Assembly (NCBI GenBank): GCA_040289575.1
Contig: PSLL01000006.1
Coordinates: 24,583 to 88,582 of the forward strand
Source: Candidatus Dadabacteria bacterium
GTDB lineage: Bacteria; Desulfobacterota_D; UBA1144; Nemesobacterales; CSP1-2
Reading direction: 5' to 3'
Length of the DNA: 64,000 bases
Below the pieces are notes generated by a model. It had not been told where the DNA came from and made no database searches. It saw only the letters and a list, made by a program, of their open reading frames with translations. Positions 1-64,000 of this stretch are shown here, piece by piece. Made by a program: the position numbers and the translations under genes. Every line of letters begins with the position of its first letter. Positions within the stretch are counted from its first letter, which is position 1.

Positions 1-823
1 AGTTGTTAATCAAGCATTCAATCTCGGGGAAAAGACAGTGCTGGATTTATCAGCCGCAGAGGCAGCCTTAGATCAGGCCCGACTCTCAGTGCTAACCCTG
101 GAGCAGGAACAGGAGCACGAGCGATTGGCACTAAATCAGACGCTGGGTCTCCCACCGGATTATATAGTCCCGATTCAAAGGGACATCGTTTTTTCCAACT
201 GGCAGGCTCTTCCATCCGTGATAGACATTATGAACACAGTTGCAGAGCACCGTCTCGATCTTCTTGCACTCAAGATGGGATATGAAAGCCAAGAGGCAAA
301 TCTCAGGACAGCAATACTCTCACAGTTCCCTAAAATAAATATCGGTTTTCACCATTCACGCGACACAACAAATGTTGTAACCACAGGCTTTGGTATCACT
401 TTAGATCTCCCATTTTTCGACCGCAACCAGGGTCAAATCGCCATTGAGCGGGCAACGCGCAAACAACTCTTTGATGAGTATATAGCCCGTCTATTTGAGG
501 CACAATCAGAGGTTGCGCGTATAGTGTCAGATATAGAATCCGCCCAACAACAACTCGGCGCAATTGAGAAGTCCCTGCCGGCATTAGAACGCCTAGTTCA
601 GACCTACCATATGGCCGTAGAGGGAAATAATGCTGATATCCTGAGTTATTATGAGGCAAGAAATACCCTGCTCTCTAAGCAGATCGATGCCCTTAGATTG
701 AAACGCGATCTAACTGATCTTGGTATCACCCTTGAGATCGCCGCAGGGCAATACTTCCCTGGCTATGATCTTTCCCGATCCCCTTCTCCTGAGCGAATAG
801 ATAGAAAGGAAATAACAAAATGA
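1..823 (+). CDS. Outer membrane efflux protein (TolC/CzcC-like OMF), C-terminal part; the gene starts upstream of the window.
   Basis: The frame is open from position 2 with no stop before the listed ATG at 38. Coiled-coil-rich OMF-like sequence (LDLSAAEAALDQARLSV…). Stop overlaps the next gene start (ATGA at 820-823). Confidence 0.75.
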   Translation, partial: VVNQAFNLGEKTVLDLSAAEAALDQARLSVLTLEQEQEHERLALNQTLGLPPDYIVPIQRDIVFSNWQALPSVIDIMNTVAEHRLDLLALKMGYESQEANLRTAILSQFPKINIGFHHSRDTTNVVTTGFGITLDLPFFDRNQGQIAIERATRKQLFDEYIARLFEAQSEVARIVSDIESAQQQLGAIEKSLPALERLVQTYHMAVEGNNADILSYYEARNTLLSKQIDALRLKRDLTDLGITLEIAAGQYFPGYDLSRSPSPERIDRKEITK

Positions 824-1944
824 AACGAGCGAAATGGAGAACCGTCCTCGTCTTAGTCATTAGCGTTATGGTGATAGTTGTGTATATATGCTTTTTTCAC
901 ATTAGTACAAAGGTTTCAATAAAGAACAATACCAATCTCGGGGCCCAAACAACTGAAAGCCACGGGGTTTATGAACCAGTAGCTACTGTACGGGCAGTTC
1001 CAGTCAAAAAAGTGGCCATCACAGAAAGCATTACTGCTTATGGAACGGTCATCCCAGCACCCGGGGGAATAGAGGTTATGTCTCTGCCGTTTGAAAGCCG
1101 TATCCGCCGCATCCTTGTCAGTAGTGGGCAGCGGGTCTCTAGAGGAGATGTTCTTCTCGAAATAGAACCGAGTCCTGATACACGTCTTCAAATAGAAGAG
1201 GCAAGCAATAATGCCGAATCGGCAAAACAAGCACTCAAACACGTACAGCAGCGGTTTGATATCAAATTGGCTACCAACCAGGAACTGCTGCAGGCAAAGC
1301 AGGCATTCCAGGAAGCATGGATACGCCTTGAAAGCCTTAAAAAGAGGGGCATTGGACAGAAGCGCCAAATCCAGTCAACTGTCGAAGGTGTTGTCAATAA
1401 GGTAGCCGTCCAAGAGGGCTCTATTGTGTCAGCCGGTGGCACGCTCCTAGAAATCCTTTCCCAAAATCGTGCTGAAGTCCGACTGGGAATTGAGCCGGAA
1501 GATGTAAAATACCTACAAGTAGATCAAACAGTTTCACTGTCTTCTGTCAACACGCCCAAATCCCGTTCTGTCATGGGTCGAATTCGCGCAATTTCGCAAT
1601 CAATCAATCCAGCCACACGTCTTATTGATGTCTTTGTTAATCTACCGGCATCCGCTAATAACCAATTCCTCCTAAATGAATATGTCAAAGGACAAATAGA
1701 GATTGCATCAAAGGTAGGGTTTATAGTTCCCCGTAATGCAGTATTGCCGGAAAACAGTGGTCATTACGTTCTATTTACTGTCAAAGACGGCCGTGCAAAA
1801 AAGCACACTGTACAAATGGGTTTAGAAGATGGAAAAGAAGTCGAGGTAATAGACAGCGGCCTTCAGCCTGGCGACCTCGTAGTAACCCTTGGCAATTATG
1901 AATTAAAGGACGGCATGGCAGTCAAATTAGAGGTCTCTCAATGA
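820..1944 (+). CDS. RND efflux periplasmic adaptor (membrane fusion protein, HlyD/AcrA/CzcB family)
   Basis: N-terminal TM helix, biotinyl/lipoyl-like hairpin region and beta-barrel MFP architecture. Start and stop both overlap neighbouring genes. Confidence 0.85.
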   Translation: MKRAKWRTVLVLVISVMVIVVYICFFHISTKVSIKNNTNLGAQTTESHGVYEPVATVRAVPVKKVAITESITAYGTVIPAPGGIEVMSLPFESRIRRILVSSGQRVSRGDVLLEIEPSPDTRLQIEEASNNAESAKQALKHVQQRFDIKLATNQELLQAKQAFQEAWIRLESLKKRGIGQKRQIQSTVEGVVNKVAVQEGSIVSAGGTLLEILSQNRAEVRLGIEPEDVKYLQVDQTVSLSSVNTPKSRSVMGRIRAISQSINPATRLIDVFVNLPASANNQFLLNEYVKGQIEIASKVGFIVPRNAVLPENSGHYVLFTVKDGRAKKHTVQMGLEDGKEVEVIDSGLQPGDLVVTLGNYELKDGMAVKLEVSQ

Positions 1945-4900
1945 AATTTACTAACTGGATATATGTCCATCGTCGTTCGATCCTTTTCTTAATGGCGGTA
2001 CTGACCTTAGGTGGGCTGGCAAGCACTCTCAAACTCCCCGTAGCCCTCTTCCCCTACGTAGATTTCCCCCGTGTAGTAGTGAGCCTCGATGCCGGAGATC
2101 GTCCGGCAGAGCGCATGGTCTTTGAGGTGACCAGGCCGATTGAGGAGGCAGTGCGAGCTGTCCCCGGCGTGCGCAGTGTGCGTTCTACTACGAGTAGGGG
2201 AAGTGCCGATATATCCATTGATTTCGACTGGGGTGAAGACATGGTAGCAGCCATGTTACAGATAGAGTCTGCAATCAACCAGGTAATGCGGGGTTTACCA
2301 CAGGGAACCACATTCAATGTGAGGCGCAGCGACCCTACGGTCTTCCCGGTGCTGGCATATAGCCTAACCTCTGACACACACTCATTAGTTGAGTTGCGTG
2401 ATATTGCGCTATATCAATTGCGGCCATTGCTTTCAACTGTAAAAGGGGTAGCTAAGGTCGGAGTTTTAGGCGGCAATCAGGAAGAATATCGGGTAACCGT
2501 AGACCCGGCACGGCTAGATTCCTTCAGTCTGTCAATAGACGATGTGGCAAAGGCCCTTTCCGCCGCCAATGTTATTACCGCGGTAGGTCGTATGGAAGAC
2601 CACTATAAGCTCTACCTAGTCATATCGGATACCCAACTGCGTAACCTAGAGCAGATTCGCGAAACTATAATACATTCGGGAGAAAACGGTGTAGTGAGAT
2701 TAGATGATGTCGCTACTGTCAGCCCGGGGACAGTACCCCAGTTTACACGCGTCACCGCCGATGGCCACGATGCTGTGATCTTTCAAGTATACCAGCAACT
2801 AAACGGCAATACCGTGCAGATAGCGAATAATATAAAGAATAAGCTCAATGAATTTCGCAACCAGTTACCACTGGACATAAATATCGCCAACTGGTATGAC
2901 CAGAGTGAATTGATCATCTCCTCTGCTACCAGCGTACGCGATGCCATACTTATAGGTATTGTGCTTGCGACATTAATCCTATGGCTATTCCTGCGCAACC
3001 TAAAGGTTACACTAATTGTCATAATCTCTGTGCCTAGCGTACTGGCAGCTGCCATCTTAATGCTCTACGTGTTACACATGAGCTTCAATATCATGACTCT
3101 TGGCGGCATGGCAGCAGCCGTGGGACTTATCATTGATGATACTATAGTCATTGTAGAACACATTATTCGTAGGATACGTGGGGGTACCAATGATTACAGA
3201 GATGGGATTATGAGTGCTGCCCGAGAGTTTACTAAGCCTCTTGCTGGTTCATCCGCCTCTACTATTATCATTTTTGCACCCCTGGCATTCCTCTCCGGGG
3301 TAACCGGAGCTTTTTTCAAATCGCTCTCTCTTACTATGGCCACTAGCCTCATTACCTCCTTCCTCATTGCCTGGCTGGCCACACCGCTTCTTGCGAATTA
3401 CCTACTTAATCAGAAGGATGCCAATCAAAAAGAGGGCGGTACGCTGACAGAGCAAGTACACAAGGCCTATGAGGCTATTATGCGCCGTATACTGGAACAT
3501 CAATGGCTAGTGCTATTGGTTGTAGCACCATTGATTATTGTAGGTTGGCTGGGCTACAGGCAAGTTGGCTCCGGTTTTATACCGGCGATAGATGAGGGAG
3601 GCTTCGTCCTCGACTACCGGACGGCACCGGGAACCTCCCTCACAGAGACGGATCGTCTGCTGCGGCGTGTAGAGACAATTCTCCAAACAATCCCAGAGGT
3701 AAACACATATTCCCGACGTACAGGTCTGGCACTAGGGGGGTTTCTTACCGAAGCTAATGAAGGCGATTTCTTCGTACGTCTCAAGCCGTTTCCACGTCGA
3801 GGTATAGAGTCTGTCATGGATGATGTGCGTACACAGATAGAACGCTCGATTCCAGGATTAGATATTGAATTAGCCCAGCTAATGGAAGACCTCATCGGTG
3901 ATCTCACAGGTGTGCCCCAACCAATTGAGATCAAACTCTATTCTGACGATGGCGAACTACTGCGTAGGCTAGGGCCGCAGGTGGCTGAAGCTATAGAGAA
4001 AATCCCAGGTGTGGTGGATGTGCGCAGCAGCATTATTCTCGCTGGCGATGCTCTGGATATTAAGGTAGAAAGGGTAAAAGCAGCGATAGAGGGAGTGGAC
4101 CCTGAATCAGTCACTCACATGATTTCCGACTACTTAAGCGGTGTGGTCACCACACAGGTGCAGCGTGGCCCAAAGATGATAGGGGTACGGGTGTGGATAC
4201 CGGGCGATACACGCTCTATGGAGCGTGATCTAGAGAACCTGCGCCTGCGTGCCCCGGATAGCCACCTATTTCCTCTCAAGCGCATAGCAACTATTACTAC
4301 AATCACCGGTCAGCCACAGATAACGCGTGATGACCTCAAACAAATGGTCGCTGTTACAGGTCGCATCAGCGGGCGGGATATAGGTACAGTAGTCAGAGAT
4401 GTCAAAAACGTATTAAACCATCCTGGACTGGTGCCCAAGGGGGTGTACTACAGCCTAGGTGGGCTTTATGCACAGCAACAGATCGCATTCGCTGGACTTA
4501 CCACCGTCTTTGTTGCAGCAATAGTTCTCGTTTTCTCACTCGTGCTTTTTCTCTATGAAAGCTTCCGTGCAACATTTGCTATCATTGCTACTACACTAAT
4601 AGCCCTATCGGCAGTTTCTATCGGTCTATGGTTAACCGGCATGGAGATTAATATATTCTCCATTATGGGTATGACCATGCTTGTAGGCATTGTAACGGAG
4701 GTAGCTATCTTCTATTTTTCCGAATACAACGATTTGCCTAAAGACCTAGATAGAAATACCGCATTAATAATGGCGGGAAAGAACCGTATGCGCCCTATAG
4801 CAATGACAACACTTGCTGCCATTCTGACCCTTATGCCACTAGCTTTAAAGATTGAGCCGGGCTCCGCCATACAACAGCCATTGGCGATCGCCATTATTTC

Positions 4901-4973
4901 TGGGCTGGTCGTGCAATTACCGCTTGTATTAATTCTATTGCCGGTTTTTCTTGCCATTCTAAGACCCAGTTGA
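1941..4973 (+). CDS. RND efflux transporter permease (AcrB/CzcA superfamily, 1010 aa)
   Basis: 12-TM RND architecture with two large periplasmic loops. Conserved TM4 motif GLIIDDTIVIVEH. Gene order OMF-MFP-RND matches czcCBA-type operons. Confidence 0.9.
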   Translation: MKFTNWIYVHRRSILFLMAVLTLGGLASTLKLPVALFPYVDFPRVVVSLDAGDRPAERMVFEVTRPIEEAVRAVPGVRSVRSTTSRGSADISIDFDWGEDMVAAMLQIESAINQVMRGLPQGTTFNVRRSDPTVFPVLAYSLTSDTHSLVELRDIALYQLRPLLSTVKGVAKVGVLGGNQEEYRVTVDPARLDSFSLSIDDVAKALSAANVITAVGRMEDHYKLYLVISDTQLRNLEQIRETIIHSGENGVVRLDDVATVSPGTVPQFTRVTADGHDAVIFQVYQQLNGNTVQIANNIKNKLNEFRNQLPLDINIANWYDQSELIISSATSVRDAILIGIVLATLILWLFLRNLKVTLIVIISVPSVLAAAILMLYVLHMSFNIMTLGGMAAAVGLIIDDTIVIVEHIIRRIRGGTNDYRDGIMSAAREFTKPLAGSSASTIIIFAPLAFLSGVTGAFFKSLSLTMATSLITSFLIAWLATPLLANYLLNQKDANQKEGGTLTEQVHKAYEAIMRRILEHQWLVLLVVAPLIIVGWLGYRQVGSGFIPAIDEGGFVLDYRTAPGTSLTETDRLLRRVETILQTIPEVNTYSRRTGLALGGFLTEANEGDFFVRLKPFPRRGIESVMDDVRTQIERSIPGLDIELAQLMEDLIGDLTGVPQPIEIKLYSDDGELLRRLGPQVAEAIEKIPGVVDVRSSIILAGDALDIKVERVKAAIEGVDPESVTHMISDYLSGVVTTQVQRGPKMIGVRVWIPGDTRSMERDLENLRLRAPDSHLFPLKRIATITTITGQPQITRDDLKQMVAVTGRISGRDIGTVVRDVKNVLNHPGLVPKGVYYSLGGLYAQQQIAFAGLTTVFVAAIVLVFSLVLFLYESFRATFAIIATTLIALSAVSIGLWLTGMEINIFSIMGMTMLVGIVTEVAIFYFSEYNDLPKDLDRNTALIMAGKNRMRPIAMTTLAAILTLMPLALKIEPGSAIQQPLAIAIISGLVVQLPLVLILLPVFLAILRPS

Positions 4974-5156
4974 TGTATAGAATTTCAAACTTACATCAAC
5001 TACCTATTTCTCGCCGTCCCAAGCCATAAAATTACAAATTTGTAATCTTCCTGTTATGTTCCTGTATTTGTCACCTGTGTAGTGTTTATACCTTAAAATG
5101 ATAAGGGATCAAATCACAAGAGTTGGAGCCAGGCTCCGAAAATGGGGTGAAATAAC

Positions 5157-5930
5157 ATGAAGGCAATTATACTTGCTGCAGGTCGGGACATTACACTATA
5201 TCCGTATACCAGGTACATACCTACGTGCCTCCTCAATATTGGCGGCAAGACCATACTAGAGCATCAGATCAACTGTACAAGAAACTGTAGGATTAATGAG
5301 ATGATAATAGTAGTCGGATTCGGACTCGAGAAGGTAGAGAACTTCTTAAGAAATTACGGCGGCTCAGGAATGAAAATAAAAACTCTCCATAATCCATTCT
5401 ATCAAAATACAAGCAGTCTCATTTCTCTGTGGATAGCAAGAGGAGAGATGAACGAAGACACAGCAGTTATAGATGGAGATAATCTATTTGAGATTGAGGT
5501 ACTTAAGCGGACCCTCAGGGTGAGAGATGAGAAGACATGTCTTTGTGTAAAGAGGGAACCTATATATCAGAGGGAGAATACAAATGTATTAATCATAAGA
5601 GGCAGGGTGGTAAGGATTGGCGAAAATCTAACCACCCCTTCAGCCAAATCAGTAGGGATAAGTGTCCACAGAGGCACAGACGTAGAGCTACTTAAGAGAG
5701 CAGTAGAGGAGGAGATACGCACAGAGGGTGCAGAGAAAAGGCGTTATACTTCTGCAATACAGAGACTCATTGGGAGAGGACACAGTGTAAAATCCGTTGA
5801 CATAGGGGAGCTATTTTGGATGGATGTAAACTATCCGAGTGACCTCTCTAAGGCCAGATTTAATTCAGCTGAGTTTATAAGAAGGCCCCAACGAGAAAGA
5901 GTCCTTAGGGTTGTAGAGACGGGTTTGTAA
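5157..5930 (+). CDS. Sugar-phosphate nucleotidyltransferase-like protein (NTP_transferase fold) with a degenerate G-x-G-T-R signature
   Basis: N-terminus MKAIILAAGRDITLYPYTRYIPTCLLNIGGKTILEHQI resembles the LAAGxGTRLxPLT…PK.Ll nucleotide-binding loop of sugar nucleotidyltransferases, but with GTR replaced by DIT. Lies in a low-GC segment directly upstream of two GT4 genes. Confidence 0.5.
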   Translation: MKAIILAAGRDITLYPYTRYIPTCLLNIGGKTILEHQINCTRNCRINEMIIVVGFGLEKVENFLRNYGGSGMKIKTLHNPFYQNTSSLISLWIARGEMNEDTAVIDGDNLFEIEVLKRTLRVRDEKTCLCVKREPIYQRENTNVLIIRGRVVRIGENLTTPSAKSVGISVHRGTDVELLKRAVEEEIRTEGAEKRRYTSAIQRLIGRGHSVKSVDIGELFWMDVNYPSDLSKARFNSAEFIRRPQRERVLRVVETGL

Positions 5931-6208
5931 ATATAATAAACCATGAAATACTTATAGCAATTGGCATGGATATAGATATCGAGAAGTTAAATTCATAGGA
6001 TTATCCTATCACGGAGCCTACACCTAGCTCAGTGAACGTATTCTCCACAACGGCGGGTTCCCTAATTATGCCAGATTAAACGATTGAATTGACATAAAAG
6101 AGTATCTATATTAATTAGAAATTTATTATTATGGGCTAAATATAATTTTTTAAAATCCGATCTCGGTGGAAGGTCGACAAATACAATGGAAAATCGGAGA
6201 AATTACAG

Positions 6209-7342
6209 GTGAGGATTGCATACATAGCAAGCCCTAAGTTATTCTCGCGCGGGGCAAGTTCAATCGAAGTAATGCGCACGGCCGAGGCTATGGCAGAACT
6301 CGGCTACGACGTTGAGCTTATTGTTCCCTACAACGGAAAAGAAGATGAGATATACGAATACTACGGAATAAACAGAGTTTTTAAATTGAAATTTATTCCC
6401 TCTGCACCGGGCGTTTCTATGAGGCATATTCTACACGGACTTCAAAGTGCCTTCTACACGGCATCGAAGAGAGGACGGTTCGACATCGCATTTTCAAGAA
6501 ATATATTCTATGCTTTTCTTTCAACCAGATTTTTAAAAATCCCTACAATCTATGATGCTCACCACCCCATTGCAAACACAGCGGCACGTATAATATTCGA
6601 CTTCTTTAAAGAGTCTAAATTTCTTCTTAAATTTGTTGTAATCTCTAAAGGAATCGGAGACATATGCCTCAAATTCGGGCTTCCGGAAGGGAAGCTCGCC
6701 GTCGTGCCTAATGGCGTTGACATAGAGAGATTCAATCAAAAATTATCACCTAAAGAGGCACGAAGCAGAGTCGGTCTTCCTCAAGAGAGAAAAATCATAT
6801 CGCATATAGGAAACATATATCCCGGAAGAGGAATAGAGCTTCTAATAGAGGCCGCACAGGAATTTAAAGATTTGCTCTTTCTCATGGTAGGCGGAGAAGA
6901 TAGAGACATTGAGCGTTATAAAAAATTGGCTAAAAAAACAGGCGTAGACAACGTCATCTTCACGGGATTTATACCACCCAGCATCATTTCTCTTTATTTT
7001 TTCTCTACAGATTTTCTCATACTGCCTTATACATTGAAGATGACCTCTAAGTTCAGACGCATAGAGACCGATTTTGCCTCTTTACTTAAGCTCCCAGAAT
7101 ATATGGCGTCAGGGCGTCCGATTATTTCAACACGCATTCCGGCGGTTTCTGAATTTCTAAGAGATGAAGAAAATGCCATTATCATTGACCCAGACAGCAC
7201 TTTGGCAATTATAGGAGGTATAAAGAGGGCTTTGTCTAATAAGATCCTCTGTGAGAAAATCGCTAAACAGGCAGCCATTGATGCAAAGAAATACACACTC
7301 GAAGAAAGGGCAAAGAGGATACTCGATGATGTCCAAATTTAA
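6209..7342 (+). CDS. Glycosyltransferase family 4 (GT-B, Glycos_transf_1)
   Basis: C-terminal EX7E-type motif region (EYMASGRPIISTRIPAVSEFLRDEENAIIID) with a GT4 N-terminal domain. Confidence 0.8.
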   Translation: MRIAYIASPKLFSRGASSIEVMRTAEAMAELGYDVELIVPYNGKEDEIYEYYGINRVFKLKFIPSAPGVSMRHILHGLQSAFYTASKRGRFDIAFSRNIFYAFLSTRFLKIPTIYDAHHPIANTAARIIFDFFKESKFLLKFVVISKGIGDICLKFGLPEGKLAVVPNGVDIERFNQKLSPKEARSRVGLPQERKIISHIGNIYPGRGIELLIEAAQEFKDLLFLMVGGEDRDIERYKKLAKKTGVDNVIFTGFIPPSIISLYFFSTDFLILPYTLKMTSKFRRIETDFASLLKLPEYMASGRPIISTRIPAVSEFLRDEENAIIIDPDSTLAIIGGIKRALSNKILCEKIAKQAAIDAKKYTLEERAKRILDDVQI

Positions 7343-7402
7343 AAGATTTAAAACTACCTTCCATGAGTCCTGCGTGCTCTGGAACCAATGGTACTTTAGA
7401 TA

Positions 7403-8527
7403 ATGAAAGTCGTATACATAGCAAACTCTCGGATTCCTTCTCAATATGCAAATAGTATACAGGTGATGAAGATGTGTGAGGCAATCGCCAAGCTTGGACA
7501 CGAAGTCTCTCTTTTTATACGAGACGAAAAAGAGGATTACAAAGGCGATATATTTGGATTTTACGGCTTAGAAAGGGTTTTTGAAATCAAAAGAACGCCG
7601 TTTAAAGGAAAATTACTCCACGCTATATTCTCTTTAATCTGCACCAAACTCAAGACGGTAGGGCTGTGTTATACTAGAAGCGCTTATGCGGCATATCTCG
7701 CATCTAGATTCTGCATACCAACTGTCTTTGAAGTCCACCGCCCATTCTCTTCCAGATTCGGAAAGGCAATTGCCCCATTGCTTCTTAATTCACCTTATTT
7801 AAAGATAGTATCCATCTCAAATTCACTCACGGAATTCTACATCGAGAAATACAGAATAAAATCACGAGAGAAAATAATTACAAAACATGATGGAGTGGAT
7901 TTAAATATGTTTTCCCCGCCTCTAATAAAGGAGGAGGCAAGAAGGAAAATGAATCTCCCACAGGATAAAAGGATAATATGCTACTGCGGTCATCTCTACA
8001 GAGGAAGGGGAATCGAATCTCTAATTTCAATTTCCGGAAAGCTTCCAAGCAACGTGCTTATTCTCATCATTGGCGGTACGGGCAAAGACTTAGAAAGGCA
8101 CAAAAACACCGCATCCCAGATGAACTCAACAAATCTATATTTTACCGGATTCGTTCCCTTAAGCATTGTCCCGAGATACCTGGCGGCATCCGATGTCTTG
8201 GTAATACCCTATACAAATAGAGTCGAAGATAACACAGGATGTATAATAAGCAATTTTATGAGTCCGATGAAGATGTTCGAATATATGGCTTCGGGAAGAC
8301 CGATCGTCGCATCAAACCTGGGTGTCATAAGGGAGATACTCAAAGACAAGGAAAGTGCACTCCTATTTGAACCGGCAGATGAAAATGGTTTTATAGATGC
8401 GATAAAAGCTGTCTTGGAAGATAAAGAATTGGCCCAAAGAATCGCAAGGAATGCCCAGGATGAGGTCAAAAAATACACGTGGTCTGAGAGAGCTAAGTCA
8501 ATTCTCTCTTTTTCATCGGAGTTGTAA
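7403..8527 (+). CDS. Glycosyltransferase family 4 (paralog of the preceding gene)
   Basis: Same architecture and motif (FEYMASGRPIVASNLGVIREILKDKESALLFEPADENGF). Arranged in tandem with 6209..7342. Confidence 0.8.
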   Translation: MKVVYIANSRIPSQYANSIQVMKMCEAIAKLGHEVSLFIRDEKEDYKGDIFGFYGLERVFEIKRTPFKGKLLHAIFSLICTKLKTVGLCYTRSAYAAYLASRFCIPTVFEVHRPFSSRFGKAIAPLLLNSPYLKIVSISNSLTEFYIEKYRIKSREKIITKHDGVDLNMFSPPLIKEEARRKMNLPQDKRIICYCGHLYRGRGIESLISISGKLPSNVLILIIGGTGKDLERHKNTASQMNSTNLYFTGFVPLSIVPRYLAASDVLVIPYTNRVEDNTGCIISNFMSPMKMFEYMASGRPIVASNLGVIREILKDKESALLFEPADENGFIDAIKAVLEDKELAQRIARNAQDEVKKYTWSERAKSILSFSSEL

Positions 8528-8553
8528 GCTGACCTCCGATTTAATCGGAGGCA

Positions 8554-9264
8554 TTACCCACCCAGATAAGCCCTCTTTACCCGCCCATCAAAGAGCAGCT
8601 GTTTACCCTCGCCCTCAAGAACTATCTCTCCTGTCTCTAAAACGTATGCATAATCAGCCATCTCAAGAGCGGCTCTTGCGTTCTGTTCAATCAGGAGAAT
8701 GGTTGTACCGTTATTATGGATCTCGCGGATTTTATCAAACAGCACTCTAGTAATCCTTGGAGAGAGTCCAAGGGATGGTTCATCTAACATAAGGAGCTTT
8801 GGTCTCCCCATTAGAGCACGTCCCAGAGCGAGCATCTGCTGTTCACCGCCGGAAAGCGTGCCGCCGAGCTGAGTTAATTTCTCCATGAGACGGGGAAAAA
8901 GAGAAAACACGTAATTCGAGCTTCTGTCAAACTCATCCGATGAATTTAGAGCAAAACCGCCCATAATCAGGTTTTCTTTGACTGTGAGATTTGGAAATAT
9001 CTTTCTCCCTTCAGGCACCATGATTATTCCCATATTTGCTATCTCGTATGCGGGTCTTCTGGATATATTCTTTTCCTCAAAGAGAATGTGTCCGCTCTTA
9101 GGGTGAATAAGTCCCGAGATTGCACGGAGAGTCGTTGTCTTTCCTGCACCATTTGCGCCTATGAGAGTCACAATCTTTCTCTCTGGAACACTAAACGATA
9201 CTCCCTTTAATGCGTGAATCCCCCCGTAGAAAACATTTAAACCCTCAATTCTGAGCAATCTCAT
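8554..9264 (-). CDS. ABC transporter ATP-binding protein, LivF/BraG-like
   Basis: Walker A GANGAGKTT, ABC signature LSGGEQQ, ~236 aa branched-chain amino acid / urea ABC ATPase type. Confidence 0.8.
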   Translation of the reverse strand: MRLLRIEGLNVFYGGIHALKGVSFSVPERKIVTLIGANGAGKTTTLRAISGLIHPKSGHILFEEKNISRRPAYEIANMGIIMVPEGRKIFPNLTVKENLIMGGFALNSSDEFDRSSNYVFSLFPRLMEKLTQLGGTLSGGEQQMLALGRALMGRPKLLMLDEPSLGLSPRITRVLFDKIREIHNNGTTILLIEQNARAALEMADYAYVLETGEIVLEGEGKQLLFDGRVKRAYLGG

Positions 9265-9329
9265 TTCTCCGTACAGATGGGAATCGGGATTAAACTAATC
9301 CCCAATGCCTAATCGCCAACTCCCAATTC

Positions 9330-10100
9330 CTACGTTGTCTCCCCAAGATACGCCTCAATTACCCTTGGATTACTTCTTATATCCTCGGGGCATCCCTCTG
9401 CAATCCTCTCTCCGTAATCGAGCACGGTGATTTTATCGCATATCCCCATAACCACATGCATATCATGCTCAATGAGAAGCACGGTTAAGTCGAATTCATT
9501 CCTGATACCTTTAATGAAATCCATAAGCCCGTCCTTTTCACTTGGATTCATACCGGCGGCAGGCTCATCGAGGAGAAGAAGCTTGGGACGAGTAGCAATG
9601 GCACGGGCAATCTCCAATCTCCTCTGAAGCCCATATGGAAGGGATAGAGCCTTTTCATTTGAAAGATGTAAAAGACTAGTCTTCTCTAAGAGCGCAATGG
9701 CATTGTTATATATTTCTCTCTCCCTATTTTTGTATCCGGGAAGGCGCAGTACAGCCTGCCAAAACAAGAATGGATTAAACCTCAAATGAAACCCGATCAT
9801 TACGTTTTCCAAGACGCTCAGGTCTCTGAAGAGCTTTATATTTTGAAATGTCCTTGCAATTCCAAGGGACGTAATCCTGTGCGGCTCGAGTCTTGTAACC
9901 TCTTTTTGGAGGAATGATATAGTTCCGGCTACGGGCTTTACAAATCCGGAGATTGCATTAAATACCGTAGTTTTTCCCGCGCCGTTTGGGCCTATCATCC
10001 CTCTGATTGTTCCAGACTCAACATCCATACTAAAATCAGACACAGCCTTGAGCGCATGAAAACGGACTGTCAGATTTTCAATCCTGAGTATGTTTCCCAC
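9330..10100 (-). CDS. ABC transporter ATP-binding protein, LivG/BraF-like
   Basis: Walker A GPNGAGKTT. ~256 aa LivG-type ATPase immediately upstream of the LivF-like gene. Confidence 0.8.
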   Translation of the reverse strand: MGNILRIENLTVRFHALKAVSDFSMDVESGTIRGMIGPNGAGKTTVFNAISGFVKPVAGTISFLQKEVTRLEPHRITSLGIARTFQNIKLFRDLSVLENVMIGFHLRFNPFLFWQAVLRLPGYKNREREIYNNAIALLEKTSLLHLSNEKALSLPYGLQRRLEIARAIATRPKLLLLDEPAAGMNPSEKDGLMDFIKGIRNEFDLTVLLIEHDMHVVMGICDKITVLDYGERIAEGCPEDIRSNPRVIEAYLGETT

Positions 10101-10153
10101 TTTTTATATATCTGCCTTTTTCAAACATGAAATACATTTCAATCTATTATAAT

Positions 10154-11083
10154 TCATCCCTCATCATCAGGTACAGACGAATCATTTCTCCGATTTATAT
10201 TAACCGCAAATGGCTTGCTCCGCTCGCCGAAATAAATGCTTACATGCGGGAATGGAATTTCAATTCCCTTCTGATCAAATGTATTTTTAATTCTCCTTCT
10301 CAATTCCCTCCCTACATCCCACTGCTTGAGCGGCTGCGTCTTTATCATACACTTGATTATAACCTCAGAGCTGCCGAAGTTATCAACCCCCAGTATCTCA
10401 AGAGGCTCCAATATTGAAGGACGGAACTTTTCGTCTTTATATAGCTCTTCCCCTATCTCCTTTAACACCTGCATAACCTCATCCACATTCTCTTTATATG
10501 CCACACCGACATCAATAACATATCGCGACCAGCCCCTTGTCATATTCGACAGCGTATTTATCGTACCGTTTGGAAAGATGTGAACAGTACCCTGAAGGTC
10601 TCTTAGCACAATGGTTCTCAGATTGATTTCTTCCACAAGCCCTCCCGTTCCATTGACTACAGCAACGTCTCCTACGCGAACCTGATTCTCCATAATTATA
10701 AAGAAGCCGCTTATAATATCCCTTACGAGATTTTGTGCCCCAAATCCAATGGCAAGCCCCACTATGCCGGCACCAGCTATTATTGGCGCAATATCTATCC
10801 CGACTTCTCTAAGAACCATCATAAAGGCCAATACAAAGACGGTTACAAAAGCCGCCTTTCTCAATATGTTGCCAAGCGTCTTTACCCTTTTTTGAGTTTC
10901 CAAATTGGCAAAAAAATCTCCCGTATCTTTCATAATGACCTTCTCCGTCCTTTCAATTAGAACGGAAATCAGCTTTAGGAGCACATAAGCCCCTATGATT
11001 ATCACAACAATACGAATACCGGAGGTCCTAAGCCAGTCAATAATATTGTCAACATAAGCCGGATTAAATACCCTGGATATCAT
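10154..11083 (-). CDS. Mechanosensitive ion channel, MscS family
   Basis: Three N-terminal TM helices followed by the conserved MscS beta-domain (GAQNLVRDIISGFFIIMENQVRVGDVAVV…). Confidence 0.8.
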   Translation of the reverse strand: MISRVFNPAYVDNIIDWLRTSGIRIVVIIIGAYVLLKLISVLIERTEKVIMKDTGDFFANLETQKRVKTLGNILRKAAFVTVFVLAFMMVLREVGIDIAPIIAGAGIVGLAIGFGAQNLVRDIISGFFIIMENQVRVGDVAVVNGTGGLVEEINLRTIVLRDLQGTVHIFPNGTINTLSNMTRGWSRYVIDVGVAYKENVDEVMQVLKEIGEELYKDEKFRPSILEPLEILGVDNFGSSEVIIKCMIKTQPLKQWDVGRELRRRIKNTFDQKGIEIPFPHVSIYFGERSKPFAVNINRRNDSSVPDDEG

Positions 11084-11339
11084 GGTATTATGCTACCTCC
11101 TTTCCAAATATATTTGTAGAAATAAAATAGCCACCCTAAATTCTAGGTACCGAGGATTCGTGCGGAGATTCTACAAAATTTTAATATTTAACCTTCCCGA
11201 CAGACAAAAATTAAGTCGGATAAAACACGAGGAATTGTTACAATGATAAATGATTCACCAAGGCGGATCAAACATAACTCTGCACTTAGCGGCCTCTATT
11301 TTTGACTCCATATCTCCCATTATGTAAACTCCACTCATA

Positions 11340-13148
11340 ATGGGAAAGATTAGGATTCTTCCCGAAAATATCGTGTCTAAAATCGCAGCGGGAGAGATTG
11401 TAGAAAAGCCAGCTTCTGTTGTGAAAGAACTCGTTGAAAATTCTCTCGACGCCCAAAGCACACACATACATATAGAACTGAGGGGCGGCGGAAAAAGGTT
11501 CATAAGTGTTTTAGATAACGGCGAAGGGATGACAATGGACGACGCCCTCCTCTCTCTTGAGCGTCACGCTACAAGCAAAATAAGAGGCGCGGAGGACCTC
11601 TTTTCTATAAAAACGCTTGGATTTCGGGGAGAGGCGCTTCCGAGTATCGCAGGGATCTCCAGGTTAAAGCTCACAACAAAAACAAAGGATGCGCTTTCGG
11701 GCACAAGGATTTCCATTGAGGGCGGAGTCATAAAAAGCGTTGAAGAAATCGGCTGTCCTTCCGGAACAGCAGTTGAGGTAAGAGACCTTTTCTACAATAC
11801 GCCGCCGAGACTTAAATTCATGAAAACTAAAGAAACAGAACTCTCAAATATCCTTGACATTATTCAAAGGGAGGCTCTCCCCCGGCCGGATGTAGGATTT
11901 GAAGTCACACATGAAGGGAAAACACTGCTTCACCTCAGACAAAGAAAAGCACTGGAAGAAACGCTACCCGAGATCTTCCCCGATACAGAACTTTTTGAGA
12001 TAAAATCAGAATCCGAGGGGATTAAAATACACGGCTTTGTAGGCGGTCCCGAAGATACGAGGACTACAACGCAAAAGCTATTCACGTATGTAAATCGCCG
12101 AGCTGTAAAGGACAAGTTTCTCATCCGAATGCTCATTGACTCTTATGGAAGACTCATAGAAAGAGGTAGATTTCCGCAAGGAATTCTCCTCATAGATATT
12201 CCGCCTGAAGAGATTGATGTGAACGTCCATCCTACAAAGAATGAGGTCAGGTTTAAAAGGTCTGGAGTTGTGGGTAGCTTAATAAAAGTCGCGATATCAG
12301 ATATGTTAAACAATGCCCCCTGGATAAAGGACTACCGCGCAAGGGTTAAGAACGCGGTTCAGGGATTTTTTGAAAAAGGCAGGGCTTTTGAGGAAACCTA
12401 CCAAAACGCCCAGATACCGCCGACAACCTCATACAGAGAGACTCCTCAAGGAGAGGATATAGTTTTAAAAACCCCCGACGCAGAACCAATACAGGTAAAT
12501 AATATAAAACCATCTCCTCTATCCCCAATTCAAACACCACACTACGAACTCTTTAGGCAGGAGGGATTTTTCTCCAATCTGAATATAATCGGACAACTGG
12601 GTGAACTCTACATAATCTGCGCATCGGGAAGGGGGATGATTCTTATTGACCAACATGCAGCGCACGAGAGGATCAACTACGAAAAGTTAAAAAACGCCTA
12701 TCTAAAAAGAGAATTTGAAACCCAGGAGCTTCTCTTCCCACTTTCGATTGAGCTATCCTCCGACGAGACCCAAATCCTAGAAGAGCACAAGGAAGAAATA
12801 GAATCTCTGGGAATAAAAATTGAAGGGTTTGGGAAAGGCTCTTTTCTTATAAGGTCAGTCCCCGCACTTCTTAAAAATAGCGACGTAGAAAAGCTCTTAA
12901 AAGAAATGGTTGGAGAGATTGCCACACTGGGAAAAGAAGAGGGTCTGACCGAGCACATAGATCACATAATTGCAACTATGGCATGCCACAGTTCAGTTCT
13001 CGCAAGCCATGAACTAAATCCAGAGAAGATGAAATCCCTTCTGCAGGAACTCGACTGCACCGAATTTCCACATGCCTGCCCGCACGGAAGACCTGTGGCA
13101 AGGGAACTCACGTTTGAAGAGCTTGGGAGGATGTTTAAGAGATCCTAA
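11340..13148 (+). CDS. mutL: DNA mismatch repair protein MutL
   Basis: GHKL ATPase N-terminus (ILPENIVSKIAAGEIVEKPASVVKELVENSLDA) and MutL C-terminal dimerisation domain. Confidence 0.95.
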   Translation: MGKIRILPENIVSKIAAGEIVEKPASVVKELVENSLDAQSTHIHIELRGGGKRFISVLDNGEGMTMDDALLSLERHATSKIRGAEDLFSIKTLGFRGEALPSIAGISRLKLTTKTKDALSGTRISIEGGVIKSVEEIGCPSGTAVEVRDLFYNTPPRLKFMKTKETELSNILDIIQREALPRPDVGFEVTHEGKTLLHLRQRKALEETLPEIFPDTELFEIKSESEGIKIHGFVGGPEDTRTTTQKLFTYVNRRAVKDKFLIRMLIDSYGRLIERGRFPQGILLIDIPPEEIDVNVHPTKNEVRFKRSGVVGSLIKVAISDMLNNAPWIKDYRARVKNAVQGFFEKGRAFEETYQNAQIPPTTSYRETPQGEDIVLKTPDAEPIQVNNIKPSPLSPIQTPHYELFRQEGFFSNLNIIGQLGELYIICASGRGMILIDQHAAHERINYEKLKNAYLKREFETQELLFPLSIELSSDETQILEEHKEEIESLGIKIEGFGKGSFLIRSVPALLKNSDVEKLLKEMVGEIATLGKEEGLTEHIDHIIATMACHSSVLASHELNPEKMKSLLQELDCTEFPHACPHGRPVARELTFEELGRMFKRS

Positions 13149-13302
13149 GTAAACTCCGCCATCCCTTTATCAGAACAAAGAACGCATAGAGAACTTATTT
13201 AAAATTCTCTCTCCGTCCATCTGCGAACCCATTGGCTAAATCGGTATGGGATACACGACATTACTTGATTTATCTCATTGCCTCAGCCATAATTTCAAAT
13301 AA

Positions 13303-13491
13303 ATGCAGGTTAAATGCCCGAGATGCGGGAAGTTAGTCAAATGGGAAGGAAATAAGTGGAAGCCATTTTGTTCAGAAAGATGTAAACTGATAGATCTAGG
13401 CGCTTGGGTGGGGGAGGAGTACAAAATCCCTGAAGAGCCCGTCTCAGAAGAGAATCAAAAACAAATAAACGGCAGAAACGAAGAGGAATGA
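13303..13491 (+). CDS. yacG: DNA gyrase inhibitor YacG (zinc-ribbon protein)
   Basis: 62 aa with a C-x2-C…C-x3-C motif and YacG-like sequence (VKCPRCGK…[16 protein letters not shown]). Confidence 0.75.
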
Positions 13492-13549
13492 AAGCGATAT
13501 GAATAACAATCATATCTATGAACTAAGTATATTAAGGAGGCACAGATAA

Positions 13550-14122
13550 ATGGCAGTTACCGATACCAGCCGCTTTTATAAGGGACTAAAGATTGAATTT
13601 GAAGGAGAAATCTGGGAGGTTATTGAATACCATCACTCAAAGATCGCCCAGCGAAGCCCCGTAGTAAAGACCAAGCTCAGAAACATCATTACTGGTTCTG
13701 TTCAAGAGAGAAACTTCCGCTCAGGTGAGACATTCGATCTTCCCGATGTTGAAAGAAAAAAGATGCAGTTCCTTTACAAAGACGAAATCGGATACCACTT
13801 TATGGATTCTGAGACTTATGAGCAATACGGATTTAACGAGAATCAGGTCGGAGAGGCAGTAAGGTTTCTCAAAGAGCAGGAAGAGGTAACCATTCTTTTT
13901 TACAAAGGCAAAACGATAGGCGTCGAACTCCCAATAACTGTAGAGCTTGAGGTAATCGAAACCGAACCCGGCGTAAGGGGAGATACCGTCACCGGTGGGA
14001 GCAAACCCGCAAAGCTTGAGACGGGAGCAACGATCTCCGTACCCCTCTTTATTGACACCGGGGATAGAATAAAGGTTGATACAAGAACGGGAACTTACAT
14101 AGAGAGAATAAAGAAGAGATAG
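13550..14122 (+). CDS. efp: Elongation factor P
   Basis: Full-length EF-P similarity, including the C-terminal GDTVTGGSKPAKLETGATISVPLFI…KVDTRTGTY. Confidence 0.95.
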   Translation: MAVTDTSRFYKGLKIEFEGEIWEVIEYHHSKIAQRSPVVKTKLRNIITGSVQERNFRSGETFDLPDVERKKMQFLYKDEIGYHFMDSETYEQYGFNENQVGEAVRFLKEQEEVTILFYKGKTIGVELPITVELEVIETEPGVRGDTVTGGSKPAKLETGATISVPLFIDTGDRIKVDTRTGTYIERIKKR

Positions 14123-14150
14123 CTCTATAGAGATAGATGCCGTGCTACCG

Positions 14151-14480
14151 CTAATTTCCGCCCAATTCGGCATTCCAATCAACGGTTTCCTCGGCGTGGA
14201 GTTTATCCATAGGGAAATTAATAGGGAATGCGAAGTTTGGAAATGGCTGCCAGATGCCGCTATCTATTATCCTTGCCCCCGTGCTCCTAAACACCCTAAG
14301 GAGAATCAGGATGAAATCATTTGAGCTAATATCGGCCTGTCCGAAGAGCATTCCATTGGGCATTTTGCCCCAATTAACAAGTTGCCTCAGTTCATCCAAA
14401 TGAGTCTTTAGGAATTCACTAACGACATTTTCAAACTCCTTTAAAAGTTCCTCTTTTGCCATATTGCCCCTCCTCTTCAA
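14151..14480 (-). CDS. Hypothetical protein (109 aa; likely start at the MAKEEL methionine)
   Basis: ORF only; no family recognised. Convergent with efp. Confidence 0.3.
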   Translation of the reverse strand: MKRRGNMAKEELLKEFENVVSEFLKTHLDELRQLVNWGKMPNGMLFGQADISSNDFILILLRVFRSTGARIIDSGIWQPFPNFAFPINFPMDKLHAEETVDWNAELGGN

Positions 14481-14603
14481 CTTCAGTTCAGAGTATATTG
14501 TCCTTCGTATAAAGGCAAATGTGAGACTCTACGTGTATATCGAATTATACTCCATATCGGGAAAGATATTTAAATTGAGAAAAAAATATTATAGAATAGA
14601 GCC

Positions 14604-15152
14604 ATGACCGAAAAGATTTTTTTATTAACGCTTGCATCTCTTTTTTGCTTCGCCTTTCTGAATGGCAAGGGTGCCAAATGCAGCGAACCAATATCCTTGT
14701 CGCTTACAAGTACGATATTTAAGAATGGAGAAAAAATACCTAGAAAATACACTTGCGACGGCAAAGACATATCGCCCCCACTTTCCTGGAGCGGAGTCCC
14801 AAATGGAACGAAGAGTTATGCAATCATATTGGAAGACCCGGATGCCCCGGGAGGAACGTTTACACACTGGGTTCTCTATGACCTGCCTGTAGCCATAACA
14901 GGCCTTCCCGAAGGAGCGGGGAAAAAAGGAGGCTCTAATAAAGGCTCAAAGCAAGGGGTAAACGACTTTGGGCGAATCGGATACAGTGGACCGTGTCTGC
15001 CCCGGGGGACACACAGGTACATATTCAGGCTTTATGCCCTCGATGTTGCAGGCTTGAACTTAAAAGAAAGGGCTACGAAAGAAGAGGTTTTAAAGGCCGC
15101 TAAGGGTCATGTGATTTCCGAAGCAGAGCTCGTCGGAACATATAGTAGATAA
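14604..15152 (+). CDS. YbhB/YbcL-family phosphatidylethanolamine-binding protein (PEBP) with signal peptide
   Basis: PEBP motifs (YAIILEDPDAPGGTFTHWVLYDLP…GYSGPCLPRGTHRYIFRLYALD). Confidence 0.8.
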   Translation: MTEKIFLLTLASLFCFAFLNGKGAKCSEPISLSLTSTIFKNGEKIPRKYTCDGKDISPPLSWSGVPNGTKSYAIILEDPDAPGGTFTHWVLYDLPVAITGLPEGAGKKGGSNKGSKQGVNDFGRIGYSGPCLPRGTHRYIFRLYALDVAGLNLKERATKEEVLKAAKGHVISEAELVGTYSR

Positions 15153-15154
15153 AG

Positions 15155-15466
15155 ATGGAAGATAAGCCAAGAGGAAGAAAAAGACCTACGCTTGCACTTA
15201 TACTCTCAGCTATATTCCCCGGATTCGGACAAATCTATAATAATCAAATACCCAAGGGAATAATTCTTATATCACTAAATATGGTTATTAACCTTTTATT
15301 GGTCAAGCCCATTGAAAAGCTAACCGCCTCCGGAGGTTCAATACCGGATAACCCGACACTTTTGATCCTAGCCGCATACATGATAGTAGAATTGGTATTA
15401 TGGGTCTACGCTATGATAGACGCTAAAAGAACCGCGGAGAAGATAAACAAATCAGAAGTTACTTAG
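15155..15466 (+). CDS. Small two-TM membrane protein, hypothetical
   Basis: Two hydrophobic helices. Starts 3 nt after the PEBP gene stop, which suggests an operon. Confidence 0.4.
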   Translation: MEDKPRGRKRPTLALILSAIFPGFGQIYNNQIPKGIILISLNMVINLLLVKPIEKLTASGGSIPDNPTLLILAAYMIVELVLWVYAMIDAKRTAEKINKSEVT

Positions 15467-15473
15467 AGAAGCC

Positions 15474-16088
15474 TCAATTAATGATCTCATCAGGTCTGAC
15501 AAACTCAAATCCCAAATCAGAAAGAGACTCGATTACACCGGGAAGAGCCTTAACTACCTCCATGCGCTCCGCATTTTCCCTTATCTCATCCCCATCGTGG
15601 AGTACGATAATAGAGCCGTCCTTTACAGACCTTTTCACTCTCCATATAATCCTTTCAGCCGTCGTGCTCCTTTTCCAATCATATGCCACCACATCAAAGG
15701 GAACGATTTTGAATCCGAGCCTTTTTAGCCTCTTTAGGAAAAACGGGCTTGCTAAACCATGGGGAGGTCTAAAAAACCTACTGTCTTTTCCCAGAATGTC
15801 AGTGATTATTTCCTGAGTCCTTAGAGTCTCGCCGAAGGCAAGCCCACTAAGGGTTAAAAAGAGGGAATGAGAGAAGGTATGATTCCCCACTATGTGGCCC
15901 CCTTCATCTATCCGCCTCACAAGGTGTGGATACTTCCGGGCATTAGCACCGCAGACAAAAAAGGCAGACTTTACCTCATAGCGCCTTAGGATTTCTAAAA
16001 CTCTGGGGGTTATTTCCGGATTCGGACCGTCGTCAAAACTGAGAGCAACCCTTTTAGGCTTCATAATAAAAGGATTTATATTCTTCAC
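15474..16088 (-). CDS. Polysaccharide deacetylase (NodB/CE4 family)
   Basis: NodB motifs (ALSFDDGPNPEITPRVLEIL…HIVGNHTFSH). Confidence 0.85.
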   Translation of the reverse strand: MKNINPFIMKPKRVALSFDDGPNPEITPRVLEILRRYEVKSAFFVCGANARKYPHLVRRIDEGGHIVGNHTFSHSLFLTLSGLAFGETLRTQEIITDILGKDSRFFRPPHGLASPFFLKRLKRLGFKIVPFDVVAYDWKRSTTAERIIWRVKRSVKDGSIIVLHDGDEIRENAERMEVVKALPGVIESLSDLGFEFVRPDEIIN

Positions 16089-17631
16089 CGCTCGATGACC
16101 TCGGAAGTTTCTTGATTTTCAGCTTTTCAATTAGGTCCTTACCCTTTATAGATATAGTCTTTTCAAGCACCACCGCTCTTTCCTTAATCGGCTTTACCCT
16201 TGCCTCCACCATCGGATTCTTAAAAGGAAATACTATGACAAAAAGCGAGAGACAAAAGGCGAACCACAAGAGCCAGTATCTATCGGAGATGAACTTCTCT
16301 TCTCTAATCGGATGGAGCCTTGCGAACTTCTCAGGTTTTTTGAGAAATATCCTGGCCAAGCCATTAGGAAAATACTGAACCATAGCAATGAAAAGCCCTT
16401 TTCCATAGCGCCGCCCGGAGGTCTCAACACGAAATCCCATGTCAAGCCTAACCTTGCCAACGCTCCTGAGACGCTGAGATAGATCGGCATCTTCACTGAG
16501 TTTGAGTTTTGTGTTAAACCCCCCTATCTTAAGGAAAGCCTCTTTTCTCACTGCTAGATTAGCCCCAGAAAGCGTCCATCCGCCTGAGAAGATACGGTCA
16601 AATATCCAAGGAATAAAAATCAGATAGCGCACGGCAAACCGGGCTAAAAATGGACCATTGTAGAGGGAATGAAATCCTCCAAAAGCCACAAGCTCCGGAT
16701 CGTTGTTGAATTCCCCTAAGATCTTTGAAAGCCAGTTGGGAGGCACTACAGTATCGGCATCCGTAGTGGCAATAATAGGAGCCTTAGCAGCCATAAATCC
16801 GGCCTGCCGACTATAACCTACACCCTCTTTAGGTTCAAACACCACCCTTGCCCCAAAACGCTCTGCTATTTGTCCAGTCTGATCCCGAGAGTTATTGTCA
16901 ACAACGATCAGTTCAAAATCTTTAAAATCTTGATTCATCAGACTAATGAGCGTTCTCTCTATGAATCTTTCTTCATTGAAAGCCGGAATGACAACGGATA
17001 TCTGGGGATTCTCAGGATTCTTATGAAATGCACACACGCCGTTTATCAGTACGGTCCCTAATTTGGAGGATTTGTTTATACCCCTCTTTTTTCTTTTGAG
17101 AAGGAGGCGAAATCTCTCAAGGGAAAAATATCCAACGAATCCTCCGAGCGTCCAAAACAGCGGATCCATGATTCCGTCGTGTATTATCTGGGACCGACTT
17201 ACGTTGTGGTGAAGGTAATGGTCAGCAAAATCTCCTATCTCTTTAATACATCCTATGGCGAGCGCAGCAGTCCATGTATCAAACGCATATCCGACTATGG
17301 TCCCAAGCAGAAAATGCACGCCTTCATCATTCGAGTTTATCTTCTTTTCCGTAACTATCCTCTCCTCATCAGAGGAAAATCCAAGGGATTTATAGATCTC
17401 AAAATTATCAAATAGATTCGTCCTAAGTGTTAAAAAAACCAGAATTAGAATCAATGCGGAAATAAAAAGCTCATCCTTTAATATCCGACCCCTCATTGTG
17501 GCCAGCGTCTTAATTAATTTCCGAAGAATATATCTTTTTCCTCCAAACACACCTTCTCTTGTCAGAAACACTACCGTAATAAGAACCGAGACAAATAATA
17601 GGCCTAAGATATCCATGCGCTTATTATACAA
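16054..17631 (-). CDS. Membrane-embedded glycosyltransferase family 2 (N-terminal multi-TM domain, central GT-A domain, C-terminal TM)
   Basis: GT2 signature (ISVVIPAFNEERFIERTLISLMNQDFKDFELIVVDNNSRDQT). Overlaps the downstream CE4 deacetylase by 35 nt. Confidence 0.75.
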   Translation of the reverse strand: MYNKRMDILGLLFVSVLITVVFLTREGVFGGKRYILRKLIKTLATMRGRILKDELFISALILILVFLTLRTNLFDNFEIYKSLGFSSDEERIVTEKKINSNDEGVHFLLGTIVGYAFDTWTAALAIGCIKEIGDFADHYLHHNVSRSQIIHDGIMDPLFWTLGGFVGYFSLERFRLLLKRKKRGINKSSKLGTVLINGVCAFHKNPENPQISVVIPAFNEERFIERTLISLMNQDFKDFELIVVDNNSRDQTGQIAERFGARVVFEPKEGVGYSRQAGFMAAKAPIIATTDADTVVPPNWLSKILGEFNNDPELVAFGGFHSLYNGPFLARFAVRYLIFIPWIFDRIFSGGWTLSGANLAVRKEAFLKIGGFNTKLKLSEDADLSQRLRSVGKVRLDMGFRVETSGRRYGKGLFIAMVQYFPNGLARIFLKKPEKFARLHPIREEKFISDRYWLLWFAFCLSLFVIVFPFKNPMVEARVKPIKERAVVLEKTISIKGKDLIEKLKIKKLPRSSSGEEYKSFYYEA

Positions 17632-17842
17632 TTATATAGCCCTTAATCAAGAAAAATTTTAACCTAAATTTGCCACAAGGCCGGACTGTCTATTGCCAGG
17701 TGAAAAGAAGTCTAAGCGCCTTTGTAATTAGCCATTCTTGTGGGATAATAGAATCCATCTATAATAAGCAAGAATGGCTAAATCGGTGCGGCATAAAATT
17801 CATATCTCAGCTTTCTGATTTGCAAAAGCCAAGGAGGAATTT

Positions 17843-18499
17843 ATGGAATTAACTACGGAATTCATAAGGATTTTTATACACCTCGATAAGTATCTGAGTA
17901 CGGTCATAGAGAACTATGGAGTCTGGACTAATTTAATCCTTTTTATCATCATCTTTTGTGAAACCGGCCTTGTAGTGACCCCCTTTCTCCCCGGAGACTC
18001 CCTACTCTTTGCCGCGGGCACTTTCGCATCTGTCGGATCGCTTGAGTTCAGATGGCTGCTCATACTCCTTACCATAGCAGCCGTGTTGGGAGATACCGTA
18101 AATTATTCCATAGGACACCTTGTGGGTCCAAGGATTTTCTATAAGGAAGAGGTTCGCTTCTTGAATAAAAAATATTTAGAGCGCGCACACGAGTTCTATG
18201 AAAAGCACGGTGGGAAGGCGGTTATTTTGGCAAGGTTCATCCCTATCATTCGCACATTTGTGCCATTTGTAGCGGGTATTGCGAATATGAGGTATTTGCG
18301 TTTTCTCAGTTACAACATAATAGGGGGCATTATCTGGGTTTTCTTTCTTGTCTCTGCCGGTTACTTTTTCGGTAATATTCCGATTGTCAAACAGAATTTC
18401 ACGCTAGTCATATACTTAATTATTTTCATATCAATCCTGCCCGGCATAATTGAATTCTTGCGCAGCCGTCAGCATTCTGCACAACGGTTACGGTTATAG
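17843..18499 (+). CDS. DedA/VTT-family membrane protein
   Basis: DedA core (FLPGDSLLFAAGTFA…KAVILARFIPIIRTFVPFVAGIANMRYLRFLSYNIIGG). Confidence 0.85.
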   Translation: MELTTEFIRIFIHLDKYLSTVIENYGVWTNLILFIIIFCETGLVVTPFLPGDSLLFAAGTFASVGSLEFRWLLILLTIAAVLGDTVNYSIGHLVGPRIFYKEEVRFLNKKYLERAHEFYEKHGGKAVILARFIPIIRTFVPFVAGIANMRYLRFLSYNIIGGIIWVFFLVSAGYFFGNIPIVKQNFTLVIYLIIFISILPGIIEFLRSRQHSAQRLRL

Positions 18500-18562
18500 A
18501 TATTTGTAGTAGCATGGGTTGATGCGCCGTTATAAAACACATACAGCCTATTCGGAAGAGAT

Positions 18563-19231
18563 TCATTGGGAACTGTATTCAATCGCAAATTCAAACTCCG
18601 GGAAAAGCTTCGGGAGTTTCATAAGATTAAAAGTAAAAAGGCCTACAGCCAATCTATCAAACCAAGATGATAGGGGCCATCCAAAGTGGATTACAAACCT
18701 CTTTTCCGGAAGGTCGGCTCTGAGCGTATAGAGAATTGCGAGAATAGAATGATAAACCCCCTGAGCTTTAAATATAGGGAACCTGAAATAGTTTTCATCC
18801 AACTTGGGCGGTATCCCCTGCCTCGGAGAGAAAAAGGTTATGAAAAAAGCATCCTTTCTCAGCTCGTCTTTCTTCTCGCCAGGCCTTTTAAAGTATATGT
18901 GGATTGTGTTTTCATTGCACTCAGCAATCCTCGCAATAAGTTCCATAGGGAAATCCGTCCTTTCTATCTCTTTAATCTCAGGTGCCCTCTTCCTCGCAAC
19001 TTGCGTCCCGGCTATGAGGAAGAAAACCACCGAAATCGCCCATAGACCAGTTCCATATGGTTTATGAAAGGCAAGATAAATAAAGCACGCAAGGAAAACT
19101 AAAAAGATAAAGAGCGTCCCAATACGAGATGTAGAATATTCTCTTATCTCCTGAGTCCCTTTAAAGAAGCGATATATTAAAAGGCTTCCCATGTTTATAC
19201 AGAAGCTGGCAAGAAGCCCTATTGCATACAT
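18563..19231 (-). CDS. Hypothetical membrane protein (N-terminal TM helices plus ~130 aa soluble C-terminal domain)
   Basis: ORF and hydrophobicity only; no family recognised. Confidence 0.35.
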   Translation of the reverse strand: MYAIGLLASFCINMGSLLIYRFFKGTQEIREYSTSRIGTLFIFLVFLACFIYLAFHKPYGTGLWAISVVFFLIAGTQVARKRAPEIKEIERTDFPMELIARIAECNENTIHIYFKRPGEKKDELRKDAFFITFFSPRQGIPPKLDENYFRFPIFKAQGVYHSILAILYTLRADLPEKRFVIHFGWPLSSWFDRLAVGLFTFNLMKLPKLFPEFEFAIEYSSQ

Positions 19232-19342
19232 CTCAGCAAGGATTGCCTGAGCGCCACCTGTGACAATAAGGATTATCGAGTAGAAGATCGCGCTAAGCAG
19301 ATGAATCCTATAGAGCGACCCCTGAGAATTTGTCTTTATGAG

Positions 19343-20392
19343 CTAAATAAACCCGTAGCGATGAGCCACACGTTCAAGCAGCTCGCTCGATGCGACGAAT
19401 GCAGTATTTACAGCCATCATAAGGGTTATACTCGCCAAAAAGCCAACTGCCAAGCTAAAGGCTGGACTACCTACAACTCCTGCATAATGCGTAATGAGGT
19501 CTTCTTCATGAGCATGAAAATCAATCGGAGATGAAAGAACGAGTGTCGAAACAAGAGGAGTAATAACCCCAACGGTGAGTGCAAGAAATATATAAGCCTT
19601 CCCAATATCGCGCCAACTCTTTACAAGTCCAGCTGTCTGTATAACAGATTCAACCCCTGAATAAGCCAAAACGGAGCTCCCTACTCCTACGGTAACAGCG
19701 TATATCGCATGAAAGATATTATGCTCGGTAAGGTCTCTATATACATCATTAAAACTCCCTTTTATTACCCCTATGCTTTCTGACGTAAGATTAAAAAAAC
19801 CAAGAGTAATAAGGTTGAGCACGATAAAGATGGCTCCTACGAATATAGAGAAAGTGAATCTCGCATTCTCCTTTATTCCGATGATATTGAGTCCAGCAAT
19901 AAACCAGATTATAGCAAACGGAAGAACAGCCCTCACAAATGGAGAGAGCGATAAGAATGTTGTTCCGTTTGCTGCGGCGCTCACAGATGAGATACAGGCC
20001 GTAAGTATGTAGTCAACCATAATAGAGGCAACGGCAATAAATGAGACTGTAGGACCTAGCACAAGGTATGAGAACGAGTAAACGCCTCCGCCTTTTATCC
20101 CATTTTTCTCGAGAATTTCTGCAATCTCAGTCATTCGAGTCGTCAAGTACCGAATGAGAACAGCAGTAAAAATAAGAAAAAATATCGCCTTATTTCCTAT
20201 GAATCTATGCGCTTCACTCGGGGCATAGAATATGGATGTAAATTCATCCATAAATGTGATGATACCAACGGAGAGCCAGGTAAGCCACCATCTGCCCCCT
20301 CTGAGGTACGAAAGGAGATTACGCACCCGAAGGAGTCTGATAAATAGAATCAGTAGAAGGAGATTAAGCCCTAAGAGGACAAGTTCTTTCAT
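19343..20392 (-). CDS. APC-superfamily-like amino acid/polyamine permease (349 aa, possibly C-terminally short)
   Basis: Multi-TM protein with a GGGVYSFSYLV-type motif typical of APC transporters. Confidence 0.55.
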   Translation of the reverse strand: MKELVLLGLNLLLLILFIRLLRVRNLLSYLRGGRWWLTWLSVGIITFMDEFTSIFYAPSEAHRFIGNKAIFFLIFTAVLIRYLTTRMTEIAEILEKNGIKGGGVYSFSYLVLGPTVSFIAVASIMVDYILTACISSVSAAANGTTFLSLSPFVRAVLPFAIIWFIAGLNIIGIKENARFTFSIFVGAIFIVLNLITLGFFNLTSESIGVIKGSFNDVYRDLTEHNIFHAIYAVTVGVGSSVLAYSGVESVIQTAGLVKSWRDIGKAYIFLALTVGVITPLVSTLVLSSPIDFHAHEEDLITHYAGVVGSPAFSLAVGFLASITLMMAVNTAFVASSELLERVAHRYGFI

Positions 20393-21277
20393 AAGGGGTT
20401 CTATCTGTAAAGCAGAGGAGTCTTATGATCCTGATGTCGGAAATCAAAGAATCAAAAAAGCTATATTTCATCTTCTCTCCCGACGCCTGCGGGGTTAGCT
20501 GACGGGCTCGGGTCTGGAGAATAACCCTACATTTATCATGATTCGCCCCAAAATCCTGGGTTCCCCGCTTTCCCACTTTCCGGGAAATTCGGCGAAGACT
20601 TAGGGCATCTAGTTTAATTCATTTAATCCCTTCGGTCAATCTCTTTATTAGAATCCGGCGGAATTGGCGTCATATTAAGAGGATTCATATTAAAAATTTG
20701 GGTACATTGCAATGTCAATAAGAGCCTTCTTAGAAAGTCACATAAGTAATTGCCTTAAAAAATCTACTACTTTCCTTGCAATGGACTCATTTCTCACCAC
20801 AACCACTATTATCTTGAGCGCAAGAACTAGGAGTAGGCACATAACTATTAAGCTCAAAACATCTATAAGCTCATCCCTCATTATACACCCCCCCTAGGGC
20901 ACAAACGTCAGTGCAGTCCTCTATTGCTTAGATGGTAAAAAGGGTTCAATTACTTGGGGTTCTATCTATATCTTCCCGTTTTCTTCTCCGCCTCGTATAG
21001 AGATCGCCCAAATTTTCATACCCTTTTTACAATAACCCGGTCGCCAACTTGCATCCTTTTGATCCTATTACCTATCGCTTCAACCTTGAAGACCCAAGAC
21101 AATGAAGAAAGCTATTATTCTTTTCATTATTTTCTTACCTCTTTTCCCGGAGAATCAAATAGATTTGGGAATTCCCCGATGTCATTTTGAAGGAGGAAGA
21201 GACTATTCAGGGAACCCCTCATGGAGCGAAATAAATACTCGTCTAAAGCCGTATCACATATCCAACCGACCCGGAAT

Positions 21278-21883
21278 CTAGTAAAGTCCCATTTGATATT
21301 TCTTGTTTCCATCCGGTACGTAATGGCCTAGGGCTAAAAATAAACCGAGCAAAAGCGGCTCTATTTGATCCCTGAAGTCTATAATGTCCTGAATATAGCT
21401 CCTCGGGCTATTTTGCCACGCAAAGAATCTGCTGAACACGGCCTTGAGTTTTATCTTTGATTCGCGTGAATTAAAATCCCAGTTGAAATACCCTCCGAGC
21501 GGAAAGAAGATTTTCATGAAAAAGAGTTGCTTTATTACATGTTGTTTCCCTACATGATCCAAATCAAACCATCCTGTTCTAACCCAGCTATACCCATTGC
21601 CAAATGCCTCAGCCAATCCGCCTACAAGCCCAAGCCTCTCCGCAGCGGCTGACACAAGGGCGGAGAACACATAACCGGCTTCTGGTGTGAAGTATCCATA
21701 GGTCTGAAATTTATTCTCCATACGAATGAGATTCTCAACCAGAGGCGAGCCTTTAATCTCAGTAAGCCTGTTATTTATGGGATTTTCAGAATCAAATTCC
21801 CCTATATCACCACACACCTCAAGTGAAGACCTGATATTTCCCCATTCCCTTTTTGCTATTTGAAATGGTCTTATTATTTCCAT
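21278..21883 (-). CDS. Hypothetical protein (201 aa)
   Basis: ORF only. Confidence 0.3.
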   Translation of the reverse strand: MEIIRPFQIAKREWGNIRSSLEVCGDIGEFDSENPINNRLTEIKGSPLVENLIRMENKFQTYGYFTPEAGYVFSALVSAAAERLGLVGGLAEAFGNGYSWVRTGWFDLDHVGKQHVIKQLFFMKIFFPLGGYFNWDFNSRESKIKLKAVFSRFFAWQNSPRSYIQDIIDFRDQIEPLLLGLFLALGHYVPDGNKKYQMGLY

Positions 21884-22025
21884 AATCTTTACCTCTTTAA
21901 TTAATTCCAGCCAATCTCCCTAAGTCGGCTCCAATCAATTAACTCAACAGCTAATCGGCAATAAAAAGGGTATTTTTAAAACGACAAATTACGGATAATT
22001 AGAAATCGTGTAAGCTGAAATAAGT

Positions 22026-22436
22026 TTAAGAATATAAAGGAGGAGACCTTAAAGAAGATGATACAAAAAATTCAATGTGGGGAGAATGCCTTACTCCATC
22101 AAAGATGGTCAACAGGTATGAATTAAGGGAACAAACCAAAGACCTAAAATTTCGCGATGAGAGTTGCTTAAAAGATTTTTTGGGATCCTTTACCGTGGAA
22201 TTATCTTCAAAAATAACGTATTTCTTTTGAATCAAACCATATAAAGGGTGCACACGATGAATGGATGCACTCGAAGTAAAAAGCCAGTGGCTCTCTTGTC
22301 CTTTATAGTGGAAAACTAGCCCTAAAGTTCCCACTAAAGCAAACACAATTAAAATGCATAAATATCCCCCGGCGTTATCCAACCAGATAAGAGTGTTATA
22401 TTTGGAAATTATATGCTTAAGGTCTTTAGCCTCCAC
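22026..22436 (-). CDS. Hypothetical single-TM protein (136 aa)
   Basis: ORF only; AT-rich. Confidence 0.2.
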   Translation of the reverse strand: MEAKDLKHIISKYNTLIWLDNAGGYLCILIVFALVGTLGLVFHYKGQESHWLFTSSASIHRVHPLYGLIQKKYVIFEDNSTVKDPKKSFKQLSSRNFRSLVCSLNSYLLTIFDGVRHSPHIEFFVSSSLRSPPLYS

Positions 22437-22568
22437 ACCTCAACTCCGCGCAAGCTTTAATAAATTATAAATCACAAACTAAGCACATATATTAATTTAT
22501 GTTAAAACAATAAAGTATTTTACTTAAATGTCAAGGGATAATTTTTATCTCAGGATAGTTTTATTAGT

Positions 22569-23887
22569 TTAGTTCTCAGGCGGGACAGTTAATTCAGCCG
22601 CCCTCTGAATCCCCTCCGCCACCTCTGGAATAATGCCCATCTTTACATAAATCGGGCGCACTACCTTCCTCAGTGCCGGAAGCTTCTTTGTAAACAGAAT
22701 CGAGCCCAAGATACAAAAGACCCCACCAATAATTAGGGTATTAGGGGCGCCTATTTTACTCGCCAGTCCCCCCGCCAATAGGCTGCCAAAGGGTGCCATG
22801 CCAATAAGCGCCATCGTATAGAAGCTCATTAGGCGTCCGCGCTTATCCTCATCTACAATAGTCTGCAAAATAGTGTTGCTCGATGCCATCTGTACCATCA
22901 TCCCGAAACCGACTATCAACACAAGCAGCATAGAAAGCCAAAAGACATGGGACAATGAAAATCCGATAAGTCCAATCCCAAATACGGCTGAAGTGAGTGC
23001 GATTATCTTTCCCAATCCGCGAACGGTTTCCCGCGATGCGAGGTAAATTGAGCCCGACAATGCCCCCACGCCCGATGCAGCCATTAAAAAGCCCAGTGTG
23101 TGAGGCCCTCCATGAAGAACGTCTGATGCAAAAATAGGCATCAGTACCATGTAAGGCATTCCCATTAGACTGACTAAAGCTAGCAAAAGCAAGATAGCCC
23201 TTGTAGGCGCAAAACCGAGGGCATAACTAAATCCCTCTTTTAATCCCTCTATTATATCTGTACCCTGTGGCTCTATCCCTCTGGGTGTAACTCTCATAGC
23301 CAATAGGGATGCAATAACTGCAATGTAACTTATACCGTCAATAAGAAAGCATATCCCCTCACCGGCAGCGGCTATTAGTATTCCAGCTATGGAAGGCCCA
23401 AGCAGTCTACCATAGACGAATTTAGGGCAATGGCATTTCCTAAATCCTCTTTATTCTCTACCATCTCTATTACAAACGACTGACGCCCAGGCATATCAAA
23501 GGCATTAACCAATCCCTGTAATATGCTTAATGCAATGATATGCCAAACGGTGATAATGCCACTCATAGTGAGAACCGCTAAAGCAAATGACTGTACCATT
23601 GAGAGCACCTGTGTAATAACCAAGATTCTATGCCGATTCCACCTATCAACTAAAACACCCGCAATGGGGGTCAAAAGAAACGTGGGGATTTGCCCGGCGA
23701 ATCCAACCATGCCCAGTAGGAAAGCCGAGCCGGTCAGCCGATAAACCAGCCAGCTCGTTGCGGTTCGAGTTATCCATGTGCCAATTAGTGAAACAGTTTG
23801 GCCGCCGAAGAAGAGACGATAATTCCTAGAACGGAGTGCGCGAAAGATCAGATTTAGTCTCGTTAAATTGGGTTTATCGGATTTCAT
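22569..23887 (-). pseudogene. MFS transporter (EntS/MFS_1-like) split by a frameshift into N-terminal (23387..23887) and C-terminal (22569..23303) halves
   Basis: Two adjacent minus-strand ORFs in different frames (coordinates mod 3 differ) encode the first six and last six TM helices of a ~410-aa MFS protein. The junction lies around 23304-23390. Confidence 0.65.
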
Positions 23888-23927
23888 CCTTAATTATAGC
23901 GTATGACATTTATGTAAATGGAAATTA

Positions 23928-23970
23928 CGCAGACCGACAAAAACAACGGGGACGACTTGCCGGTCGCCCC
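23928..23970 (-). terminator. Rho-independent terminator downstream of the RND operon
   Basis: Minus-strand hairpin GGGGCGACC-GGCAA-GTCGTCCCC followed by GTTGTTTTTGTC, about 34 nt after the true RND stop at 24004. Confidence 0.55.
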
Positions 23971-24003
23971 TACAATCAATTGAAGGAACAATTTCGGATA
24001 AAA

Positions 24004-27000
24004 CTAACGGGAAGCGTATCTTTCCCTTGTCCTTCCGTTTAAACGAGACAACAAACGGGAGAGTGACAGACTCCCGACCCTTTTCTGGAATGCATCCATA
24101 TATGTGTAAAAAACAGGGGTAAGATAAAGGGTAATTAGCTGTGAAAAGAGGAGACCTCCCACTACAGCAAGACCCAGTGGACGACGTCCTTCTCCTCCCG
24201 CGCCGAATCCGATTGCAATGGGCAAGGCCCGCCATTGTCGTCATCATAATGGGGCGAAAACGTATAACGCAACCTTGGTATATTGCCTCCAATGTACTTT
24301 TGCCTTCTTTCCTCTCAGCTTCCAGAGCAAAGTCAATCTGCATAATGGCATTCTTCTTGACAATCCCTATAAGCATAATAAGACCCACAAAGCCATAAAG
24401 ATTCAGTTCAACATGAAAAACGAGAAGGGTAAGTAGCGCCCCAAAAACCGCAGAAGGAAGCCCAGATAGTATGGTCAGCGGATGAATAAAGCTCTCGTAA
24501 AGGATACCCAACACCATATAAATGACCAGTATGGCAAAGAGGAGAAGAAGCCCCAGACCCTTCAGCGATGATTGAAATGCCTGAGCCGTACCCTGAAAAC
24601 TAGTATTAATGGTATTGGGCAATGTCTCCCGCGCGAGATTGTTGACCTTTGCTACAGCTTCACCCAGAGAAACCCCCGGTTTTAGATTGAATGAAATCGT
24701 AACAGCGGGAAACTGACCGAGGTGGTTAATTGTTAGAGGCCCCACGTTCTCATTCAATGTCGCCACGGCATCTAATGGAACTAGGTGGTTATCCGATGAC
24801 CTTATATATAACCTAGACAGGGTATCCGGGTCCATCTGGTATTGGGGTTCCAACTCCATAATGACCTTATATTGGTTGGTAGGGGCGTATATAGTTGAGA
24901 CCCAGCGGTCTCCATAGGCGCTAAAGAGCGCGTCCTCAATCTGCTCCGCAGTAACCCCGTAGGTTGAGGCCTTATCCCTATGAATTACAACATTTACCTG
25001 GGGATTTTTAATCTGAAGGTCGCTTGTGACATCCTGCAACTCAGGCAGAGCACGCATCTTGGCTTCCAGAATCGGGACATAATGGTAAAGCTCGTCTGTA
25101 TCCGGACCCTGTAATGTAAATTGGTAGAGGCTCTTTGTCAGTTGACCCCCAACCCGAATCACAGGGGGGTTTTGCATGAATACATTTATACCGGGAACCT
25201 TAGACAGCTTCGGACGCAATTCCTCAATCACCTGCTCTACACTTTTGTGACGCTCTGAGCGTGGTATTAAATGGAAAAACATGACGCCCTGATTCGAACT
25301 GGTAGCAATACTGGATGTGCCGACACTTGAATAGAATTCCACTACATTTGGATCCTTTTGAACAATATCGGCCACAGCTTGCTGAAGCCTGACCATCTTG
25401 TCGAAAGAGGTTCCTTGGGGTGCTTCGGTAATGGCGAAAATCACACTCCGATCCTCATCCGGAATAAACCCCTTGGGGGTCATACCAAATAGGTACCATG
25501 TAATTACAAGTATAATTCCAGAGACCACGAGTGTAGCCAGACGGTGCCTTAGGACACGCTTGAGGCTCCACTCATAGCCTTTAAGCATACGATCGAAGAA
25601 ACGCTCCGTGACATTATAAAAACGGCCGCGCTCTCCCTCTGACGGTGGGCGAAGGAAACGGCTGCAAAGCATAGGTGTGAGGCTCAGTGAAACAAAACCA
25701 GAGATTAAAATAGACACACATATTGTTACTGCAAATTCACGGAATAATCTCCCGACAACGCCTCCCATAAAAAGCACTGGAATAAATACCGCGGCAAGCG
25801 AAAGCGTCATAGAGAGAATTGTAAAACTGATCTCTCTAGACCCATCGAGTGCCGCCTGAAACGGCTTTTTCCCCATCTCCATGTGGCGGACAATATTCTC
25901 AAGCATGACAATGGCATCGTCTACCACAAATCCTATTGCAAGGATCAAAGCCATCAGTGAAAAATTATCCATACTGTATCCCATCAGATATATCACCGCG
26001 AATGTACCCATGACGGATAATGGCAAAGCCAGGCTTGGAATCACAGTGGCAGAGATGTTGCGTAGGAAAAGAAATATCACTGCAACAACCAAGATAAGAG
26101 TCAGAACCATTGTGAATTTGACATCATTAATCGAATTAAGGATGAATTGAGAGCGGTCATAGAGGATATGCAATTCAACCGAGGGCGGAATATAGGGTTT
26201 CAGTGTAGAGAGGAGTTCTTTGACAGAATTTGCCACCTCAACCGTATTGGTTCCCGGCTGACGTTGAATCGCAATAACTATTGCCCTCTGACTCCCCTCT
26301 TTATTTACATACCAGGCAGCCGCCTTGTCTGTCTCAACGCTGTCAATGACCTGCCCCAATTCTTCAAGGCGCACAGGAGAACCGTTACGGTATGTAACTA
26401 TAATTGGGCGATATGAGGCGGCTTTATAGAGTTGTCCGGTAGCCAGAATGGTAAACTCCCTGTCTGTTCCATAAAGGGTTCCAGTTGGCAAGTTCACGTT
26501 TGCACTATTTAGCGCCTGCTCTACTTCATTTATTCCTATTCCCTTGCTAGCGAGTATATTTGGATCAAGCTGGACTCGGACTGCGTATTTCTGAGGCCCG
26601 AAAATCTGGACCTGTGCCACATTCTTAACCATAGATATACGCTCCCCTATTACGGTCTCCGCATAGTCATCCACCTGCCAGAGAGGAAGTGTCCGCGAGC
26701 TTATAGCAATATACAGAATAGGTTGGTCAGCAGGATTTACCTTTCGGTACGTAGGAGGCTGGGGCATATTCTGGGGAAGAAATGGCGTTGCCTGAACGAT
26801 TGCCGTCTGCACATCCTGAGCGGCGGCATCGATGTTACGGCTGAGATCAAACTGGAGTGTAATCTGAGTGGAACCTAAGGCGTTAGTAGAGGTCATGGAA
26901 CTGAGACCGGCAATAGTGGAAAACTGCCTCTCAAGAGGCGTAGCGACAGAAGAAGCCATTGTTTCGGGGCTTGCACCGGGGAGGCTTGCCGTTACAAGGA

Positions 27001-27139
27001 GTGTAGGAAAATCAACATTTGGAAGATCGCTCACAGGCAGGAGCTTATACCCCATGATTCCAAAAAGGAGGATCCCCAACGTAAGAAGGGTTGTCATAAC
27101 AAATCGGCGGATAAAGATCTCTGATAAATTCATAGACAC
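24004..27139 (-). CDS. RND multidrug efflux permease (AcrB/MexB HAE1-like) with an apparent frameshift ~75 codons before the natural C-terminus
   Basis: The long ORF 23894..27139 is a full AcrB-like protein until ~24230, where its sequence turns into nonsense (…MTTMAGLAHCNRIRRGRRR…). The genuine conserved C-terminus (PIAIGFGAGGEGRRPLGLAVVGGLLFSQLITLYLTPVFY) is encoded in another frame at 24004..24225. Confidence 0.8.
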
Positions 27140-27411
27140 ATTCCTTCAATAAATTGATCTTAAATTCTATATAAACCCGAATGCCTCTGGTGCATTTCAT
27201 ATTAAAGTTGCATAGTAGAAAGGTTATGACCTTAATTAGCGATTCAAATTGGGCTTATGTGTAGTGGCAGTTTCACATCTACCCTCTATTATAGCGCGCA
27301 AATACAGGATTCGCTCTAAGCATATTTATCCAGTTAAATTTTCAGAAGCTATCGGTTCTTAACTCTACGACCTTTCCCGGGCCTTAAACCCTCTAAAAAT
27401 CCCTCTACAGT

Positions 27412-28650
27412 TTAGTATCGTATCTCTGATGATCCAGAACCATCATCCTGAGCCTTTTGAGTTCCACCTTCCGTTGCCCCACCTTTGATCTCCACTTTAA
27501 CTCCCGGGGCAAGCCTAAGCTGGCCCTCGGTTACCACCCTTTCCCCCGGCTGAAGCCCATTTGCAATGACGACCTCCCGACCAAGGTCATTCCCTAGAAT
27601 GATAGGGCGAGACTCAACTGTAAGGTCGGGCTTAACAACAAAGACATAATTACCTTGCTGTCCTGTTTGGACCGCGGTAGATGGAACCACTACTGCATTT
27701 GGTTGTCTAGTTAAAGTCAACACCACATTGACAAACTGGCCTGGCCAAAGGGCCTCGTTTTCATTGGGGAAAAGCCCCTTGAGAAGTATAGTTCCTGTAT
27801 TGGTATCTACCTGATTATTTACAAATGTCAGTTCTCCGACGGCCGGATGCTCTCTGTCGCTAGGAATGATCGCCTCGACTTTTAACCTCTCCTCAGCCAT
27901 ATATCTCCTTATCCTTGGCAACTCCTGCTCTGGAACAGAGAAATCCACATATATCGGCTTAATCTGGTTGATAACCGCCAGAACCGTGTCGTTATCCTTG
28001 ACCATATTGCCCTGATTAACCATGAGTTTTCCGATTCGCCCATCTATAGGGGAATAAATATAGCAGTACCCGAGTTGAACCTTAGCATTCTCTACAGCAG
28101 CCTCATCCGCTTTAACCGTTGCTCTCATGGCTTCAAAATTCGTACGATTCTGGTCATAGTCCTGTTGAGAAACTATACCCCTCTTGAATAAGTCTGTATA
28201 ACGACGGGCGTCTGCTTCGGCCTTTTTCATCTGAGCTATGTCTTTTGCCAAGTTGGCCTCAGTCTGGCTGAGGGCCGCTTTAAATGGACGGGGGTCAATC
28301 AAAAATATAAGCTCGCCCTTTTTTACCTCCTGACCCTCTTTAAAGTTGACCTCTACTAGCTGGCCTACAACCCGGGATTTAACCGATACAGTGGAATAGG
28401 CCTCCACGCTACCGATAGCGTGTATTTGCACGGGAATGTCCTTTTGAACTACCGTAGCGACTGTCACCGGTACAGCCTCGTTCATTCCGGCTTGACCCGG
28501 TTTCCCAGAGGGCCGATCGTGTCTACTAGAGCAAGACAAAAATAAAAATGATACAGCCATAAATAAACCGACACCCAAATGGAGAATCAAAGGACGCGAT
28601 AAAGGGCACCGTATTCCTCGATCAATGATGAATTTCCCTGCTCCTATCAT
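27412..28650 (-). CDS. RND efflux periplasmic adaptor (AcrA/MexA-like MFP, lipoprotein)
   Basis: Lipobox-like LSCSS, with coiled-coil hairpin and beta-barrel MFP domains. Immediately upstream of the RND gene. Confidence 0.85.
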   Translation of the reverse strand: MIGAGKFIIDRGIRCPLSRPLILHLGVGLFMAVSFLFLSCSSRHDRPSGKPGQAGMNEAVPVTVATVVQKDIPVQIHAIGSVEAYSTVSVKSRVVGQLVEVNFKEGQEVKKGELIFLIDPRPFKAALSQTEANLAKDIAQMKKAEADARRYTDLFKRGIVSQQDYDQNRTNFEAMRATVKADEAAVENAKVQLGYCYIYSPIDGRIGKLMVNQGNMVKDNDTVLAVINQIKPIYVDFSVPEQELPRIRRYMAEERLKVEAIIPSDREHPAVGELTFVNNQVDTNTGTILLKGLFPNENEALWPGQFVNVVLTLTRQPNAVVVPSTAVQTGQQGNYVFVVKPDLTVESRPIILGNDLGREVVIANGLQPGERVVTEGQLRLAPGVKVEIKGGATEGGTQKAQDDGSGSSEIRY

Positions 28651-28670
28651 GATATAGCGACTCTTTAGCT

Positions 28671-29279
28671 CTAATTTTTTATCCCTTCGAGAAAGATCTT
28701 TACAAAAGTCTCAACTACATCCTCCTTTTTGATCCTCTTCTTTTTCTTTTCACCGAAGAGTTCTTTGACGATTATATAATTTGTCAACATTCCCATAAAT
28801 GCCCGCGCTGCAAGAAAGGGATTTATATTCTTAAAAGCCCCGTCCGATATTCGCTCTTCAATATAGTCGGAAAGGACCGTCCTTAGATGCTGAACGTATG
28901 TATCAAAGAACATATCCGACAATTCGTGCCCCTCAAGCGCACTGAAATGGAGCAATCTCAAAAAGCTCGGGTCCTTCTCCACACATTCAAACATCCTTAT
29001 GCCAAGTGACCTAAAGATCAGCGAATCGTCTTTGGTTTCTTTAAACGTCTCAAGCGGCAATTCAATCTTCGGGTCTTCTTGAATCTTTTTCTCAATAATC
29101 GCACCGTAGAGGTCTCTTTTCGTAGAAAAGTATCGGAATATCAGAGCCTCGTTCACACCCGCTTTCTCCGCAATCTCTTTTGTAGTAGTGCCGTTGAATC
29201 CCTTTTCGGCAAAAAGCCCAATTGCGGCCTCCAGTATTTTATCCCGTGTCTTACTGACCCTTACCTGCTCAATTGACAT
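28671..29279 (-). CDS. TetR/AcrR-family transcriptional regulator
   Basis: N-terminal HTH (DKILEAAIGLFAEKGFNGTTTKEIAEKAGVNEALIFRYFSTKRDLY). The ATG at 29277-29279 is more likely the start than the upstream TTG listed at 29288. Confidence 0.85.
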   Translation of the reverse strand: MSIEQVRVSKTRDKILEAAIGLFAEKGFNGTTTKEIAEKAGVNEALIFRYFSTKRDLYGAIIEKKIQEDPKIELPLETFKETKDDSLIFRSLGIRMFECVEKDPSFLRLLHFSALEGHELSDMFFDTYVQHLRTVLSDYIEERISDGAFKNINPFLAARAFMGMLTNYIIVKELFGEKKKKRIKKEDVVETFVKIFLEGIKN

Positions 29280-29302
29280 TCTCAACAATCTCTGTAATAT
29301 AT

Positions 29303-29316
29303 TAAGTAATTACTTA
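29303..29316. promoter_or_regulatory. Perfect 14-bp palindrome TAAGTAATTACTTA in the tetR/OMF divergent intergenic region; candidate TetR operator
   Basis: Self-complementary sequence read directly, ~24 bp upstream of the tetR ATG and within the 250-bp divergent promoter region. Confidence 0.4.
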
Positions 29317-29530
29317 CTTACTTTACCACACTCTATCTAGGATGTCAAAAAAGGAAAGATATATAAGGAGGACATTCAATGTGAGAGACATCTGATATGC
29401 AGATAAAGAAAGACCGACCCCGGATATGGTAGATTGCTTAGATTTATATATAAAGGTTAAATATCAATAACCGAAAGACTAATAGGCCCCGGTTTTTCTA
29501 ATAAATTTATCTCTAACAGAGGATAGACAG

Positions 29531-31045
29531 ATGAACGGAATCATATTTCTAGTATTTCTTTCCCTAGTAGGAGCCGACCAAACCCTCAATCTCTCCCTTC
29601 ACGACGCAATTAGAATAGCCCTAGAAAACAACAGAAATATACAGATACAGAGAAAAAGCGTAGAAATATCACAGGGAAATATACTGACCCAAAAGGGCAT
29701 ATTTGATCCGCTCTTAAATCTCAGTTCGTCCTTTACAGATTCTAAGACCCCCACGACAAGCGCTTTTGTCTCAAGCGGTGCCATCGATAGCAAGGAATTT
29801 ACCGCTGGAAGCAGTATAACAGGAAACCTTCCGACGGGTACGTTCTATAACATCCTTAATTTTTCCCTGACACGAACAACGACAAACAACCCAATTGTGT
29901 CTTTAAGCCCAAGCTGGGTTACAAATCTAGGCTTTGGCGTCGGTCAGAATCTCCTTAAGAACTTCGGGCTTGATGTGAACTTAACCCCTATAATTGTAGC
30001 GAAAAAGTCGAGTGAGGTTTCGGAGAAACAGCTTGAGCAAACAATCTCCGATACCCTTCTAAGTGTTGAAACGGCATATTGGAATGCAGTGGCTGCAAAA
30101 AAGAATCTCGAGGTTGCAAGGGCTGAGCTTGAGGTTTCAAAAACCCTCCGGAGTCAAAACGAGATTCAGGTAGAGGTAGGAACGCTTGCTCCCGTTGCTG
30201 TTACTCAGGCCAAGGCGCAGGTTGCATCAGACGAGGTAAATCTAATTACGGCTGAGAACAACCTTAAAGCCGCCGAGGATAGCCTCAAGAACATACTCAC
30301 AATCCCCCTTACAGAGGAGATTGCCCTAACCGATGAGCCGACAACCGTTTTTAAATCATTTAATGAAGGCGATGTGCTTAAAGAAGCATTAGAAAAAAGA
30401 CCTGAGATAGCACAGGCAAAGCTCAATATAGAAAGCAATGAAATACAAAAGAAGTTTGCTTCAAATCAGAGGCTTCCCAACCTATCCGTTCAGGGTATAG
30501 TGACACTTCAAGGTCTAGGCGGCAGTGAAAATCCGAATATTCTAGTATTTGGGGGAGGAAAACCACCCTCAATCCCGGAGCAATTCAATGAACCTATAGA
30601 TGCTTTTACAAATCTGTTCGAAGGGAGATTCCCGGTGTGGGAGGTTTTAGGGGTTTTTAGCTTTCCCCTTTTTAACCGAACCGCCAGAGGGAATTATGTA
30701 CAAGCCTCTGCAAGCCTCGATAGAAGTATTATTACACTTAAGCAGACTGAAGAAAGCGTTGCGCTTGATGTAAGGAATGCCATTAGACAGGTTCAAAATA
30801 GCTTGAGGAGTATAGAATCGGCAAAGGTCGCGGTTCAGCTTAATGAAGAGCTACTGAGGCAGCAAAATGAGAGACTTAAGGTAGGTGTCGGGACAACACT
30901 GGATGTGATACAAGCCCAAAGAGATCTTGTAAATGCAAAAACCCAAGAAATACAGGCTATTGTCAATTATAATATTGCCCTTGCACAGGTCGAACATGCA
31001 AGGGGAACAATTCTACAAGCGAGGGGCGTTCAGATAAAGGAGTAG
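29531..31045 (+). CDS. TolC-family outer membrane efflux protein (OMF), divergent from the tetR-MFP-RND operon
   Basis: Signal peptide and two OEP repeats (…RSIESAKVAVQLNEELLRQQNERLKVGVGTTLDVIQAQRDLVNAK…). Confidence 0.85.
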   Translation: MNGIIFLVFLSLVGADQTLNLSLHDAIRIALENNRNIQIQRKSVEISQGNILTQKGIFDPLLNLSSSFTDSKTPTTSAFVSSGAIDSKEFTAGSSITGNLPTGTFYNILNFSLTRTTTNNPIVSLSPSWVTNLGFGVGQNLLKNFGLDVNLTPIIVAKKSSEVSEKQLEQTISDTLLSVETAYWNAVAAKKNLEVARAELEVSKTLRSQNEIQVEVGTLAPVAVTQAKAQVASDEVNLITAENNLKAAEDSLKNILTIPLTEEIALTDEPTTVFKSFNEGDVLKEALEKRPEIAQAKLNIESNEIQKKFASNQRLPNLSVQGIVTLQGLGGSENPNILVFGGGKPPSIPEQFNEPIDAFTNLFEGRFPVWEVLGVFSFPLFNRTARGNYVQASASLDRSIITLKQTEESVALDVRNAIRQVQNSLRSIESAKVAVQLNEELLRQQNERLKVGVGTTLDVIQAQRDLVNAKTQEIQAIVNYNIALAQVEHARGTILQARGVQIKE

Positions 31046-31051
31046 TGCCAA

Positions 31052-31400
31052 ATGAGCGAACGCCCTTGTCCTCTAATTGATTTTAAACACGTCTCTGTTA
31101 GTCGTGGAAACAGAACCGTTCTACACGATATAAGTCTCAAGATTTAAACAGGCAAGCACGTCGCCATCTTAGGACCAAACGGCTGCGGCAAAACCACGTT
31201 GATTAAAACCATTATGCGTGAGTGTTACCCAATAGTAAAGGACGGCTCATCTCTAACCATCCTAGGTCAGGAGCAGTGGAATATATTTGAGCTAAGATCA
31301 ACGCTGGGTATTGGGTCTAATGACCTGATGATTGACTACATCGGTGAATTCAGCGGGAGGGAGGTCGTTATTAAAGAAGCTTGCGTAATATATGTCGAAA
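31052..31400 (+). pseudogene. Remnant of an ABC transporter ATP-binding protein (ModF-half-like): in-frame TAA 31 codons in, then truncated after ~115 codons
   Basis: ATG at 31052, then …DISLKI-TAA(31145-31147)-TGKHVAILGPNGCGKTTLIKT… (Walker A) continues in the same frame. Homology ends near 31385, before the AT-rich leader of the SDR gene. Confidence 0.6.
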
Positions 31401-31457
31401 TCAGTTTAAGTCATACTGTCTATTTTGAAAATAAATATAATAAGGAGGTAGAAATTA

Positions 31458-32219
31458 ATGAGACTCAATGGAAAGACAGCTATAATTACTGGAGGAGGAG
31501 AGGGTATTGGTAGGGCCACTGCCCTTCTTTTCTGTAAAGAAGGGGCAAAGGTTGGAATTACAGGAAGAAACAAAGAAAAACTCGACAAGGTTGTAAGGGA
31601 GGCTAAGGGAAATGGCGAGATCGTTGCCTTTCCGGGAGATGTATCTAAAGAAGAGGATGTGAAGAGAACGGTAGATGAATTTATTAAGAGGTTTAATAAG
31701 ATTGATATACTGTTTAATAATGCCGGTGTCCTTGAGGTTGGAACCGTAGTTACAACCTCCGTTGAGGCATGGGATAAGATAATAGACATTAATGTAAAAG
31801 GCACTTTTCTTATGAGTAAGTATGTAATTCCCCACATGATAAAGAATGGAGGTGGCTCCATAATCAATAACTCCTCGGTTCTTGGATTCATTGGCTCTCC
31901 AAACTGCGTTGCATATAACACAACAAAAGGAGCGATAATGCAGTTTACAAGGAGCCTCGCCCTAGACCACGCAAAGCAGGGAATTCGTGTAAATACGATC
32001 TGCCCTGGATTTATAAAGACGAAGATGAATGAGGACTTCATTGGCAATCCCCCGGATGCACAGGAAAAGCTAGACCAGATAGCCGCACAGATTGTCCCTA
32101 TGGGCTATAGAGGAGAGCCTGACGATATAGCATATGCCCTCGTTTATCTGTCAAGCGATGAGGCTAAGTATGTTACAGGCGCCCACGTCGTAGTAGATGG
32201 CGGTTGGACGGCCTATTAA
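31458..32219 (+). CDS. SDR-family oxidoreductase (FabG-like short-chain dehydrogenase)
   Basis: TGGGEGIGRA cofactor motif, NNAG, and the catalytic YNTTK. Confidence 0.9.
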   Translation: MRLNGKTAIITGGGEGIGRATALLFCKEGAKVGITGRNKEKLDKVVREAKGNGEIVAFPGDVSKEEDVKRTVDEFIKRFNKIDILFNNAGVLEVGTVVTTSVEAWDKIIDINVKGTFLMSKYVIPHMIKNGGGSIINNSSVLGFIGSPNCVAYNTTKGAIMQFTRSLALDHAKQGIRVNTICPGFIKTKMNEDFIGNPPDAQEKLDQIAAQIVPMGYRGEPDDIAYALVYLSSDEAKYVTGAHVVVDGGWTAY

Positions 32220-32229
32220 AAAGATATTA

Positions 32230-32251
32230 GGGGCGACCAATCGGTCGCCCC
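32230..32251. terminator. Stem-loop GGGGCGACC-AATC-GGTCGCCCC immediately after the SDR gene stop
   Basis: Perfect 9-bp inverted repeat. No strong U-tract on the + strand. Shares the GGTCGCCCCTAC motif with the 23928..23970 terminator. Confidence 0.4.
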
Positions 32252-32441
32252 TACCCGAAATTAAAACATTTCCCCTCATTATGTGGTGAGTTATTGGTTT
32301 AACCCCCGGCTAATTCATAGAGGGTGTCCCTACCCTTTTGACTCATTGTAGACCAGATTGGAAATAAGTAGTATGCAAGGGTAATCTAAAATGATTATCG
32401 TGGATTTGATAGGTTGATCAAATTCAAGGGGTTTTATTGAA

Positions 32442-33344
32442 ATGGCATTAAACATCGCCTTACTGGTCTTCTTGGTTGTAACATGGGGATACTCATGGGT
32501 TTTGATGAAAATCGGATTGGGATTCATGGGTCCCTTTACGCTTGCAACGTGGCGATGTGCGGTCGGAAGTTTAGTTATGTTTCCGCTTCTCAAAGGGATT
32601 CCCTGGCCAAAGAGGGAAAAATGGCCGTATTATGTCGTGGTGGGACTCACTCAAACAACAGGGATGTTTGGGCTTATGCTCCACGGAATGAAGTTTGTCA
32701 CAGCGGGAAAGACATCGGTTCTTCTCTACACTATGCCTATGTGGACGAGCCTTGTTGCCCATTTCTATCTCAAGGAAAAGCTCAGTGCCACACGGTGGTT
32801 CGGGGTTATAAGCGGCGGTATAGGAATCCTCTGCATTCTCGGATGGGATACTCTAGTAAACCAGAGTGCCCAGATTCTATTTGGAGAGTTCCTGGTTATC
32901 ACGGGAGCGGTTTCATGGGCTATTGCAAATATAATAATCAAAAAACAATTGCCCAACGAGAACGCATATATGGTAAACGGCATGCAGATGCCTATAGGAA
33001 CTTTGGGTCTTGCACTCCTGGCGCTCCCAGTTGAGGGGCTATGGCACATCAAATGGACCTGGGTATCCATTGGTGTCATCCTATTTACAGGTGTAATTGC
33101 CTCTACAATAAACTTTACAATCTGGTTTTATCTTCTAAAAAAGCTAGATACACATACCGCCACCTCCGCAACAATGCTTGTACCTGTGTTTGGGCTTCTG
33201 TTTGATTGGATACAATTGGGCAAGACACTAGATACAGGCGTTATCATTGGCGGTGTATTCATATTAGCAGGAATCTATCAGGTGTCTAAACGCCAAAAAT
33301 CGGATAAAGAGTATGGCAGACGTAAGGAAGCGGCTTCTCAATAA
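32442..33344 (+). CDS. EamA/DMT-family transporter
   Basis: ~10 TM helices in two EamA repeats. Confidence 0.75.
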   Translation: MALNIALLVFLVVTWGYSWVLMKIGLGFMGPFTLATWRCAVGSLVMFPLLKGIPWPKREKWPYYVVVGLTQTTGMFGLMLHGMKFVTAGKTSVLLYTMPMWTSLVAHFYLKEKLSATRWFGVISGGIGILCILGWDTLVNQSAQILFGEFLVITGAVSWAIANIIIKKQLPNENAYMVNGMQMPIGTLGLALLALPVEGLWHIKWTWVSIGVILFTGVIASTINFTIWFYLLKKLDTHTATSATMLVPVFGLLFDWIQLGKTLDTGVIIGGVFILAGIYQVSKRQKSDKEYGRRKEAASQ

Positions 33345-34131
33345 CATAGAAGGCGAGTTTTTTGTAGACTCGGCATGCATCAATTGCGATACATGCCGCC
33401 AGATTGCCCCCGAAACATTTGAAGATGCAGGGGATTACTCGTTTGTCTATTCTCAGCCCAAGACCAAAGGGGAAAGACGGAAGGCGATGAGGGCGCTTCT
33501 GTCATATCCCACAGGCTCAATAGGAACACTGCATAAGAATAATGCCAGGGAAGTCATGGAAGATTTTCCTCTCCATATAGGGGACGAGGTGTATTACTGC
33601 GGATTCAATTCTCCAAAGTCTTATGGCGGAAACTCATATTTCGTACGTCACACCGAAGGGAATTGGTTCATAGACTCGCCGAAATACATAGGTCATTTGG
33701 TAAAGAGGCTCAATGAGGTAGGCAGAATTAAGTACATATTTCTAACACACAGGGATAATGTGGCAGATGCAAAGAAATATGCCGAAGAATTCGGAAGCCC
33801 AAGAATCATACACCGGGCTGAGCTATCGGCTCAGCCAGACGCAGAGATAATAATTGACGGTAATGAGCCAGTGCAAATTTCCCCCGATTTTCTGGTCATA
33901 CCTACGCCCGGACATACCCGCGGCCACTGTGTGCTGCTCTATAAAAACCGTTTCCTGTTCACAGGCGATCACTTATGGTGGAGTAGAGACGATAAGCAAC
34001 TTTCCGCATCCGAAGATGTGTGCTGGTATTCATGGCCTGAGCAGATAAGGTCGATAGAGAGGCTTCGGGACTTCACATTTGAATGGGTGCTTCCGGGTCA
34101 CGGTCAGAGGGTGAAACTCCCCTTCAATTAG
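33313..34131 (+). CDS. MBL-fold metallo-hydrolase with an N-terminal ferredoxin-like cysteine cluster
   Basis: N-terminus FFVDSACINCDTCRQIAPE (ferredoxin-type Cys motif). Downstream metallo-beta-lactamase motifs (LTHRDNVADA, PTPGHTRGH, GDHLW). Confidence 0.65.
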   Translation: MADVRKRLLNNIEGEFFVDSACINCDTCRQIAPETFEDAGDYSFVYSQPKTKGERRKAMRALLSYPTGSIGTLHKNNAREVMEDFPLHIGDEVYYCGFNSPKSYGGNSYFVRHTEGNWFIDSPKYIGHLVKRLNEVGRIKYIFLTHRDNVADAKKYAEEFGSPRIIHRAELSAQPDAEIIIDGNEPVQISPDFLVIPTPGHTRGHCVLLYKNRFLFTGDHLWWSRDDKQLSASEDVCWYSWPEQIRSIERLRDFTFEWVLPGHGQRVKLPFN

Positions 34132-34188
34132 ATGCGGAAAGAACTGACAATACTGATTAAAAGAAGTAAAGGGTGAGGAGTTAGGAAA

Positions 34189-34533
34189 TCAATCTTGAGG
34201 AAATCGCTGAGAGCGTATAAGACCGGAGAGCATTTTATCAATCTTTATAGTATCAATATCTTTCCAAGTTTTTCCCTCAATATATTTCAACCGCTTTGCT
34301 AAATCTATCTGAGTATCCAATTCACTAAGGGAACCCTAAGATATGTTAAGGAAATTGATGAATTCTTTTTTGGTATTTCTTGCGGCTCCTTCTGCAATAT
34401 TGCTCGGTATACTAATTGCTGCTCTACGAATTTGGTCAACTAAAGAAAATTTCTCTTCTTTAGGAAATTTATCAGTTAACTTATAAACCTCAGTTACTAA
34501 ATCCATTGACAACATCGTCCTTTTACTCCTCAT
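34189..34533 (-). pseudogene. Four-helix-bundle protein (TIGR02436 family, '23S rRNA intervening sequence protein'-like) interrupted by an in-frame TAG
   Basis: The N-terminal 65 codons (…KFPKEEKFSLVDQIRRAAISIPSNIAEGAAR…) end at a TAG at 34336-34338. The same frame continues GSLSELDTQIDLAKRLKYIEGKTWKDI… to 34189, giving the expected ~115-aa family length. Confidence 0.6.
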
Positions 34534-34563
34534 CCCTTACTTCTTACCTTTCACCCTTTGAAA

Positions 34564-36120
34564 TCAATGCCTAAAATGTCTTACTCCCGTAAATATCATC
34601 GCGATTCCATACTCGTCTGCGGCGGCTATGATCTCTTTGTCTCTTACTGAGCCGCCCGGCTGAACTATGGCGGTAATCCCCGCCCTTGCCGCCTCGTCAA
34701 TCCCATCGCGGAATGGAAAAAAGGCGTCGGATGCAAGCACAGTTCCCTTTATAGGAAGCCTAGCTTTCATGACTGCGATTTTAACAGAATCCACACGGCT
34801 CATCTGCCCAGCTCCGATCCCAACCGTCTGCCCCTCACGTGCAAACACGATGGCGTTTGACTTTACGTGCTTGCACACCTTCCATGCGAATTTAAGTACC
34901 CGGATTTCTTCATCCGTAGGCTCGCGTTTTGTCACAACCTTAAAATTCGTAAAATCCTCATCGGCTCTCAGGTCTCTATCCTGAATGAGAGCACCGCCTG
35001 TTATCTTTTTTAAATCAATCCCGCTTTTTGGTTTGATAAGAGGGAGGGTCTTCATAACCCTCAGATTCTGCTTGGTCGAGAGCAAATCGAGTGCCTTTTG
35101 TGTGTATCCCGGCGCAATTACAACCTCAAGAAACATACCGGCAATCTCCGCGGCTGCATTTTCATCAACTTCGGTGTTAAAGGCAACGATTCCTCCAAAT
35201 GCACTTTCAGGGTCGCACTCCCTTGCCTTGAGAAAAGCCTGAAGGGAATTCTCGGCGGTTGCGACTCCACAGGGGTTGTTGTGCTTCACTATAACACAGG
35301 CAGTTTCCGAAAACTCTTTTACCGCTTCGAGTGCAGCGTCTGTATCATAAATATTATTGAGTGAAAGCTCCTTTCCCTGGATTTGAACCGCATTTGAAAC
35401 ACACGGCTCTTCTATACCCGGCTGAATATAAAATGCCCCTTCTTGGTGTGGGTTTTCACCATATCTGAGCTTCATCCGCTTTTCAAAGTAAAGCGACAAA
35501 TTCGCAGGGAATTTAGTCCTCTTACCGTCTTCAATTGAATTTAAGAAATTAGATATTGCGCCGTCATATCGCGATACATAAGAGAAGGCCTTGAGGGCAA
35601 GACGAAGATTGGTTTCAACCGATACCGAGCCCTTATTCATTCTTAGCTCGTCTATTACGGCTCTATAATCATTAGGAGAAACCAAGGGGGTTACATATTT
35701 ATAATTCTTCGCCGCCGCGCGGATGAGTGTGGGGCCCCCAATATCAATATTTTCAATCGCCTCGCTCAGAACTACCTCTTCGCTTTTAACTACATCCTCA
35801 AACGGATAGAAATTCACCACTACCATGTCTATGGGTTCAATTCCATGTTGCTCCATGTCTCTGATATGGGTCTCATCATCCCGCACGGCGAGAATGCCCG
35901 CGTGGATTTTAGGATGGAGTGTTTTTACTCTGCCCCCTATGAGTTCTGAGAACCCGACATAATCTGAAATCTCTATTACCTCAATACCCGCGTCCCTTAG
36001 CAGCTTCGCCGTGCCTCCAGTAGAGAGTATTTCAATATCGAAATCCTTAAGTTCCTTTGCGAACTTACTTATCCCCTCTTTTTTCCACAAGCTTATAAGT
36101 GCCCTTTTTACCCTTCCCAT
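34564..36120 (-). CDS. purH: Bifunctional AICAR transformylase / IMP cyclohydrolase PurH
   Basis: Full-length PurH similarity (MGS-like N-terminal domain plus AICARFT domain). Confidence 0.95.
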   Translation of the reverse strand: MGRVKRALISLWKKEGISKFAKELKDFDIEILSTGGTAKLLRDAGIEVIEISDYVGFSELIGGRVKTLHPKIHAGILAVRDDETHIRDMEQHGIEPIDMVVVNFYPFEDVVKSEEVVLSEAIENIDIGGPTLIRAAAKNYKYVTPLVSPNDYRAVIDELRMNKGSVSVETNLRLALKAFSYVSRYDGAISNFLNSIEDGKRTKFPANLSLYFEKRMKLRYGENPHQEGAFYIQPGIEEPCVSNAVQIQGKELSLNNIYDTDAALEAVKEFSETACVIVKHNNPCGVATAENSLQAFLKARECDPESAFGGIVAFNTEVDENAAAEIAGMFLEVVIAPGYTQKALDLLSTKQNLRVMKTLPLIKPKSGIDLKKITGGALIQDRDLRADEDFTNFKVVTKREPTDEEIRVLKFAWKVCKHVKSNAIVFAREGQTVGIGAGQMSRVDSVKIAVMKARLPIKGTVLASDAFFPFRDGIDEAARAGITAIVQPGGSVRDKEIIAAADEYGIAMIFTGVRHFRH

Positions 36121-36446
36121 CTCTTATAACCGCTCCTTTGACTTTTACACATTTATAAATCAAATGCAATAATTCTAACTGGATATTTGTAATAATCTAG
36201 GCGACTACCCACACATAACATTCTCCAGAGGATATTTTATGTATGATAAATATCGAATCGGCAAGATGAAAATTAACACGGCTTTTGAGAAATTGTCAAC
36301 TCTTGCATATAATATTTTAAGTTTATTTAGGCTAGCCGAATAGTCTCGGATAATTGTCGTTTTTGCTTCCCATAACGACAGATAACTAGGATTATCTCGG
36401 TAACACCTATAGTAGGAACATAGTATTAACTTTTAAGGAGTGGTAT

Positions 36447-37421
36447 ATGAAAAATCAGAGGGCGATAAACTTAAAGGTTGGAATATTCGTCTTAATCTCG
36501 CTTTTTATATTCGCGGTTTTTATCTTTGCCCTTGGCAGTGAGAGCAGTCTTTTCAAAAAAACCTACACGGTTCAAACATCATTTACAAATGTAGCCGGGC
36601 TTTCCGAAGGAGCCTCGGTCAGGCTTTCGGGATTGCGAATCGGAAGCGTTAAACAAATCAAATTCCCTGAAAACCCCAATAACAACTTCATAATAGTAAC
36701 TATGGAGATAAACCAAGAAGGCATAAGAAGAATAGGCTCCGACTCAGTGGCAACAATTAGAACCGAAGGACTCCTCGGCGATAAGTACATAGAGATTTTA
36801 AAAGGAACAACCCCATTGCCTGAGAAGATTCCCGAGGTGGTAAGTATTAAGAGTTACACACCTCCAGAGATTGAAAAACTCCTTGGGCAATCCGAAGAGC
36901 TAGTAAATAACATAACAAGCATATCTCAGAACCTAGATGAGCTCGTGAAGGCCTTCAGCACAGAGGAAAACGTTCAGAATATATCAAAGACGATTGCGTC
37001 ACTAAGGAGAACCCTGGAGGGCAGTGAAAAAACCCTTGCCAAGGTTGACACAGCCGTCTCCACGCTAAATGCACTGCTCGTGGAGGTCAAAACGGGAAAC
37101 GGGGTTCTTAACGCCCTAGTCTATGATAAAAATCTAAGAGCAAAGCTAGACCAAGCAATCGCAAACATAAATTCAGCTGCTCAGGAAATTGGAGGCGATA
37201 ACGGAATGGCCATCGAGCTAAAAAAGACCCTATCAAACTTTAGAGAAATATCAGAAAAGCTGAACGGTGGAGAAGGGACACTCGGCGCGCTAATAAATGA
37301 CCCTGCGCTCTACGACCAGGTAAAGGGACTTGTAGGGGAATCGCAGAGAAGTAAGTTTGTGCGTACAGCAATCAGATACTTGATTAACAACAAAAACAAA
37401 GAATCTAACCAGAAGAGGTAG
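36447..37421 (+). CDS. MlaD/MCE-family protein (N-terminal TM anchor, MCE domain, C-terminal coiled-coil)
   Basis: MCE-domain sequence (TYTVQTSFTNVAGLSEGASVRLSGLRIGSVKQIKF). No mlaE/mlaF neighbours in the window. Confidence 0.8.
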   Translation: MKNQRAINLKVGIFVLISLFIFAVFIFALGSESSLFKKTYTVQTSFTNVAGLSEGASVRLSGLRIGSVKQIKFPENPNNNFIIVTMEINQEGIRRIGSDSVATIRTEGLLGDKYIEILKGTTPLPEKIPEVVSIKSYTPPEIEKLLGQSEELVNNITSISQNLDELVKAFSTEENVQNISKTIASLRRTLEGSEKTLAKVDTAVSTLNALLVEVKTGNGVLNALVYDKNLRAKLDQAIANINSAAQEIGGDNGMAIELKKTLSNFREISEKLNGGEGTLGALINDPALYDQVKGLVGESQRSKFVRTAIRYLINNKNKESNQKR

Positions 37422-37424
37422 AAA

Positions 37425-37500
37425 TGGAGCGGGCGACGGGATTCGAACCCGCGACCCCAAGCTTGGGAAGCTTGTACTCTACCAACTGAGTTACGCCCGC
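37425..37500 (-). tRNA. tRNA-Gly(CCC): tRNA-Gly (anticodon CCC)
   Basis: The minus-strand 76-nt sequence GCGGGCGTAACTCAGTTGGTAGAGTACAAGCTTCCCAAGCTTGGGGTCGCGGGTTCGAATCCCGTCGCCCGCTCCA folds as a canonical cloverleaf with a CTTCCCAAG anticodon loop and an encoded CCA. Confidence 0.9.
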
Positions 37501-37599
37501 TCTAAAGAAGAAATTTATTATAGCACAAGATAAAAGTCAATAATTGCCCACAACCAATTAACTTATACCTCTTGACCATATTAAGATATAATACACTGC

Positions 37600-38502
37600 G
37601 TGACAAAGCATCGTAAGACCGGACACCTTATTACAGAAAAGGTTAATCCTCGAACGAGTAATATTGATGAACTCCCTACTCTTCGTATTATCGAGTTGAT
37701 TTCTGAAGAGGATAAGAGGGTCGCAGATGCCGTCGCCGAGCAGAAGGAGAATATAGCTAAGGCCGTTGATTTAATTGTTGACAGGCTCTCACGAGGCGGA
37801 CGTTTGTTTTTTATAGGAGCGGGAACAAGTGGGCGCTTGGGTGTCATGGAAGCGGCTGAATGTCCGCCGACATTTGGGACAAAACCGAGTTTAATCATAG
37901 GGATTATTGCCGGGGGTAAAAAAGCACTGTGGCACTCAATAGAGGGAGCAGAAGATTCCAGAACCGAATCACAAATGGCACTAAGTATGATGGGATTAAA
38001 CAAAAGCGATATAGTCATTGGAATTGCTGCAAGCGCGACAACTCCATTTGTTGAAGGTGCATTATCTTATGCAAAAAAAAGGCATGCGGCGCGGGTTCTT
38101 ATTACATGCAACCCAGTTAATTCGCTCCTTTCGAATGTTACTATTTCCCTGCTTGTAGGCCCCGAAGTTATATTAGGCTCTACAAGGATGAAGGCGGGAA
38201 CTGCAACAAAAATGGTTCTGAATATGTTGACCACAGCCGCAATGATTCGACTCGGCAAAACCTATGGAAATCTCATGGTTGAGGTAAGACCGCATTCAGA
38301 AAAGCTAAGAGATAGAGCAAGGCGGATCGTTGTACAAATCTTAGGCATCAATCAAAAAGAAGCACAGAGATTGCTCAATAAATCCAATTGGGATGTAAAG
38401 GCCGCCGTGGTTATGAGAAGGAAGAAAATGAGTTACAAAAAGGCAAAAGAGCTTCTAGAAAAGCACAGCGGATTTTTGCGCGCCGTGCTGGAATCTGAGT
38501 AA
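37600..38502 (+). CDS. murQ: N-acetylmuramic acid 6-phosphate etherase MurQ (SIS domain)
   Basis: MurQ signature (GRLFFIGAGTSGRLGVMEAAECPPTFG). Confidence 0.9.
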   Translation: MTKHRKTGHLITEKVNPRTSNIDELPTLRIIELISEEDKRVADAVAEQKENIAKAVDLIVDRLSRGGRLFFIGAGTSGRLGVMEAAECPPTFGTKPSLIIGIIAGGKKALWHSIEGAEDSRTESQMALSMMGLNKSDIVIGIAASATTPFVEGALSYAKKRHAARVLITCNPVNSLLSNVTISLLVGPEVILGSTRMKAGTATKMVLNMLTTAAMIRLGKTYGNLMVEVRPHSEKLRDRARRIVVQILGINQKEAQRLLNKSNWDVKAAVVMRRKKMSYKKAKELLEKHSGFLRAVLESE

Positions 38503-38545
38503 ATTGAGGAGGGGGTTCGAAACCCGTCGCTTCTAAATAAACGAA

Positions 38546-39730
38546 ATGAACCAACTAAACTCAATCTTTAATAAACAAGAAAAACTGGTGGTGGGTCTAA
38601 TGTCGGGCACGTCTATGGACGGGATTGACGCCGCCTTGGTAAGGATTAAAGGGCACGGATTGGAAACTAAAATTGATCTGATTGAGTTTATTTGCCTGCC
38701 ATATCAATCCCCTCTTCTTCAGAGCTTAGAAGAGGCAACCCTAAAAGGCTCAACACGCCAAATCTCAGAAATTAACTTTCTCGTAGGCAGGGCATTTGCA
38801 GATGCAGCTTTAGCCGTAATTAGAAAAGCCGGAATGCAGGCTGCAGACATTGACTTAATAGGCTCTCACGGTCAGACCGTTTTTCACAACCCCCCCTCTT
38901 CAAAAATTGGCGTCCCCTCTACACTTCAGATTGGAGAGTTGGACGTCATTGCTGAGCATACGGGAATAACCACAATCGGCGACTTTAGAACCCGCGATGT
39001 AGCCGCAGGGGGTGAAGGTGCACCTCTTGTTCCTTATGCGGATTACATTCTATTCTGCAAATCCGGGAAAGCCCGTATCGCTCAAAACATTGGCGGTATT
39101 GCAAACGCCACAGTAGTTGCCGAGTGTATAGATGATGTAATTGCGTTTGATACAGGGCCGGGGAATATGCTCATGGACAACGTACTGAGATTGGTTACGA
39201 ATGGGAAAGAAAAATATGACATTGATGGAAAGCATGCTTCAGGAGGCTCGGTTAATAAAGGTCTACTCGAGAAGCTTCTATATCATCCATTCTTCATTCA
39301 GCCACCTCCAAAATCCACAGGGGCAGGGGTTTTCGGAAAGGAAATGGCGCATGAGATTTATACACTGTCTAAAGAGAAAGGGATTTCACTGAGTGATTTG
39401 ATGAGGACACTCTTAGAGCTCACAGTTGAATCTATTGCCCTTTCTTACGAGCGATTTATCTTCCCCAAAAGGAAAATTGAAGAAGTAATCCTGAGCGGCG
39501 GGGGCGCTAAAAACCCAGTCCTGGTAGAAGGATTAAAAAAGAGATTGAATCAATTGGAATTTTCTAATTCGGATAACTACGGAATTCCGGCGGATGCGAA
39601 AGAGGCCATAGCCTTTGCCATATTAGCAAATGAGCTTATATCAGGTAATTTTACGAATCTTCCATCCGCTACGGGAGCAAAAAGGCACGTGCCTTTGGGG
39701 AAGATTGTTCTAGGCGAGGGGAATCTGTAG
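38546..39730 (+). CDS. anmK: Anhydro-N-acetylmuramic acid kinase AnmK
   Basis: N-terminal LVVGLMSGTSMDGIDAALV motif. Full-length AnmK-like. Confidence 0.9.
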   Translation: MNQLNSIFNKQEKLVVGLMSGTSMDGIDAALVRIKGHGLETKIDLIEFICLPYQSPLLQSLEEATLKGSTRQISEINFLVGRAFADAALAVIRKAGMQAADIDLIGSHGQTVFHNPPSSKIGVPSTLQIGELDVIAEHTGITTIGDFRTRDVAAGGEGAPLVPYADYILFCKSGKARIAQNIGGIANATVVAECIDDVIAFDTGPGNMLMDNVLRLVTNGKEKYDIDGKHASGGSVNKGLLEKLLYHPFFIQPPPKSTGAGVFGKEMAHEIYTLSKEKGISLSDLMRTLLELTVESIALSYERFIFPKRKIEEVILSGGGAKNPVLVEGLKKRLNQLEFSNSDNYGIPADAKEAIAFAILANELISGNFTNLPSATGAKRHVPLGKIVLGEGNL

Positions 39731-39781
39731 AAATTTATATAGGGGCAATTCATGAATTGCCCCTACTGAATCTAAACCCAA

Positions 39782-41305
39782 ATGGATAATCCCAACCCAA
39801 ATGAACTCACTATACCGCAAAAAATCGGTCAAATTGTCATGCCCAGGCTGAATTTCAATAACCCGGATGCCTTGCCTTATGCAAAAGATATTGTTCAAAA
39901 ATTTCATGTTGGAGGCTTTATTATTTTTGGCGGCGATCGCAAACAGGTAAAGAGAGCAACAGAGGAGCTTCAATCAATTTCCCTAACCCCTCTCTTTTTC
40001 TCATGCGATGCCGAGCGCGGCGCGGGTCAGATAATGTCTGGAGCAACTCGGTTTCCCTTTACAATGTCGCTTGGAGCAACAGGAGACGAGGAACTTGTCT
40101 ATAGACAAGCCAGATTCATTGCAGAGGAGTTAAAAGAATGCGGATTAAATCTAGTCTTTGCGCCGGTTATGGATGTAAATACAAATCCGGAAAATCCGAT
40201 TATAAATATTCGCTCTTATGGAGATGATCCCTCCCTTGTATCGCGCCTTGGAACCGCTTTTATCAAAGGTTGTCAAGACAGAGGCGTGTTGGCTTGTGCT
40301 AAACATTTCCCAGGGCACGGAAGGGTTGCTATTGATTCTCATGTAACTCTGCCCCAACTAGCCCAAAGCCGGGAAAACCTCTATACGTGCGATATAATCC
40401 CATTTAAAAGGGCAATCGAAGGCGGAGTTGCCTCTATTATGGTAGCACATATCGCCGTACCCAAGATTGACCCTAAAGGAGTCCCGGCAACGATTTCGAG
40501 AGAAATCATCCAAGGTCTCCTTATTAATGATCTGGGATTTAAAGGTTTAGTCATAACAGACTCTTTCTATATGGGTGCTATAGCCAATTTAGGCACGGAG
40601 GAAGATATGGCACGCCTTTCTATCCTTTCAGGATGTGACATTATTCTCGATCCAAAAGAACCCGTAAGGACTATGAAAAGACTAAGCGAAATGGTTAAAT
40701 CGAGAGAACTTTCGGAGTCGCTTTTAGACAGCACTGTGGAAAAGATAGTTGCAACAAAAAGACAATGGTTAAGTAATCAGCCTCTTAAAAATCCATTTGA
40801 TGAAACATATGGTCGGGCTCTACTCACTGAGATTGCACACCGCTCTGTCTGCCTTTTAAAAGGTGGGAGACTGAAATCCAAAAATGTAACGGTTTATATC
40901 CTTGATGTAACCCAGGCTGAGGAAGATGTCTCAGAGTCATTCGTTGATCACCTATCTGAATCCGGAATAGGCATTGAGAAAAGGTCCTTTACCCTCTCAG
41001 AGACATTTTTACCTCAAAGCGAGAACAATGACAGAACAATAATTTGTCTCGTCTACACATCTGTTGCCGCATGGAAAGGGCACACAGAATTATCCGAATC
41101 GTTCAAGGAGCTGTTAAGGCAGGTAAACAAGCTGAAATGTGAGAGGGTTTTAATCTCGTTTGGATCTCCCTACATAGTTCGGGATTTTGAAAACTTTGAT
41201 ACGATTCTCTGTGCCTTTGACCGCCTGGATGCTTGCCAATGTGCAGTGGCCGATGTCCTTTTAGGAAGAGGCGAGGCTCAAGGAAAATTGCCGGTGAGGC
41301 TGTAG
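39782..41305 (+). CDS. nagZ: Glycoside hydrolase family 3 beta-N-acetylhexosaminidase (NagZ-like) with a C-terminal extension
   Basis: GH3 motifs (KHFPGHG…D); 507 aa. Confidence 0.8.
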   Translation: MDNPNPNELTIPQKIGQIVMPRLNFNNPDALPYAKDIVQKFHVGGFIIFGGDRKQVKRATEELQSISLTPLFFSCDAERGAGQIMSGATRFPFTMSLGATGDEELVYRQARFIAEELKECGLNLVFAPVMDVNTNPENPIINIRSYGDDPSLVSRLGTAFIKGCQDRGVLACAKHFPGHGRVAIDSHVTLPQLAQSRENLYTCDIIPFKRAIEGGVASIMVAHIAVPKIDPKGVPATISREIIQGLLINDLGFKGLVITDSFYMGAIANLGTEEDMARLSILSGCDIILDPKEPVRTMKRLSEMVKSRELSESLLDSTVEKIVATKRQWLSNQPLKNPFDETYGRALLTEIAHRSVCLLKGGRLKSKNVTVYILDVTQAEEDVSESFVDHLSESGIGIEKRSFTLSETFLPQSENNDRTIICLVYTSVAAWKGHTELSESFKELLRQVNKLKCERVLISFGSPYIVRDFENFDTILCAFDRLDACQCAVADVLLGRGEAQGKLPVRL

Positions 41306-41435
41306 TTAAAGCTTTATATATGTGGAATATTGAAATTTTTGATTAGAATATACTATTTCGCATTGCCAAAAATATTATTTTGTTCTTTAATATCAGACCA
41401 AATAATTATTATTAAATCTCCAGGAGGAATAAACT

Positions 41436-41975
41436 ATGAGAGTCCTTCCGTTAACATTAGGTTTGATACTCGGTCTTGTGGGAGTAACTTATGCTCAATC
41501 GGCTGCAAAAATCGGTTATGTGGATATTCAGCGTGTGATAAGTGAATCCAAAGCCGGTATAGCCGCCAGCGCCGCTCTTCAGGAAGACCTTAAGAAAAAG
41601 GAAGATATAATAAACCAGGAAGCTAAACAGATTATCCAAATGAGAAATAATTTTATGAGCAAAAATTCCGTTATGAGCAAAGAAGCACAAGAGCAAGAAG
41701 CCGATCAAATAGAAAACATGGAGAAGGAACTCCATAGAAAACGTGAGGATTTTCGAGATGCTTTAGCAGAGCAGGAATCGAACCTCAAAGAGAAAATACT
41801 AAGTGATGTGGTGAGAATAGTAAACGAAATAGGGAATTCCGAGGGATATAGTTTAATAGTTGAAAAAAGCGAAGCGGGTGTTCTATATGGGAGCAAAAGT
41901 GCCGACATTACAGATGAAGTCATACGCGCCTATGATAAAAAATACGAAGAAAAGAAAGGCGTCTCAAAAAGGTAG
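41436..41975 (+). CDS. OmpH/Skp-family periplasmic chaperone
   Basis: Signal peptide plus a coiled-coil OmpH domain (GYVDIQRVISESKAG…). Confidence 0.8.
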   Translation: MRVLPLTLGLILGLVGVTYAQSAAKIGYVDIQRVISESKAGIAASAALQEDLKKKEDIINQEAKQIIQMRNNFMSKNSVMSKEAQEQEADQIENMEKELHRKREDFRDALAEQESNLKEKILSDVVRIVNEIGNSEGYSLIVEKSEAGVLYGSKSADITDEVIRAYDKKYEEKKGVSKR

Positions 41976-42152
41976 TCGGCACCTTATTTTTTATCATTAT
42001 TACCCGATCCCTGTCCTTTCCTTCAGCCGTGATTTGCCCGTTTATAATCCCTTACAAACACTAATCAGACGGATTTGGTATGACTTATCCGAAATAACAA
42101 AACAAATTATGGATTTCTCTGCGCTGAGCTATAAAATATAAGATCCAATATA

Positions 42153-43910
42153 ATGCCCAAATCCATTCAATCCATCCTATCCGCCCTGAGCCTTATTGAT
42201 TGGCTGATTGTTATTGCTTATCTACTTCTGTCACTCGGAATCGGCATATATTTTACAAGGCGGGCAAGCAGGAGTATGTCCGAATATTTCGTTTCTGGAA
42301 GAAACCTATCATGGTGGATTATTGGAACATCAATGGTTGCAACAACGTTTTCAGCCGATACGCCGCTTGTCGTCACCGGGTGGGTTCGAACGGATGGAAT
42401 CTGGGAAAACTGGTTCTGGTGGAATTATCTCTTCAGCCATGTCTTTATCATATTCGTTTTCTCAAGGCTCTGGCGACGTGCGGAGGTGATTACGGATAAT
42501 GAGCTTATAGAGCTCAGATACAGCGGAAAGCCCGCAGCGTTTCTTAGAGGATTTAAGGCGCTTTACTTTGCAACCATTTTTAACTTCATCGTAATGGGCT
42601 GGGTAATAAGCGCGATGGCAAAAATCCTAAGGGTGTTCTTCGGGTTTGAAACGACCTTTGCCGTCATTATATGCATATCAATTGCATTCATATACACAAC
42701 CATGTCTGGGCTTTGGGGTGTAGCATTTACCGATTTCTTCCAGTATTTTGTCGCCCTTTTTGGAACGACTGCGCTTGCAATAATTGTAATAAACTCACCC
42801 GCCGTCGGGGGTTTCTCCGGTTTCCAAGAAAAATTGGGCGGGCTTGGGAGCCACCTTTCATTCTTTATGACTCCATCCGGTGGAAGGCCCGTGAGCGATG
42901 GTTTCTGGTCTTCCAGTTTTTTTATTTTTCTCGTTTATATATCGGTCATATGGTGGTCTTCACACAATTCAGACGGTGGAGGCTACTTCATCCAAAGGAT
43001 GTGTTCTGCAAAAAACGAGCGCCATGCTATACTGGGAATGGCATGGTTCTCGCTTAACCAATACGTAATACGCCTTTGGCCCTGGGTTTTAGTGGCCGTT
43101 TTCTCTTTGATTGTTTACCCAACCGCTAAGAAGGCCGGGGGTGATGAGGAAGCCATGTATGTCATAGTTATTCGTGATTTCCTGGGGCCCGGGCTCAAGG
43201 GTCTGCTATTTGTGTCCTTCCTTGCCGCATTCATGTCCACAATAACAACACAACTCAACTGGGGAGCCTCTTACTTGATGAACGACGTTTATAAAAGGTT
43301 TATTAATAAGAATGGAACAGAGGGTCATTATATCCTTGTTTCGAGAATATGCACATTGATACTGACTATTCTTGCGGGGTATTTTGCCTTCCATATAGAG
43401 AACATTGGGAAGGCATGGATCTTTCTCTGGGCAATGAGCGCGGGAATCGGTCTTGTCCTCATACTCAGGTGGTTCTGGTGGCGTATAAACGCATGGTCTG
43501 AAATCTCAGCCCTGGGTGCTTCTCTAATCACAATCCTGTTTTTAACACTGTACGCAGATTTCAAGGGCATATCGCTTGAGCTTAAGCACCAAATTATAGT
43601 TGTTCCCGTCTCAATCCTATCATGGCTGATTATTACCTATTTGACTAAACCCGAACCGGAGGAGACACTTCTCAATTTCTATAGAAAGATCCGTCCCTGG
43701 GGATGGTGGAGCCCTATCTCAAAAATAATTCCGGAGATAAAGCGTCCCCCGTTTATGCCTGTAATCATCAACTGGCTTCTCGGAATCAGTTTCATATTCT
43801 TTGCTATGATTGGTATTGGAAAGCTCCTCCTCGGCGCCCCTACCATTGGAGCAATTATGGTCTTAATTTCTATCTGCTCCGGGGTTTTGGTCTATATGAA
43901 TGTGAGGTAG
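42153..43910 (+). CDS. Sodium:solute symporter family (SSF) transporter
   Basis: SSF N-terminal signature (YFTRRASRSMSEYFVSGRNLSWWIIGTSMVATTFSADT). Confidence 0.85.
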   Translation: MPKSIQSILSALSLIDWLIVIAYLLLSLGIGIYFTRRASRSMSEYFVSGRNLSWWIIGTSMVATTFSADTPLVVTGWVRTDGIWENWFWWNYLFSHVFIIFVFSRLWRRAEVITDNELIELRYSGKPAAFLRGFKALYFATIFNFIVMGWVISAMAKILRVFFGFETTFAVIICISIAFIYTTMSGLWGVAFTDFFQYFVALFGTTALAIIVINSPAVGGFSGFQEKLGGLGSHLSFFMTPSGGRPVSDGFWSSSFFIFLVYISVIWWSSHNSDGGGYFIQRMCSAKNERHAILGMAWFSLNQYVIRLWPWVLVAVFSLIVYPTAKKAGGDEEAMYVIVIRDFLGPGLKGLLFVSFLAAFMSTITTQLNWGASYLMNDVYKRFINKNGTEGHYILVSRICTLILTILAGYFAFHIENIGKAWIFLWAMSAGIGLVLILRWFWWRINAWSEISALGASLITILFLTLYADFKGISLELKHQIIVVPVSILSWLIITYLTKPEPEETLLNFYRKIRPWGWWSPISKIIPEIKRPPFMPVIINWLLGISFIFFAMIGIGKLLLGAPTIGAIMVLISICSGVLVYMNVR

Positions 43911-44074
43911 AAACAACATAAGGGTGACAAAATAAAGGAAACTCTATATATTAAAACACACAGAAAATCTAATACTTGTAATTGCTTATACTGAAATTCC
44001 TTCTGTATGAGGAATTATCCTATTTGATTCGCGAATTTGAAATTAGAAGAATAATTTGTTAGAATTAGCAGAGG

Positions 44075-45946
44075 TTGAATAATAAACGGGAGAACTACAA
44101 TATGGGTAAGAAAACAGAGAAATTAGAGAAGGTTACGGTGAAATTCGCGGGAGATTCGGGAGACGGGGTACAGGTCTTGGGGGATCAGTTCGGCAACGCC
44201 ACCGCCGTCGTCGGCAATGACTTTGCAACCCTGCCCGATTATCCGGCAGAGATAAGGGCGCCGCAGGGAACGACTTATGGCGTCTCATCGTATCAGATTC
44301 AATTTGCCGCCTATGACATATATACCCCCGGCGATATTCCAGATGTTCTTGTTGCTTTCAATCCGGCGGCATTGAAGGTTAACCTGACATCCCTTAAGCC
44401 CGGAGGTTTAATAATAGTAAATGAAGACGAATTTACCGAACAGAATCTCAGAAAAGCCGGGTTTACATCAAACCCCTTGGAAGACGATTCTTTAAGCTCA
44501 TTCCGCATCTATAAGGCTCCTATTACAAAGCTCACAATTGAATCCCTAAAAGACGAACCGATCGGGCACAAGGATAAAGAGAGATGCAGAAACTTTCTTG
44601 CCCTTGGGATGATGTGCTGGCTGTTTTCACGCCCGCTTGATCCGGTTATAAACTTCCTTCAAAAGAGATTTGCCAACAAGGCCCAGATCTTTGAAGCAAA
44701 TCTAAAAGCACTCAAGGCCGGATATAACGTGTGCGACACCATGGAGATATTTCCGATCCATTACCAGCTTCTGCCCGCAAAGCTGGAGCCCGGAAAATAC
44801 AGGAATATAAACGGAGCTCTCGCAACCGCCTACGGGCTTGTAGTCGCCGCGCATAAGTCAGGCTTGCAACTCATATATTCGGGATACCCTATAACGCCCG
44901 CAAGCGAGGCTTTGCACAACCTCGCCGCCTTAAAACAATACGGTGCGATAACCATTCAGGCAGAGGATGAAATAAGCGCCATAACCATTGCACTAGGTGC
45001 AACCTATTCGGGAGCCCTAGGCGTGACGGGAACAAGCGGTCCCGGACTTGCTCTAAAGAGTGAGGCACTTAACCTTGCGGTCATGACAGAGCTTCCGCTT
45101 ATAGTATTCGATTTTCAAAGGTCTGGGCCTTCAACAGGAATGCCGACAAAAACCGAGCAGACAGACCTGCTCTTTGCGCTTTTTGGAAGGCCTGCCGAAT
45201 CGCCGGTTATAGTACTTGCTCCTCTGTCCCCAGCCGATTGCTTCTGGACATCCATTGAAGCCGTAAGGCTCGCTACAAAGTATATGACGCCCGTTATAGT
45301 TCTTTCCGAGCAGTTCCTTGTACATTCATCCGAGCCTTGGAAGCTCCCCGATTTAAACCAGATCCCACCAATAGAGGTAAAATTTAGAACCGATCCAAAT
45401 GGTTTTCACCCATATATCCGCGACGAAAAAACCCTTGCAAGACCCTGGGTAAAACTCGGAACAAGAGGGCTTGAACACACCCTGGGGGGGCTTGAAAAGA
45501 GCAATATCTTTGGAACAATATCATACGACCCTGAAAACCATGACCTTATGAACAAACTGAGGGCGCAAAAGCTCCAAAGGGTGGCCCAGGATATACCTGA
45601 TGCCCAGGCTGTGGGCCCTTCTGATGCGGATGTAGTTGTTGTGGGATGGGGAGGCACATATGGACACATAAAGGCGGCTGTAGAATCGGCAAATCAGGAT
45701 GGAATGAAGGTATCAATGATACAGCTAAGGCACCTCAATCCCCTTCCCAAGAATCTCGGTGATCTATTGCGGAGATTCAAAAAGGTTCTTGTCCCTGAAC
45801 TGAACCTGGGGCAACTCTCATATATAATACGTGCCAAATACCTTATTGACGCTACAGGATACAATAGAATTACGGGAAAGCCGTTTACTGTATCCGAGCT
45901 TTTAAACTTTATTAAAGATGAGTATGAAAGTTTAAGAATGCATTAA
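44075..45946 (+). CDS. korA: 2-oxoacid:ferredoxin oxidoreductase, alpha subunit with a fused N-terminal gamma-like domain (KorA)
   Basis: POR gamma-type N-terminus (VKFAGDSGDGVQVLGDQFGNA) followed by alpha-subunit domains. Confidence 0.85.
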   Translation: MNNKRENYNMGKKTEKLEKVTVKFAGDSGDGVQVLGDQFGNATAVVGNDFATLPDYPAEIRAPQGTTYGVSSYQIQFAAYDIYTPGDIPDVLVAFNPAALKVNLTSLKPGGLIIVNEDEFTEQNLRKAGFTSNPLEDDSLSSFRIYKAPITKLTIESLKDEPIGHKDKERCRNFLALGMMCWLFSRPLDPVINFLQKRFANKAQIFEANLKALKAGYNVCDTMEIFPIHYQLLPAKLEPGKYRNINGALATAYGLVVAAHKSGLQLIYSGYPITPASEALHNLAALKQYGAITIQAEDEISAITIALGATYSGALGVTGTSGPGLALKSEALNLAVMTELPLIVFDFQRSGPSTGMPTKTEQTDLLFALFGRPAESPVIVLAPLSPADCFWTSIEAVRLATKYMTPVIVLSEQFLVHSSEPWKLPDLNQIPPIEVKFRTDPNGFHPYIRDEKTLARPWVKLGTRGLEHTLGGLEKSNIFGTISYDPENHDLMNKLRAQKLQRVAQDIPDAQAVGPSDADVVVVGWGGTYGHIKAAVESANQDGMKVSMIQLRHLNPLPKNLGDLLRRFKKVLVPELNLGQLSYIIRAKYLIDATGYNRITGKPFTVSELLNFIKDEYESLRMH

Positions 45947-45967
45947 AACTAGAGGGGGAAAAGACGA

Positions 45968-46981
45968 ATGAGTGTAACAGAGCAAGAGGTAAAATATAAA
46001 TGGACTGATTTTAAATCCGATCAGGATGTAAGATGGTGTCCCGGCTGTGATGACTATGCAATACTCAAGGCATTCCAGATGGCACTTGCCGAAATCGGCA
46101 TCCCCAGAGAAAAACATGTCGTGGTATCGGGGATCGGCTGTTCTTCAAGACTCCCCTATTACATGAGCACATACGGATTTCATGGAATACACGGAAGACC
46201 GATACCCATTGCAACGGGTGTGAAGGTGGCAAATCCCGATCTCTCGGTGTGGGTTATAACTGGAGACGGGGACGCTCTATCTATAGGTGGTAACCACCTT
46301 ATACACGTTATGAGAAGGAATGTTGATATAAAGATATTGCTCTTTGATAATAGGATATACGGTCTTACAAAGGGTCAATACTCTCCCACAAGCAATAAGG
46401 GAATGATAAACAGGTCTGCCCCCATGGGAACTGTGGAAGAGGCCGTAGAACCAGTTGCCCTTGCGCTTGCCTCAGGAGCGAGTTTTGTAGCGAGGACGGA
46501 TGCCGCATATTTAAGGCACCTTGTGCAGCTCATTGTAGAGGCACACAAGCACAAAGGAACGGCCTTCTTACACATATATCAAAACTGCTATGTATATAAC
46601 GATGGTGTATTTGATGATTTCACGGCAAAAGAGATAAGGGATGATAGAAACATTATAGTCGAGCACGGTAAACCCCTTATATATGGCAAAAAAAGAGACA
46701 AGGGCTTAAGATTCAAAGGAACTAAATTTGAGATAGTAGAGTTTGAGCCGGGAAATCCGCCCGAGGATATTACGATTTACGATGAGACAAACCTTGCGTT
46801 TGCCTTTGCACTTTCAAAGCTCTACTGGCCCGAATACCCAGTGCCTATGGGAGTGCTAAGAAGGGTTGAGCAACCAAGCTTTGAAGAACTCATCTACGGA
46901 CAGGTAGAAAGAGCAAAACAGAAATTCTCAACAGACCTAAATAAACTCATATACTCAGGCGATGTTTGGGAAGTAAAATGA
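45968..46981 (+). CDS. korB: 2-oxoacid:ferredoxin oxidoreductase, beta subunit (TPP-binding, KorB)
   Basis: CPGCDDYAIL… and GIGCSS…GDGDALSIGGNHLIH TPP motif. Confidence 0.9.
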   Translation: MSVTEQEVKYKWTDFKSDQDVRWCPGCDDYAILKAFQMALAEIGIPREKHVVVSGIGCSSRLPYYMSTYGFHGIHGRPIPIATGVKVANPDLSVWVITGDGDALSIGGNHLIHVMRRNVDIKILLFDNRIYGLTKGQYSPTSNKGMINRSAPMGTVEEAVEPVALALASGASFVARTDAAYLRHLVQLIVEAHKHKGTAFLHIYQNCYVYNDGVFDDFTAKEIRDDRNIIVEHGKPLIYGKKRDKGLRFKGTKFEIVEFEPGNPPEDITIYDETNLAFAFALSKLYWPEYPVPMGVLRRVEQPSFEELIYGQVERAKQKFSTDLNKLIYSGDVWEVK

Positions 46982-46993
46982 GATATTGAATCG

Positions 46994-47017
46994 TAGGGGG
47001 CAAATGGCCGCCCCCTA
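46994..47017 (+). terminator. Stem-loop TAGGGGGC-AAATGGCC-GCCCCCTA after korB
   Basis: 8-bp perfect inverted repeat 13 nt after the korB stop. The downstream U-tract is weak. Confidence 0.35.
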
Positions 47018-47130
47018 CAATGTGTCTGCCCCCCGATTAAGTTATTTAGAACCATAAAGTAGAGTATATCCATTATAGATAGGACATTTCCATAGAGAAA
47101 TGGTATAATTTTTCTTGAGGAAGATTCCGA

Positions 47131-47718
47131 ATGGCGATAAAGGTAAAGGTCATACAACCGCCAAAGTTGAGTCTTATCGAGAGACTCTATATCCCTGAGA
47201 TACTCAAGGGTCTAAAAACAACCCTTATGCACCTCCTCCGGTTTCAACCCATAACCGTACAGTATCCAGAAGAGGTAAAACAACTCCCTCCGAGATACAG
47301 GGGGCTTCATATCCTTCCCGCAGATGATGAAGGAGAGATAAGATGCGTCGCATGTAAGCTCTGCGAGGTTGCATGTCCAACTCAGGCAATATCAATTGTA
47401 TCTGAGCCTGCAGATGAATACGGGATTGAAAGAAGACCAAAGGTTTATAATATAGACTTCATGAGATGCGTTTTTTGCGGATTCTGCGTTGAGGCTTGCC
47501 CGTGTGATGCCTTGAGAATGGGGATGAAATACGAACTTGCATCATACAGTAGAGCCGGTCTTATCCATACAAAAGAGGTCTTCTTTGACCCAAACGTAAG
47601 GAGTAGAGCGCCAAGGGACAATGCAAATTTTCTATATGAAAGGGAAAAGGGCGATATCTTAGATAAACCCGAAGAGATTGAATATGTAAAAAAGCTCTCA
47701 GGAACTTATACCCCCTGA
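47131..47718 (+). CDS. NuoI-like 2x[4Fe-4S] ferredoxin (NADH-quinone oxidoreductase subunit I homolog), stand-alone
   Basis: NuoI N-terminal region (…LKTTLMHLLRFQPITVQYPEEVKQLPPRYRG) and two CxxCxxCxxxCP motifs. Confidence 0.8.
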   Translation: MAIKVKVIQPPKLSLIERLYIPEILKGLKTTLMHLLRFQPITVQYPEEVKQLPPRYRGLHILPADDEGEIRCVACKLCEVACPTQAISIVSEPADEYGIERRPKVYNIDFMRCVFCGFCVEACPCDALRMGMKYELASYSRAGLIHTKEVFFDPNVRSRAPRDNANFLYEREKGDILDKPEEIEYVKKLSGTYTP

Positions 47719-47750
47719 AGACAATTAACTCCTGATAAAGACAAAAGGTT

Positions 47751-48782
47751 ATGAAAGCAGTAGTAGTCTACGAACACGGTGGAATTGACAAGTTAAAATA
47801 CGATGAGGTACCAGACCCAGAGGTTCGTGTAAATGATGTCCTCGTACAAGTAAAAGCCTGTGGGATAAATCACCTCGATATCTGGGTGAGGAAAGGGCTT
47901 CCCCACCTCAAACTCAAGTACCCTCATATCCTCGGTTCAGATGTGTCGGGGGTTGTGACAAAGGTAGGAGAAGACGTCCGTGGAATTGAGGTAGGCACAC
48001 CTGTTTTAATATCGCCGGGAATAACGTGCGGAAGATGTGTCCACTGCTTAAGCGGTCGAGATAACCTCTGCAGAGAGTATGCGATCCTGGGTGAGAACTG
48101 TCTTGGCGGATGTGCAGAATACATATCAGTTCCAAAGGAAAACATCCTTCCCATGCCAAAGAACATCTCCTTTGAGGAAGGAGCCTGTATTCCTCTTGTT
48201 TTTCTTACCGCCTGGCATATGCTGGTATCTCGCGCGGGGATTAAAATGGGAGAAACTGTTCTGATTCACGCGGCAGGGAGTGGTGTTGGAAGCGCAGCCA
48301 TACAGATTGCAAAGCTCTTTGGAGCAACTGTAATTACCACCGCCGGAACAGATGAAAAGCTAGAGAAAGCAAAAACCATCCTCGGTGGCGATTATGGAAT
48401 CAATTACAGCAACCACGATTTCTTTGTCGAGGTAAGAAGGATTACGGGGAAAAGAGGCGTAGACATCATTGTAGATCACACGGGAGAGATAAACTGGGAA
48501 AGAAACATTCTTGCGCTCGCAACGGGCGGAAGAATAGTTGTCTGCGGCTCCACATCCGGATATGATGGGAAAACAGATATAAGACACGTATTCTTCAGAA
48601 GGCTCTCGATTCTGGGCTCCACTATGGGAAGCAAGGGGAATCTGTTTGAGGTCATAAAGCACATTGAATCAGGCAAACTCAAACCCGTGCTTTACAAAGT
48701 TCTCCCTATGTCTCGGGCTGCCGAGGGACATAGACTTATAGAGGATAGAGAGGTGTTTGGAAAGGTAGTGCTAGTCCCATAG
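47751..48782 (+). CDS. Zinc-dependent alcohol dehydrogenase / MDR-family oxidoreductase
   Basis: GroES-like N-terminal domain, structural-zinc Cys cluster (CGRCVHCLSGRDNLC), Rossmann AAGSGVGSAAIQ. Confidence 0.85.
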   Translation: MKAVVVYEHGGIDKLKYDEVPDPEVRVNDVLVQVKACGINHLDIWVRKGLPHLKLKYPHILGSDVSGVVTKVGEDVRGIEVGTPVLISPGITCGRCVHCLSGRDNLCREYAILGENCLGGCAEYISVPKENILPMPKNISFEEGACIPLVFLTAWHMLVSRAGIKMGETVLIHAAGSGVGSAAIQIAKLFGATVITTAGTDEKLEKAKTILGGDYGINYSNHDFFVEVRRITGKRGVDIIVDHTGEINWERNILALATGGRIVVCGSTSGYDGKTDIRHVFFRRLSILGSTMGSKGNLFEVIKHIESGKLKPVLYKVLPMSRAAEGHRLIEDREVFGKVVLVP

Positions 48783-48787
48783 TCAAG

Positions 48788-50417
48788 TTAGTAGACAACC
48801 TTAAATATATCCATATCCTTAATTACCCAATTATCAACCGGTCTACTCTTAAAAGACATTATCAAAATGAAGTGTTTAGACCATTCATTATTATAAACCT
48901 CATACAAGTAAGAACGCCTTTTTATATTCTCTGTGTCCAACATCAAGTAACTGATTTGCATTTTTTTAAAATCTTGAATCGCACCCTCTAAGTTATTATA
49001 AATACCGGGTCTAAAGGTAGCCACACCCAATTGCTTGGATGATAAATTTAATAGATTTTTACTACCGATTTTGGAGTCTGTAAGGATCATTTCAATCAAA
49101 TCGCCGCCCTCAACAATCGCTATGTTCCCGTGCAGGTTGCTTGCCGCCCAGATTGCCCAACTATCCCGAACCTTAGGAGTCGCAATGCTTGTACCATTCG
49201 CAATACTCAGATGAATACTCAGTGGGATACGCACAAAAAGTAATAGAATAAATAGCAAAACTAAAATATTATTTCTATTGCCCTCTCTGAGAAGATCAAT
49301 CAAGAATTTCGATGAAATAACAAAAGTAAAGGGTAGCAGTACGTACAAATATCTTGGATTGCCATAAACCTCAAATACAGGGATAAAACCTGCAACGAAA
49401 ACAAAGAAAAGAATAAAAATTAGATCGAATCTTGAAAACCTCTCTAAAATAAGATACTTAATGCCGCCAAGGAAAAATAAGGCCAACCAAACCTCCCCCA
49501 GTAGTAATATAGAATTGATTCGCTACTTTGAACAAACCGTGATAGATAAATTTTCTAAAATAGTCATCAATCTTATGTGTTCTTAAGTAATTAATAAAAG
49601 ATGGGTTAAGGGTACCTTTCAGCGATGCTTGTGTATTGAAGTCTGCAAAGTATTGTGAATTCTTGCCAAAATCAAAAGCGGATCCATATGACTTATATCT
49701 CATATACAGGTCGGGCAGTGACACTAAAAAGAACAGAAATGGCACTAACAGTAGAAATGACCGGCTTAAGTTTGCCTTCTTATACCACAGTAACCACACT
49801 AGATACAGAAGGACAACACCCAGCATAAATATGCCATTGGGCCTCACATAATTTGAAAAACCAGCCAAGATGGTGGCAATGACAATTCTGTGCGATTTGT
49901 TTGCGGAATCCGCCAAATAATACACCGTTGATATAACCAATAAGATAAAGAGCGGTTCACTGTATCCCGAGTATTCCAAGCCGCCTGTACGTATCAATAT
50001 TGGAGAGAGTGCAAAGGCAAAAACAGCAACTATAGAAGATTTTTTATCAGTTAATTTATTAGCAAGGCCAGAAAAAGGGAAAATAGATAAACCCATAATC
50101 AAAATAGACAAAACTCTTGAAAGAATCATTCCATCAAAAATTGATCGGATACCGAATACCTTGAGAAAGGCGGCTAGCACTATTGACCAGCCAATTGAAT
50201 GGCTGTGCATAGGAATCCAATTTCCCTGTGCTATTTCAAAACCCTTTATTAGATAATAATACGCATCTTCCCGCAACACATCATTAAACGGTGTAGAAAA
50301 GGTCATTAATGTGACCATTAAGAGAAAACAAGAGGTTGTAAACCATATATATTTCGAGTATAAGTAGGGAAATGCAATATCTAATTTATTGTTTATATAG
50401 TTAATAGCATCTATCAC
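48788..50417 (-). pseudogene. GT39/GT83-like (ArnT/PMT_2-type) polyprenyl-phosphate-sugar-dependent membrane glycosyltransferase, split by a frameshift near 49460-49490
   Basis: The N-terminal 319-aa ORF carries the PMT_2/ArnT first-loop motif (REDAYYY…). A 232-aa ORF in another frame continues the multi-TM protein. The ORFs overlap at 49458..49486 next to a CCCCC run. Confidence 0.6.
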
Positions 50418-50511
50418 GATTTAACCTTTTATGCACTATGTGAAAGCGTACACCAGCCATTAAATTTTTATGGCAATATGAGACTACCATCCGACAATTT
50501 TTTAATAGTCT

Positions 50512-51543
50512 TCATTTCCTCCCTTTAACCGTACCACTACTCTTCTTTTTTGATATGAGAAAACCCCAGAAGAAGCCTATTTTATTGGAGATTTCAAATA
50601 AGAACATAAAAGGGAGATATAGTAAGAACTCTCCTACCGAACTAGACTGTCGTGCTCTCCAAAAAGCACTGAGTAATGTACCCGACTTTCCCATAATTCC
50701 CCATAGTATCAACCGAAACGAGCCTACAGAACCGTTCGAGTACTTCTTGTGATAACTCCAACCGTTGCGGCCAGTATCAAAGCACTTACTAACTGTATCA
50801 AGAACGCTCCTTCGACCGTACCGATGCCTGATCCGATGGTAGGGATAATAGTAAACCGGTATGCCTTCGGCACGTAGGCGCCTAGTCATGTCTGTATCCT
50901 CTGCTCTAAGTAGCGATTCATCGAAAAGCCCTACCTTCTGGAAGACTTCCCTCTTGAACGCAGCCCCTCCCGCTGCCTCTAGGTCGTGTTGTGTTGTTAT
51001 TTTTTCTTCTATAACCGACAGCCTTCGCCATCTTCTCTTCAATTTTTCTAACCAGTGTTCATCTAAAATTTCTTCACAAGATAGGCGCCTTCTAACACTA
51101 ACATCAAAGTAGAAATGGCTAACCCTGCTAAAGAAATCTTCCTCGGCTGCAATGATCTTGAATCGCACCACCATTGCACGGGGATTCTCCTGAAAAAACC
51201 TAATTATGGTTTCGGCATAATCAGGAGCCATTATGTAATCGTCAGCCACAATTGCAATTATGCCCCCGGAAGCATTGACAATGCCCGTGTTTCTCGTCGC
51301 CGGGATTCCCTTATGAGTTTGCCGACAGTACTTCAATCCCGGGTGACTCAGTGATATGCTCTCCATCATGCCCTCTGTACCATCTGTTGATCCATCATCT
51401 ACAACTATTATCTCTAGATTTTCCCTCGGTACAGTCTGAGAAAATAATGAATCCAAGCAACCACGGAGCATATCTTTGCGATTATAGGTCAAGACGATAA
51501 TGGATAGCACTCCAGGTTTTCCTCTGGTCATATTCAAATCCAC
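50512..51543 (-). CDS. Glycosyltransferase family 2 with a C-terminal hydrophobic segment (DPM1/GtrB-like polyprenyl-phosphate glycosyltransferase candidate)
   Basis: GT2 N-terminus (LSIIVLTYNRKDMLRGCLDSLFSQTV…EIIVVDDGSTDGT). Confidence 0.75.
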   Translation of the reverse strand: MDLNMTRGKPGVLSIIVLTYNRKDMLRGCLDSLFSQTVPRENLEIIVVDDGSTDGTEGMMESISLSHPGLKYCRQTHKGIPATRNTGIVNASGGIIAIVADDYIMAPDYAETIIRFFQENPRAMVVRFKIIAAEEDFFSRVSHFYFDVSVRRRLSCEEILDEHWLEKLKRRWRRLSVIEEKITTQHDLEAAGGAAFKREVFQKVGLFDESLLRAEDTDMTRRLRAEGIPVYYYPYHRIRHRYGRRSVLDTVSKCFDTGRNGWSYHKKYSNGSVGSFRLILWGIMGKSGTLLSAFWRARQSSSVGEFLLYLPFMFLFEISNKIGFFWGFLISKKKSSGTVKGRK

Positions 51544-51615
51544 GGTTTACACCTACCCCTTGAAATTAGCTTATCAATCATATCTAGAGGTGCATCAAAG
51601 AATAAGACGGTACGA

Positions 51616-52479
51616 TTAAAGGAGATTTCTCATCTTTATCATATCTCTCAGTTTCCAGTATTTCATGCTCAATCGCCAACTGAATCCGAGCAATATCGCC
51701 AAGAAATGAGAGTGCTGCCTTATATCAACTTTGTGCTTTTTCTCGTCCGCAATAATAAATTCCTCACCGTATTTCCTTCTTATGTAATACTCACCCTTGG
51801 TATACCAAACCCTCTGTTTTATTAAACCCACCAGCGAATCTCTACAATCCAGATAGGCGATAATATCGTCTGATTTATACAAATCGATTCCATTTTCCTG
51901 CAAACGGAGATAAAGGTCATAGTCCTCTCTCGATGGGAGTGATTCATCGAATAGCGGATTTATCATCCTTAAGAGTGTTCTCTTAATTGAAAAATTGCCC
52001 GACGACAGTCTGTTTACTCGATAGAGCCTACTGTCTTTCTTATTAAAAACTGCATCGTAGTTATAGAACCAGAAGTTGGAGTAGAAATCGTCCCTTAGCC
52101 TCTTAAGGTTCCCATTGAGCACCATTACCTCGGGATGCTCTTTGTGGACTCGAATTGTCTCAAGAATATAGTTTCGTTCGACTATGCAATCATCATCCAG
52201 GAATATTATAATGTCGCCGGTGCTTTGACTTAGGCCGTAGTTTCTTGCAAAGCTTGGACCTCTATTTCTATCTAACGAGTAGAGTCTGAGAAAAGAATAT
52301 TTTTTATCCAATAGATAGTTCATTTGTTTATCTGCCACACAATCACTATGGTCGTCTACAATGAGTACTTCTAAATTTATTTCTAATCCGTGTTCCCTGA
52401 TCTGTGGAATCAAGGAATTTAATAGATTGGCTAGCTTATTAAATCTGTTATACGTGGGAATAATGATTGAAACCTTCAT
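51616..52479 (-). CDS. Glycosyltransferase family 2
   Basis: GT2 N-terminus (VSIIIPTYNRFNKLANLL…LIVDDHSDC…FLDDDC). Confidence 0.8.
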   Translation of the reverse strand: MKVSIIIPTYNRFNKLANLLNSLIPQIREHGLEINLEVLIVDDHSDCVADKQMNYLLDKKYSFLRLYSLDRNRGPSFARNYGLSQSTGDIIIFLDDDCIVERNYILETIRVHKEHPEVMVLNGNLKRLRDDFYSNFWFYNYDAVFNKKDSRLYRVNRLSSGNFSIKRTLLRMINPLFDESLPSREDYDLYLRLQENGIDLYKSDDIIAYLDCRDSLVGLIKQRVWYTKGEYYIRRKYGEEFIIADEKKHKVDIRQHSHFLAILLGFSWRLSMKYWKLRDMIKMRNLL

Positions 52480-54272
52480 GGTCTTGTTATCTTAACAATC
52501 GCTTCCTCGGGCAGTGCATAAATCCATGTAAGCCCCCGGCGCAAAAGGAATGGGCGTCCAAATAGGTCGTGGAATTGGATCGGATCACTACCGTGAATTC
52601 TGTACCAGGTTGCCCCCTCTGATCTGGGGCCACACCAAATCTGGGCTGGGCCCTCTCCATATGTATCAATTCGCAGCCGTCCCTGAATGTCGCCGGGGAT
52701 GTTGGTCACACGTACCCAAATTAGAACCAGGTTGGCAATCAAGAGATTGGGATCACCCGTTGCATCCTCACCCACCGGCGTATTGAGAACCGTCCGTCGG
52801 AATCCCCCGGCCAAACCGTCCCACTCGAATCGTTCTGGATAGGGAGCACGGGGACGCGAATGGACCTCAATCCGTACTCGCGCCGTTCCCTCGTCATCCC
52901 GAATTGCCTCATCTCGGAAAATAGTAGAGAGTCCCGGACAGTAATGCGCAATTAGATTAATACCTGCTGCTGTTGATTGCTCTAGACCTATAGGGGAAAT
53001 TATGGTCAGTTTATCCAATTGCCCAAAGATACGCTCGGGAACAATAAAGATATTATGCGGAGGAGTCCGCCCGTCTTCTGTCGCAAGAATCTGTGCATTC
53101 TGAAGAACCTCAGGCTCACCAGATGCACCTATATGATAACGGTATTCAATATCAATCACGCGCTCCAGATGCTCGAGAAGAGTCCGTGATTCGGGGCTTC
53201 CACCGCAGTGGACATAGAAAGGCTGATAGGCTCCGGCCCACTCGATAAAATATGGCCGGGCGCTCCGTACCGGTCCCACTCTGTCACTGAAAATCCGGGT
53301 GAAGACAGGCATAAGACGCGTCAATCCACCTTCAACTGGAGCCTCGATGATAAGGGATGCACCAGCCAATCCCAGCTGTGGATGTGAACGGCTAGAGTTG
53401 TCAACCATCACCGCAGGCAAGCCGCACCAGAGGTCAATTCTATTTTTATCACCATCAGATGCATTGCTTCTTACTACCATTGGAAAAGACGCCACGCGAG
53501 TTTCAGGAAGTATCCAGTCAAATGCGGCACTGAAGGCATAAGTCTCAGGCAGTCGGCGATCGGCAAGCCGGTGATATTCCATAAGTAACAGATACAATGG
53601 CCTGTATAAGAATCGTGACCTCAGCACCAGTCGGCATAAGAGCAGATAGAGACTCAAGATTCGGGATCGATGTCCCAGTTCATTATTGAACATCCACAGC
53701 GCCGTCACCGGCTGAAGGAGGCTGCTCTTGTTGACTGTAATCGTCTCGTTCTCAACGAATCCCTCATGCTGAAGGAGGAATTTCGTGTACCGGAGCGAGC
53801 GAAGACCATAATATCCCACGGCGTCTATGTGATGACGAGTATATTCTTCTGGAAAGCACTTTGCCCAACGAATAATGGGTTTCGATGAATCCAGGTCTAC
53901 AAAGAAAATCAAACGCCCGCCCGGACGAAGCACACGTTTAATCTCGCGCAATGCGGCGACGAATTGCCTCTCAGTTAGGTGCTCGAACATCCAAATACTC
54001 ACCACCGCATCCACTGAACGATCTGATAAAGGCAGCCGCTCGACCTGTGAACGAATGACCCGATTGTATATTGATGCGGCGCTCTGAAGCGCCCCGGCGC
54101 CATAATCCACTCCCGTTACACGTCCAAATTCTGTCAGAAATTCCCAGCCGCCACCGCAACCCAAGTCAACGATCTCTAATGGATAACGACCAAGCCGTGC
54201 CAGCATCGGTCGCAAAAGATGGGTATGCCCCAGTGGATATTCCGCCGGAGCAACCACCCCAACGGTCCCCAA
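52476..54272 (-). CDS. Class I SAM-dependent methyltransferase fused to a ~400-aa C-terminal domain of unknown function (possibly DUF3048-like); GC-rich compositional outlier
   Basis: Motif I VDLGCGGGW and post-I LRPGGRLIFFVDL. The C-terminal domain contains GGLTRLMPVFT…GPVRSARPYFIEWAGAY. Local GC is visibly higher (~55%) than the flanks (~35-40%). Confidence 0.7.
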   Translation of the reverse strand: MGTVGVVAPAEYPLGHTHLLRPMLARLGRYPLEIVDLGCGGGWEFLTEFGRVTGVDYGAGALQSAASIYNRVIRSQVERLPLSDRSVDAVVSIWMFEHLTERQFVAALREIKRVLRPGGRLIFFVDLDSSKPIIRWAKCFPEEYTRHHIDAVGYYGLRSLRYTKFLLQHEGFVENETITVNKSSLLQPVTALWMFNNELGHRSRILSLYLLLCRLVLRSRFLYRPLYLLLMEYHRLADRRLPETYAFSAAFDWILPETRVASFPMVVRSNASDGDKNRIDLWCGLPAVMVDNSSRSHPQLGLAGASLIIEAPVEGGLTRLMPVFTRIFSDRVGPVRSARPYFIEWAGAYQPFYVHCGGSPESRTLLEHLERVIDIEYRYHIGASGEPEVLQNAQILATEDGRTPPHNIFIVPERIFGQLDKLTIISPIGLEQSTAAGINLIAHYCPGLSTIFRDEAIRDDEGTARVRIEVHSRPRAPYPERFEWDGLAGGFRRTVLNTPVGEDATGDPNLLIANLVLIWVRVTNIPGDIQGRLRIDTYGEGPAQIWCGPRSEGATWYRIHGSDPIQFHDLFGRPFLLRRGLTWIYALPEEAIVKITRP

Positions 54273-54502
54273 CCACGCTGCTCTCGGTACGACGTTGTCC
54301 AGCGGCTATCATGCGGAATATCACCCTCGACGAATCTGGCAATACCGTCTTCCACCAGCCAGGGACCGTGACCCGCTGTGCACACTAAAGTTCCCCGACC
54401 GTTTTTTACATCACACTGAAGGGCAATGTGACAATCGGGGCAGATCAGATCATCGGATCGGAAGGACATAAGGTTGTGAACCCTATCATATAGAACATTC
54501 AT
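54176..54502 (-). CDS. Trm112-like zinc-ribbon ORF overlapping the annotated start of the methyltransferase (possibly its frameshifted N-terminal domain)
   Basis: LICPDCHIALQ…LVCTAGHGPWLVEDGIARFVEG matches the Trm112/YcaR CPxC…C…(aromatic)x[IV]xDGI[PA]x[FLM][LV] pattern. The 3' half of the ORF overlaps the MTase ORF in another frame. Confidence 0.45.
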   Translation of the reverse strand: MNVLYDRVHNLMSFRSDDLICPDCHIALQCDVKNGRGTLVCTAGHGPWLVEDGIARFVEGDIPHDSRWTTSYREQRGWGPLGWLLRRNIHWGIPIFCDRCWHGLVVIH

Positions 54503-54511
54503 AAAATATTC

Positions 54512-55426
54512 TCATGAATCTCTATGTCGAATCTCTAAATTCGGCATCCCCCAGCACTCATACCCCATATCATGAGCCATCATACCTAAACCCTCTGTTT
54601 CTATCTCTCCAATATAAATTCCTTTCAAAATATGTAGGATCTCTCTTCGTGCTTCTAGTATATTTCCTTTTCTTATTCCTCTTAGAGCACTTAGTACCGC
54701 TCTCCTTATTATGGCTCTTTTTGGTTCAAGGTAATGGTTTCCCCTTATAAGTGGATTTTTTCTACCATACAAGAACGGAGGGAAAATCAACCCGTCTCTA
54801 TGAATATCCGCTTTTATTAAAAGCATGGTCCCACCCACAGCATGTAATTTTACTAGATCACTCTCATTTCTTAGGTCATGCATGTGTAATTTCCCTTTAT
54901 CCCTCCAGGCATTCAGATCGAAGCTCATACAGCCGTATTGCGTTAAGCAATACGGCTGTATGATGTCTTTTCCGGTTGCTAAAAGTTTTTCTATAATATC
55001 AGGAGGATACTCAATGACATCAACATCTATCCACAGGACCCAATCCTCATCATCAAGTGCATGAAAAAGGAGATGGTTTCGACTCCTTGCAAGTATAGTT
55101 CTTCTCTCTATTTGGATGTGTCCGGCCCATCGGGGTGTGCCCGGCGGTATATGAAACCCAAAATCCCTTTTCCACAGCCTAGCAGACCGGAACTCTTTTC
55201 TTAGCCCCGAAAGTGATTTTTCCAATTCAAGATAGGTGTTGTCTACGCTATCGCCTTCCAAGAATCCGAGGGAGATCAAGTTATGTGGGTAGGTTAATTT
55301 ATAGAGGGACTGAAAATAGGTTTCTAAAAACGCTTCGGCATCTTTAACCGGAGTTAATATAAGAACCTTGTCCCTATATTCCATAGCCACCCACCCTCCT
55401 CTATTTTCATGATAGGAAGTAATCAA
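54512..55426 (-). CDS. GT62-like glycosyltransferase (Anp1/Mnn9/Van1 family alpha-1,6-mannosyltransferase homolog)
   Basis: Several blocks match the fungal mannan-polymerase family: KVLILTPVKDAE…LTYPHNLISLGFL; DWVLWIDVDVIEYPPDII; HAVGGTMLLIKADIHRDGLIFPPF; ETEGLGMMAHDMGYECWGMPN. Confidence 0.65.
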   Translation of the reverse strand: MITSYHENRGGWVAMEYRDKVLILTPVKDAEAFLETYFQSLYKLTYPHNLISLGFLEGDSVDNTYLELEKSLSGLRKEFRSARLWKRDFGFHIPPGTPRWAGHIQIERRTILARSRNHLLFHALDDEDWVLWIDVDVIEYPPDIIEKLLATGKDIIQPYCLTQYGCMSFDLNAWRDKGKLHMHDLRNESDLVKLHAVGGTMLLIKADIHRDGLIFPPFLYGRKNPLIRGNHYLEPKRAIIRRAVLSALRGIRKGNILEARREILHILKGIYIGEIETEGLGMMAHDMGYECWGMPNLEIRHRDS

Positions 55427-55640
55427 CCGGAATTGATATAACTAGCTCTTTCATAAATATCAGTATTATATTGTGTAGTCTCATATCGATACCATTGATT
55501 GAGTATTGTTTCAAGCTTCCGGTAGAATCTGCTTTACCACATTCGACCAAGCTCGATCAATTAATATAAGTTTGGGTACTTTCTTGGTTAGATCATTCAT
55601 TATTTCCTGTTTGGTGCTCTTCCTTGCAATAAAGGTCAAA

Positions 55641-57030
55641 TTAAAATATCGGCTTGCTGATCTCCTCTGGGAATAAGCCTGGACTGGATTTGTTTGTATG
55701 ATCTCCTAATATGTATATGTAATCGTTGTTTTTAGTGTGTTCCTTTATCCATAGACCTAGCTGTTTATATCGCCCATATTCATCGTCGACACCTTTAATA
55801 TTTATACTATAAAACCTGTAAAGGGTTTGGTATGGTGCCCACAATATTGCTATTATGACTATAGTCTGGACGATGTATCTTCGCCTCTCTGTTTCTCCAA
55901 TTAAGTTAGCTTGAAATAACACATTGATTGCTATTCCAGAGGCGAGCGCTATCGACGGTAGAATTTGTTTGAATTGATGTCCCAAATAATATCCAGATGC
56001 ATTTACACCTAGAAAATCCAAGCCGATCCAGAAAACAATGCCTCCAAATGGTATCTTATTATCTATTATCCTTTTTTCTGGACAATAAATAGTAAGATCA
56101 ATGGATAGAATAAAACTATTTTAGAATGTCCCCAAGCATCAATAAACTTCCCAATCCTTATTTTATAATCGGCACTGCCCCCTTCCTTCTGCATTAAAAT
56201 TAACCATGCATCCTTGAAGTAATCAATCATAGTAACGCCACTTGCCAAAAGAGGAATTAAACTGAGACACATAGGAAACACAACAGCTGCGAATAAGAGA
56301 AATGAATCTCTAAAAGTACTTTTATAGGTTAAGGAACGTTTATCACCTAAGCCTAATAAAAATGCAAATAGTGCAATAGCACTAAGTATTGCAGTTTGCT
56401 TAAAAGCAATTGCGATTCCCATAAAGAATCCAGCAATTAAGGTGTCTCTAATATATAATAAAAGGCTTCTTGCTTCCTGGGCCTTTAAAAGAAATAAGAA
56501 AGCGAGAGTTGAAAATAAAACCATGAATGATTCAGTCTGTGCGGTATATGCTCCATCCATCAGCCTTCAAATCATGCTGAAGCCAAAGAGAATCATAGTG
56601 AGGACACCAACTAAATGATTGCATAATTTTCGTCCAATTATATAAAGTAAAATTGAAGTCGTAACAATAGATAAGCTAGCCAGAATTCTCGGAAACCAAA
56701 TATTTAGATCGAATAGAAGATTGGAAATGACAAATACTATATAGATGCCCGGAGTCTTATTCTCAATGGCTCCGATGTATAGAGGAATCCCATACTTAAT
56801 CCATAGAAAAGCAATATAATTCCACATCCCCTCGTCATTGCCCATGTATTCACTGAAAGATGCAATTAGAAGCAGGGAAAAATAATTATTGCTACTATAA
56901 TAGGACTGGTCACAACCCTATAAAGACTATTATATAAACCCATCTTATTCATACTTTTCGGTCTCAAAAAATAATCTCTTGTCAAGACCAATTCTTTCTC
57001 CAAATGACTATTTACATGGAAAGAAAGCAT
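55641..57030 (-). pseudogene. Second GT39/GT83-like (ArnT/PMT_2-type) membrane glycosyltransferase, broken by two frameshifts and an in-frame TGA
   Basis: Consecutive minus-strand pieces: 56863..57030 (first TM helix), 56567..56845 (DEGMWNY…ENKTPGIY loop motif), 56066..56560 and 55641..56021. A TGA at 56567-56569 separates two pieces in the same frame. Confidence 0.6.
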
Positions 57031-57131
57031 TATTCACCTCTATCTATAGCCGTATCCGTTCCCTGAATAGCCACCTAAGGTTCTATGTATGTAATCACAA
57101 CTAGATGAGAATAGGCTAAATTATAAAGTAA

Positions 57132-57935
57132 CTACTCGTAATCCTTAGACAGATAGTGCGAAACCACTTTGCGGGTTTCGTCATTGATCACAATCCTTCC
57201 TTTACTTAAAAGAATCGCTCTATCACAGAGGTTCTCAATTGCTTTCATATCATGGCTTACAAAAAGCACCGTTCGTCCTTCAGATGCTACGTCCTTCATC
57301 TTATTGAGGCACTTCTCCTTAAATGCCCCGTCTCCTACCGCTAAGACCTCATCCAACAGCATAATCTCTGGCTCCAGGTGTGTGGCAATGGCAAAAGCAA
57401 GGCGCACATTCATACCGCTTGAGTAGTGCTTAATTGGCGTATCTAAAAAATCCTCTACTTCTGAGAATGCCACAATTGCATCGAATTTGCGGTTGACCTC
57501 TGCCCTTCTCATCCCCAAGATTGTGCCACCGAGGTATATATTCTCCCTTCCTGTCAGTTCGGGATGGAAGCCGGTACCAACCTCAAGCATCGAACCCATC
57601 TTACCATAGATTTCAGCATAGCCCTCCGTTGGCTTTGTAATCCGAGAAAGAATCTTAAGAAGAACCGATTTACCGGCGCCGTTAGAGCCGATTATGCCCA
57701 CCACCTCGCCACATTTAACCTCAAAGGAAACATTCCTTAATGCCCAAACGTATTTGTCATCTTCTGATCGCCGTCTGCTGTGATTATTCGTTCCATAACG
57801 AATGGCAGAGGAAAAACGACGAAATGGTGCGCGCATGACGTCCTCTAAGAATTCGCGCATGGCGTTGGTCGCTCTCGGCCGATCTATAAGAAAGCGCTTG
57901 CTAATACCTATAGCCCGAATTGCGAGGTTACTCAT
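57132..57935 (-). CDS. wzt: Polysaccharide/O-antigen ABC exporter ATP-binding protein (Wzt/TagH/KpsT type, no C-terminal carbohydrate-binding domain)
   Basis: Walker A GSNGAGKS, ABC signature YSSGMNVRLAFA, and the typical N-terminal region of glycan-export ATPases. 267 aa. Confidence 0.85.
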   Translation of the reverse strand: MSNLAIRAIGISKRFLIDRPRATNAMREFLEDVMRAPFRRFSSAIRYGTNNHSRRRSEDDKYVWALRNVSFEVKCGEVVGIIGSNGAGKSVLLKILSRITKPTEGYAEIYGKMGSMLEVGTGFHPELTGRENIYLGGTILGMRRAEVNRKFDAIVAFSEVEDFLDTPIKHYSSGMNVRLAFAIATHLEPEIMLLDEVLAVGDGAFKEKCLNKMKDVASEGRTVLFVSHDMKAIENLCDRAILLSKGRIVINDETRKVVSHYLSKDYE

Positions 57936-57938
57936 CTC

Positions 57939-58796
57939 TTACACCACATCGGCAAAGGCATCTTCTTTATATCTGAAGAAGTATAATCCCCCTACAAGTA
58001 GTGCGATTACCACTATAATTGAAAAAGTAAGTAGCATAGTTGGAGGATGTGTCTTTCCTAAAAGCGCCCATCTGAAACCCTCGACTACACCAGCCATTGG
58101 ATTAAGGCCGTAAATCGCCCGCCATCGTTCCGGCACCAGGCTACTCGGATAGGCAATAGGGGTTGCAAAGAGCCATATTTGAGTCAGAAATGGCAGAGTA
58201 AATCCCACATCCCGATACCTGACATTCAAAGCAGCCAACCACAACCCAATCCCCAAAGCCGTTGCTACTGCTAGTATGATAAAAAGAGGCAGCGCCCACA
58301 AAGCCATTGTTGGAACAATCCCATAAAACAACATCATTCCAATCAGCATGACAAACGTTATTGCGAAATCCAAAAACCCAGTTATCACAGTAGTCATTGG
58401 AATTATAAGCCTTGGGAAATAAACCCTAGTAATCACAGCCCTATTATTTACCACGCTGTTGCTTGACTGGGTCAATACATTGACGAAATATGTCCATGGC
58501 ACAAGCGCACTGTATGCAAATATAGGGTAAGAAATCCCTTCGGAAGGCACCCTTGCCAGTTTGCCAAAGAATACGCTTAACACCACCATGGCGATAAAAG
58601 GCTGGATGACAGCCCATGATGCACCAACTATAGTCTGTTTGTATCGCACCTTAATATCACGCCACGCAAATAAGTAGAGCAAATCCCGGTACTCCCATAA
58701 CTCACGGAGGTTGAGCAAAATCCCCCTACTCGTAGGTCGAATTATAGTCGTTGGGCAATCAGATGAATCTACACCTATGAATTTGATCCCTTTCAT
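57939..58796 (-). CDS. wzm: ABC-2 type polysaccharide export permease (Wzm)
   Basis: Six TM helices with the Wzm N-terminal motif (YRDLLYLFAWRDIKVRYKQTIVGASWAVIQP). The start is placed at the internal ATG 58794-58796, which has an AAAGGA RBS 5 nt upstream. The longer ORF (to 58928) would overlap the upstream GT2 by 124 nt. Confidence 0.8.
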   Translation of the reverse strand: MKGIKFIGVDSSDCPTTIIRPTSRGILLNLRELWEYRDLLYLFAWRDIKVRYKQTIVGASWAVIQPFIAMVVLSVFFGKLARVPSEGISYPIFAYSALVPWTYFVNVLTQSSNSVVNNRAVITRVYFPRLIIPMTTVITGFLDFAITFVMLIGMMLFYGIVPTMALWALPLFIILAVATALGIGLWLAALNVRYRDVGFTLPFLTQIWLFATPIAYPSSLVPERWRAIYGLNPMAGVVEGFRWALLGKTHPPTMLLTFSIIVVIALLVGGLYFFRYKEDAFADVV

Positions 58797-58804
58797 TGTT
58801 CCTT

Positions 58805-59488
58805 TCACAGTTGCCATTGCACAAATAGGGATTTCAGCCAACGCTTTATTCGGATCCGGTTTGCCATTTGCAAGCCGAGTGCATGACGGAGCGGTTCTGA
58901 CAGATCCAACAATAATTGATACCTCCATGACCTTCGGCTTTTATAAAAATATATAAACTCATCAATAAAATGCTCTCTCTGTAAAGCCCCGTCCCAACAG
59001 ATTCTCATAGCCCAGTCAATATCCTCAGAATAGCTTATATCCTCAAATTTATAACGGAGTGCAATTTCGCGTTTCATCGGGTTAAGATGATACGGCGGTC
59101 TGAAGTATACCCCTCCCCTTGAGAAATACTCTCTGTATCGTAGTGAATGTATGAAAATGCGCGGTTTTTTTCCACCAAAGGTAATTATGCCCTTGATCCC
59201 GATACAATCAATATCCAGATTCTCTCTTATCACACTACAAATGAGAGGAATGTAATTGTTGCTAACATCATCGTCGTCATCAATGAAAGCGACGAATCTC
59301 CCCCTTGCCCTCTCTATAAGCCTATTTCTCTTGAATCCAAGTGAGTATTCCCTGTTGTCTAAGAGATACAAAATCTCTACTTCATCGGCAAGGGAATTAC
59401 CGGTTATTTGATTACTCAGTTTTTCATATAGTCTATGAAATTGTTCCTTTCTGCTATCGAGAGTCGGTATGAGAATACTGAATAGCAT
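58805..59488 (-). CDS. Small glycosyltransferase family 2 (227 aa)
   Basis: GT2 N-terminus (FSILIPTLDSRKEQFHRL…FIDDDDDVSNNY). Confidence 0.7.
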   Translation of the reverse strand: MLFSILIPTLDSRKEQFHRLYEKLSNQITGNSLADEVEILYLLDNREYSLGFKRNRLIERARGRFVAFIDDDDDVSNNYIPLICSVIRENLDIDCIGIKGIITFGGKKPRIFIHSLRYREYFSRGGVYFRPPYHLNPMKREIALRYKFEDISYSEDIDWAMRICWDGALQREHFIDEFIYFYKSRRSWRYQLLLDLSEPLRHALGLQMANRIRIKRWLKSLFVQWQL

Positions 59489-59498
59489 TTATAAAGTC

Positions 59499-60353
59499 TC
59501 AGTTATGATTATCTTTATTTGCACTTACTGGTATTTCCAGCCAGTGTGAAAGGTCGCGCCTCAGGATGTCCTGAGTCTGTAATATATCCTCCCGGTAATA
59601 TTCAATCAGCCACTCACGCACCTCAGTCTGAAGCTCCGGTTTTCTTAGATTGCTTTGCCTAAGTCCCCCTAGAATCACGTCCCAGACCTTTAGTCGAAGT
59701 TTTAGTCGAGTCTTCTCAGATAAGAACGGTCTCAATATATCCGAGATAAAATTCGGCTGAGTTAGAAAGGTGTTAAGCTTCACATTTATTGGATAACCGG
59801 AGACATTATGTCTGGCTGGGGCCTTGATCACAAGTTTCCCATCCAAATCAAGGAATTGAACTATACTCTTGATTAATTCCCTTGGATTCCGCTGCAAATC
59901 CTCAAAGAGGAAAACCCCAATCTGCTCATGGCAAAAAAGAGACAAATATCGCGCAATCTGTTCAGCGTAAAGCCCCATTCTTCGATAAAACCAGAACGGA
60001 GACCAACCATTACGCATCCTTTCTTCCTCCGCATTGATCGCTTCTCTAAAATCATCGAGATTTTCATACTCCAAAAGTCTGTGATGGAGAAAGTGAGAGT
60101 ATGCCCTGTCTATTGGATTGCGCAGGATAGCTATGATTTTGACATCCGGTATATAGTGCTTAATTCGATAAGGGGCTTTTGGGCTATAAAGGTAAAGAGG
60201 AGAAGCTTCTCCAATAGCCTTCTCATCCCGAACCCCGGAAAAGAGAGAACAATAGGTTTTAATGTCTCGTATCCCTTGGTTATCTTTAGGTCCCCGAAAC
60301 GGTTCGCTTTCCCCTTCGACCGCAAAGAATAGTGGCTCCTTTATAGAACTCAT
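59499..60353 (-). CDS. Sulfotransferase-family protein lacking the N-terminal 5'-phosphosulfate-binding loop (probably truncated)
   Basis: 3'-phosphate-binding motif RNPIDRAYSHF and the IKEPLFF region typical of PAPS sulfotransferases. No K-x-G-T-T loop is encoded. The ATG overlaps the TGA of the upstream GT4 fragment (ATGA). Confidence 0.6.
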   Translation of the reverse strand: MSSIKEPLFFAVEGESEPFRGPKDNQGIRDIKTYCSLFSGVRDEKAIGEASPLYLYSPKAPYRIKHYIPDVKIIAILRNPIDRAYSHFLHHRLLEYENLDDFREAINAEEERMRNGWSPFWFYRRMGLYAEQIARYLSLFCHEQIGVFLFEDLQRNPRELIKSIVQFLDLDGKLVIKAPARHNVSGYPINVKLNTFLTQPNFISDILRPFLSEKTRLKLRLKVWDVILGGLRQSNLRKPELQTEVREWLIEYYREDILQTQDILRRDLSHWLEIPVSANKDNHN

Positions 60354-61108
60354 GAAAATCTGCGGGTTCCGATTACGTGTAAATGAATATCCTCACCATG
60401 CAACCTCACTTCCGACAATATATCTATTATATTTTCTAATCTCTTCTCACCAGAAATCCTCCCAATGCATACAAAACCATTCTCTCTCTCCTGCCAGGGC
60501 ACATCTGGGAAGAGACCGGGAACTGGAGGATATACAGTTGTCGTCTCAATTCCATAAGATTCTCTGCACTTGATTCCGGTCCAGTCCGAATTTACCAGGG
60601 TGAGGTTCTCTTTCATTCTTTCAAACGAATAACCCGAAATCGCCATCCATGGCCGGTACTGACCACGCACTATACCCCATAGGCATTGATACCAAGGAAG
60701 ATCAACGAACTGCTGGCATATAGGCTCGAATCGAGGAAACCAGGGGTAGTGAACATATTGGATTCCCCTGCAGCCGAGGTCAGCCTCCCCGTTGGCGGTG
60801 ATAATAACATCGTAATCGCCATTCATCTTCTTGCACAGGCGCATGAGAAAGGCAAACTTTTGTGCGCTGTGGGGGTCGGGGTCAAGCTCTATTAAACCGC
60901 GTATGAGCCGGGGAGTATAATAGACCTTGAAATCAGATGAGCTGAGAGATGTTCCAAAGAACCGGTTGATCGCGGCAACACTAACGGGTGCCCAAGTCAG
61001 AACAGAAACCGAGTTTTCTCGTTTCAGAGCTTCAATCATCCATACTGCCACAGCATTTCCACCGCCCAGTGGCTCAAGGCTGGGCTGCACAAGTAAGACC
61101 TTTTTCAT
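60350..61108 (-). pseudogene. N-terminal two-thirds of a GT4 glycosyltransferase (paralog of 62150..63331) lacking the C-terminal catalytic half
   Basis: ~60% identical over 250 aa to the N-terminal domain of the 393-aa GT4 at 62150..63331 (…NLTLVNSDWTG…TTVYPP.P..FPDVPW.ERENGFVCIGR…HLH.IGT). It then terminates where the full copy continues for ~140 aa. Confidence 0.65.
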
Positions 61109-61129
61109 CGAGGACGTCTATGAAATCGG

Positions 61130-62146
61130 CTACAGACTTATGCCAGGCAATTTTAAATTCTCACATTCCGCTTCAACTGTTGGAGCAGATATACTGCCAT
61201 CTCCTGCGGAACGCAGCATATTCAAACTATCCTGTAAATTGTACTCCCACTTATCCAATAGATGATTCATGATTTTTGGGTTGTCGGCTAACTCTCTGAT
61301 GGAGCGTCTTGGCACACCGCCCGTAGGAGATATACCCAGCGGAAGGTCCTGCCATATTACTCCATCAAAATAAGCCTGCATATTTCGCCAAAATAATTCA
61401 TGGGATTGACTTGCTAGAGCCATGTCAAAGACATTTTTAGCATACATATACTCCTTATTCCACATATATGACAGGTTATTTCTCCTATATAAATCCGCCC
61501 TTGACTCCAGCTTCTTAAGGTAGTTCACAGGAAAAATCGCCCGATACCTGTAGAACGGCTGGGGTAAGTAGTAGGTGTGCTCTCCCTTCGCGTACAGCAA
61601 ATAATCCCTTAGTTTACGGGAGCGAAACACAAAACGCTTGAGGTCGTAACCGACATCATAGGCATCGCCTTTTGAGATTATATATTCCTTGTTTTTAAAT
61701 AGCCTCCTCCTAAAATCCACAATCCAGAGTAGTCTACTCCCCATTATGTTATAGAACGGCAATCTGAACATCTCCACGTCTGGGTAAAGAACGGGTAGGT
61801 TTCTGATCTCTTCTAGGGAGGATTCATGTATTATCTCGTTTGCCTGAACATAAAGACAGTAACTGCCAGTACATCTCTGTTTTAAAAGATTGGTCATCGT
61901 CGCAAGGATTTCACCCCTCTCCGTTTTGCCCCTCCATTCGTCTCTGAAGAGTCTGACCTTGCCGGGGAACCTTCTCTCTAAAATTTGCAAGGCTTTCCAT
62001 GTCTTATCCGATGAATAGCCTTCGGATATAAGGAACTCGTCACAAATAGGCAGAGCGGCTGTTATAGCCTCTATAAACGGGTATCCCTGCGATACGACGT
62101 TTTTCAATATCATAAAGCCCGATATGGTCACTTTTTCTACAGGCAT
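61130..62146 (-). CDS. Putative GT-A-fold glycosyltransferase, uncharacterised (338 aa)
   Basis: N-terminus ISGFMILKNVVSQGYPFIEAITAALPICDEFLISEGYSSDKT resembles uncharacterised GT2-like proteins of glycan loci. The call is weak. Confidence 0.35.
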   Translation of the reverse strand: MPVEKVTISGFMILKNVVSQGYPFIEAITAALPICDEFLISEGYSSDKTWKALQILERRFPGKVRLFRDEWRGKTERGEILATMTNLLKQRCTGSYCLYVQANEIIHESSLEEIRNLPVLYPDVEMFRLPFYNIMGSRLLWIVDFRRRLFKNKEYIISKGDAYDVGYDLKRFVFRSRKLRDYLLYAKGEHTYYLPQPFYRYRAIFPVNYLKKLESRADLYRRNNLSYMWNKEYMYAKNVFDMALASQSHELFWRNMQAYFDGVIWQDLPLGISPTGGVPRRSIRELADNPKIMNHLLDKWEYNLQDSLNMLRSAGDGSISAPTVEAECENLKLPGISL

Positions 62147-62149
62147 GGT

Positions 62150-63331
62150 TTACACCCATCGAGTCTTCTGGAATTGTCTTACGATTTCCTGAATATCACT
62201 CATAAATTTCTCTGTCGAGAACAGCTCTTTTCTTGATCTCAAGTAGTCAATCAATGACATTTGCTCATCTGGATTCTCTATCACGCGTACAATCTTCTCG
62301 TTTGCTTCCTCTTCAGTCCTATAAACCAGACGTTCATCCCCTCCTACAATCTCCAACTGCCCGCCGCTGTTATGAACAAAGGCTATACAACCCGCTTTGA
62401 TCATCTCTCCCACCGCAATCCCGAAATGTTCCTCTATGTTTGCGTGAATTCCGTACCTGTGCCTGGAAATCAGATTTATAAGCTTCTCTCTCGATAAGTT
62501 TTCGTGTAAGAGAACCCAAGGAGAATTTTCTCTTACAACTCTTATAAGTCTTGAATAATATTCGCTTTCACCTATGAATGGGCTAGGGGTTCCTATGATA
62601 TGTAAATGGAGATCGGGGATTCTCGCCCTGACCTTTGCAAGAATCTCTATTATCGTCTCAAATCTCTTCCCAGGGCAGAATCTCCCAATACAGACAAACC
62701 CGTTTTCCCTCTCATTCCAGGGAACATCAGGAAATTTGTCAGGAATCGGGGGATAAACTGTTGTAGCATCAATCCCGTAACGTTCCTTAACTTTATTTCC
62801 CGTCCAATCCGAGTTAACGAGGGTAAGATTATCTTTCATCCGATTGTATGAAAAACCTGAAATCAGCATCCAGGGCCTATAACTGCCTTTCAATGCTTCC
62901 CAAAACTTTCGATGATGAGGCAAATCAATATCGGGTTGAATCTTTCCGTATAAATAAGGATAGTGAAAATACTGTATTCCCCGACATCCGAAGTCTATTT
63001 CATTCTCGGTGGAGATTACTACATCATATTTGCCATTCAACCTCTTGCATAAGCGCATCAGGTAGCTCTGCCTCTGAATACTTGCGGGATCGGGGTCTAG
63101 GTTTATAATGCCACGCAAAACGGGGTTAATATGATGCACAGTAAGCTCTGAACTCTTAAGTGAAGTGCCGTAGAAGCGGTTTATCTCCTCGAAATTAGGA
63201 GATTTCCAGGTTAGTAATGAGACTGAATACTCCTTCTTCAACGCCTCAATCATCCAGGCCGCAACCGTGTTTGCGCCCCCAGGGGGTTCAAGAGTGGTTT
63301 GAACAAATAAGACTTTTTTCATAGATGACAT
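62150..63331 (-). CDS. Glycosyltransferase family 4 (full-length copy)
   Basis: GT-B N-terminal domain plus a C-terminal Glycos_transf_1 domain (…EHFGIAVGEMIKAGCIAFVHNSGGQLEIV…). Confidence 0.8.
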   Translation of the reverse strand: MSSMKKVLFVQTTLEPPGGANTVAAWMIEALKKEYSVSLLTWKSPNFEEINRFYGTSLKSSELTVHHINPVLRGIINLDPDPASIQRQSYLMRLCKRLNGKYDVVISTENEIDFGCRGIQYFHYPYLYGKIQPDIDLPHHRKFWEALKGSYRPWMLISGFSYNRMKDNLTLVNSDWTGNKVKERYGIDATTVYPPIPDKFPDVPWNERENGFVCIGRFCPGKRFETIIEILAKVRARIPDLHLHIIGTPSPFIGESEYYSRLIRVVRENSPWVLLHENLSREKLINLISRHRYGIHANIEEHFGIAVGEMIKAGCIAFVHNSGGQLEIVGGDERLVYRTEEEANEKIVRVIENPDEQMSLIDYLRSRKELFSTEKFMSDIQEIVRQFQKTRWV

Positions 63332-63354
63332 TCAATAATTCTACAAACTATTAG

Positions 63355-64000
63355 CTACATGACACGTTCATTCTTTCTCTCCCAGTTAATGTACTTAAAC
63401 TTGTTAAAATACGTGTTGAATACATCGGCAAAATCGCCATGTAATATTCTGTCAGCCACATACTTAAACTGATGGATCAATCTTTTTGAACGATATGCAG
63501 GTATCAAAATATCCGTCTTTTCTTTATTGTCGGATGCGAATAATTTTATCTTTTCAACTATATAAGGGAAAAGCTGATAACGGTACAATACGAGATTTCT
63601 GGCCTCCTCTAAAGCCGAAATACGCTTTTCCTAGTCATCCCGATCTATAATCTCCCTTATCTTTTTCAAACTAGCCTCTGGTTGATCTACATCAATTCGT
63701 ATAAAAGACTCTTTGGGAAAATACTCCTCTAGATTCGTACAACCATAGTATATGGGAACCGTCCGGGTAAGAAAGCAATCCGCTACTTTTTCTGTCCAGT
63801 AATCAGGACCGCTACTGTTCTCAACCGCAAGCGAGTATTTATACGGAGCCAGTCCGTCCCACTTGTCCTTGACACATCTGATTCCTCTTCCGAATACGTC
63901 TATATTGAACCTGGCATTTTGCCTGAGGAAATCCAAGAGTGCCATCTTTTTCCTATGCCCCGGAAGAAACGTCAGTTTGCTTGTAACCCAAGATATAGCC
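63355..64000 (-). pseudogene. GT10 (alpha-1,3/4-fucosyltransferase-like) gene, C-terminal part, with an in-frame TAG at 63631-63633; the N-terminus lies beyond the window end
   Basis: GT10 signature YKYSLAVENSSGPDYWTEKVADCFLTRTVPIYYG. The frame is open upstream of the listed Met to position 64000. A TAG separates two ORFs that are in the same frame (…IREIIDRDD*EKRISALEEARNLVLYRYQLFPYIVEK…). Confidence 0.6.

What the first reader, a model, noticed from the sequence alone, without database searches (positions are those of the whole stretch)
54512..55426. Bacterial homolog of the fungal Golgi mannan polymerase subunits (Anp1/Mnn9/Van1, GT62)
The 304-aa protein aligns block-by-block with signature regions I recall from yeast Mnn9/Anp1: VLILTP.KD…LTYP..LI.LGF; SWVLW.D.DI.E.PP; (L)DGVGG…L.KA.VHRDG..FP.F; IETEG…YLVYH. 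CAZy family GT62 is almost exclusively eukaryotic, so a GT62 member inside a bacterial Wzm/Wzt glycan locus is unusual. It suggests inter-domain transfer or an ancient shared alpha-mannosyltransferase fold.
Basis: partly seen in the sequence, partly recalled or inferred. Interest (0 to 1): 0.75.

Follow-up and report, generated by a model that had tools for sequence, protein, structure and literature searches.

The report
Bacterial Mnn9/Anp1-type (GT62) glycosyltransferase gene
The gene really does encode a bacterial relative of the yeast Golgi mannan-polymerase enzymes, but such relatives turn out to be widespread, uncharacterised enzymes of bacterial surface-sugar gene clusters rather than a rare oddity.

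Summary

The protein has no membrane anchor. It sits in a minus-strand operon of soluble glycosyltransferases, a sulfotransferase, Wzm/Wzt and a methyltransferase, in a diderm Candidatus Dadabacteria genome.

The "almost exclusively eukaryotic" premise is not borne out. I found more than 2,400 homologue clusters and 257 bacterial or archaeal species genomes, including cultured Azospirillum, Streptomyces and Aphanothece. One 2022 paper already used a rhizobial homologue as an outgroup.

A recent transfer from fungi is excluded: about 35% identity to Mnn9 against 55–85% to other prokaryotes. Deeper history is unresolved.

The most interesting by-product is that the stand-alone bacterial GT62 genes lie next to GT71 (Mnn2-type) genes in 18 of 80 loci. 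A second, distinct set of bacterial proteins fuses a GT62 domain to a GT32 (Och1-type) domain.

Verdict: a new member of a known but biochemically untested bacterial branch.

The parts
54512..55384 (-). GT62 (Anp1/Mnn9/Van1-family) glycosyltransferase gene, 290 aa, with no signal peptide or TM segment
55395..55400 (-). Shine-Dalgarno-like AGGAGG, 10 nt upstream of the ATG at 55384
   Evidence: Read directly from the sequence. It agrees with the 290-aa gene call for the identical protein P0001.
55019..55027 (-). Codons for the DxD motif D120-V121-D122 (290-aa numbering), equivalent to Mnn9 D236-A-D238
   Evidence: Alignment to 3zf8. D120 is invariant and D122 is >=90% conserved in 41 homologues. 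D236 is essential in Mnn9 (PMC3787745).
54524..54526 (-). Codon for H287, equivalent to the Mn2+-ligand His389 of Mnn9
   Evidence: Aligned and invariant in alignment A1. His389 is indispensable in Mnn9.
54605..54766 (-). Insertion of about 54 residues (207-260) relative to Mnn9, predicted as two helices. It is basic and amphipathic, so a candidate membrane-association element.
   Evidence: Gap in the Mnn9 alignment between FPPFLY and IETEG. Helices at 222-238 and 242-253 with pLDDT 71-79. 13 K/R against 4 D/E, and the highest hydrophobic moment of the protein (0.63, net charge +5). Its length varies or it is absent in homologues. The function is inferred only.
57132..57935 (-). Wzt-type ABC ATPase (267 aa, no extra C-terminal domain)
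   Evidence: PF00005 E=7.8e-23. Its orthologue directly abuts the GT62 gene in L001, L002 and L006 (Aphanothece).
57939..58928 (-). Wzm-type ABC-2 permease (the real start is probably about 58808-58817)
   Evidence: PF01061 E=1.7e-17. 4 or more hydrophobic segments. Called as 289-292 aa in L081 and L082.
55641..57030 (-). Remnants of a GT-C (PMT_2) membrane glycosyltransferase gene, broken into ORFs of 54, 92, 164 and 126 aa, inserted between Wzt and GT62
   Evidence: ORF list. PF13231 hit E=1e-8. Split 54/92/306 in L081. Absent in L001, L002 and L006.
52476..54502 (-). SAM-methyltransferase + DUF3048 (YerB-like) gene starting 10 nt after the GT62 stop. It is split by a frameshift in the window (108 aa + 598 aa).
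   Evidence: Pfam Methyltransf_11 and DUF3048. A single ORF of 686/675 aa in L081/L082. A 25-bp deletion and small indels relative to L081. YerB 2psb E=3e-18.
50512..52479 (-). Two soluble GT2 glycosyltransferase genes (51616-52479 and 50512-51543)
   Evidence: PF00535 E=4e-24 and 2e-29. No TM segments.
48788..50417 (-). Terminal multi-TM GT-C (PMT_2-like) gene, split in the window (319 + 232 aa) but 542/509 aa in L081/L082
   Evidence: Weak PF13231 hit E=1.3e-5, just under the cutoff. 9 hydrophobic segments. Intact ORF.
58805..63331 (-). Upstream part of the same operon: a 227-aa GT2-like protein (58805-59488), a sulfotransferase (59499-60353), a truncated GT4-like protein (60350-61108), a 338-aa protein with a sub-threshold GT2_4 match (61130-62146; E=0.0027, 18.6 bits against a 27.5-bit cutoff) and a GT4 (62150-63331)
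   Evidence: Pfam. The 227-aa GT2-like protein recurs near GT62 in 16 of 80 loci. The window lacks 2.4 kb present in L081 at about 60364-60378.
63631..64000 (-). 3' part of a GT10 (fucosyltransferase-like) gene that runs off the window
   Evidence: PF00852 E=6.5e-13. GT10 genes occur in 15-16 of the 80 GT62 loci.

Best explanation
The gene encodes a genuine bacterial member of glycosyltransferase family GT62. This is a retaining, Mn2+-dependent GT-A enzyme, most likely using GDP-mannose to add alpha-linked mannose to a growing glycan.

Unlike the yeast Golgi enzymes it has no membrane anchor. It should work on the cytoplasmic face of the inner membrane, possibly held there by a basic amphipathic insertion. 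There it would act alongside the soluble GT4/GT2/GT10 transferases and the sulfotransferase of the same operon on a lipid-linked intermediate. The finished chain would then be exported by the adjacent Wzm/Wzt ABC transporter, as in the ABC-transporter-dependent route used for O-antigens, capsules and S-layer glycans.

Shown: family membership, fold, conservation of the catalytic and mannose-pocket residues, absence of TM segments, operon context, and recurrence of the Wzm-Wzt-GT62 arrangement in other genomes.

Inferred: the donor sugar, the linkage (alpha-1,6 by analogy with Mnn9/Van1/AnpA), the lipid carrier, the membrane-binding role of the insertion, and the final acceptor.
For: Family and fold:
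- PF03452 E=2.3e-53.

Catalytic residues shown essential in Mnn9 (R209, D236, D280, H389; PMC3787745) map to R94, D120, D156 and H287. R210 and T365 map to R95 and T263. All are invariant or >=90% conserved in 41 homologues.

Location and operon:
- No TM segment in GT62 or in any operon glycosyltransferase except the GT-C pieces.
- Same-strand operon with 10-nt spacing to the next gene.
- Wzm/Wzt are present.
- The order GT4, GT2-like, Wzm, Wzt, GT62 is conserved in L001, L002, L005 and the cyanobacterium Aphanothece hegewaldii (L006). In L006 the Wzt stop overlaps the GT62 start.

Mannose link: GT71 Mannosyl_trans3 genes lie next to GT62 in 18 of 80 loci. A separate group of bacterial proteins fuses GT62 to GT32 (PF04488).

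Bacterial host: MlaD, OEP, AnmK, PurH and other housekeeping genes are in the window. The gene is identical on 5 contigs.
Against: - No biochemical data exist for any prokaryotic GT62, so donor and linkage rest on homology at about 32-35% identity to Mnn9.
- Mnn9 E305 could not be aligned, and the Mnn9 hairpin loop (I262-N283) is about 7 residues shorter here.
- No GDP-mannose synthesis genes, initiating phosphoglycosyltransferase or ligase were detected in the window. This was a weak motif test only.
- Wzm/Wzt accompany GT62 in only about 9 of 80 loci, so the export route is not a family-wide feature.
- Several neighbouring genes are frameshifted in this assembly, so the pathway may be partly decayed in this strain.
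Confidence: 0.7

Rival explanations
1. The enzyme has the GT62 fold but a different specificity. On this view the bacterial branch transfers another sugar (for example Gal, Glc or a hexosamine from a UDP-sugar) rather than mannose.
For: The next-best structural relatives are UDP-Gal-using collagen galactosyltransferases (GT25). The operon contains GT10, a sulfotransferase and GT2/GT4 enzymes of unknown specificity. No GDP-mannose genes were seen in the window. Identity to Mnn9 is only about 32-35%.
Confidence: 0.2
2. The gene is a eukaryotic (fungal) contaminant in the metagenome bin, or a recent acquisition from a fungus.
For: The family is described in the literature as fungal (PMC5225481), and the window comes from a metagenome-assembled genome.
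Against: - The gene lies inside a tightly spaced bacterial operon flanked by bacterial housekeeping genes.
- It is identical on 5 contigs from different samples.
- It has a Shine-Dalgarno site and lacks the type-II anchor of the eukaryotic enzymes.
- It is 55-85% identical to proteins of 257 prokaryotic genomes, including complete genomes of isolates, but only about 35% to Mnn9.
- GC content of the locus is like that of its surroundings.
Confidence: 0.02
3. The protein is a non-catalytic partner or scaffold, comparable to the allosteric role that Mnn9 plays for Van1, or the pathway is decaying and the gene is on its way to becoming a pseudogene.
For: Mnn9 activates Van1 independently of its own catalysis (PMC3787745). 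Three neighbouring genes are frameshifted and 2.4 kb is deleted in this assembly.
Against: Every catalytic residue that could be aligned is intact and the ORF is unbroken and identical in all 5 contigs. Only one GT62 gene was found among the window ORFs I scanned (27-64 kb), so no Van1-like partner is evident.
Confidence: 0.05

Closest known systems
Saccharomyces cerevisiae Mnn9 (GT62; PDB 3ZF8), with Van1/Anp1 and Aspergillus AnpA
   Same: Same Pfam family. GT-A fold superposes at 1.6 Å over 220 residues. The DxD motif, the C-terminal Mn-ligand His, the RR pair, the D of the (Y/F)D(F/L)N.W motif and the IETEG threonine are all conserved. It is therefore expected to be a retaining, Mn2+-dependent, GDP-Man-using alpha-mannosyltransferase.
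   Different: - No N-terminal type-II membrane anchor or stem, so it is cytoplasmic rather than in the Golgi lumen.
- Shorter hairpin loop.
- The roughly 40-residue segment after the hairpin in Mnn9 is reduced to about 11 residues.
- It carries an extra insertion of about 54 basic, amphipathic, helical residues before IETEG.
- Single copy in the scanned part of the window, with no evident hetero-oligomer partner.
- The acceptor is presumably a lipid-linked bacterial glycan, not an N-glycan.
ABC-transporter-dependent polymannan O-antigen pathway of E. coli O8/O9a (WbdA/B/C GT4 mannosyltransferases, WbdD terminator, Wzm/Wzt). Comparison drawn from established knowledge.
   Same: Soluble cytoplasmic glycosyltransferases are encoded with Wzm/Wzt. 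A methyltransferase gene lies immediately downstream of the candidate mannosyltransferase. GT4 enzymes are in the same operon.
   Different: - The candidate mannosyltransferase is GT62 (GT-A), not GT4 (GT-B).
- Wzt is short (267 aa) and lacks the carbohydrate-binding domain that reads a terminal methyl or phosphate cap.
- The methyltransferase is fused to DUF3048, not to a kinase or coiled coil.
- Sulfotransferase, GT10 and GT-C genes are present.
- No WecA or WaaL was identified in the window.
Multidomain bacterial glycosyltransferases carrying a C-terminal GT62 domain (for example Streptomyces WP_376465335.1 and Azospirillum lipoferum 4B WP_014189957.1)
   Same: Same GT62 catalytic domain (about 45-50% identity) with the same motifs. 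Cytoplasmic, without a TM anchor.
   Different: Those proteins fuse GT32 (Och1-like IHQTWK motif) and GT2 domains, sometimes also GT1/GT28, upstream of GT62. The window protein is a stand-alone single domain, and none of the 80 stand-alone loci has a GT32-motif ORF.

Membership tests
CAZy GT62 / Pfam Anp1 (PF03452) | Significant match to the family profile above the curated threshold | tested here: met
   181.8 bits against a gathering cutoff of 28.8, E=2.3e-53. dbCAN/CAZy itself is not available here.
CAZy GT62 / Pfam Anp1 (PF03452) | GT-A fold with Mnn9 as the closest solved structure | tested here: met
CAZy GT62 / Pfam Anp1 (PF03452) | DxD motif (Mnn9 D236-x-D238) and C-terminal His (H389) that bind Mn2+ | tested here: met
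   D120-V-D122 and H287 align to them and are conserved in 41 homologues.
CAZy GT62 / Pfam Anp1 (PF03452) | Mannose-pocket residues R209, R210, D280, E305, T365 of Mnn9 | tested here: inconclusive
   R94, R95, D156 and T263 align and are conserved. E305 lies in a segment that does not align.
CAZy GT62 / Pfam Anp1 (PF03452) | Unique beta-hairpin extension (Mnn9 I262-N283) | tested here: inconclusive
   The region is present but about 7 residues shorter (PYCLTQYGCMSFDLN against [24 protein letters not shown]). Only short strands are predicted there.
CAZy GT62 / Pfam Anp1 (PF03452) | GDP-Man-dependent retaining alpha-1,6 (or alpha-1,2) mannosyl transfer requiring Mn2+ | not testable with these tools
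   Needs an enzyme assay. No prokaryotic member has been assayed in the literature I could search.
Fungal M-Pol I/II Golgi mannan polymerase subunits | Type-II membrane topology (N-terminal TM anchor + luminal catalytic domain) | tested here: not met
   The catalytic domain starts at residue 6 and the maximum 19-residue hydropathy is 0.99. Eukaryote-like homologues have N-terminal hydrophobic segments scoring above 2.0.
Fungal M-Pol I/II Golgi mannan polymerase subunits | Hetero-oligomer of two or more GT62 paralogues (Mnn9 with Van1 or Anp1) | tested here: not met
   Only one PF03452 gene was found among the ORFs scanned at 27-64 kb. The first 27 kb of the window was not scanned. Physical interaction cannot be tested here.
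ABC-transporter-dependent (Wzm/Wzt) glycan pathway | ABC-2 permease and ABC ATPase encoded with cytoplasmic glycosyltransferases | tested here: met
   PF01061 and PF00005 genes are in the same operon. All glycosyltransferases except the GT-C pieces are soluble. The Wzt-GT62 adjacency is conserved in L001, L002 and L006.
ABC-transporter-dependent (Wzm/Wzt) glycan pathway | Initiating polyprenyl-phosphate glycosyltransferase, plus a ligase or other acceptor-transfer step | tested here: inconclusive
   None was recognised in the window by Pfam scans of the operon or by crude motifs. The operon continues beyond base 64000, and such genes are often unlinked.

The most novel reading that the evidence does not exclude
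The three glycosyltransferase families that build the yeast outer-chain mannan are GT32 Och1/Hoc1, GT62 Mnn9/Van1/Anp1 and GT71 Mnn2/Mnn5. They also work together in prokaryotes as cytoplasmic mannan synthases, seen as GT62 next to GT71 in operons and as GT32-GT2-GT62 fusion proteins. On this reading, bacterial GT62 enzymes such as this one make yeast-like alpha-mannan backbones exported by ABC transporters. The fungal Golgi machinery would then descend from, or have been exchanged as a set with, such a bacterial cassette.
Probability: 0.25. Interest if true: 0.7.

Novelty: new member of a known kind. Interest (0 to 1): 0.42.

Why it matters
GT62 is treated in the fungal cell-wall literature as a fungus-specific family and as an antifungal target. 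A large, well-conserved prokaryotic branch offers simple, soluble, single-subunit enzymes for working out GT62 mechanism and linkage control. It encodes soluble enzymes with every alignable Mnn9 catalytic residue intact, sits in polysaccharide operons, and is present in cultivable bacteria.

Its repeated pairing with GT71 and fusion to GT32 makes the origin of the eukaryotic Golgi mannan machinery testable. It also predicts yeast-like mannans on bacterial surfaces. Such mannans would matter for lectin and immune recognition (Dectin-2, DC-SIGN, mannan-binding lectin; from general knowledge) and for mannan-degrading gut and soil microbes.

The individual gene in this window is an ordinary member of that branch.

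Tried and rejected
- Foldseek against AFDB50 was unavailable.
- Looking up the contig through the neighbouring GT4 protein failed, probably because the gene call uses a different start. The GT62 protein itself worked.
- NJ tree of 200 GT62 domains. It gave three groups (eukaryote-like, GT32-fusion, stand-alone prokaryotic), but bootstrap support was only 8, 1 and 15 of 100. I therefore make no claim about the direction or age of inter-domain transfer.
- Motif search for GDP-mannose or GDP-fucose synthesis and initiating-transferase genes in the window found nothing credible. Pfam of ten more window ORFs showed only housekeeping genes.
- I considered that the two GT2 genes plus the GT-C gene form a GtrB/ArnC-type polyprenyl-phosphate-sugar system. 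I rejected this because neither GT2 has a TM segment.
- I considered that the downstream methyltransferase is a WbdD-like chain terminator. This stays speculative: the adjacency is seen only in close relatives (L002, L081-L083) and Wzt lacks a cap-binding domain.
- PDB sequence searches of the 227-aa GT2-like and the 338-aa operon proteins gave nothing useful.
- Several guesses at which neighbours carried PF11051 were wrong before the right cluster was found.
- There is no homologue in the phage collection.
- No GT32-motif ORF occurs in the 80 stand-alone loci.

Full report
**The feature.** A minus-strand ORF runs from 55426 (TTG) to the stop at 54512, giving 304 aa. The identical protein in public data, from a Candidatus Dadabacteria MAG, is 290 aa (P0001). 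The ATG at 55384 is preceded by AGGAGG at 55400-55395. The gene is therefore best placed at 54512-55384.

**Is it an Anp1/Mnn9 homologue?** Yes, by every test available.
- It matches Pfam Anp1 (PF03452) at E=2.3e-53, 181.8 bits against a 28.8-bit threshold. The only other hit is a sub-threshold GT2 match.
A profile of 41 homologues raises this to E=5.7e-35.
- An AlphaFold2 model built on that alignment is confident (pLDDT 90.1, pTM 0.87).

**Catalytic machinery.** The Mnn9 paper shows that R209, D236 (first Asp of the DxD), D280 and H389 are each required for activity. It names R210, E305 and T365 as further pocket residues (PMC3787745). The 3zf8 chain index plus 90 gives the Mnn9 residue number; I checked this through the D236N mutation visible in the chain. 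The mapping is:

| Mnn9 residue | This protein | Local motif |
|---|---|---|
| R209, R210 | R94, R95 | |
| D236, D238 | D120, D122 | WVLWIDVDVIEYPP |
| D280 | D156 | FDLNAW (Mnn9 YDFNNW) |
| T365 | T263 | IETEG |
| H389 | H287 | |

All are invariant or at least 90% conserved among 41 prokaryotic homologues. E305 falls in a segment that does not align.

The protein differs from Mnn9 in four ways:
- The hairpin loop is about 7 residues shorter.
- The roughly 40-residue segment after the hairpin is much shorter.
- An insertion of about 54 residues (207-260) precedes IETEG.
- There is no N-terminal anchor.

The insertion is predicted as two helices. It is strongly basic (13 K/R against 4 D/E) and holds the most amphipathic stretch of the protein. 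Its length varies among homologues. I read it as a possible membrane-surface anchor, which is inference only.

**Context.** The gene lies in a long minus-strand operon. The gene order is:
1. GT10 fragment at the window edge
2. GT4
3. A 338-aa protein with only a sub-threshold GT2_4 match (E=0.0027, below the Pfam cutoff)
4. A truncated GT4-like protein
5. Sulfotransferase
6. A 227-aa GT2-like protein
7. Wzm
8. Wzt
9. A broken GT-C (PMT_2) gene
10. GT62
11. A methyltransferase-DUF3048 fusion, starting 10 nt after the GT62 stop
12. Two GT2 genes
13. A multi-TM GT-C

None of the transferases except the GT-C pieces has a hydrophobic segment. That fits cytoplasmic assembly followed by ABC-transporter export.

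The rest of the window carries ordinary bacterial genes, including MlaD, an OEP/HlyD pair, AnmK, a GH3 enzyme, PurH and a 2-oxoacid:ferredoxin oxidoreductase. This indicates a diderm bacterial chromosome. GC content of the locus is unremarkable.

**Assembly differences.** The GT62 gene is identical on five contigs from different samples. The neighbours differ. Relative to two other assemblies (L081, L082), the window lacks 2,426 bp upstream and 25 bp inside the methyltransferase gene, and it has four small indels. These explain three split ORFs.

**How unusual is it?** Not very, in sequence space.
- The 90%-identity database holds 2,430 matching clusters. The top 120 are 57-100% identical, all carry PF03452, and those with source names are bacterial MAGs.
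- The 50%-identity library holds 1,310 clusters at E<=1e-3 and 261 at E<=1e-30.
- A scan of one genome per prokaryotic species, using only two peptide patterns, found 257 genomes.
- The best 80 of these span Acidobacteriota (the largest share), Chloroflexota, Alphaproteobacteria, Actinomycetota, Bacteroidota, Cyanobacteria, Abditibacteriota, Planctomycetota, KSB1, Calditrichia and others.
- They also include three Bathyarchaeia MAGs, and they include isolates and complete genomes.
- RefSeq annotates homologues in Streptomyces and on Azospirillum megaplasmids simply as 'glycosyltransferase'.

In the literature I could search, one 2017 study states that PF03452 occurs only in fungi (PMC5225481). 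A 2022 study used a Mesorhizobium Mnn9 homologue as an outgroup (PMC9769593). I found nothing on the function of any prokaryotic member.

**Partners elsewhere.** I compared the 80 loci.

| Partner near GT62 | Loci of 80 |
|---|---|
| GT4 gene of about 400 aa, usually directly downstream | 52 |
| Small GT2 | 23 |
| PF11051 Mannosyl_trans3 (GT71, the Mnn2/Mnn5/Mnn1 family), adjacent | 18 |
| The 227-aa GT2-like protein | 16 |
| GT10 | 15-16 |
| Close Wzm/Wzt pairs | about 9 |

The order GT4, GT2-like, Wzm, Wzt, GT62 seen in the window recurs in L001, L002 and L005. It also recurs in the cultured cyanobacterium Aphanothece hegewaldii, where the Wzt stop overlaps the GT62 start.

Many homologues are multidomain: GT2-HEAT-GT62 in Acidobacteriota, GT4-GT62 in a Bathyarchaeia MAG, and GT32(PF04488)-GT2-GT62. 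The GT32-fusion type forms a large group that includes Streptomyces and Azospirillum proteins. GT32 motifs are absent from the 80 stand-alone loci. The GT71 link therefore belongs to the window's group, and the GT32 link to the other group.

In yeast, GT32 (Och1/Hoc1), GT62 and GT71 together build the outer-chain mannan. Their recurrence together in prokaryotes supports a mannosyltransferase role and is the most interesting by-product of this work.

**Evolution.** In conserved columns the window protein is about 35% identical to Mnn9. Its group averages 58% identity internally and 44% to the eukaryote-like group. A contaminant or a recent fungal acquisition is thus excluded.

An NJ tree separates eukaryote-like proteins, GT32-fusion proteins and stand-alone prokaryotic proteins. 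The eukaryote-like group is N-terminally anchored and includes Mnn9 and an amphioxus protein. Bootstrap support for these splits is only 8, 1 and 15 of 100. The direction and age of any inter-domain transfer remain open.

**Verdict.** The gene is a new member of a known family, in a prokaryotic branch that is catalogued but untested.

The most likely function is a cytoplasmic, Mn2+-dependent, GDP-mannose-using alpha-mannosyltransferase that builds a surface glycan exported by Wzm/Wzt. My confidence is about 0.7 overall. It is about 0.97 for family membership, about 0.7 for mannose as the sugar, and lower for the alpha-1,6 linkage.

Noticed in passing
window 55427-57131: A GT-C (PMT_2) membrane glycosyltransferase gene between Wzt and GT62 is broken into ORFs of 54, 92, 164 and 126 aa. 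It is still split 54/92/306 in other assemblies, and it is absent from related loci L001, L002 and L006, where Wzt abuts GT62. It looks like a decaying insertion.
   Followed up: partly
window 52476-54502, 48788-50417 and about 60364-60378: Compared with assemblies L081 and L082 of the same organism, the window lacks 2,426 bp (parts of GT4 and sulfotransferase paralogues; the junction has a 15-bp overlap). It also lacks 25 bp inside the methyltransferase-DUF3048 gene and has 4 small indels. This splits three genes. A JGI contig (L084) is 100% identical to the window, so the variant was assembled independently.
   Followed up: partly
loci L021, L023, L025, L030, L031, L038, L047, L051, L052, L057, L062, L065, L066, L068, L069, L075, L077, L079: Genes of Pfam PF11051 (Mannosyl_trans3, GT71, the yeast Mnn2/Mnn5/Mnn1 family) lie next to the GT62 gene in 18 of 80 prokaryotic loci. 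The taxa are Acidobacteriota, Alphaproteobacteria, Bacteroidota and Chloroflexota.
   Followed up: partly
P0178, P0157, P0163 (Streptomyces WP_376465335.1); L085 10390-12759 (Azospirillum lipoferum 4B WP_014189957.1): Large bacterial proteins fuse an Och1-like GT32 domain (IHQTWK motif, PF04488), a GT2 domain and a C-terminal GT62 domain. Some also carry an N-terminal GT1/GT28 domain.
   Followed up: partly
P0259 (XP_035670100.1, Branchiostoma floridae): An amphioxus protein annotated 'mannan polymerase complex subunit mnn9-like' falls in the eukaryote-like GT62 group. The family is therefore not restricted to fungi among eukaryotes.
   Followed up: no
L003 6202-7098, L004 3863-5977, L014 3324-3941: GT62 homologues 58-65% identical occur in three Bathyarchaeia (archaeal) MAG contigs. 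One of them is a GT4-GT62 fusion.
   Followed up: no
L001 and L002 (whole loci): MAGs labelled Ignavibacteriales and Spirochaetia carry the same operon as the window, with proteins mostly 74-88% identical (a few lower, down to 57%). This points either to recent lateral transfer of the whole cluster or to mis-binned or mis-labelled MAGs.
   Followed up: no
window 52476-54502 (intact form L081 10883-12943): An unusual fusion: a Cys-rich N-terminal segment, a class-I SAM methyltransferase, and DUF3048 (B. subtilis YerB-like; PDB 2psb, E=3e-18), directly downstream of GT62. Its role is unknown.
   Followed up: partly
window 37585-41305; 27412-31045; 36390-37421; 44075-48782: Housekeeping clusters: a SIS-domain MurQ-like protein with AnmK and GH3 (peptidoglycan recycling), HlyD with an OEP outer-membrane factor, MlaD, and a 2-oxoacid:ferredoxin oxidoreductase with ferredoxin and a Zn-dependent alcohol dehydrogenase. 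These are consistent with an anaerobe-like diderm host.
   Followed up: no

Follow-up and report, generated by a model that had tools for sequence, protein, structure and literature searches.

Remnants of a glycosyltransferase and a sulfotransferase gene at a very probable deletion scar in the surface-glycan locus of a Dadabacteria strain

Surface-glycan loci and the organisation of the cluster

Pseudogenes arising from small deletions and frameshifts occur in O-antigen and capsule loci, for example in the O-antigen gene loss of Yersinia pestis, and slipped-strand or microhomology-mediated illegitimate deletion between short direct repeats is a general mechanism. The locus described here lies in a window of 64 kb (the whole stretch of DNA that was analysed) and resembles the O-antigen and capsule pseudogenes in that surface-glycan genes are inactivated at the level of the strain, the lesions are clustered in one locus and the remnants are still called as ORFs. 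Unlike in the Y. pestis case, the lineage is uncultured, environmental and labelled Dadabacteria, and two sulfotransferases are among the lost functions. Sulfated cell-surface polymers are uncommon but documented in bacteria (PMC8205485, PMC11641403), and examples come from Synechocystis, with its synechan cluster xss (PMC8205485), and from marine Vibrio (PMC11641403) and Cobetia (PMC11766843), which have sulfated capsules. As in these clusters, glycosyltransferases and sulfotransferases occur together in one polysaccharide cluster in the present case, whereas export is predicted to proceed via a Wzm/Wzt-type ABC transporter and both sulfotransferases are gone from the window strain.

In strains more than 99.8% identical to the window the ancestral gene order is GT4_1, orf338, GT4_2, sulfotransferase A, a Glyco_trans_1_2 protein, sulfotransferase B, a GT2-like gene, Wzm and Wzt, and the same order is found in the more distant relatives L006, L007, L009, L002 and L011 (features of the window in Table 1). 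The Wzm-like permease (about 292 aa, its longest ORF starting at 58928) and the Wzt-like ATPase (267 aa, 57132..57935) follow immediately downstream on the same strand and are conserved in all relatives, and their presence marks the cluster as an ABC-transporter-dependent locus, with predicted glycan export through a Wzm/Wzt-type transporter. The intact allele of the species, with two sulfotransferases in a cluster of this type, suggests a sulfated cell-surface polymer.

Table 1. Coordinates of the features in and around the deletion junction
Feature	Position	Strand	Description
Wzm-like ABC-2 permease and Wzt-like ATPase	57132..58817	-	ABC2_membrane 1.7e-17; ABC_tran 7.8e-23
GT2-like gene	58805..59488	-	227 aa, intact; next gene downstream, same orientation
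Sulfotransferase B remnant	59499..60363	-	codons 28 to 315 of a 315-aa PAPS-type sulfotransferase
Deletion junction	60364..60378	-	15 nt, ACGTAATCGGAACCC, left copy of an imperfect direct repeat
GT4_2 remnant	60364..61108	-	GT4 glycosyltransferase of 384 aa when intact; codons 1-248 and the first base of codon 249 kept
orf338	61130..62146	-	338 aa, between GT4_1 and GT4_2
GT4_1	62150..63331	-	intact GT4-family (GT-B) glycosyltransferase, 393 aa
GT10 (fucosyltransferase-family) gene	63355..64000	-	upstream cluster edge; interrupted by a nonsense codon

The upstream GT4 gene, GT4_1, has Glycos_transf_1 at residues 198-365 (E=3.6e-18, Pfam profile search), including EEHFGIAVGE, the EX7E motif of the GT4 C-terminal domain, and a sub-threshold Glyco_transf_4 match in its N-terminal half (24.1 bits against a cutoff of 28.5). 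It differs from L091 by one SNP and shares 81% amino acid identity with its L006 orthologue. A first-pass annotation, made from the letters of the window, had taken the two GT4 copies for a tandem duplication with about 60% identity over some 250 residues. The identity was confirmed by BLASTP (148 of 249 residues, 59%, E=4e-112, the alignment ending HLH(V/I)IGT) and the two genes are a paralogue pair, but they are not adjacent, orf338 lying between them. Both paralogues are conserved in the relatives with 79-91% nt identity, and the duplication is therefore old. For orf338 only a weak Glyco_tranf_2_4 match was obtained (E=0.0027, below the cut-off); it is kept at the same position in L002, L006, L007, L009, L011, L090 and L091 and is absent from L012.

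The deletion and its junction

Compared with L091, exactly 2,441 bp (L091 7643..10083) are missing from the window, and on both sides the flanks are 99.8-99.97% identical in nucleotides to the near-identical strains L090, L091 and L092 (1 mismatch in 3,637 nt over window 64000..60364; 99.8% identity over 60378..49534). The BLAST segments of the window against these strains overlap by 15 nt at the junction. In the intact strains the right copy of the repeat reads ACTTAAGCGGCATCC and is identical to the left copy at 11 of 15 positions; by a binomial estimate, a random join would show 11 or more identical positions out of 15 with a probability of about 1e-4. The join falls at a shared CC (60365-60364), an exact match of 2 nt, and the sulfotransferase B sequence resumes at 60363. 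The missing segment encodes the remainder of GT4_2 (codons 249-384), the whole of sulfotransferase A (267 aa in the intact strains, Sulfotransfer_1 E=7e-14) and of the Glyco_trans_1_2 protein (352 aa), and the N-terminus of sulfotransferase B (codons 1-27). When the 64-kb window was searched by tblastn with the orthologous proteins of L006, no match was found for sulfotransferase A or the Glyco_trans_1_2 protein, while the alignment of GT4_2 was limited to residues 1-248 and that of sulfotransferase B began no earlier than residue 25. Thus a collinear intact allele exists, both flanks are kept and the missing segment is absent from the 64-kb window.

It had been proposed in the first-pass annotation that a deletion fused the remnants of two genes and that the ancestral locus carried a sulfotransferase, with comparison to an intact orthologous locus as a way to check it. 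Full GT4_2 and sulfotransferase B genes were found in near-identical strains, and the intact loci of L090, L091 and L092 show the fusion directly; since two whole genes were also deleted, the ancestor had two sulfotransferases. We are highly confident that one strain has, very recently and in a single event, lost 2,441 bp of its surface-glycan locus, and that the window carries the scar. Two glycosyltransferase and two sulfotransferase genes were destroyed by the loss, and the 252-aa and 284-aa ORFs on either side of the join are pseudogene remnants.

The deletion, which connects codon 249 of GT4_2 with codon 28 of sulfotransferase B, fits slipped-strand or microhomology-mediated illegitimate recombination at the CC within the 15-nt repeat. 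As in other deletions of this kind, a short imperfect direct repeat borders the segment on both sides, and one of its copies is kept at the junction. Compared with a typical repeat deletion, the repeat is imperfect and the exact match at the crossover is 2 nt, a pattern in which sequence alone cannot separate slippage from end joining. The scar is an ordinary kind of gene decay; it is neither a new mechanism nor the settlement of an open question.

Because the source is a metagenome-assembled genome, and glycan loci that vary between strains are easily misassembled, the junction could in principle be an assembly artefact or a mis-join of a minor variant, in which case the assembler would have passed over 2.4 kb and the real population genome would carry the four genes intact, as the allele found in other samples does. 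We regard this as very unlikely, as the same junction is present in two assemblies, the 127-kb NCBI contig and the 6.4-kb JGI contig ERB_1000114 (L001), which is 99.98% identical to the window over 6,357 nt and is the only one of 89 fetched loci with the junction pattern. Two further contigs (L096 and L097, JGI 3300003453) are 100% identical to the window, and both deletion-bearing assemblies probably derive from that one environmental sample, so their independence is at the level of the assembler and not of the sample. However, the exact match of 2 nt common to both sides of the join is far below any assembler k-mer and graph collapse is not expected, a look-up of the intact-type sulfotransferase B (P0121) gave only Logan contigs and none from JGI 3300003453, and JGI contig L097 shows again two other private lesions of the strain in the same locus (54224 and 56078). 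A scan of metagenome_contigs for the junction gave no match, not even L001, which carries it, and the scan is thus uninformative rather than contrary.

The opposite polarity, with the window as the ancestral state and a 2.4-kb insertion gained by the relatives, would agree with the way in which glycan loci gain and lose cassettes, and with L012, which is naturally without orf338, sulfotransferase A and the Glyco_trans_1_2 gene. Yet L012 has full-length sulfotransferase B and full GT4 genes, both ORFs in the window are incomplete domains, the extra L091 segment starting and finishing with precisely the parts that they lack, and no insertion can supply one gene with its C-terminal half and another with its N-terminus, both in register. 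An insertion is practically out of the question.

What remains of the two genes

The 252-aa ORF (60350..61108, minus strand) consists of the GT4_2 remnant followed by four out-of-frame codons (RRFS) and a TGA that come from sulfotransferase B DNA, so that it ends HLHVIGTRRFS before the stop. It keeps the N-terminal, acceptor-side Rossmann domain; of the C-terminal domain the first strand is left, the donor-binding Glycos_transf_1 half with the EX7E motif is deleted, and the alignment ends at residue 248. That this half is missing had been noted in the first-pass annotation and holds: the ORF matched no Pfam family, while the intact GT4_2 of L091 (384 aa) has Glycos_transf_1 at residues 203-360. 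The remnant is 93% identical to residues 1-248 of L006 GT4_2 and identical to L091 and L092 up to the junction (100% DNA identity to L092 over the shared 457 nt).

Intact sulfotransferase B of the L091 type has 315 aa, contains MMKMPNFLIIGAPRSGTTTLHEELKRHPQIFMSS and carries the PSB loop in IIGAPRSGTT; the orthologues in the alignment with the window copy have 308-314 aa. The 27 deleted codons, MMKMPNFLIIGAPRSGTTTLHEELKRH, include this 5'-PSB loop, and codon 28 (Pro) is completed by the shared CC. The called ORF of 284 aa (59499..60353, minus strand) starts at the native internal Met32 (60353..60351), and with the 27 codons deleted 31 residues are missing from it, fewer than the approximately 40 first supposed for the N-terminal gap. 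It has no N-terminal loop of the type xxG(x)P(K/R)(S/T)GTT characteristic of PAPS-dependent sulfotransferases (PF00685 / PF13469), and, as had been claimed, no PSB loop is encoded upstream in any frame or elsewhere in the 64-kb window. The core fold and the 3'-phosphate-binding region (RNPxDRxxS-type) are kept, the 3'-PB-like motif ILRNPIDRAYSHF being invariant across homologues. Although the ORF scores above the cut-off for Sulfotransfer_1 (E=5e-13), the match begins only at profile position 89 of 255, and in Sulfotransfer_3 only at 117 of 216, whereas the intact orthologue P0121 matches the two profiles from positions 3 and 1. Sulfotransferase homology had also been reported to continue 13 codons upstream of the called ATG; the frame is indeed open for 13 codons (W, a stop, then GYSFTRNRNPQIFMSS), but only the four codons PQIF are derived from the sulfotransferase, and GYSFTRNRN is GT4_2 DNA read in another frame.

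The closest solved structures to the sulfotransferase B family are 3RNL (a bacterial 'Sulfotransferase'; matched by the orthologue P0007 over residues 3-308, E=1.6e-60), then the sulfotransferase domain of heparan-sulfate NDST1 and the 3-OST enzymes. An intact orthologue aligns with the NDST1 domain over residues 2-202, including the N-terminal PSB-loop region; the window copy, without its first 27 codons and the loop, resembles the family and cannot count as a working member. The nearest homologues outside the lineage are mostly cyanobacterial, with 43-46% identity.

The two ORFs overlap by ATGA at 60353..60350 (minus strand), in line with the TGA/ATG overlap of the first reading. Overlaps of this kind are a well-known sign of translational coupling, and a GT4 N-terminal domain and a shortened sulfotransferase, coupled by termination-reinitiation, could have taken on a new role, for example as acceptor binders, regulators or dominant-negative proteins. 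The reading frames of both remnants are open (252 and 284 codons), the operon context is kept, and pairwise dN/dS against relatives is low (GT4_2 0.105-0.157, sulfotransferase B 0.129-0.139; intact neighbours 0.06 to 0.17). Still, such a functional pair is highly improbable. With one SNP against L091, the remnants hardly differ from the intact genes of the sister strains, so that the low dN/dS reflects a deletion too young to have allowed decay or selection. Only one strain shows the arrangement, and the GT-B donor domain and the PSB loop, both needed for catalysis, are missing. In intact sulfotransferase B the ATGA belongs to the native codons for Met32 and Ser33 (ATG AGT), and ATGAGT is also present in all the intact relatives; since the join shifts the frame, GT4_2 runs on through RRFS and terminates at the TGA within these codons. 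A translationally coupled gene pair was accordingly rejected, the stop/start having arisen only through the out-of-frame join, and the overlap is accidental.

The downstream genes are probably still co-transcribed, and the strain would no longer add the sugars and sulfate groups supplied by the four lost enzymes. The deposited 'sulfotransferase' and 'hypothetical protein' ORFs are halves of dead genes, and counting them as functional would wrongly assign a sulfotransferase to the genome and overlook the loss of four functions.

Age of the deletion and decay of the locus

With almost no further changes in the remnants, the deletion is very recent. The GT10 gene carries an older lesion, a TGG-to-TAG nonsense codon at 63631..63633 where the Trp is conserved in four relatives; it is common to the near-identical strains, with no difference from L091 at the site and the L090 gene called as 250 + 77 aa.

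Five indels private to the strain (at 49508, 53415, 54224 and 56078, and the 2,441-bp deletion) all fall in the glycan locus (15 kb), and none was found in 19 kb of flanking DNA. The enrichment has p of about 0.02 on five events, of which two are homopolymer-length changes that could be sequencing errors. Older pseudogenes common to close relatives sit beside the private indels, and on these two observations the glycan locus as a whole appears to be decaying or under selection for loss. It is possible, if rather doubtful, that the deletion is part of an ongoing and perhaps selected dismantling of a doubly sulfated, ABC-exported surface glycan in one Dadabacteria strain. If so, the strain would represent a natural loss of sulfation or of the glycan, for example as an escape from phage or grazers, and would point to sulfated ABC-pathway glycans in Dadabacteria; we found no paper on this group in which sulfotransferases are mentioned. 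In other samples the glycan locus of sister strains is largely intact, and the deletion offers a base-resolved example of surface-glycan locus variation among >99.8%-identical strains of an uncultured lineage.

The deletion and its breakpoints

A very recent deletion of 2,441 bp in the glycan cluster, which is real and precisely mapped, has left two pseudogene halves behind. The first half, the 252-aa ORF (GT4_2 remnant), is 59% identical to the 393-aa GT4 (GT4_1; 148/249, E=4e-112, BLASTP), which reproduces the ~60% over ~250 residues reported in the first-pass annotation, and the alignment ends at HLHVIGT / HLHIIGT. Glycos_transf_1 covers residues 198-365 of the 393-aa GT4 and no Pfam match was found in the 252-aa ORF, in agreement with the proposed lack of this domain in the short copy. 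In the second half, the 284-aa ORF (sulfotransferase B remnant), the Sulfotransfer_1 match begins at profile position 89 of 255, compared to position 3 in the intact 315-aa homologue P0121 (Sulfotransfer_3 from position 1). The N-terminus is thus missing as suggested, and with it the PAPS 5'-phosphosulfate-binding (PSB) loop, which was found in none of the upstream frames: in frame there are 13 open codons (GYSFTRNRNPQIF), and the remaining two frames hold no P-loop-like sequence. In its database record the protein is named 'MAG: sulfotransferase [Candidatus Dadabacteria bacterium]', and the contig that carries it has 127 kb.

The nearest full-length homologues of the 284-aa protein (80-88% identity, 308-314 aa) begin with M(K)MPNFLIIGAPRSGTTTLHEELKRHPQ(I/V)FMSSIKEPLFF. 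Four more distant relatives (L002, L006, L007 and L009) share the order GT10, GT4 (393), 338-aa ORF, GT4 (384), sulfotransferase A (267-274), Glyco_trans_1_2 (352), sulfotransferase B (310-314), GT2-like (224), ABC-2 permease, ABC ATPase and Anp1-like GT. That the ancestral locus carried a sulfotransferase is therefore borne out, as intact relatives encode both A and B. The GT4 copies, described earlier as a tandem duplication, are not recent duplicates but old paralogues with the conserved 338-aa gene between them. When the proteins of L006 were searched against the window (tblastn), there was no trace of sulfotransferase A or Glyco_trans_1_2 anywhere, GT4_2 aligned over residues 1-248 only (93% identity) and sulfotransferase B from residue 25 onward only.

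P0121 shares a 90%-identity cluster with the window protein, and its contigs (L090, L091 and L092), from three sequencing runs, carry the intact locus in near-identical strains. Against these, window 64000..60364 has 1 mismatch in 3,637 nt and window 60378..49534 is 99.8% identical (BLAST); in the window the two segments have 15 nt in common and in L091 they are separated by 2,441 nt, which confirms the suggested deletion fusing the remnants of two genes. In the three-way alignment the left flank reads ...CACGTAATCGGAACCC before and CGGGTCATGAC after the breakpoint, the right flank ...GAACTTAAGCGGCATCC before and GCAGATTTTCATGAG after, and the window junction ...CACGTAATCGGAACCCGCAGATTTTCATGAG. 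The 15 nt preceding each breakpoint are identical at 11/15 positions, with the final two (CC) exact. As a random join would have at least 11/15 matches with a probability of only ~1e-4 (binomial estimate), this short imperfect repeat very probably guided the event, and the deletion could have arisen by slipped mispairing or microhomology-mediated joining at the repeat.

The out-of-frame join added four foreign codons (RRFS) to the GT4_2 remnant before a TGA, the stretch at its end being ...CAC GTA ATC GGA ACC CGC AGA TTT TCA TGA. The reported overlap of this TGA (60352..60350) with the sulfotransferase ATG (60353..60351) is present at 60353..60350, and the stop takes its TG from Met32 and its A from the start of Ser33 (ATG AGT) in sulfotransferase B. 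Since ATGAGT occurs in every intact relative, the overlap is accidental and no signal of evolved coupling. The 13 upstream codons are indeed open, and the sulfotransferase origin assigned to all of them holds for four (PQIF), the other nine being GT4_2 DNA in a different frame.

Frameshift or sequencing error alone was ruled out, since a stretch of 2.4 kb with two genes is missing. A patch of foreign DNA that ends at the join, as in homology-facilitated illegitimate recombination, was rejected as well: sliding identity to L002 is ~0.93 on the left and ~0.92 on the right, and L091 is 99.9% identical on either side. With no discontinuity in identity at the join, a simple deletion is enough. Four homologues of sulfotransferase B (P0005, P0020, P0021 and P0022) begin at MSSIKEP or MSPVKEP and were considered as independent truncations. 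For P0005, the one whose upstream sequence was inspected, that sequence (L010, 1460..1560) encodes the PSB loop, MKMPNFLIIGAPRSGTT, in frame, so its short N-terminus reflects a miscalled start codon rather than another deletion; it seems that the internal ATG attracts gene callers.

Genes and remnants in the window, and the segment lost relative to the intact allele in L091
Feature	Coordinates	Strand	Remark
GT4 (GT4_1), 393 aa	62150..63331	minus	ORF
338-aa ORF (orf338)	61130..62146	minus	ORF
252-aa ORF, GT4_2 remnant	60350..61108	minus	ORF
284-aa ORF, sulfotransferase B remnant	59499..60353	minus	ORF
GT2-like ORF	58805..59488	minus	ORF
ABC-2 permease		minus	ORF, between GT2-like ORF and ABC ATPase
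ABC ATPase	57132..57935	minus	ORF
Deleted segment	L091 7643..10083		2,441 bp
GT4_2 codons 249-384	within L091 7643..10083		lost
Entire sulfotransferase A	within L091 7643..10083		lost; L091 8088-8891, Sulfotransfer_1 E=7e-14, FRSGSTLL loop
Entire Glyco_trans_1_2 gene	within L091 7643..10083		lost
Intergenic spacer	within L091 7643..10083		lost
Sulfotransferase B codons 1-27	within L091 7643..10083		lost; MMKMPNFLIIGAPRSGTTTLHEELKRH; intact gene at L091 10001-10948

Age and authenticity of the deletion

Compared with the intact L091 genes, the two remnants together show a single SNP, at 59949. In pairwise comparison with more distant relatives, GT4_2 has a dN/dS of 0.105-0.157 and sulfotransferase B one of 0.129-0.139, against 0.06-0.17 for intact neighbours, and the synonymous/non-synonymous counts on the window branch are 11/6 and 58/32, respectively, versus 67/40 for the ABC ATPase. 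These neighbour-like values indicate that nearly all divergence of the remnants arose while the genes were functional, and hence that the deletion is a strain-level polymorphism.

An assembly artefact is unlikely, because the same junction is found in a second assembly (L001, JGI 3300003453 ERB_1000114; 1 mismatch in 6,357 nt) and only 2 nt are shared exactly at the join. Two other contigs of this JGI sample, L096 and L097, are 100% identical to the window, so that both deletion-bearing assemblies probably come from one sample. Among the fetched loci L001 alone matched the junction pattern; the junction-specific pattern had no match in metagenome_contigs, a scan that also missed the source of L001 and thus says little.

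Decay of the wider glycan locus

Surface-glycan loci are well known to decay through deletions and frameshifts, and the present deletion is an ordinary case; it is useful mainly for the annotation correction and as a clean example of strain-level decay in a putatively sulfated glycan locus. The wider locus appears to be decaying, with older shared lesions in addition to private ones. In the GT10 gene (63355..>64000, minus; fucosyltransferase family), a Trp conserved in four relatives has become a stop (TGG-to-TAG, 63631..63633) and another conserved W is replaced by R in CFLTWTVPIYYG. L090 and L091 have this nonsense codon too, and it thus predates the 2.4-kb deletion. A PMT_2-type membrane glycosyltransferase gene (55641..57030, minus, low GC of 0.34-0.36), which is absent from the more distant L006 and L002, is in pieces of 54 + 92 + 164 + 126 aa; it is already fragmented in L090 and L091 (54 + 92 + 306), and the window additionally lacks 1 nt of a T-run at 56078, a private loss found also in JGI contig L097. 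The methyltransferase-DUF3048 fusion gene (52476..~54470, minus), of 675-686 aa in L090 and L091, carries a private 1-nt deletion at 54224 (GGGG to GGG, also in L097), a frameshift just before the SAM-binding VDLGCGGG, and a private 33-nt in-frame deletion at 53415. A 542-aa membrane protein (48788..50417, minus), whole in the comparison contigs L093 and L095, is split into 319 + 232 aa by a private 1-nt insertion at 49508; a look-up of the 319-aa fragment found no record, so that this insertion is known from one assembly only. One of the fragments has a weak PMT_2 match.

The housekeeping flank (29782..48787, 19 kb) shows 4 SNPs relative to L093 and is free of indels; in the glycan locus, over a compared length of 14.5 kb, there are ~11 SNPs, a density ~3.5 times that of the flank. 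The five indels specific to the window all fall within 15.2 kb of the 34.2 kb under comparison ((15.2/34.2)^5 ~0.02), and together these observations suggest relaxation or selection for loss specific to the glycan locus. The mutL gene (11340..13148, plus strand, 602 aa) is apparently intact, so the homopolymer indels do not obviously result from losing this mismatch-repair gene.

In relatives, the Glyco_trans_1_2 gene is broken in L002 and L011, and L012 lacks the whole orf338, sulfotransferase A and Glyco_trans_1_2 module, which shows that this part of the cluster is generally unstable. The locus upstream of the window also seems eroded at species level: a Stealth-family gene upstream of GT10 (L091 3075..3518, just beyond the window) has 147 aa in L090 and L091 versus 344 aa in L002, and methyltransferase genes of L002 and L006 are absent from the L090/L091 upstream region. 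In its similarity to L002 and L006, window 57000..64000 is a strong mosaic, a sign of earlier recombination inside the glycan cluster. The dS against L006 is 0.2-0.3 for orf338 and GT4_2 and 0.8-2.5 for GT4_1, sulfotransferase B and GT2-like; L006 and L002 are near-identical across GT2-like and ABC-2 permease and divergent from GT4_1 to GT4_2 (dS 0.46-1.5). L011 and L012 were the two closest loci in a genome_contigs scan with a sulfotransferase alignment, which covered species representatives, the source MAG not included. Their NCBI labels are 'uncultured Spirochaetia' and 'Ignavibacteriales'; given the shared synteny and 82-84% identity of sulfotransferase B, we treat these as unreliable. The MAG of the window is labelled Candidatus Dadabacteria, and at least some of these labels are probably wrong.

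Putative sulfated glycan and other elements

The biosynthetic genes all lie on one strand, as does a Wzm/Wzt-type ABC exporter. Pathways of this type finish the glycan at the cytoplasmic face and then export it, an order that fits sulfotransferases which are soluble and PAPS-dependent, and sulfotransferase B is without an N-terminal hydrophobic segment. From the domain content, the intact allele would produce a polymer that carries sulfate at up to two positions and whose synthesis requires GT4_1, GT4_2 and Glyco_trans_1_2. The window strain, having lost GT4_2, Glyco_trans_1_2 and both sulfotransferases, would at best make a shortened glycan without sulfate, and perhaps no glycan at all in view of the other frameshifts.

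Sulfotransferase B is a member of the Sulfotransfer_1/3 family: an orthologue matches the solved bacterial sulfotransferase 3RNL end to end (E=1.6e-60), and over its N-terminal two-thirds it can also be aligned to 3-OST enzymes and to the sulfotransferase domain of heparan-sulfate NDST1. Outside Dadabacteria, homologues in the genome_contigs scan are mostly cyanobacterial (43-46% identity). A literature search for Dadabacteria and sulfotransferase together found no paper. Clusters for sulfated polysaccharides are uncommon in bacteria; documented cases are synechan of Synechocystis (PMC8205485) and the sulfated capsules of marine Vibrio and Cobetia (PMC11641403, PMC11766843).

Elsewhere in the window, a full-length c-di-AMP (ydaO-type) riboswitch lies at 20468..20604 (minus; Rfam 98 bits), and downstream of it an AA_permease_2-like ORF (19343..20392, 349 aa) that covers profile positions 4-303 of 427 and may be truncated. 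A tRNA-Gly(CCC) is located at 37425..37500 on the minus strand.
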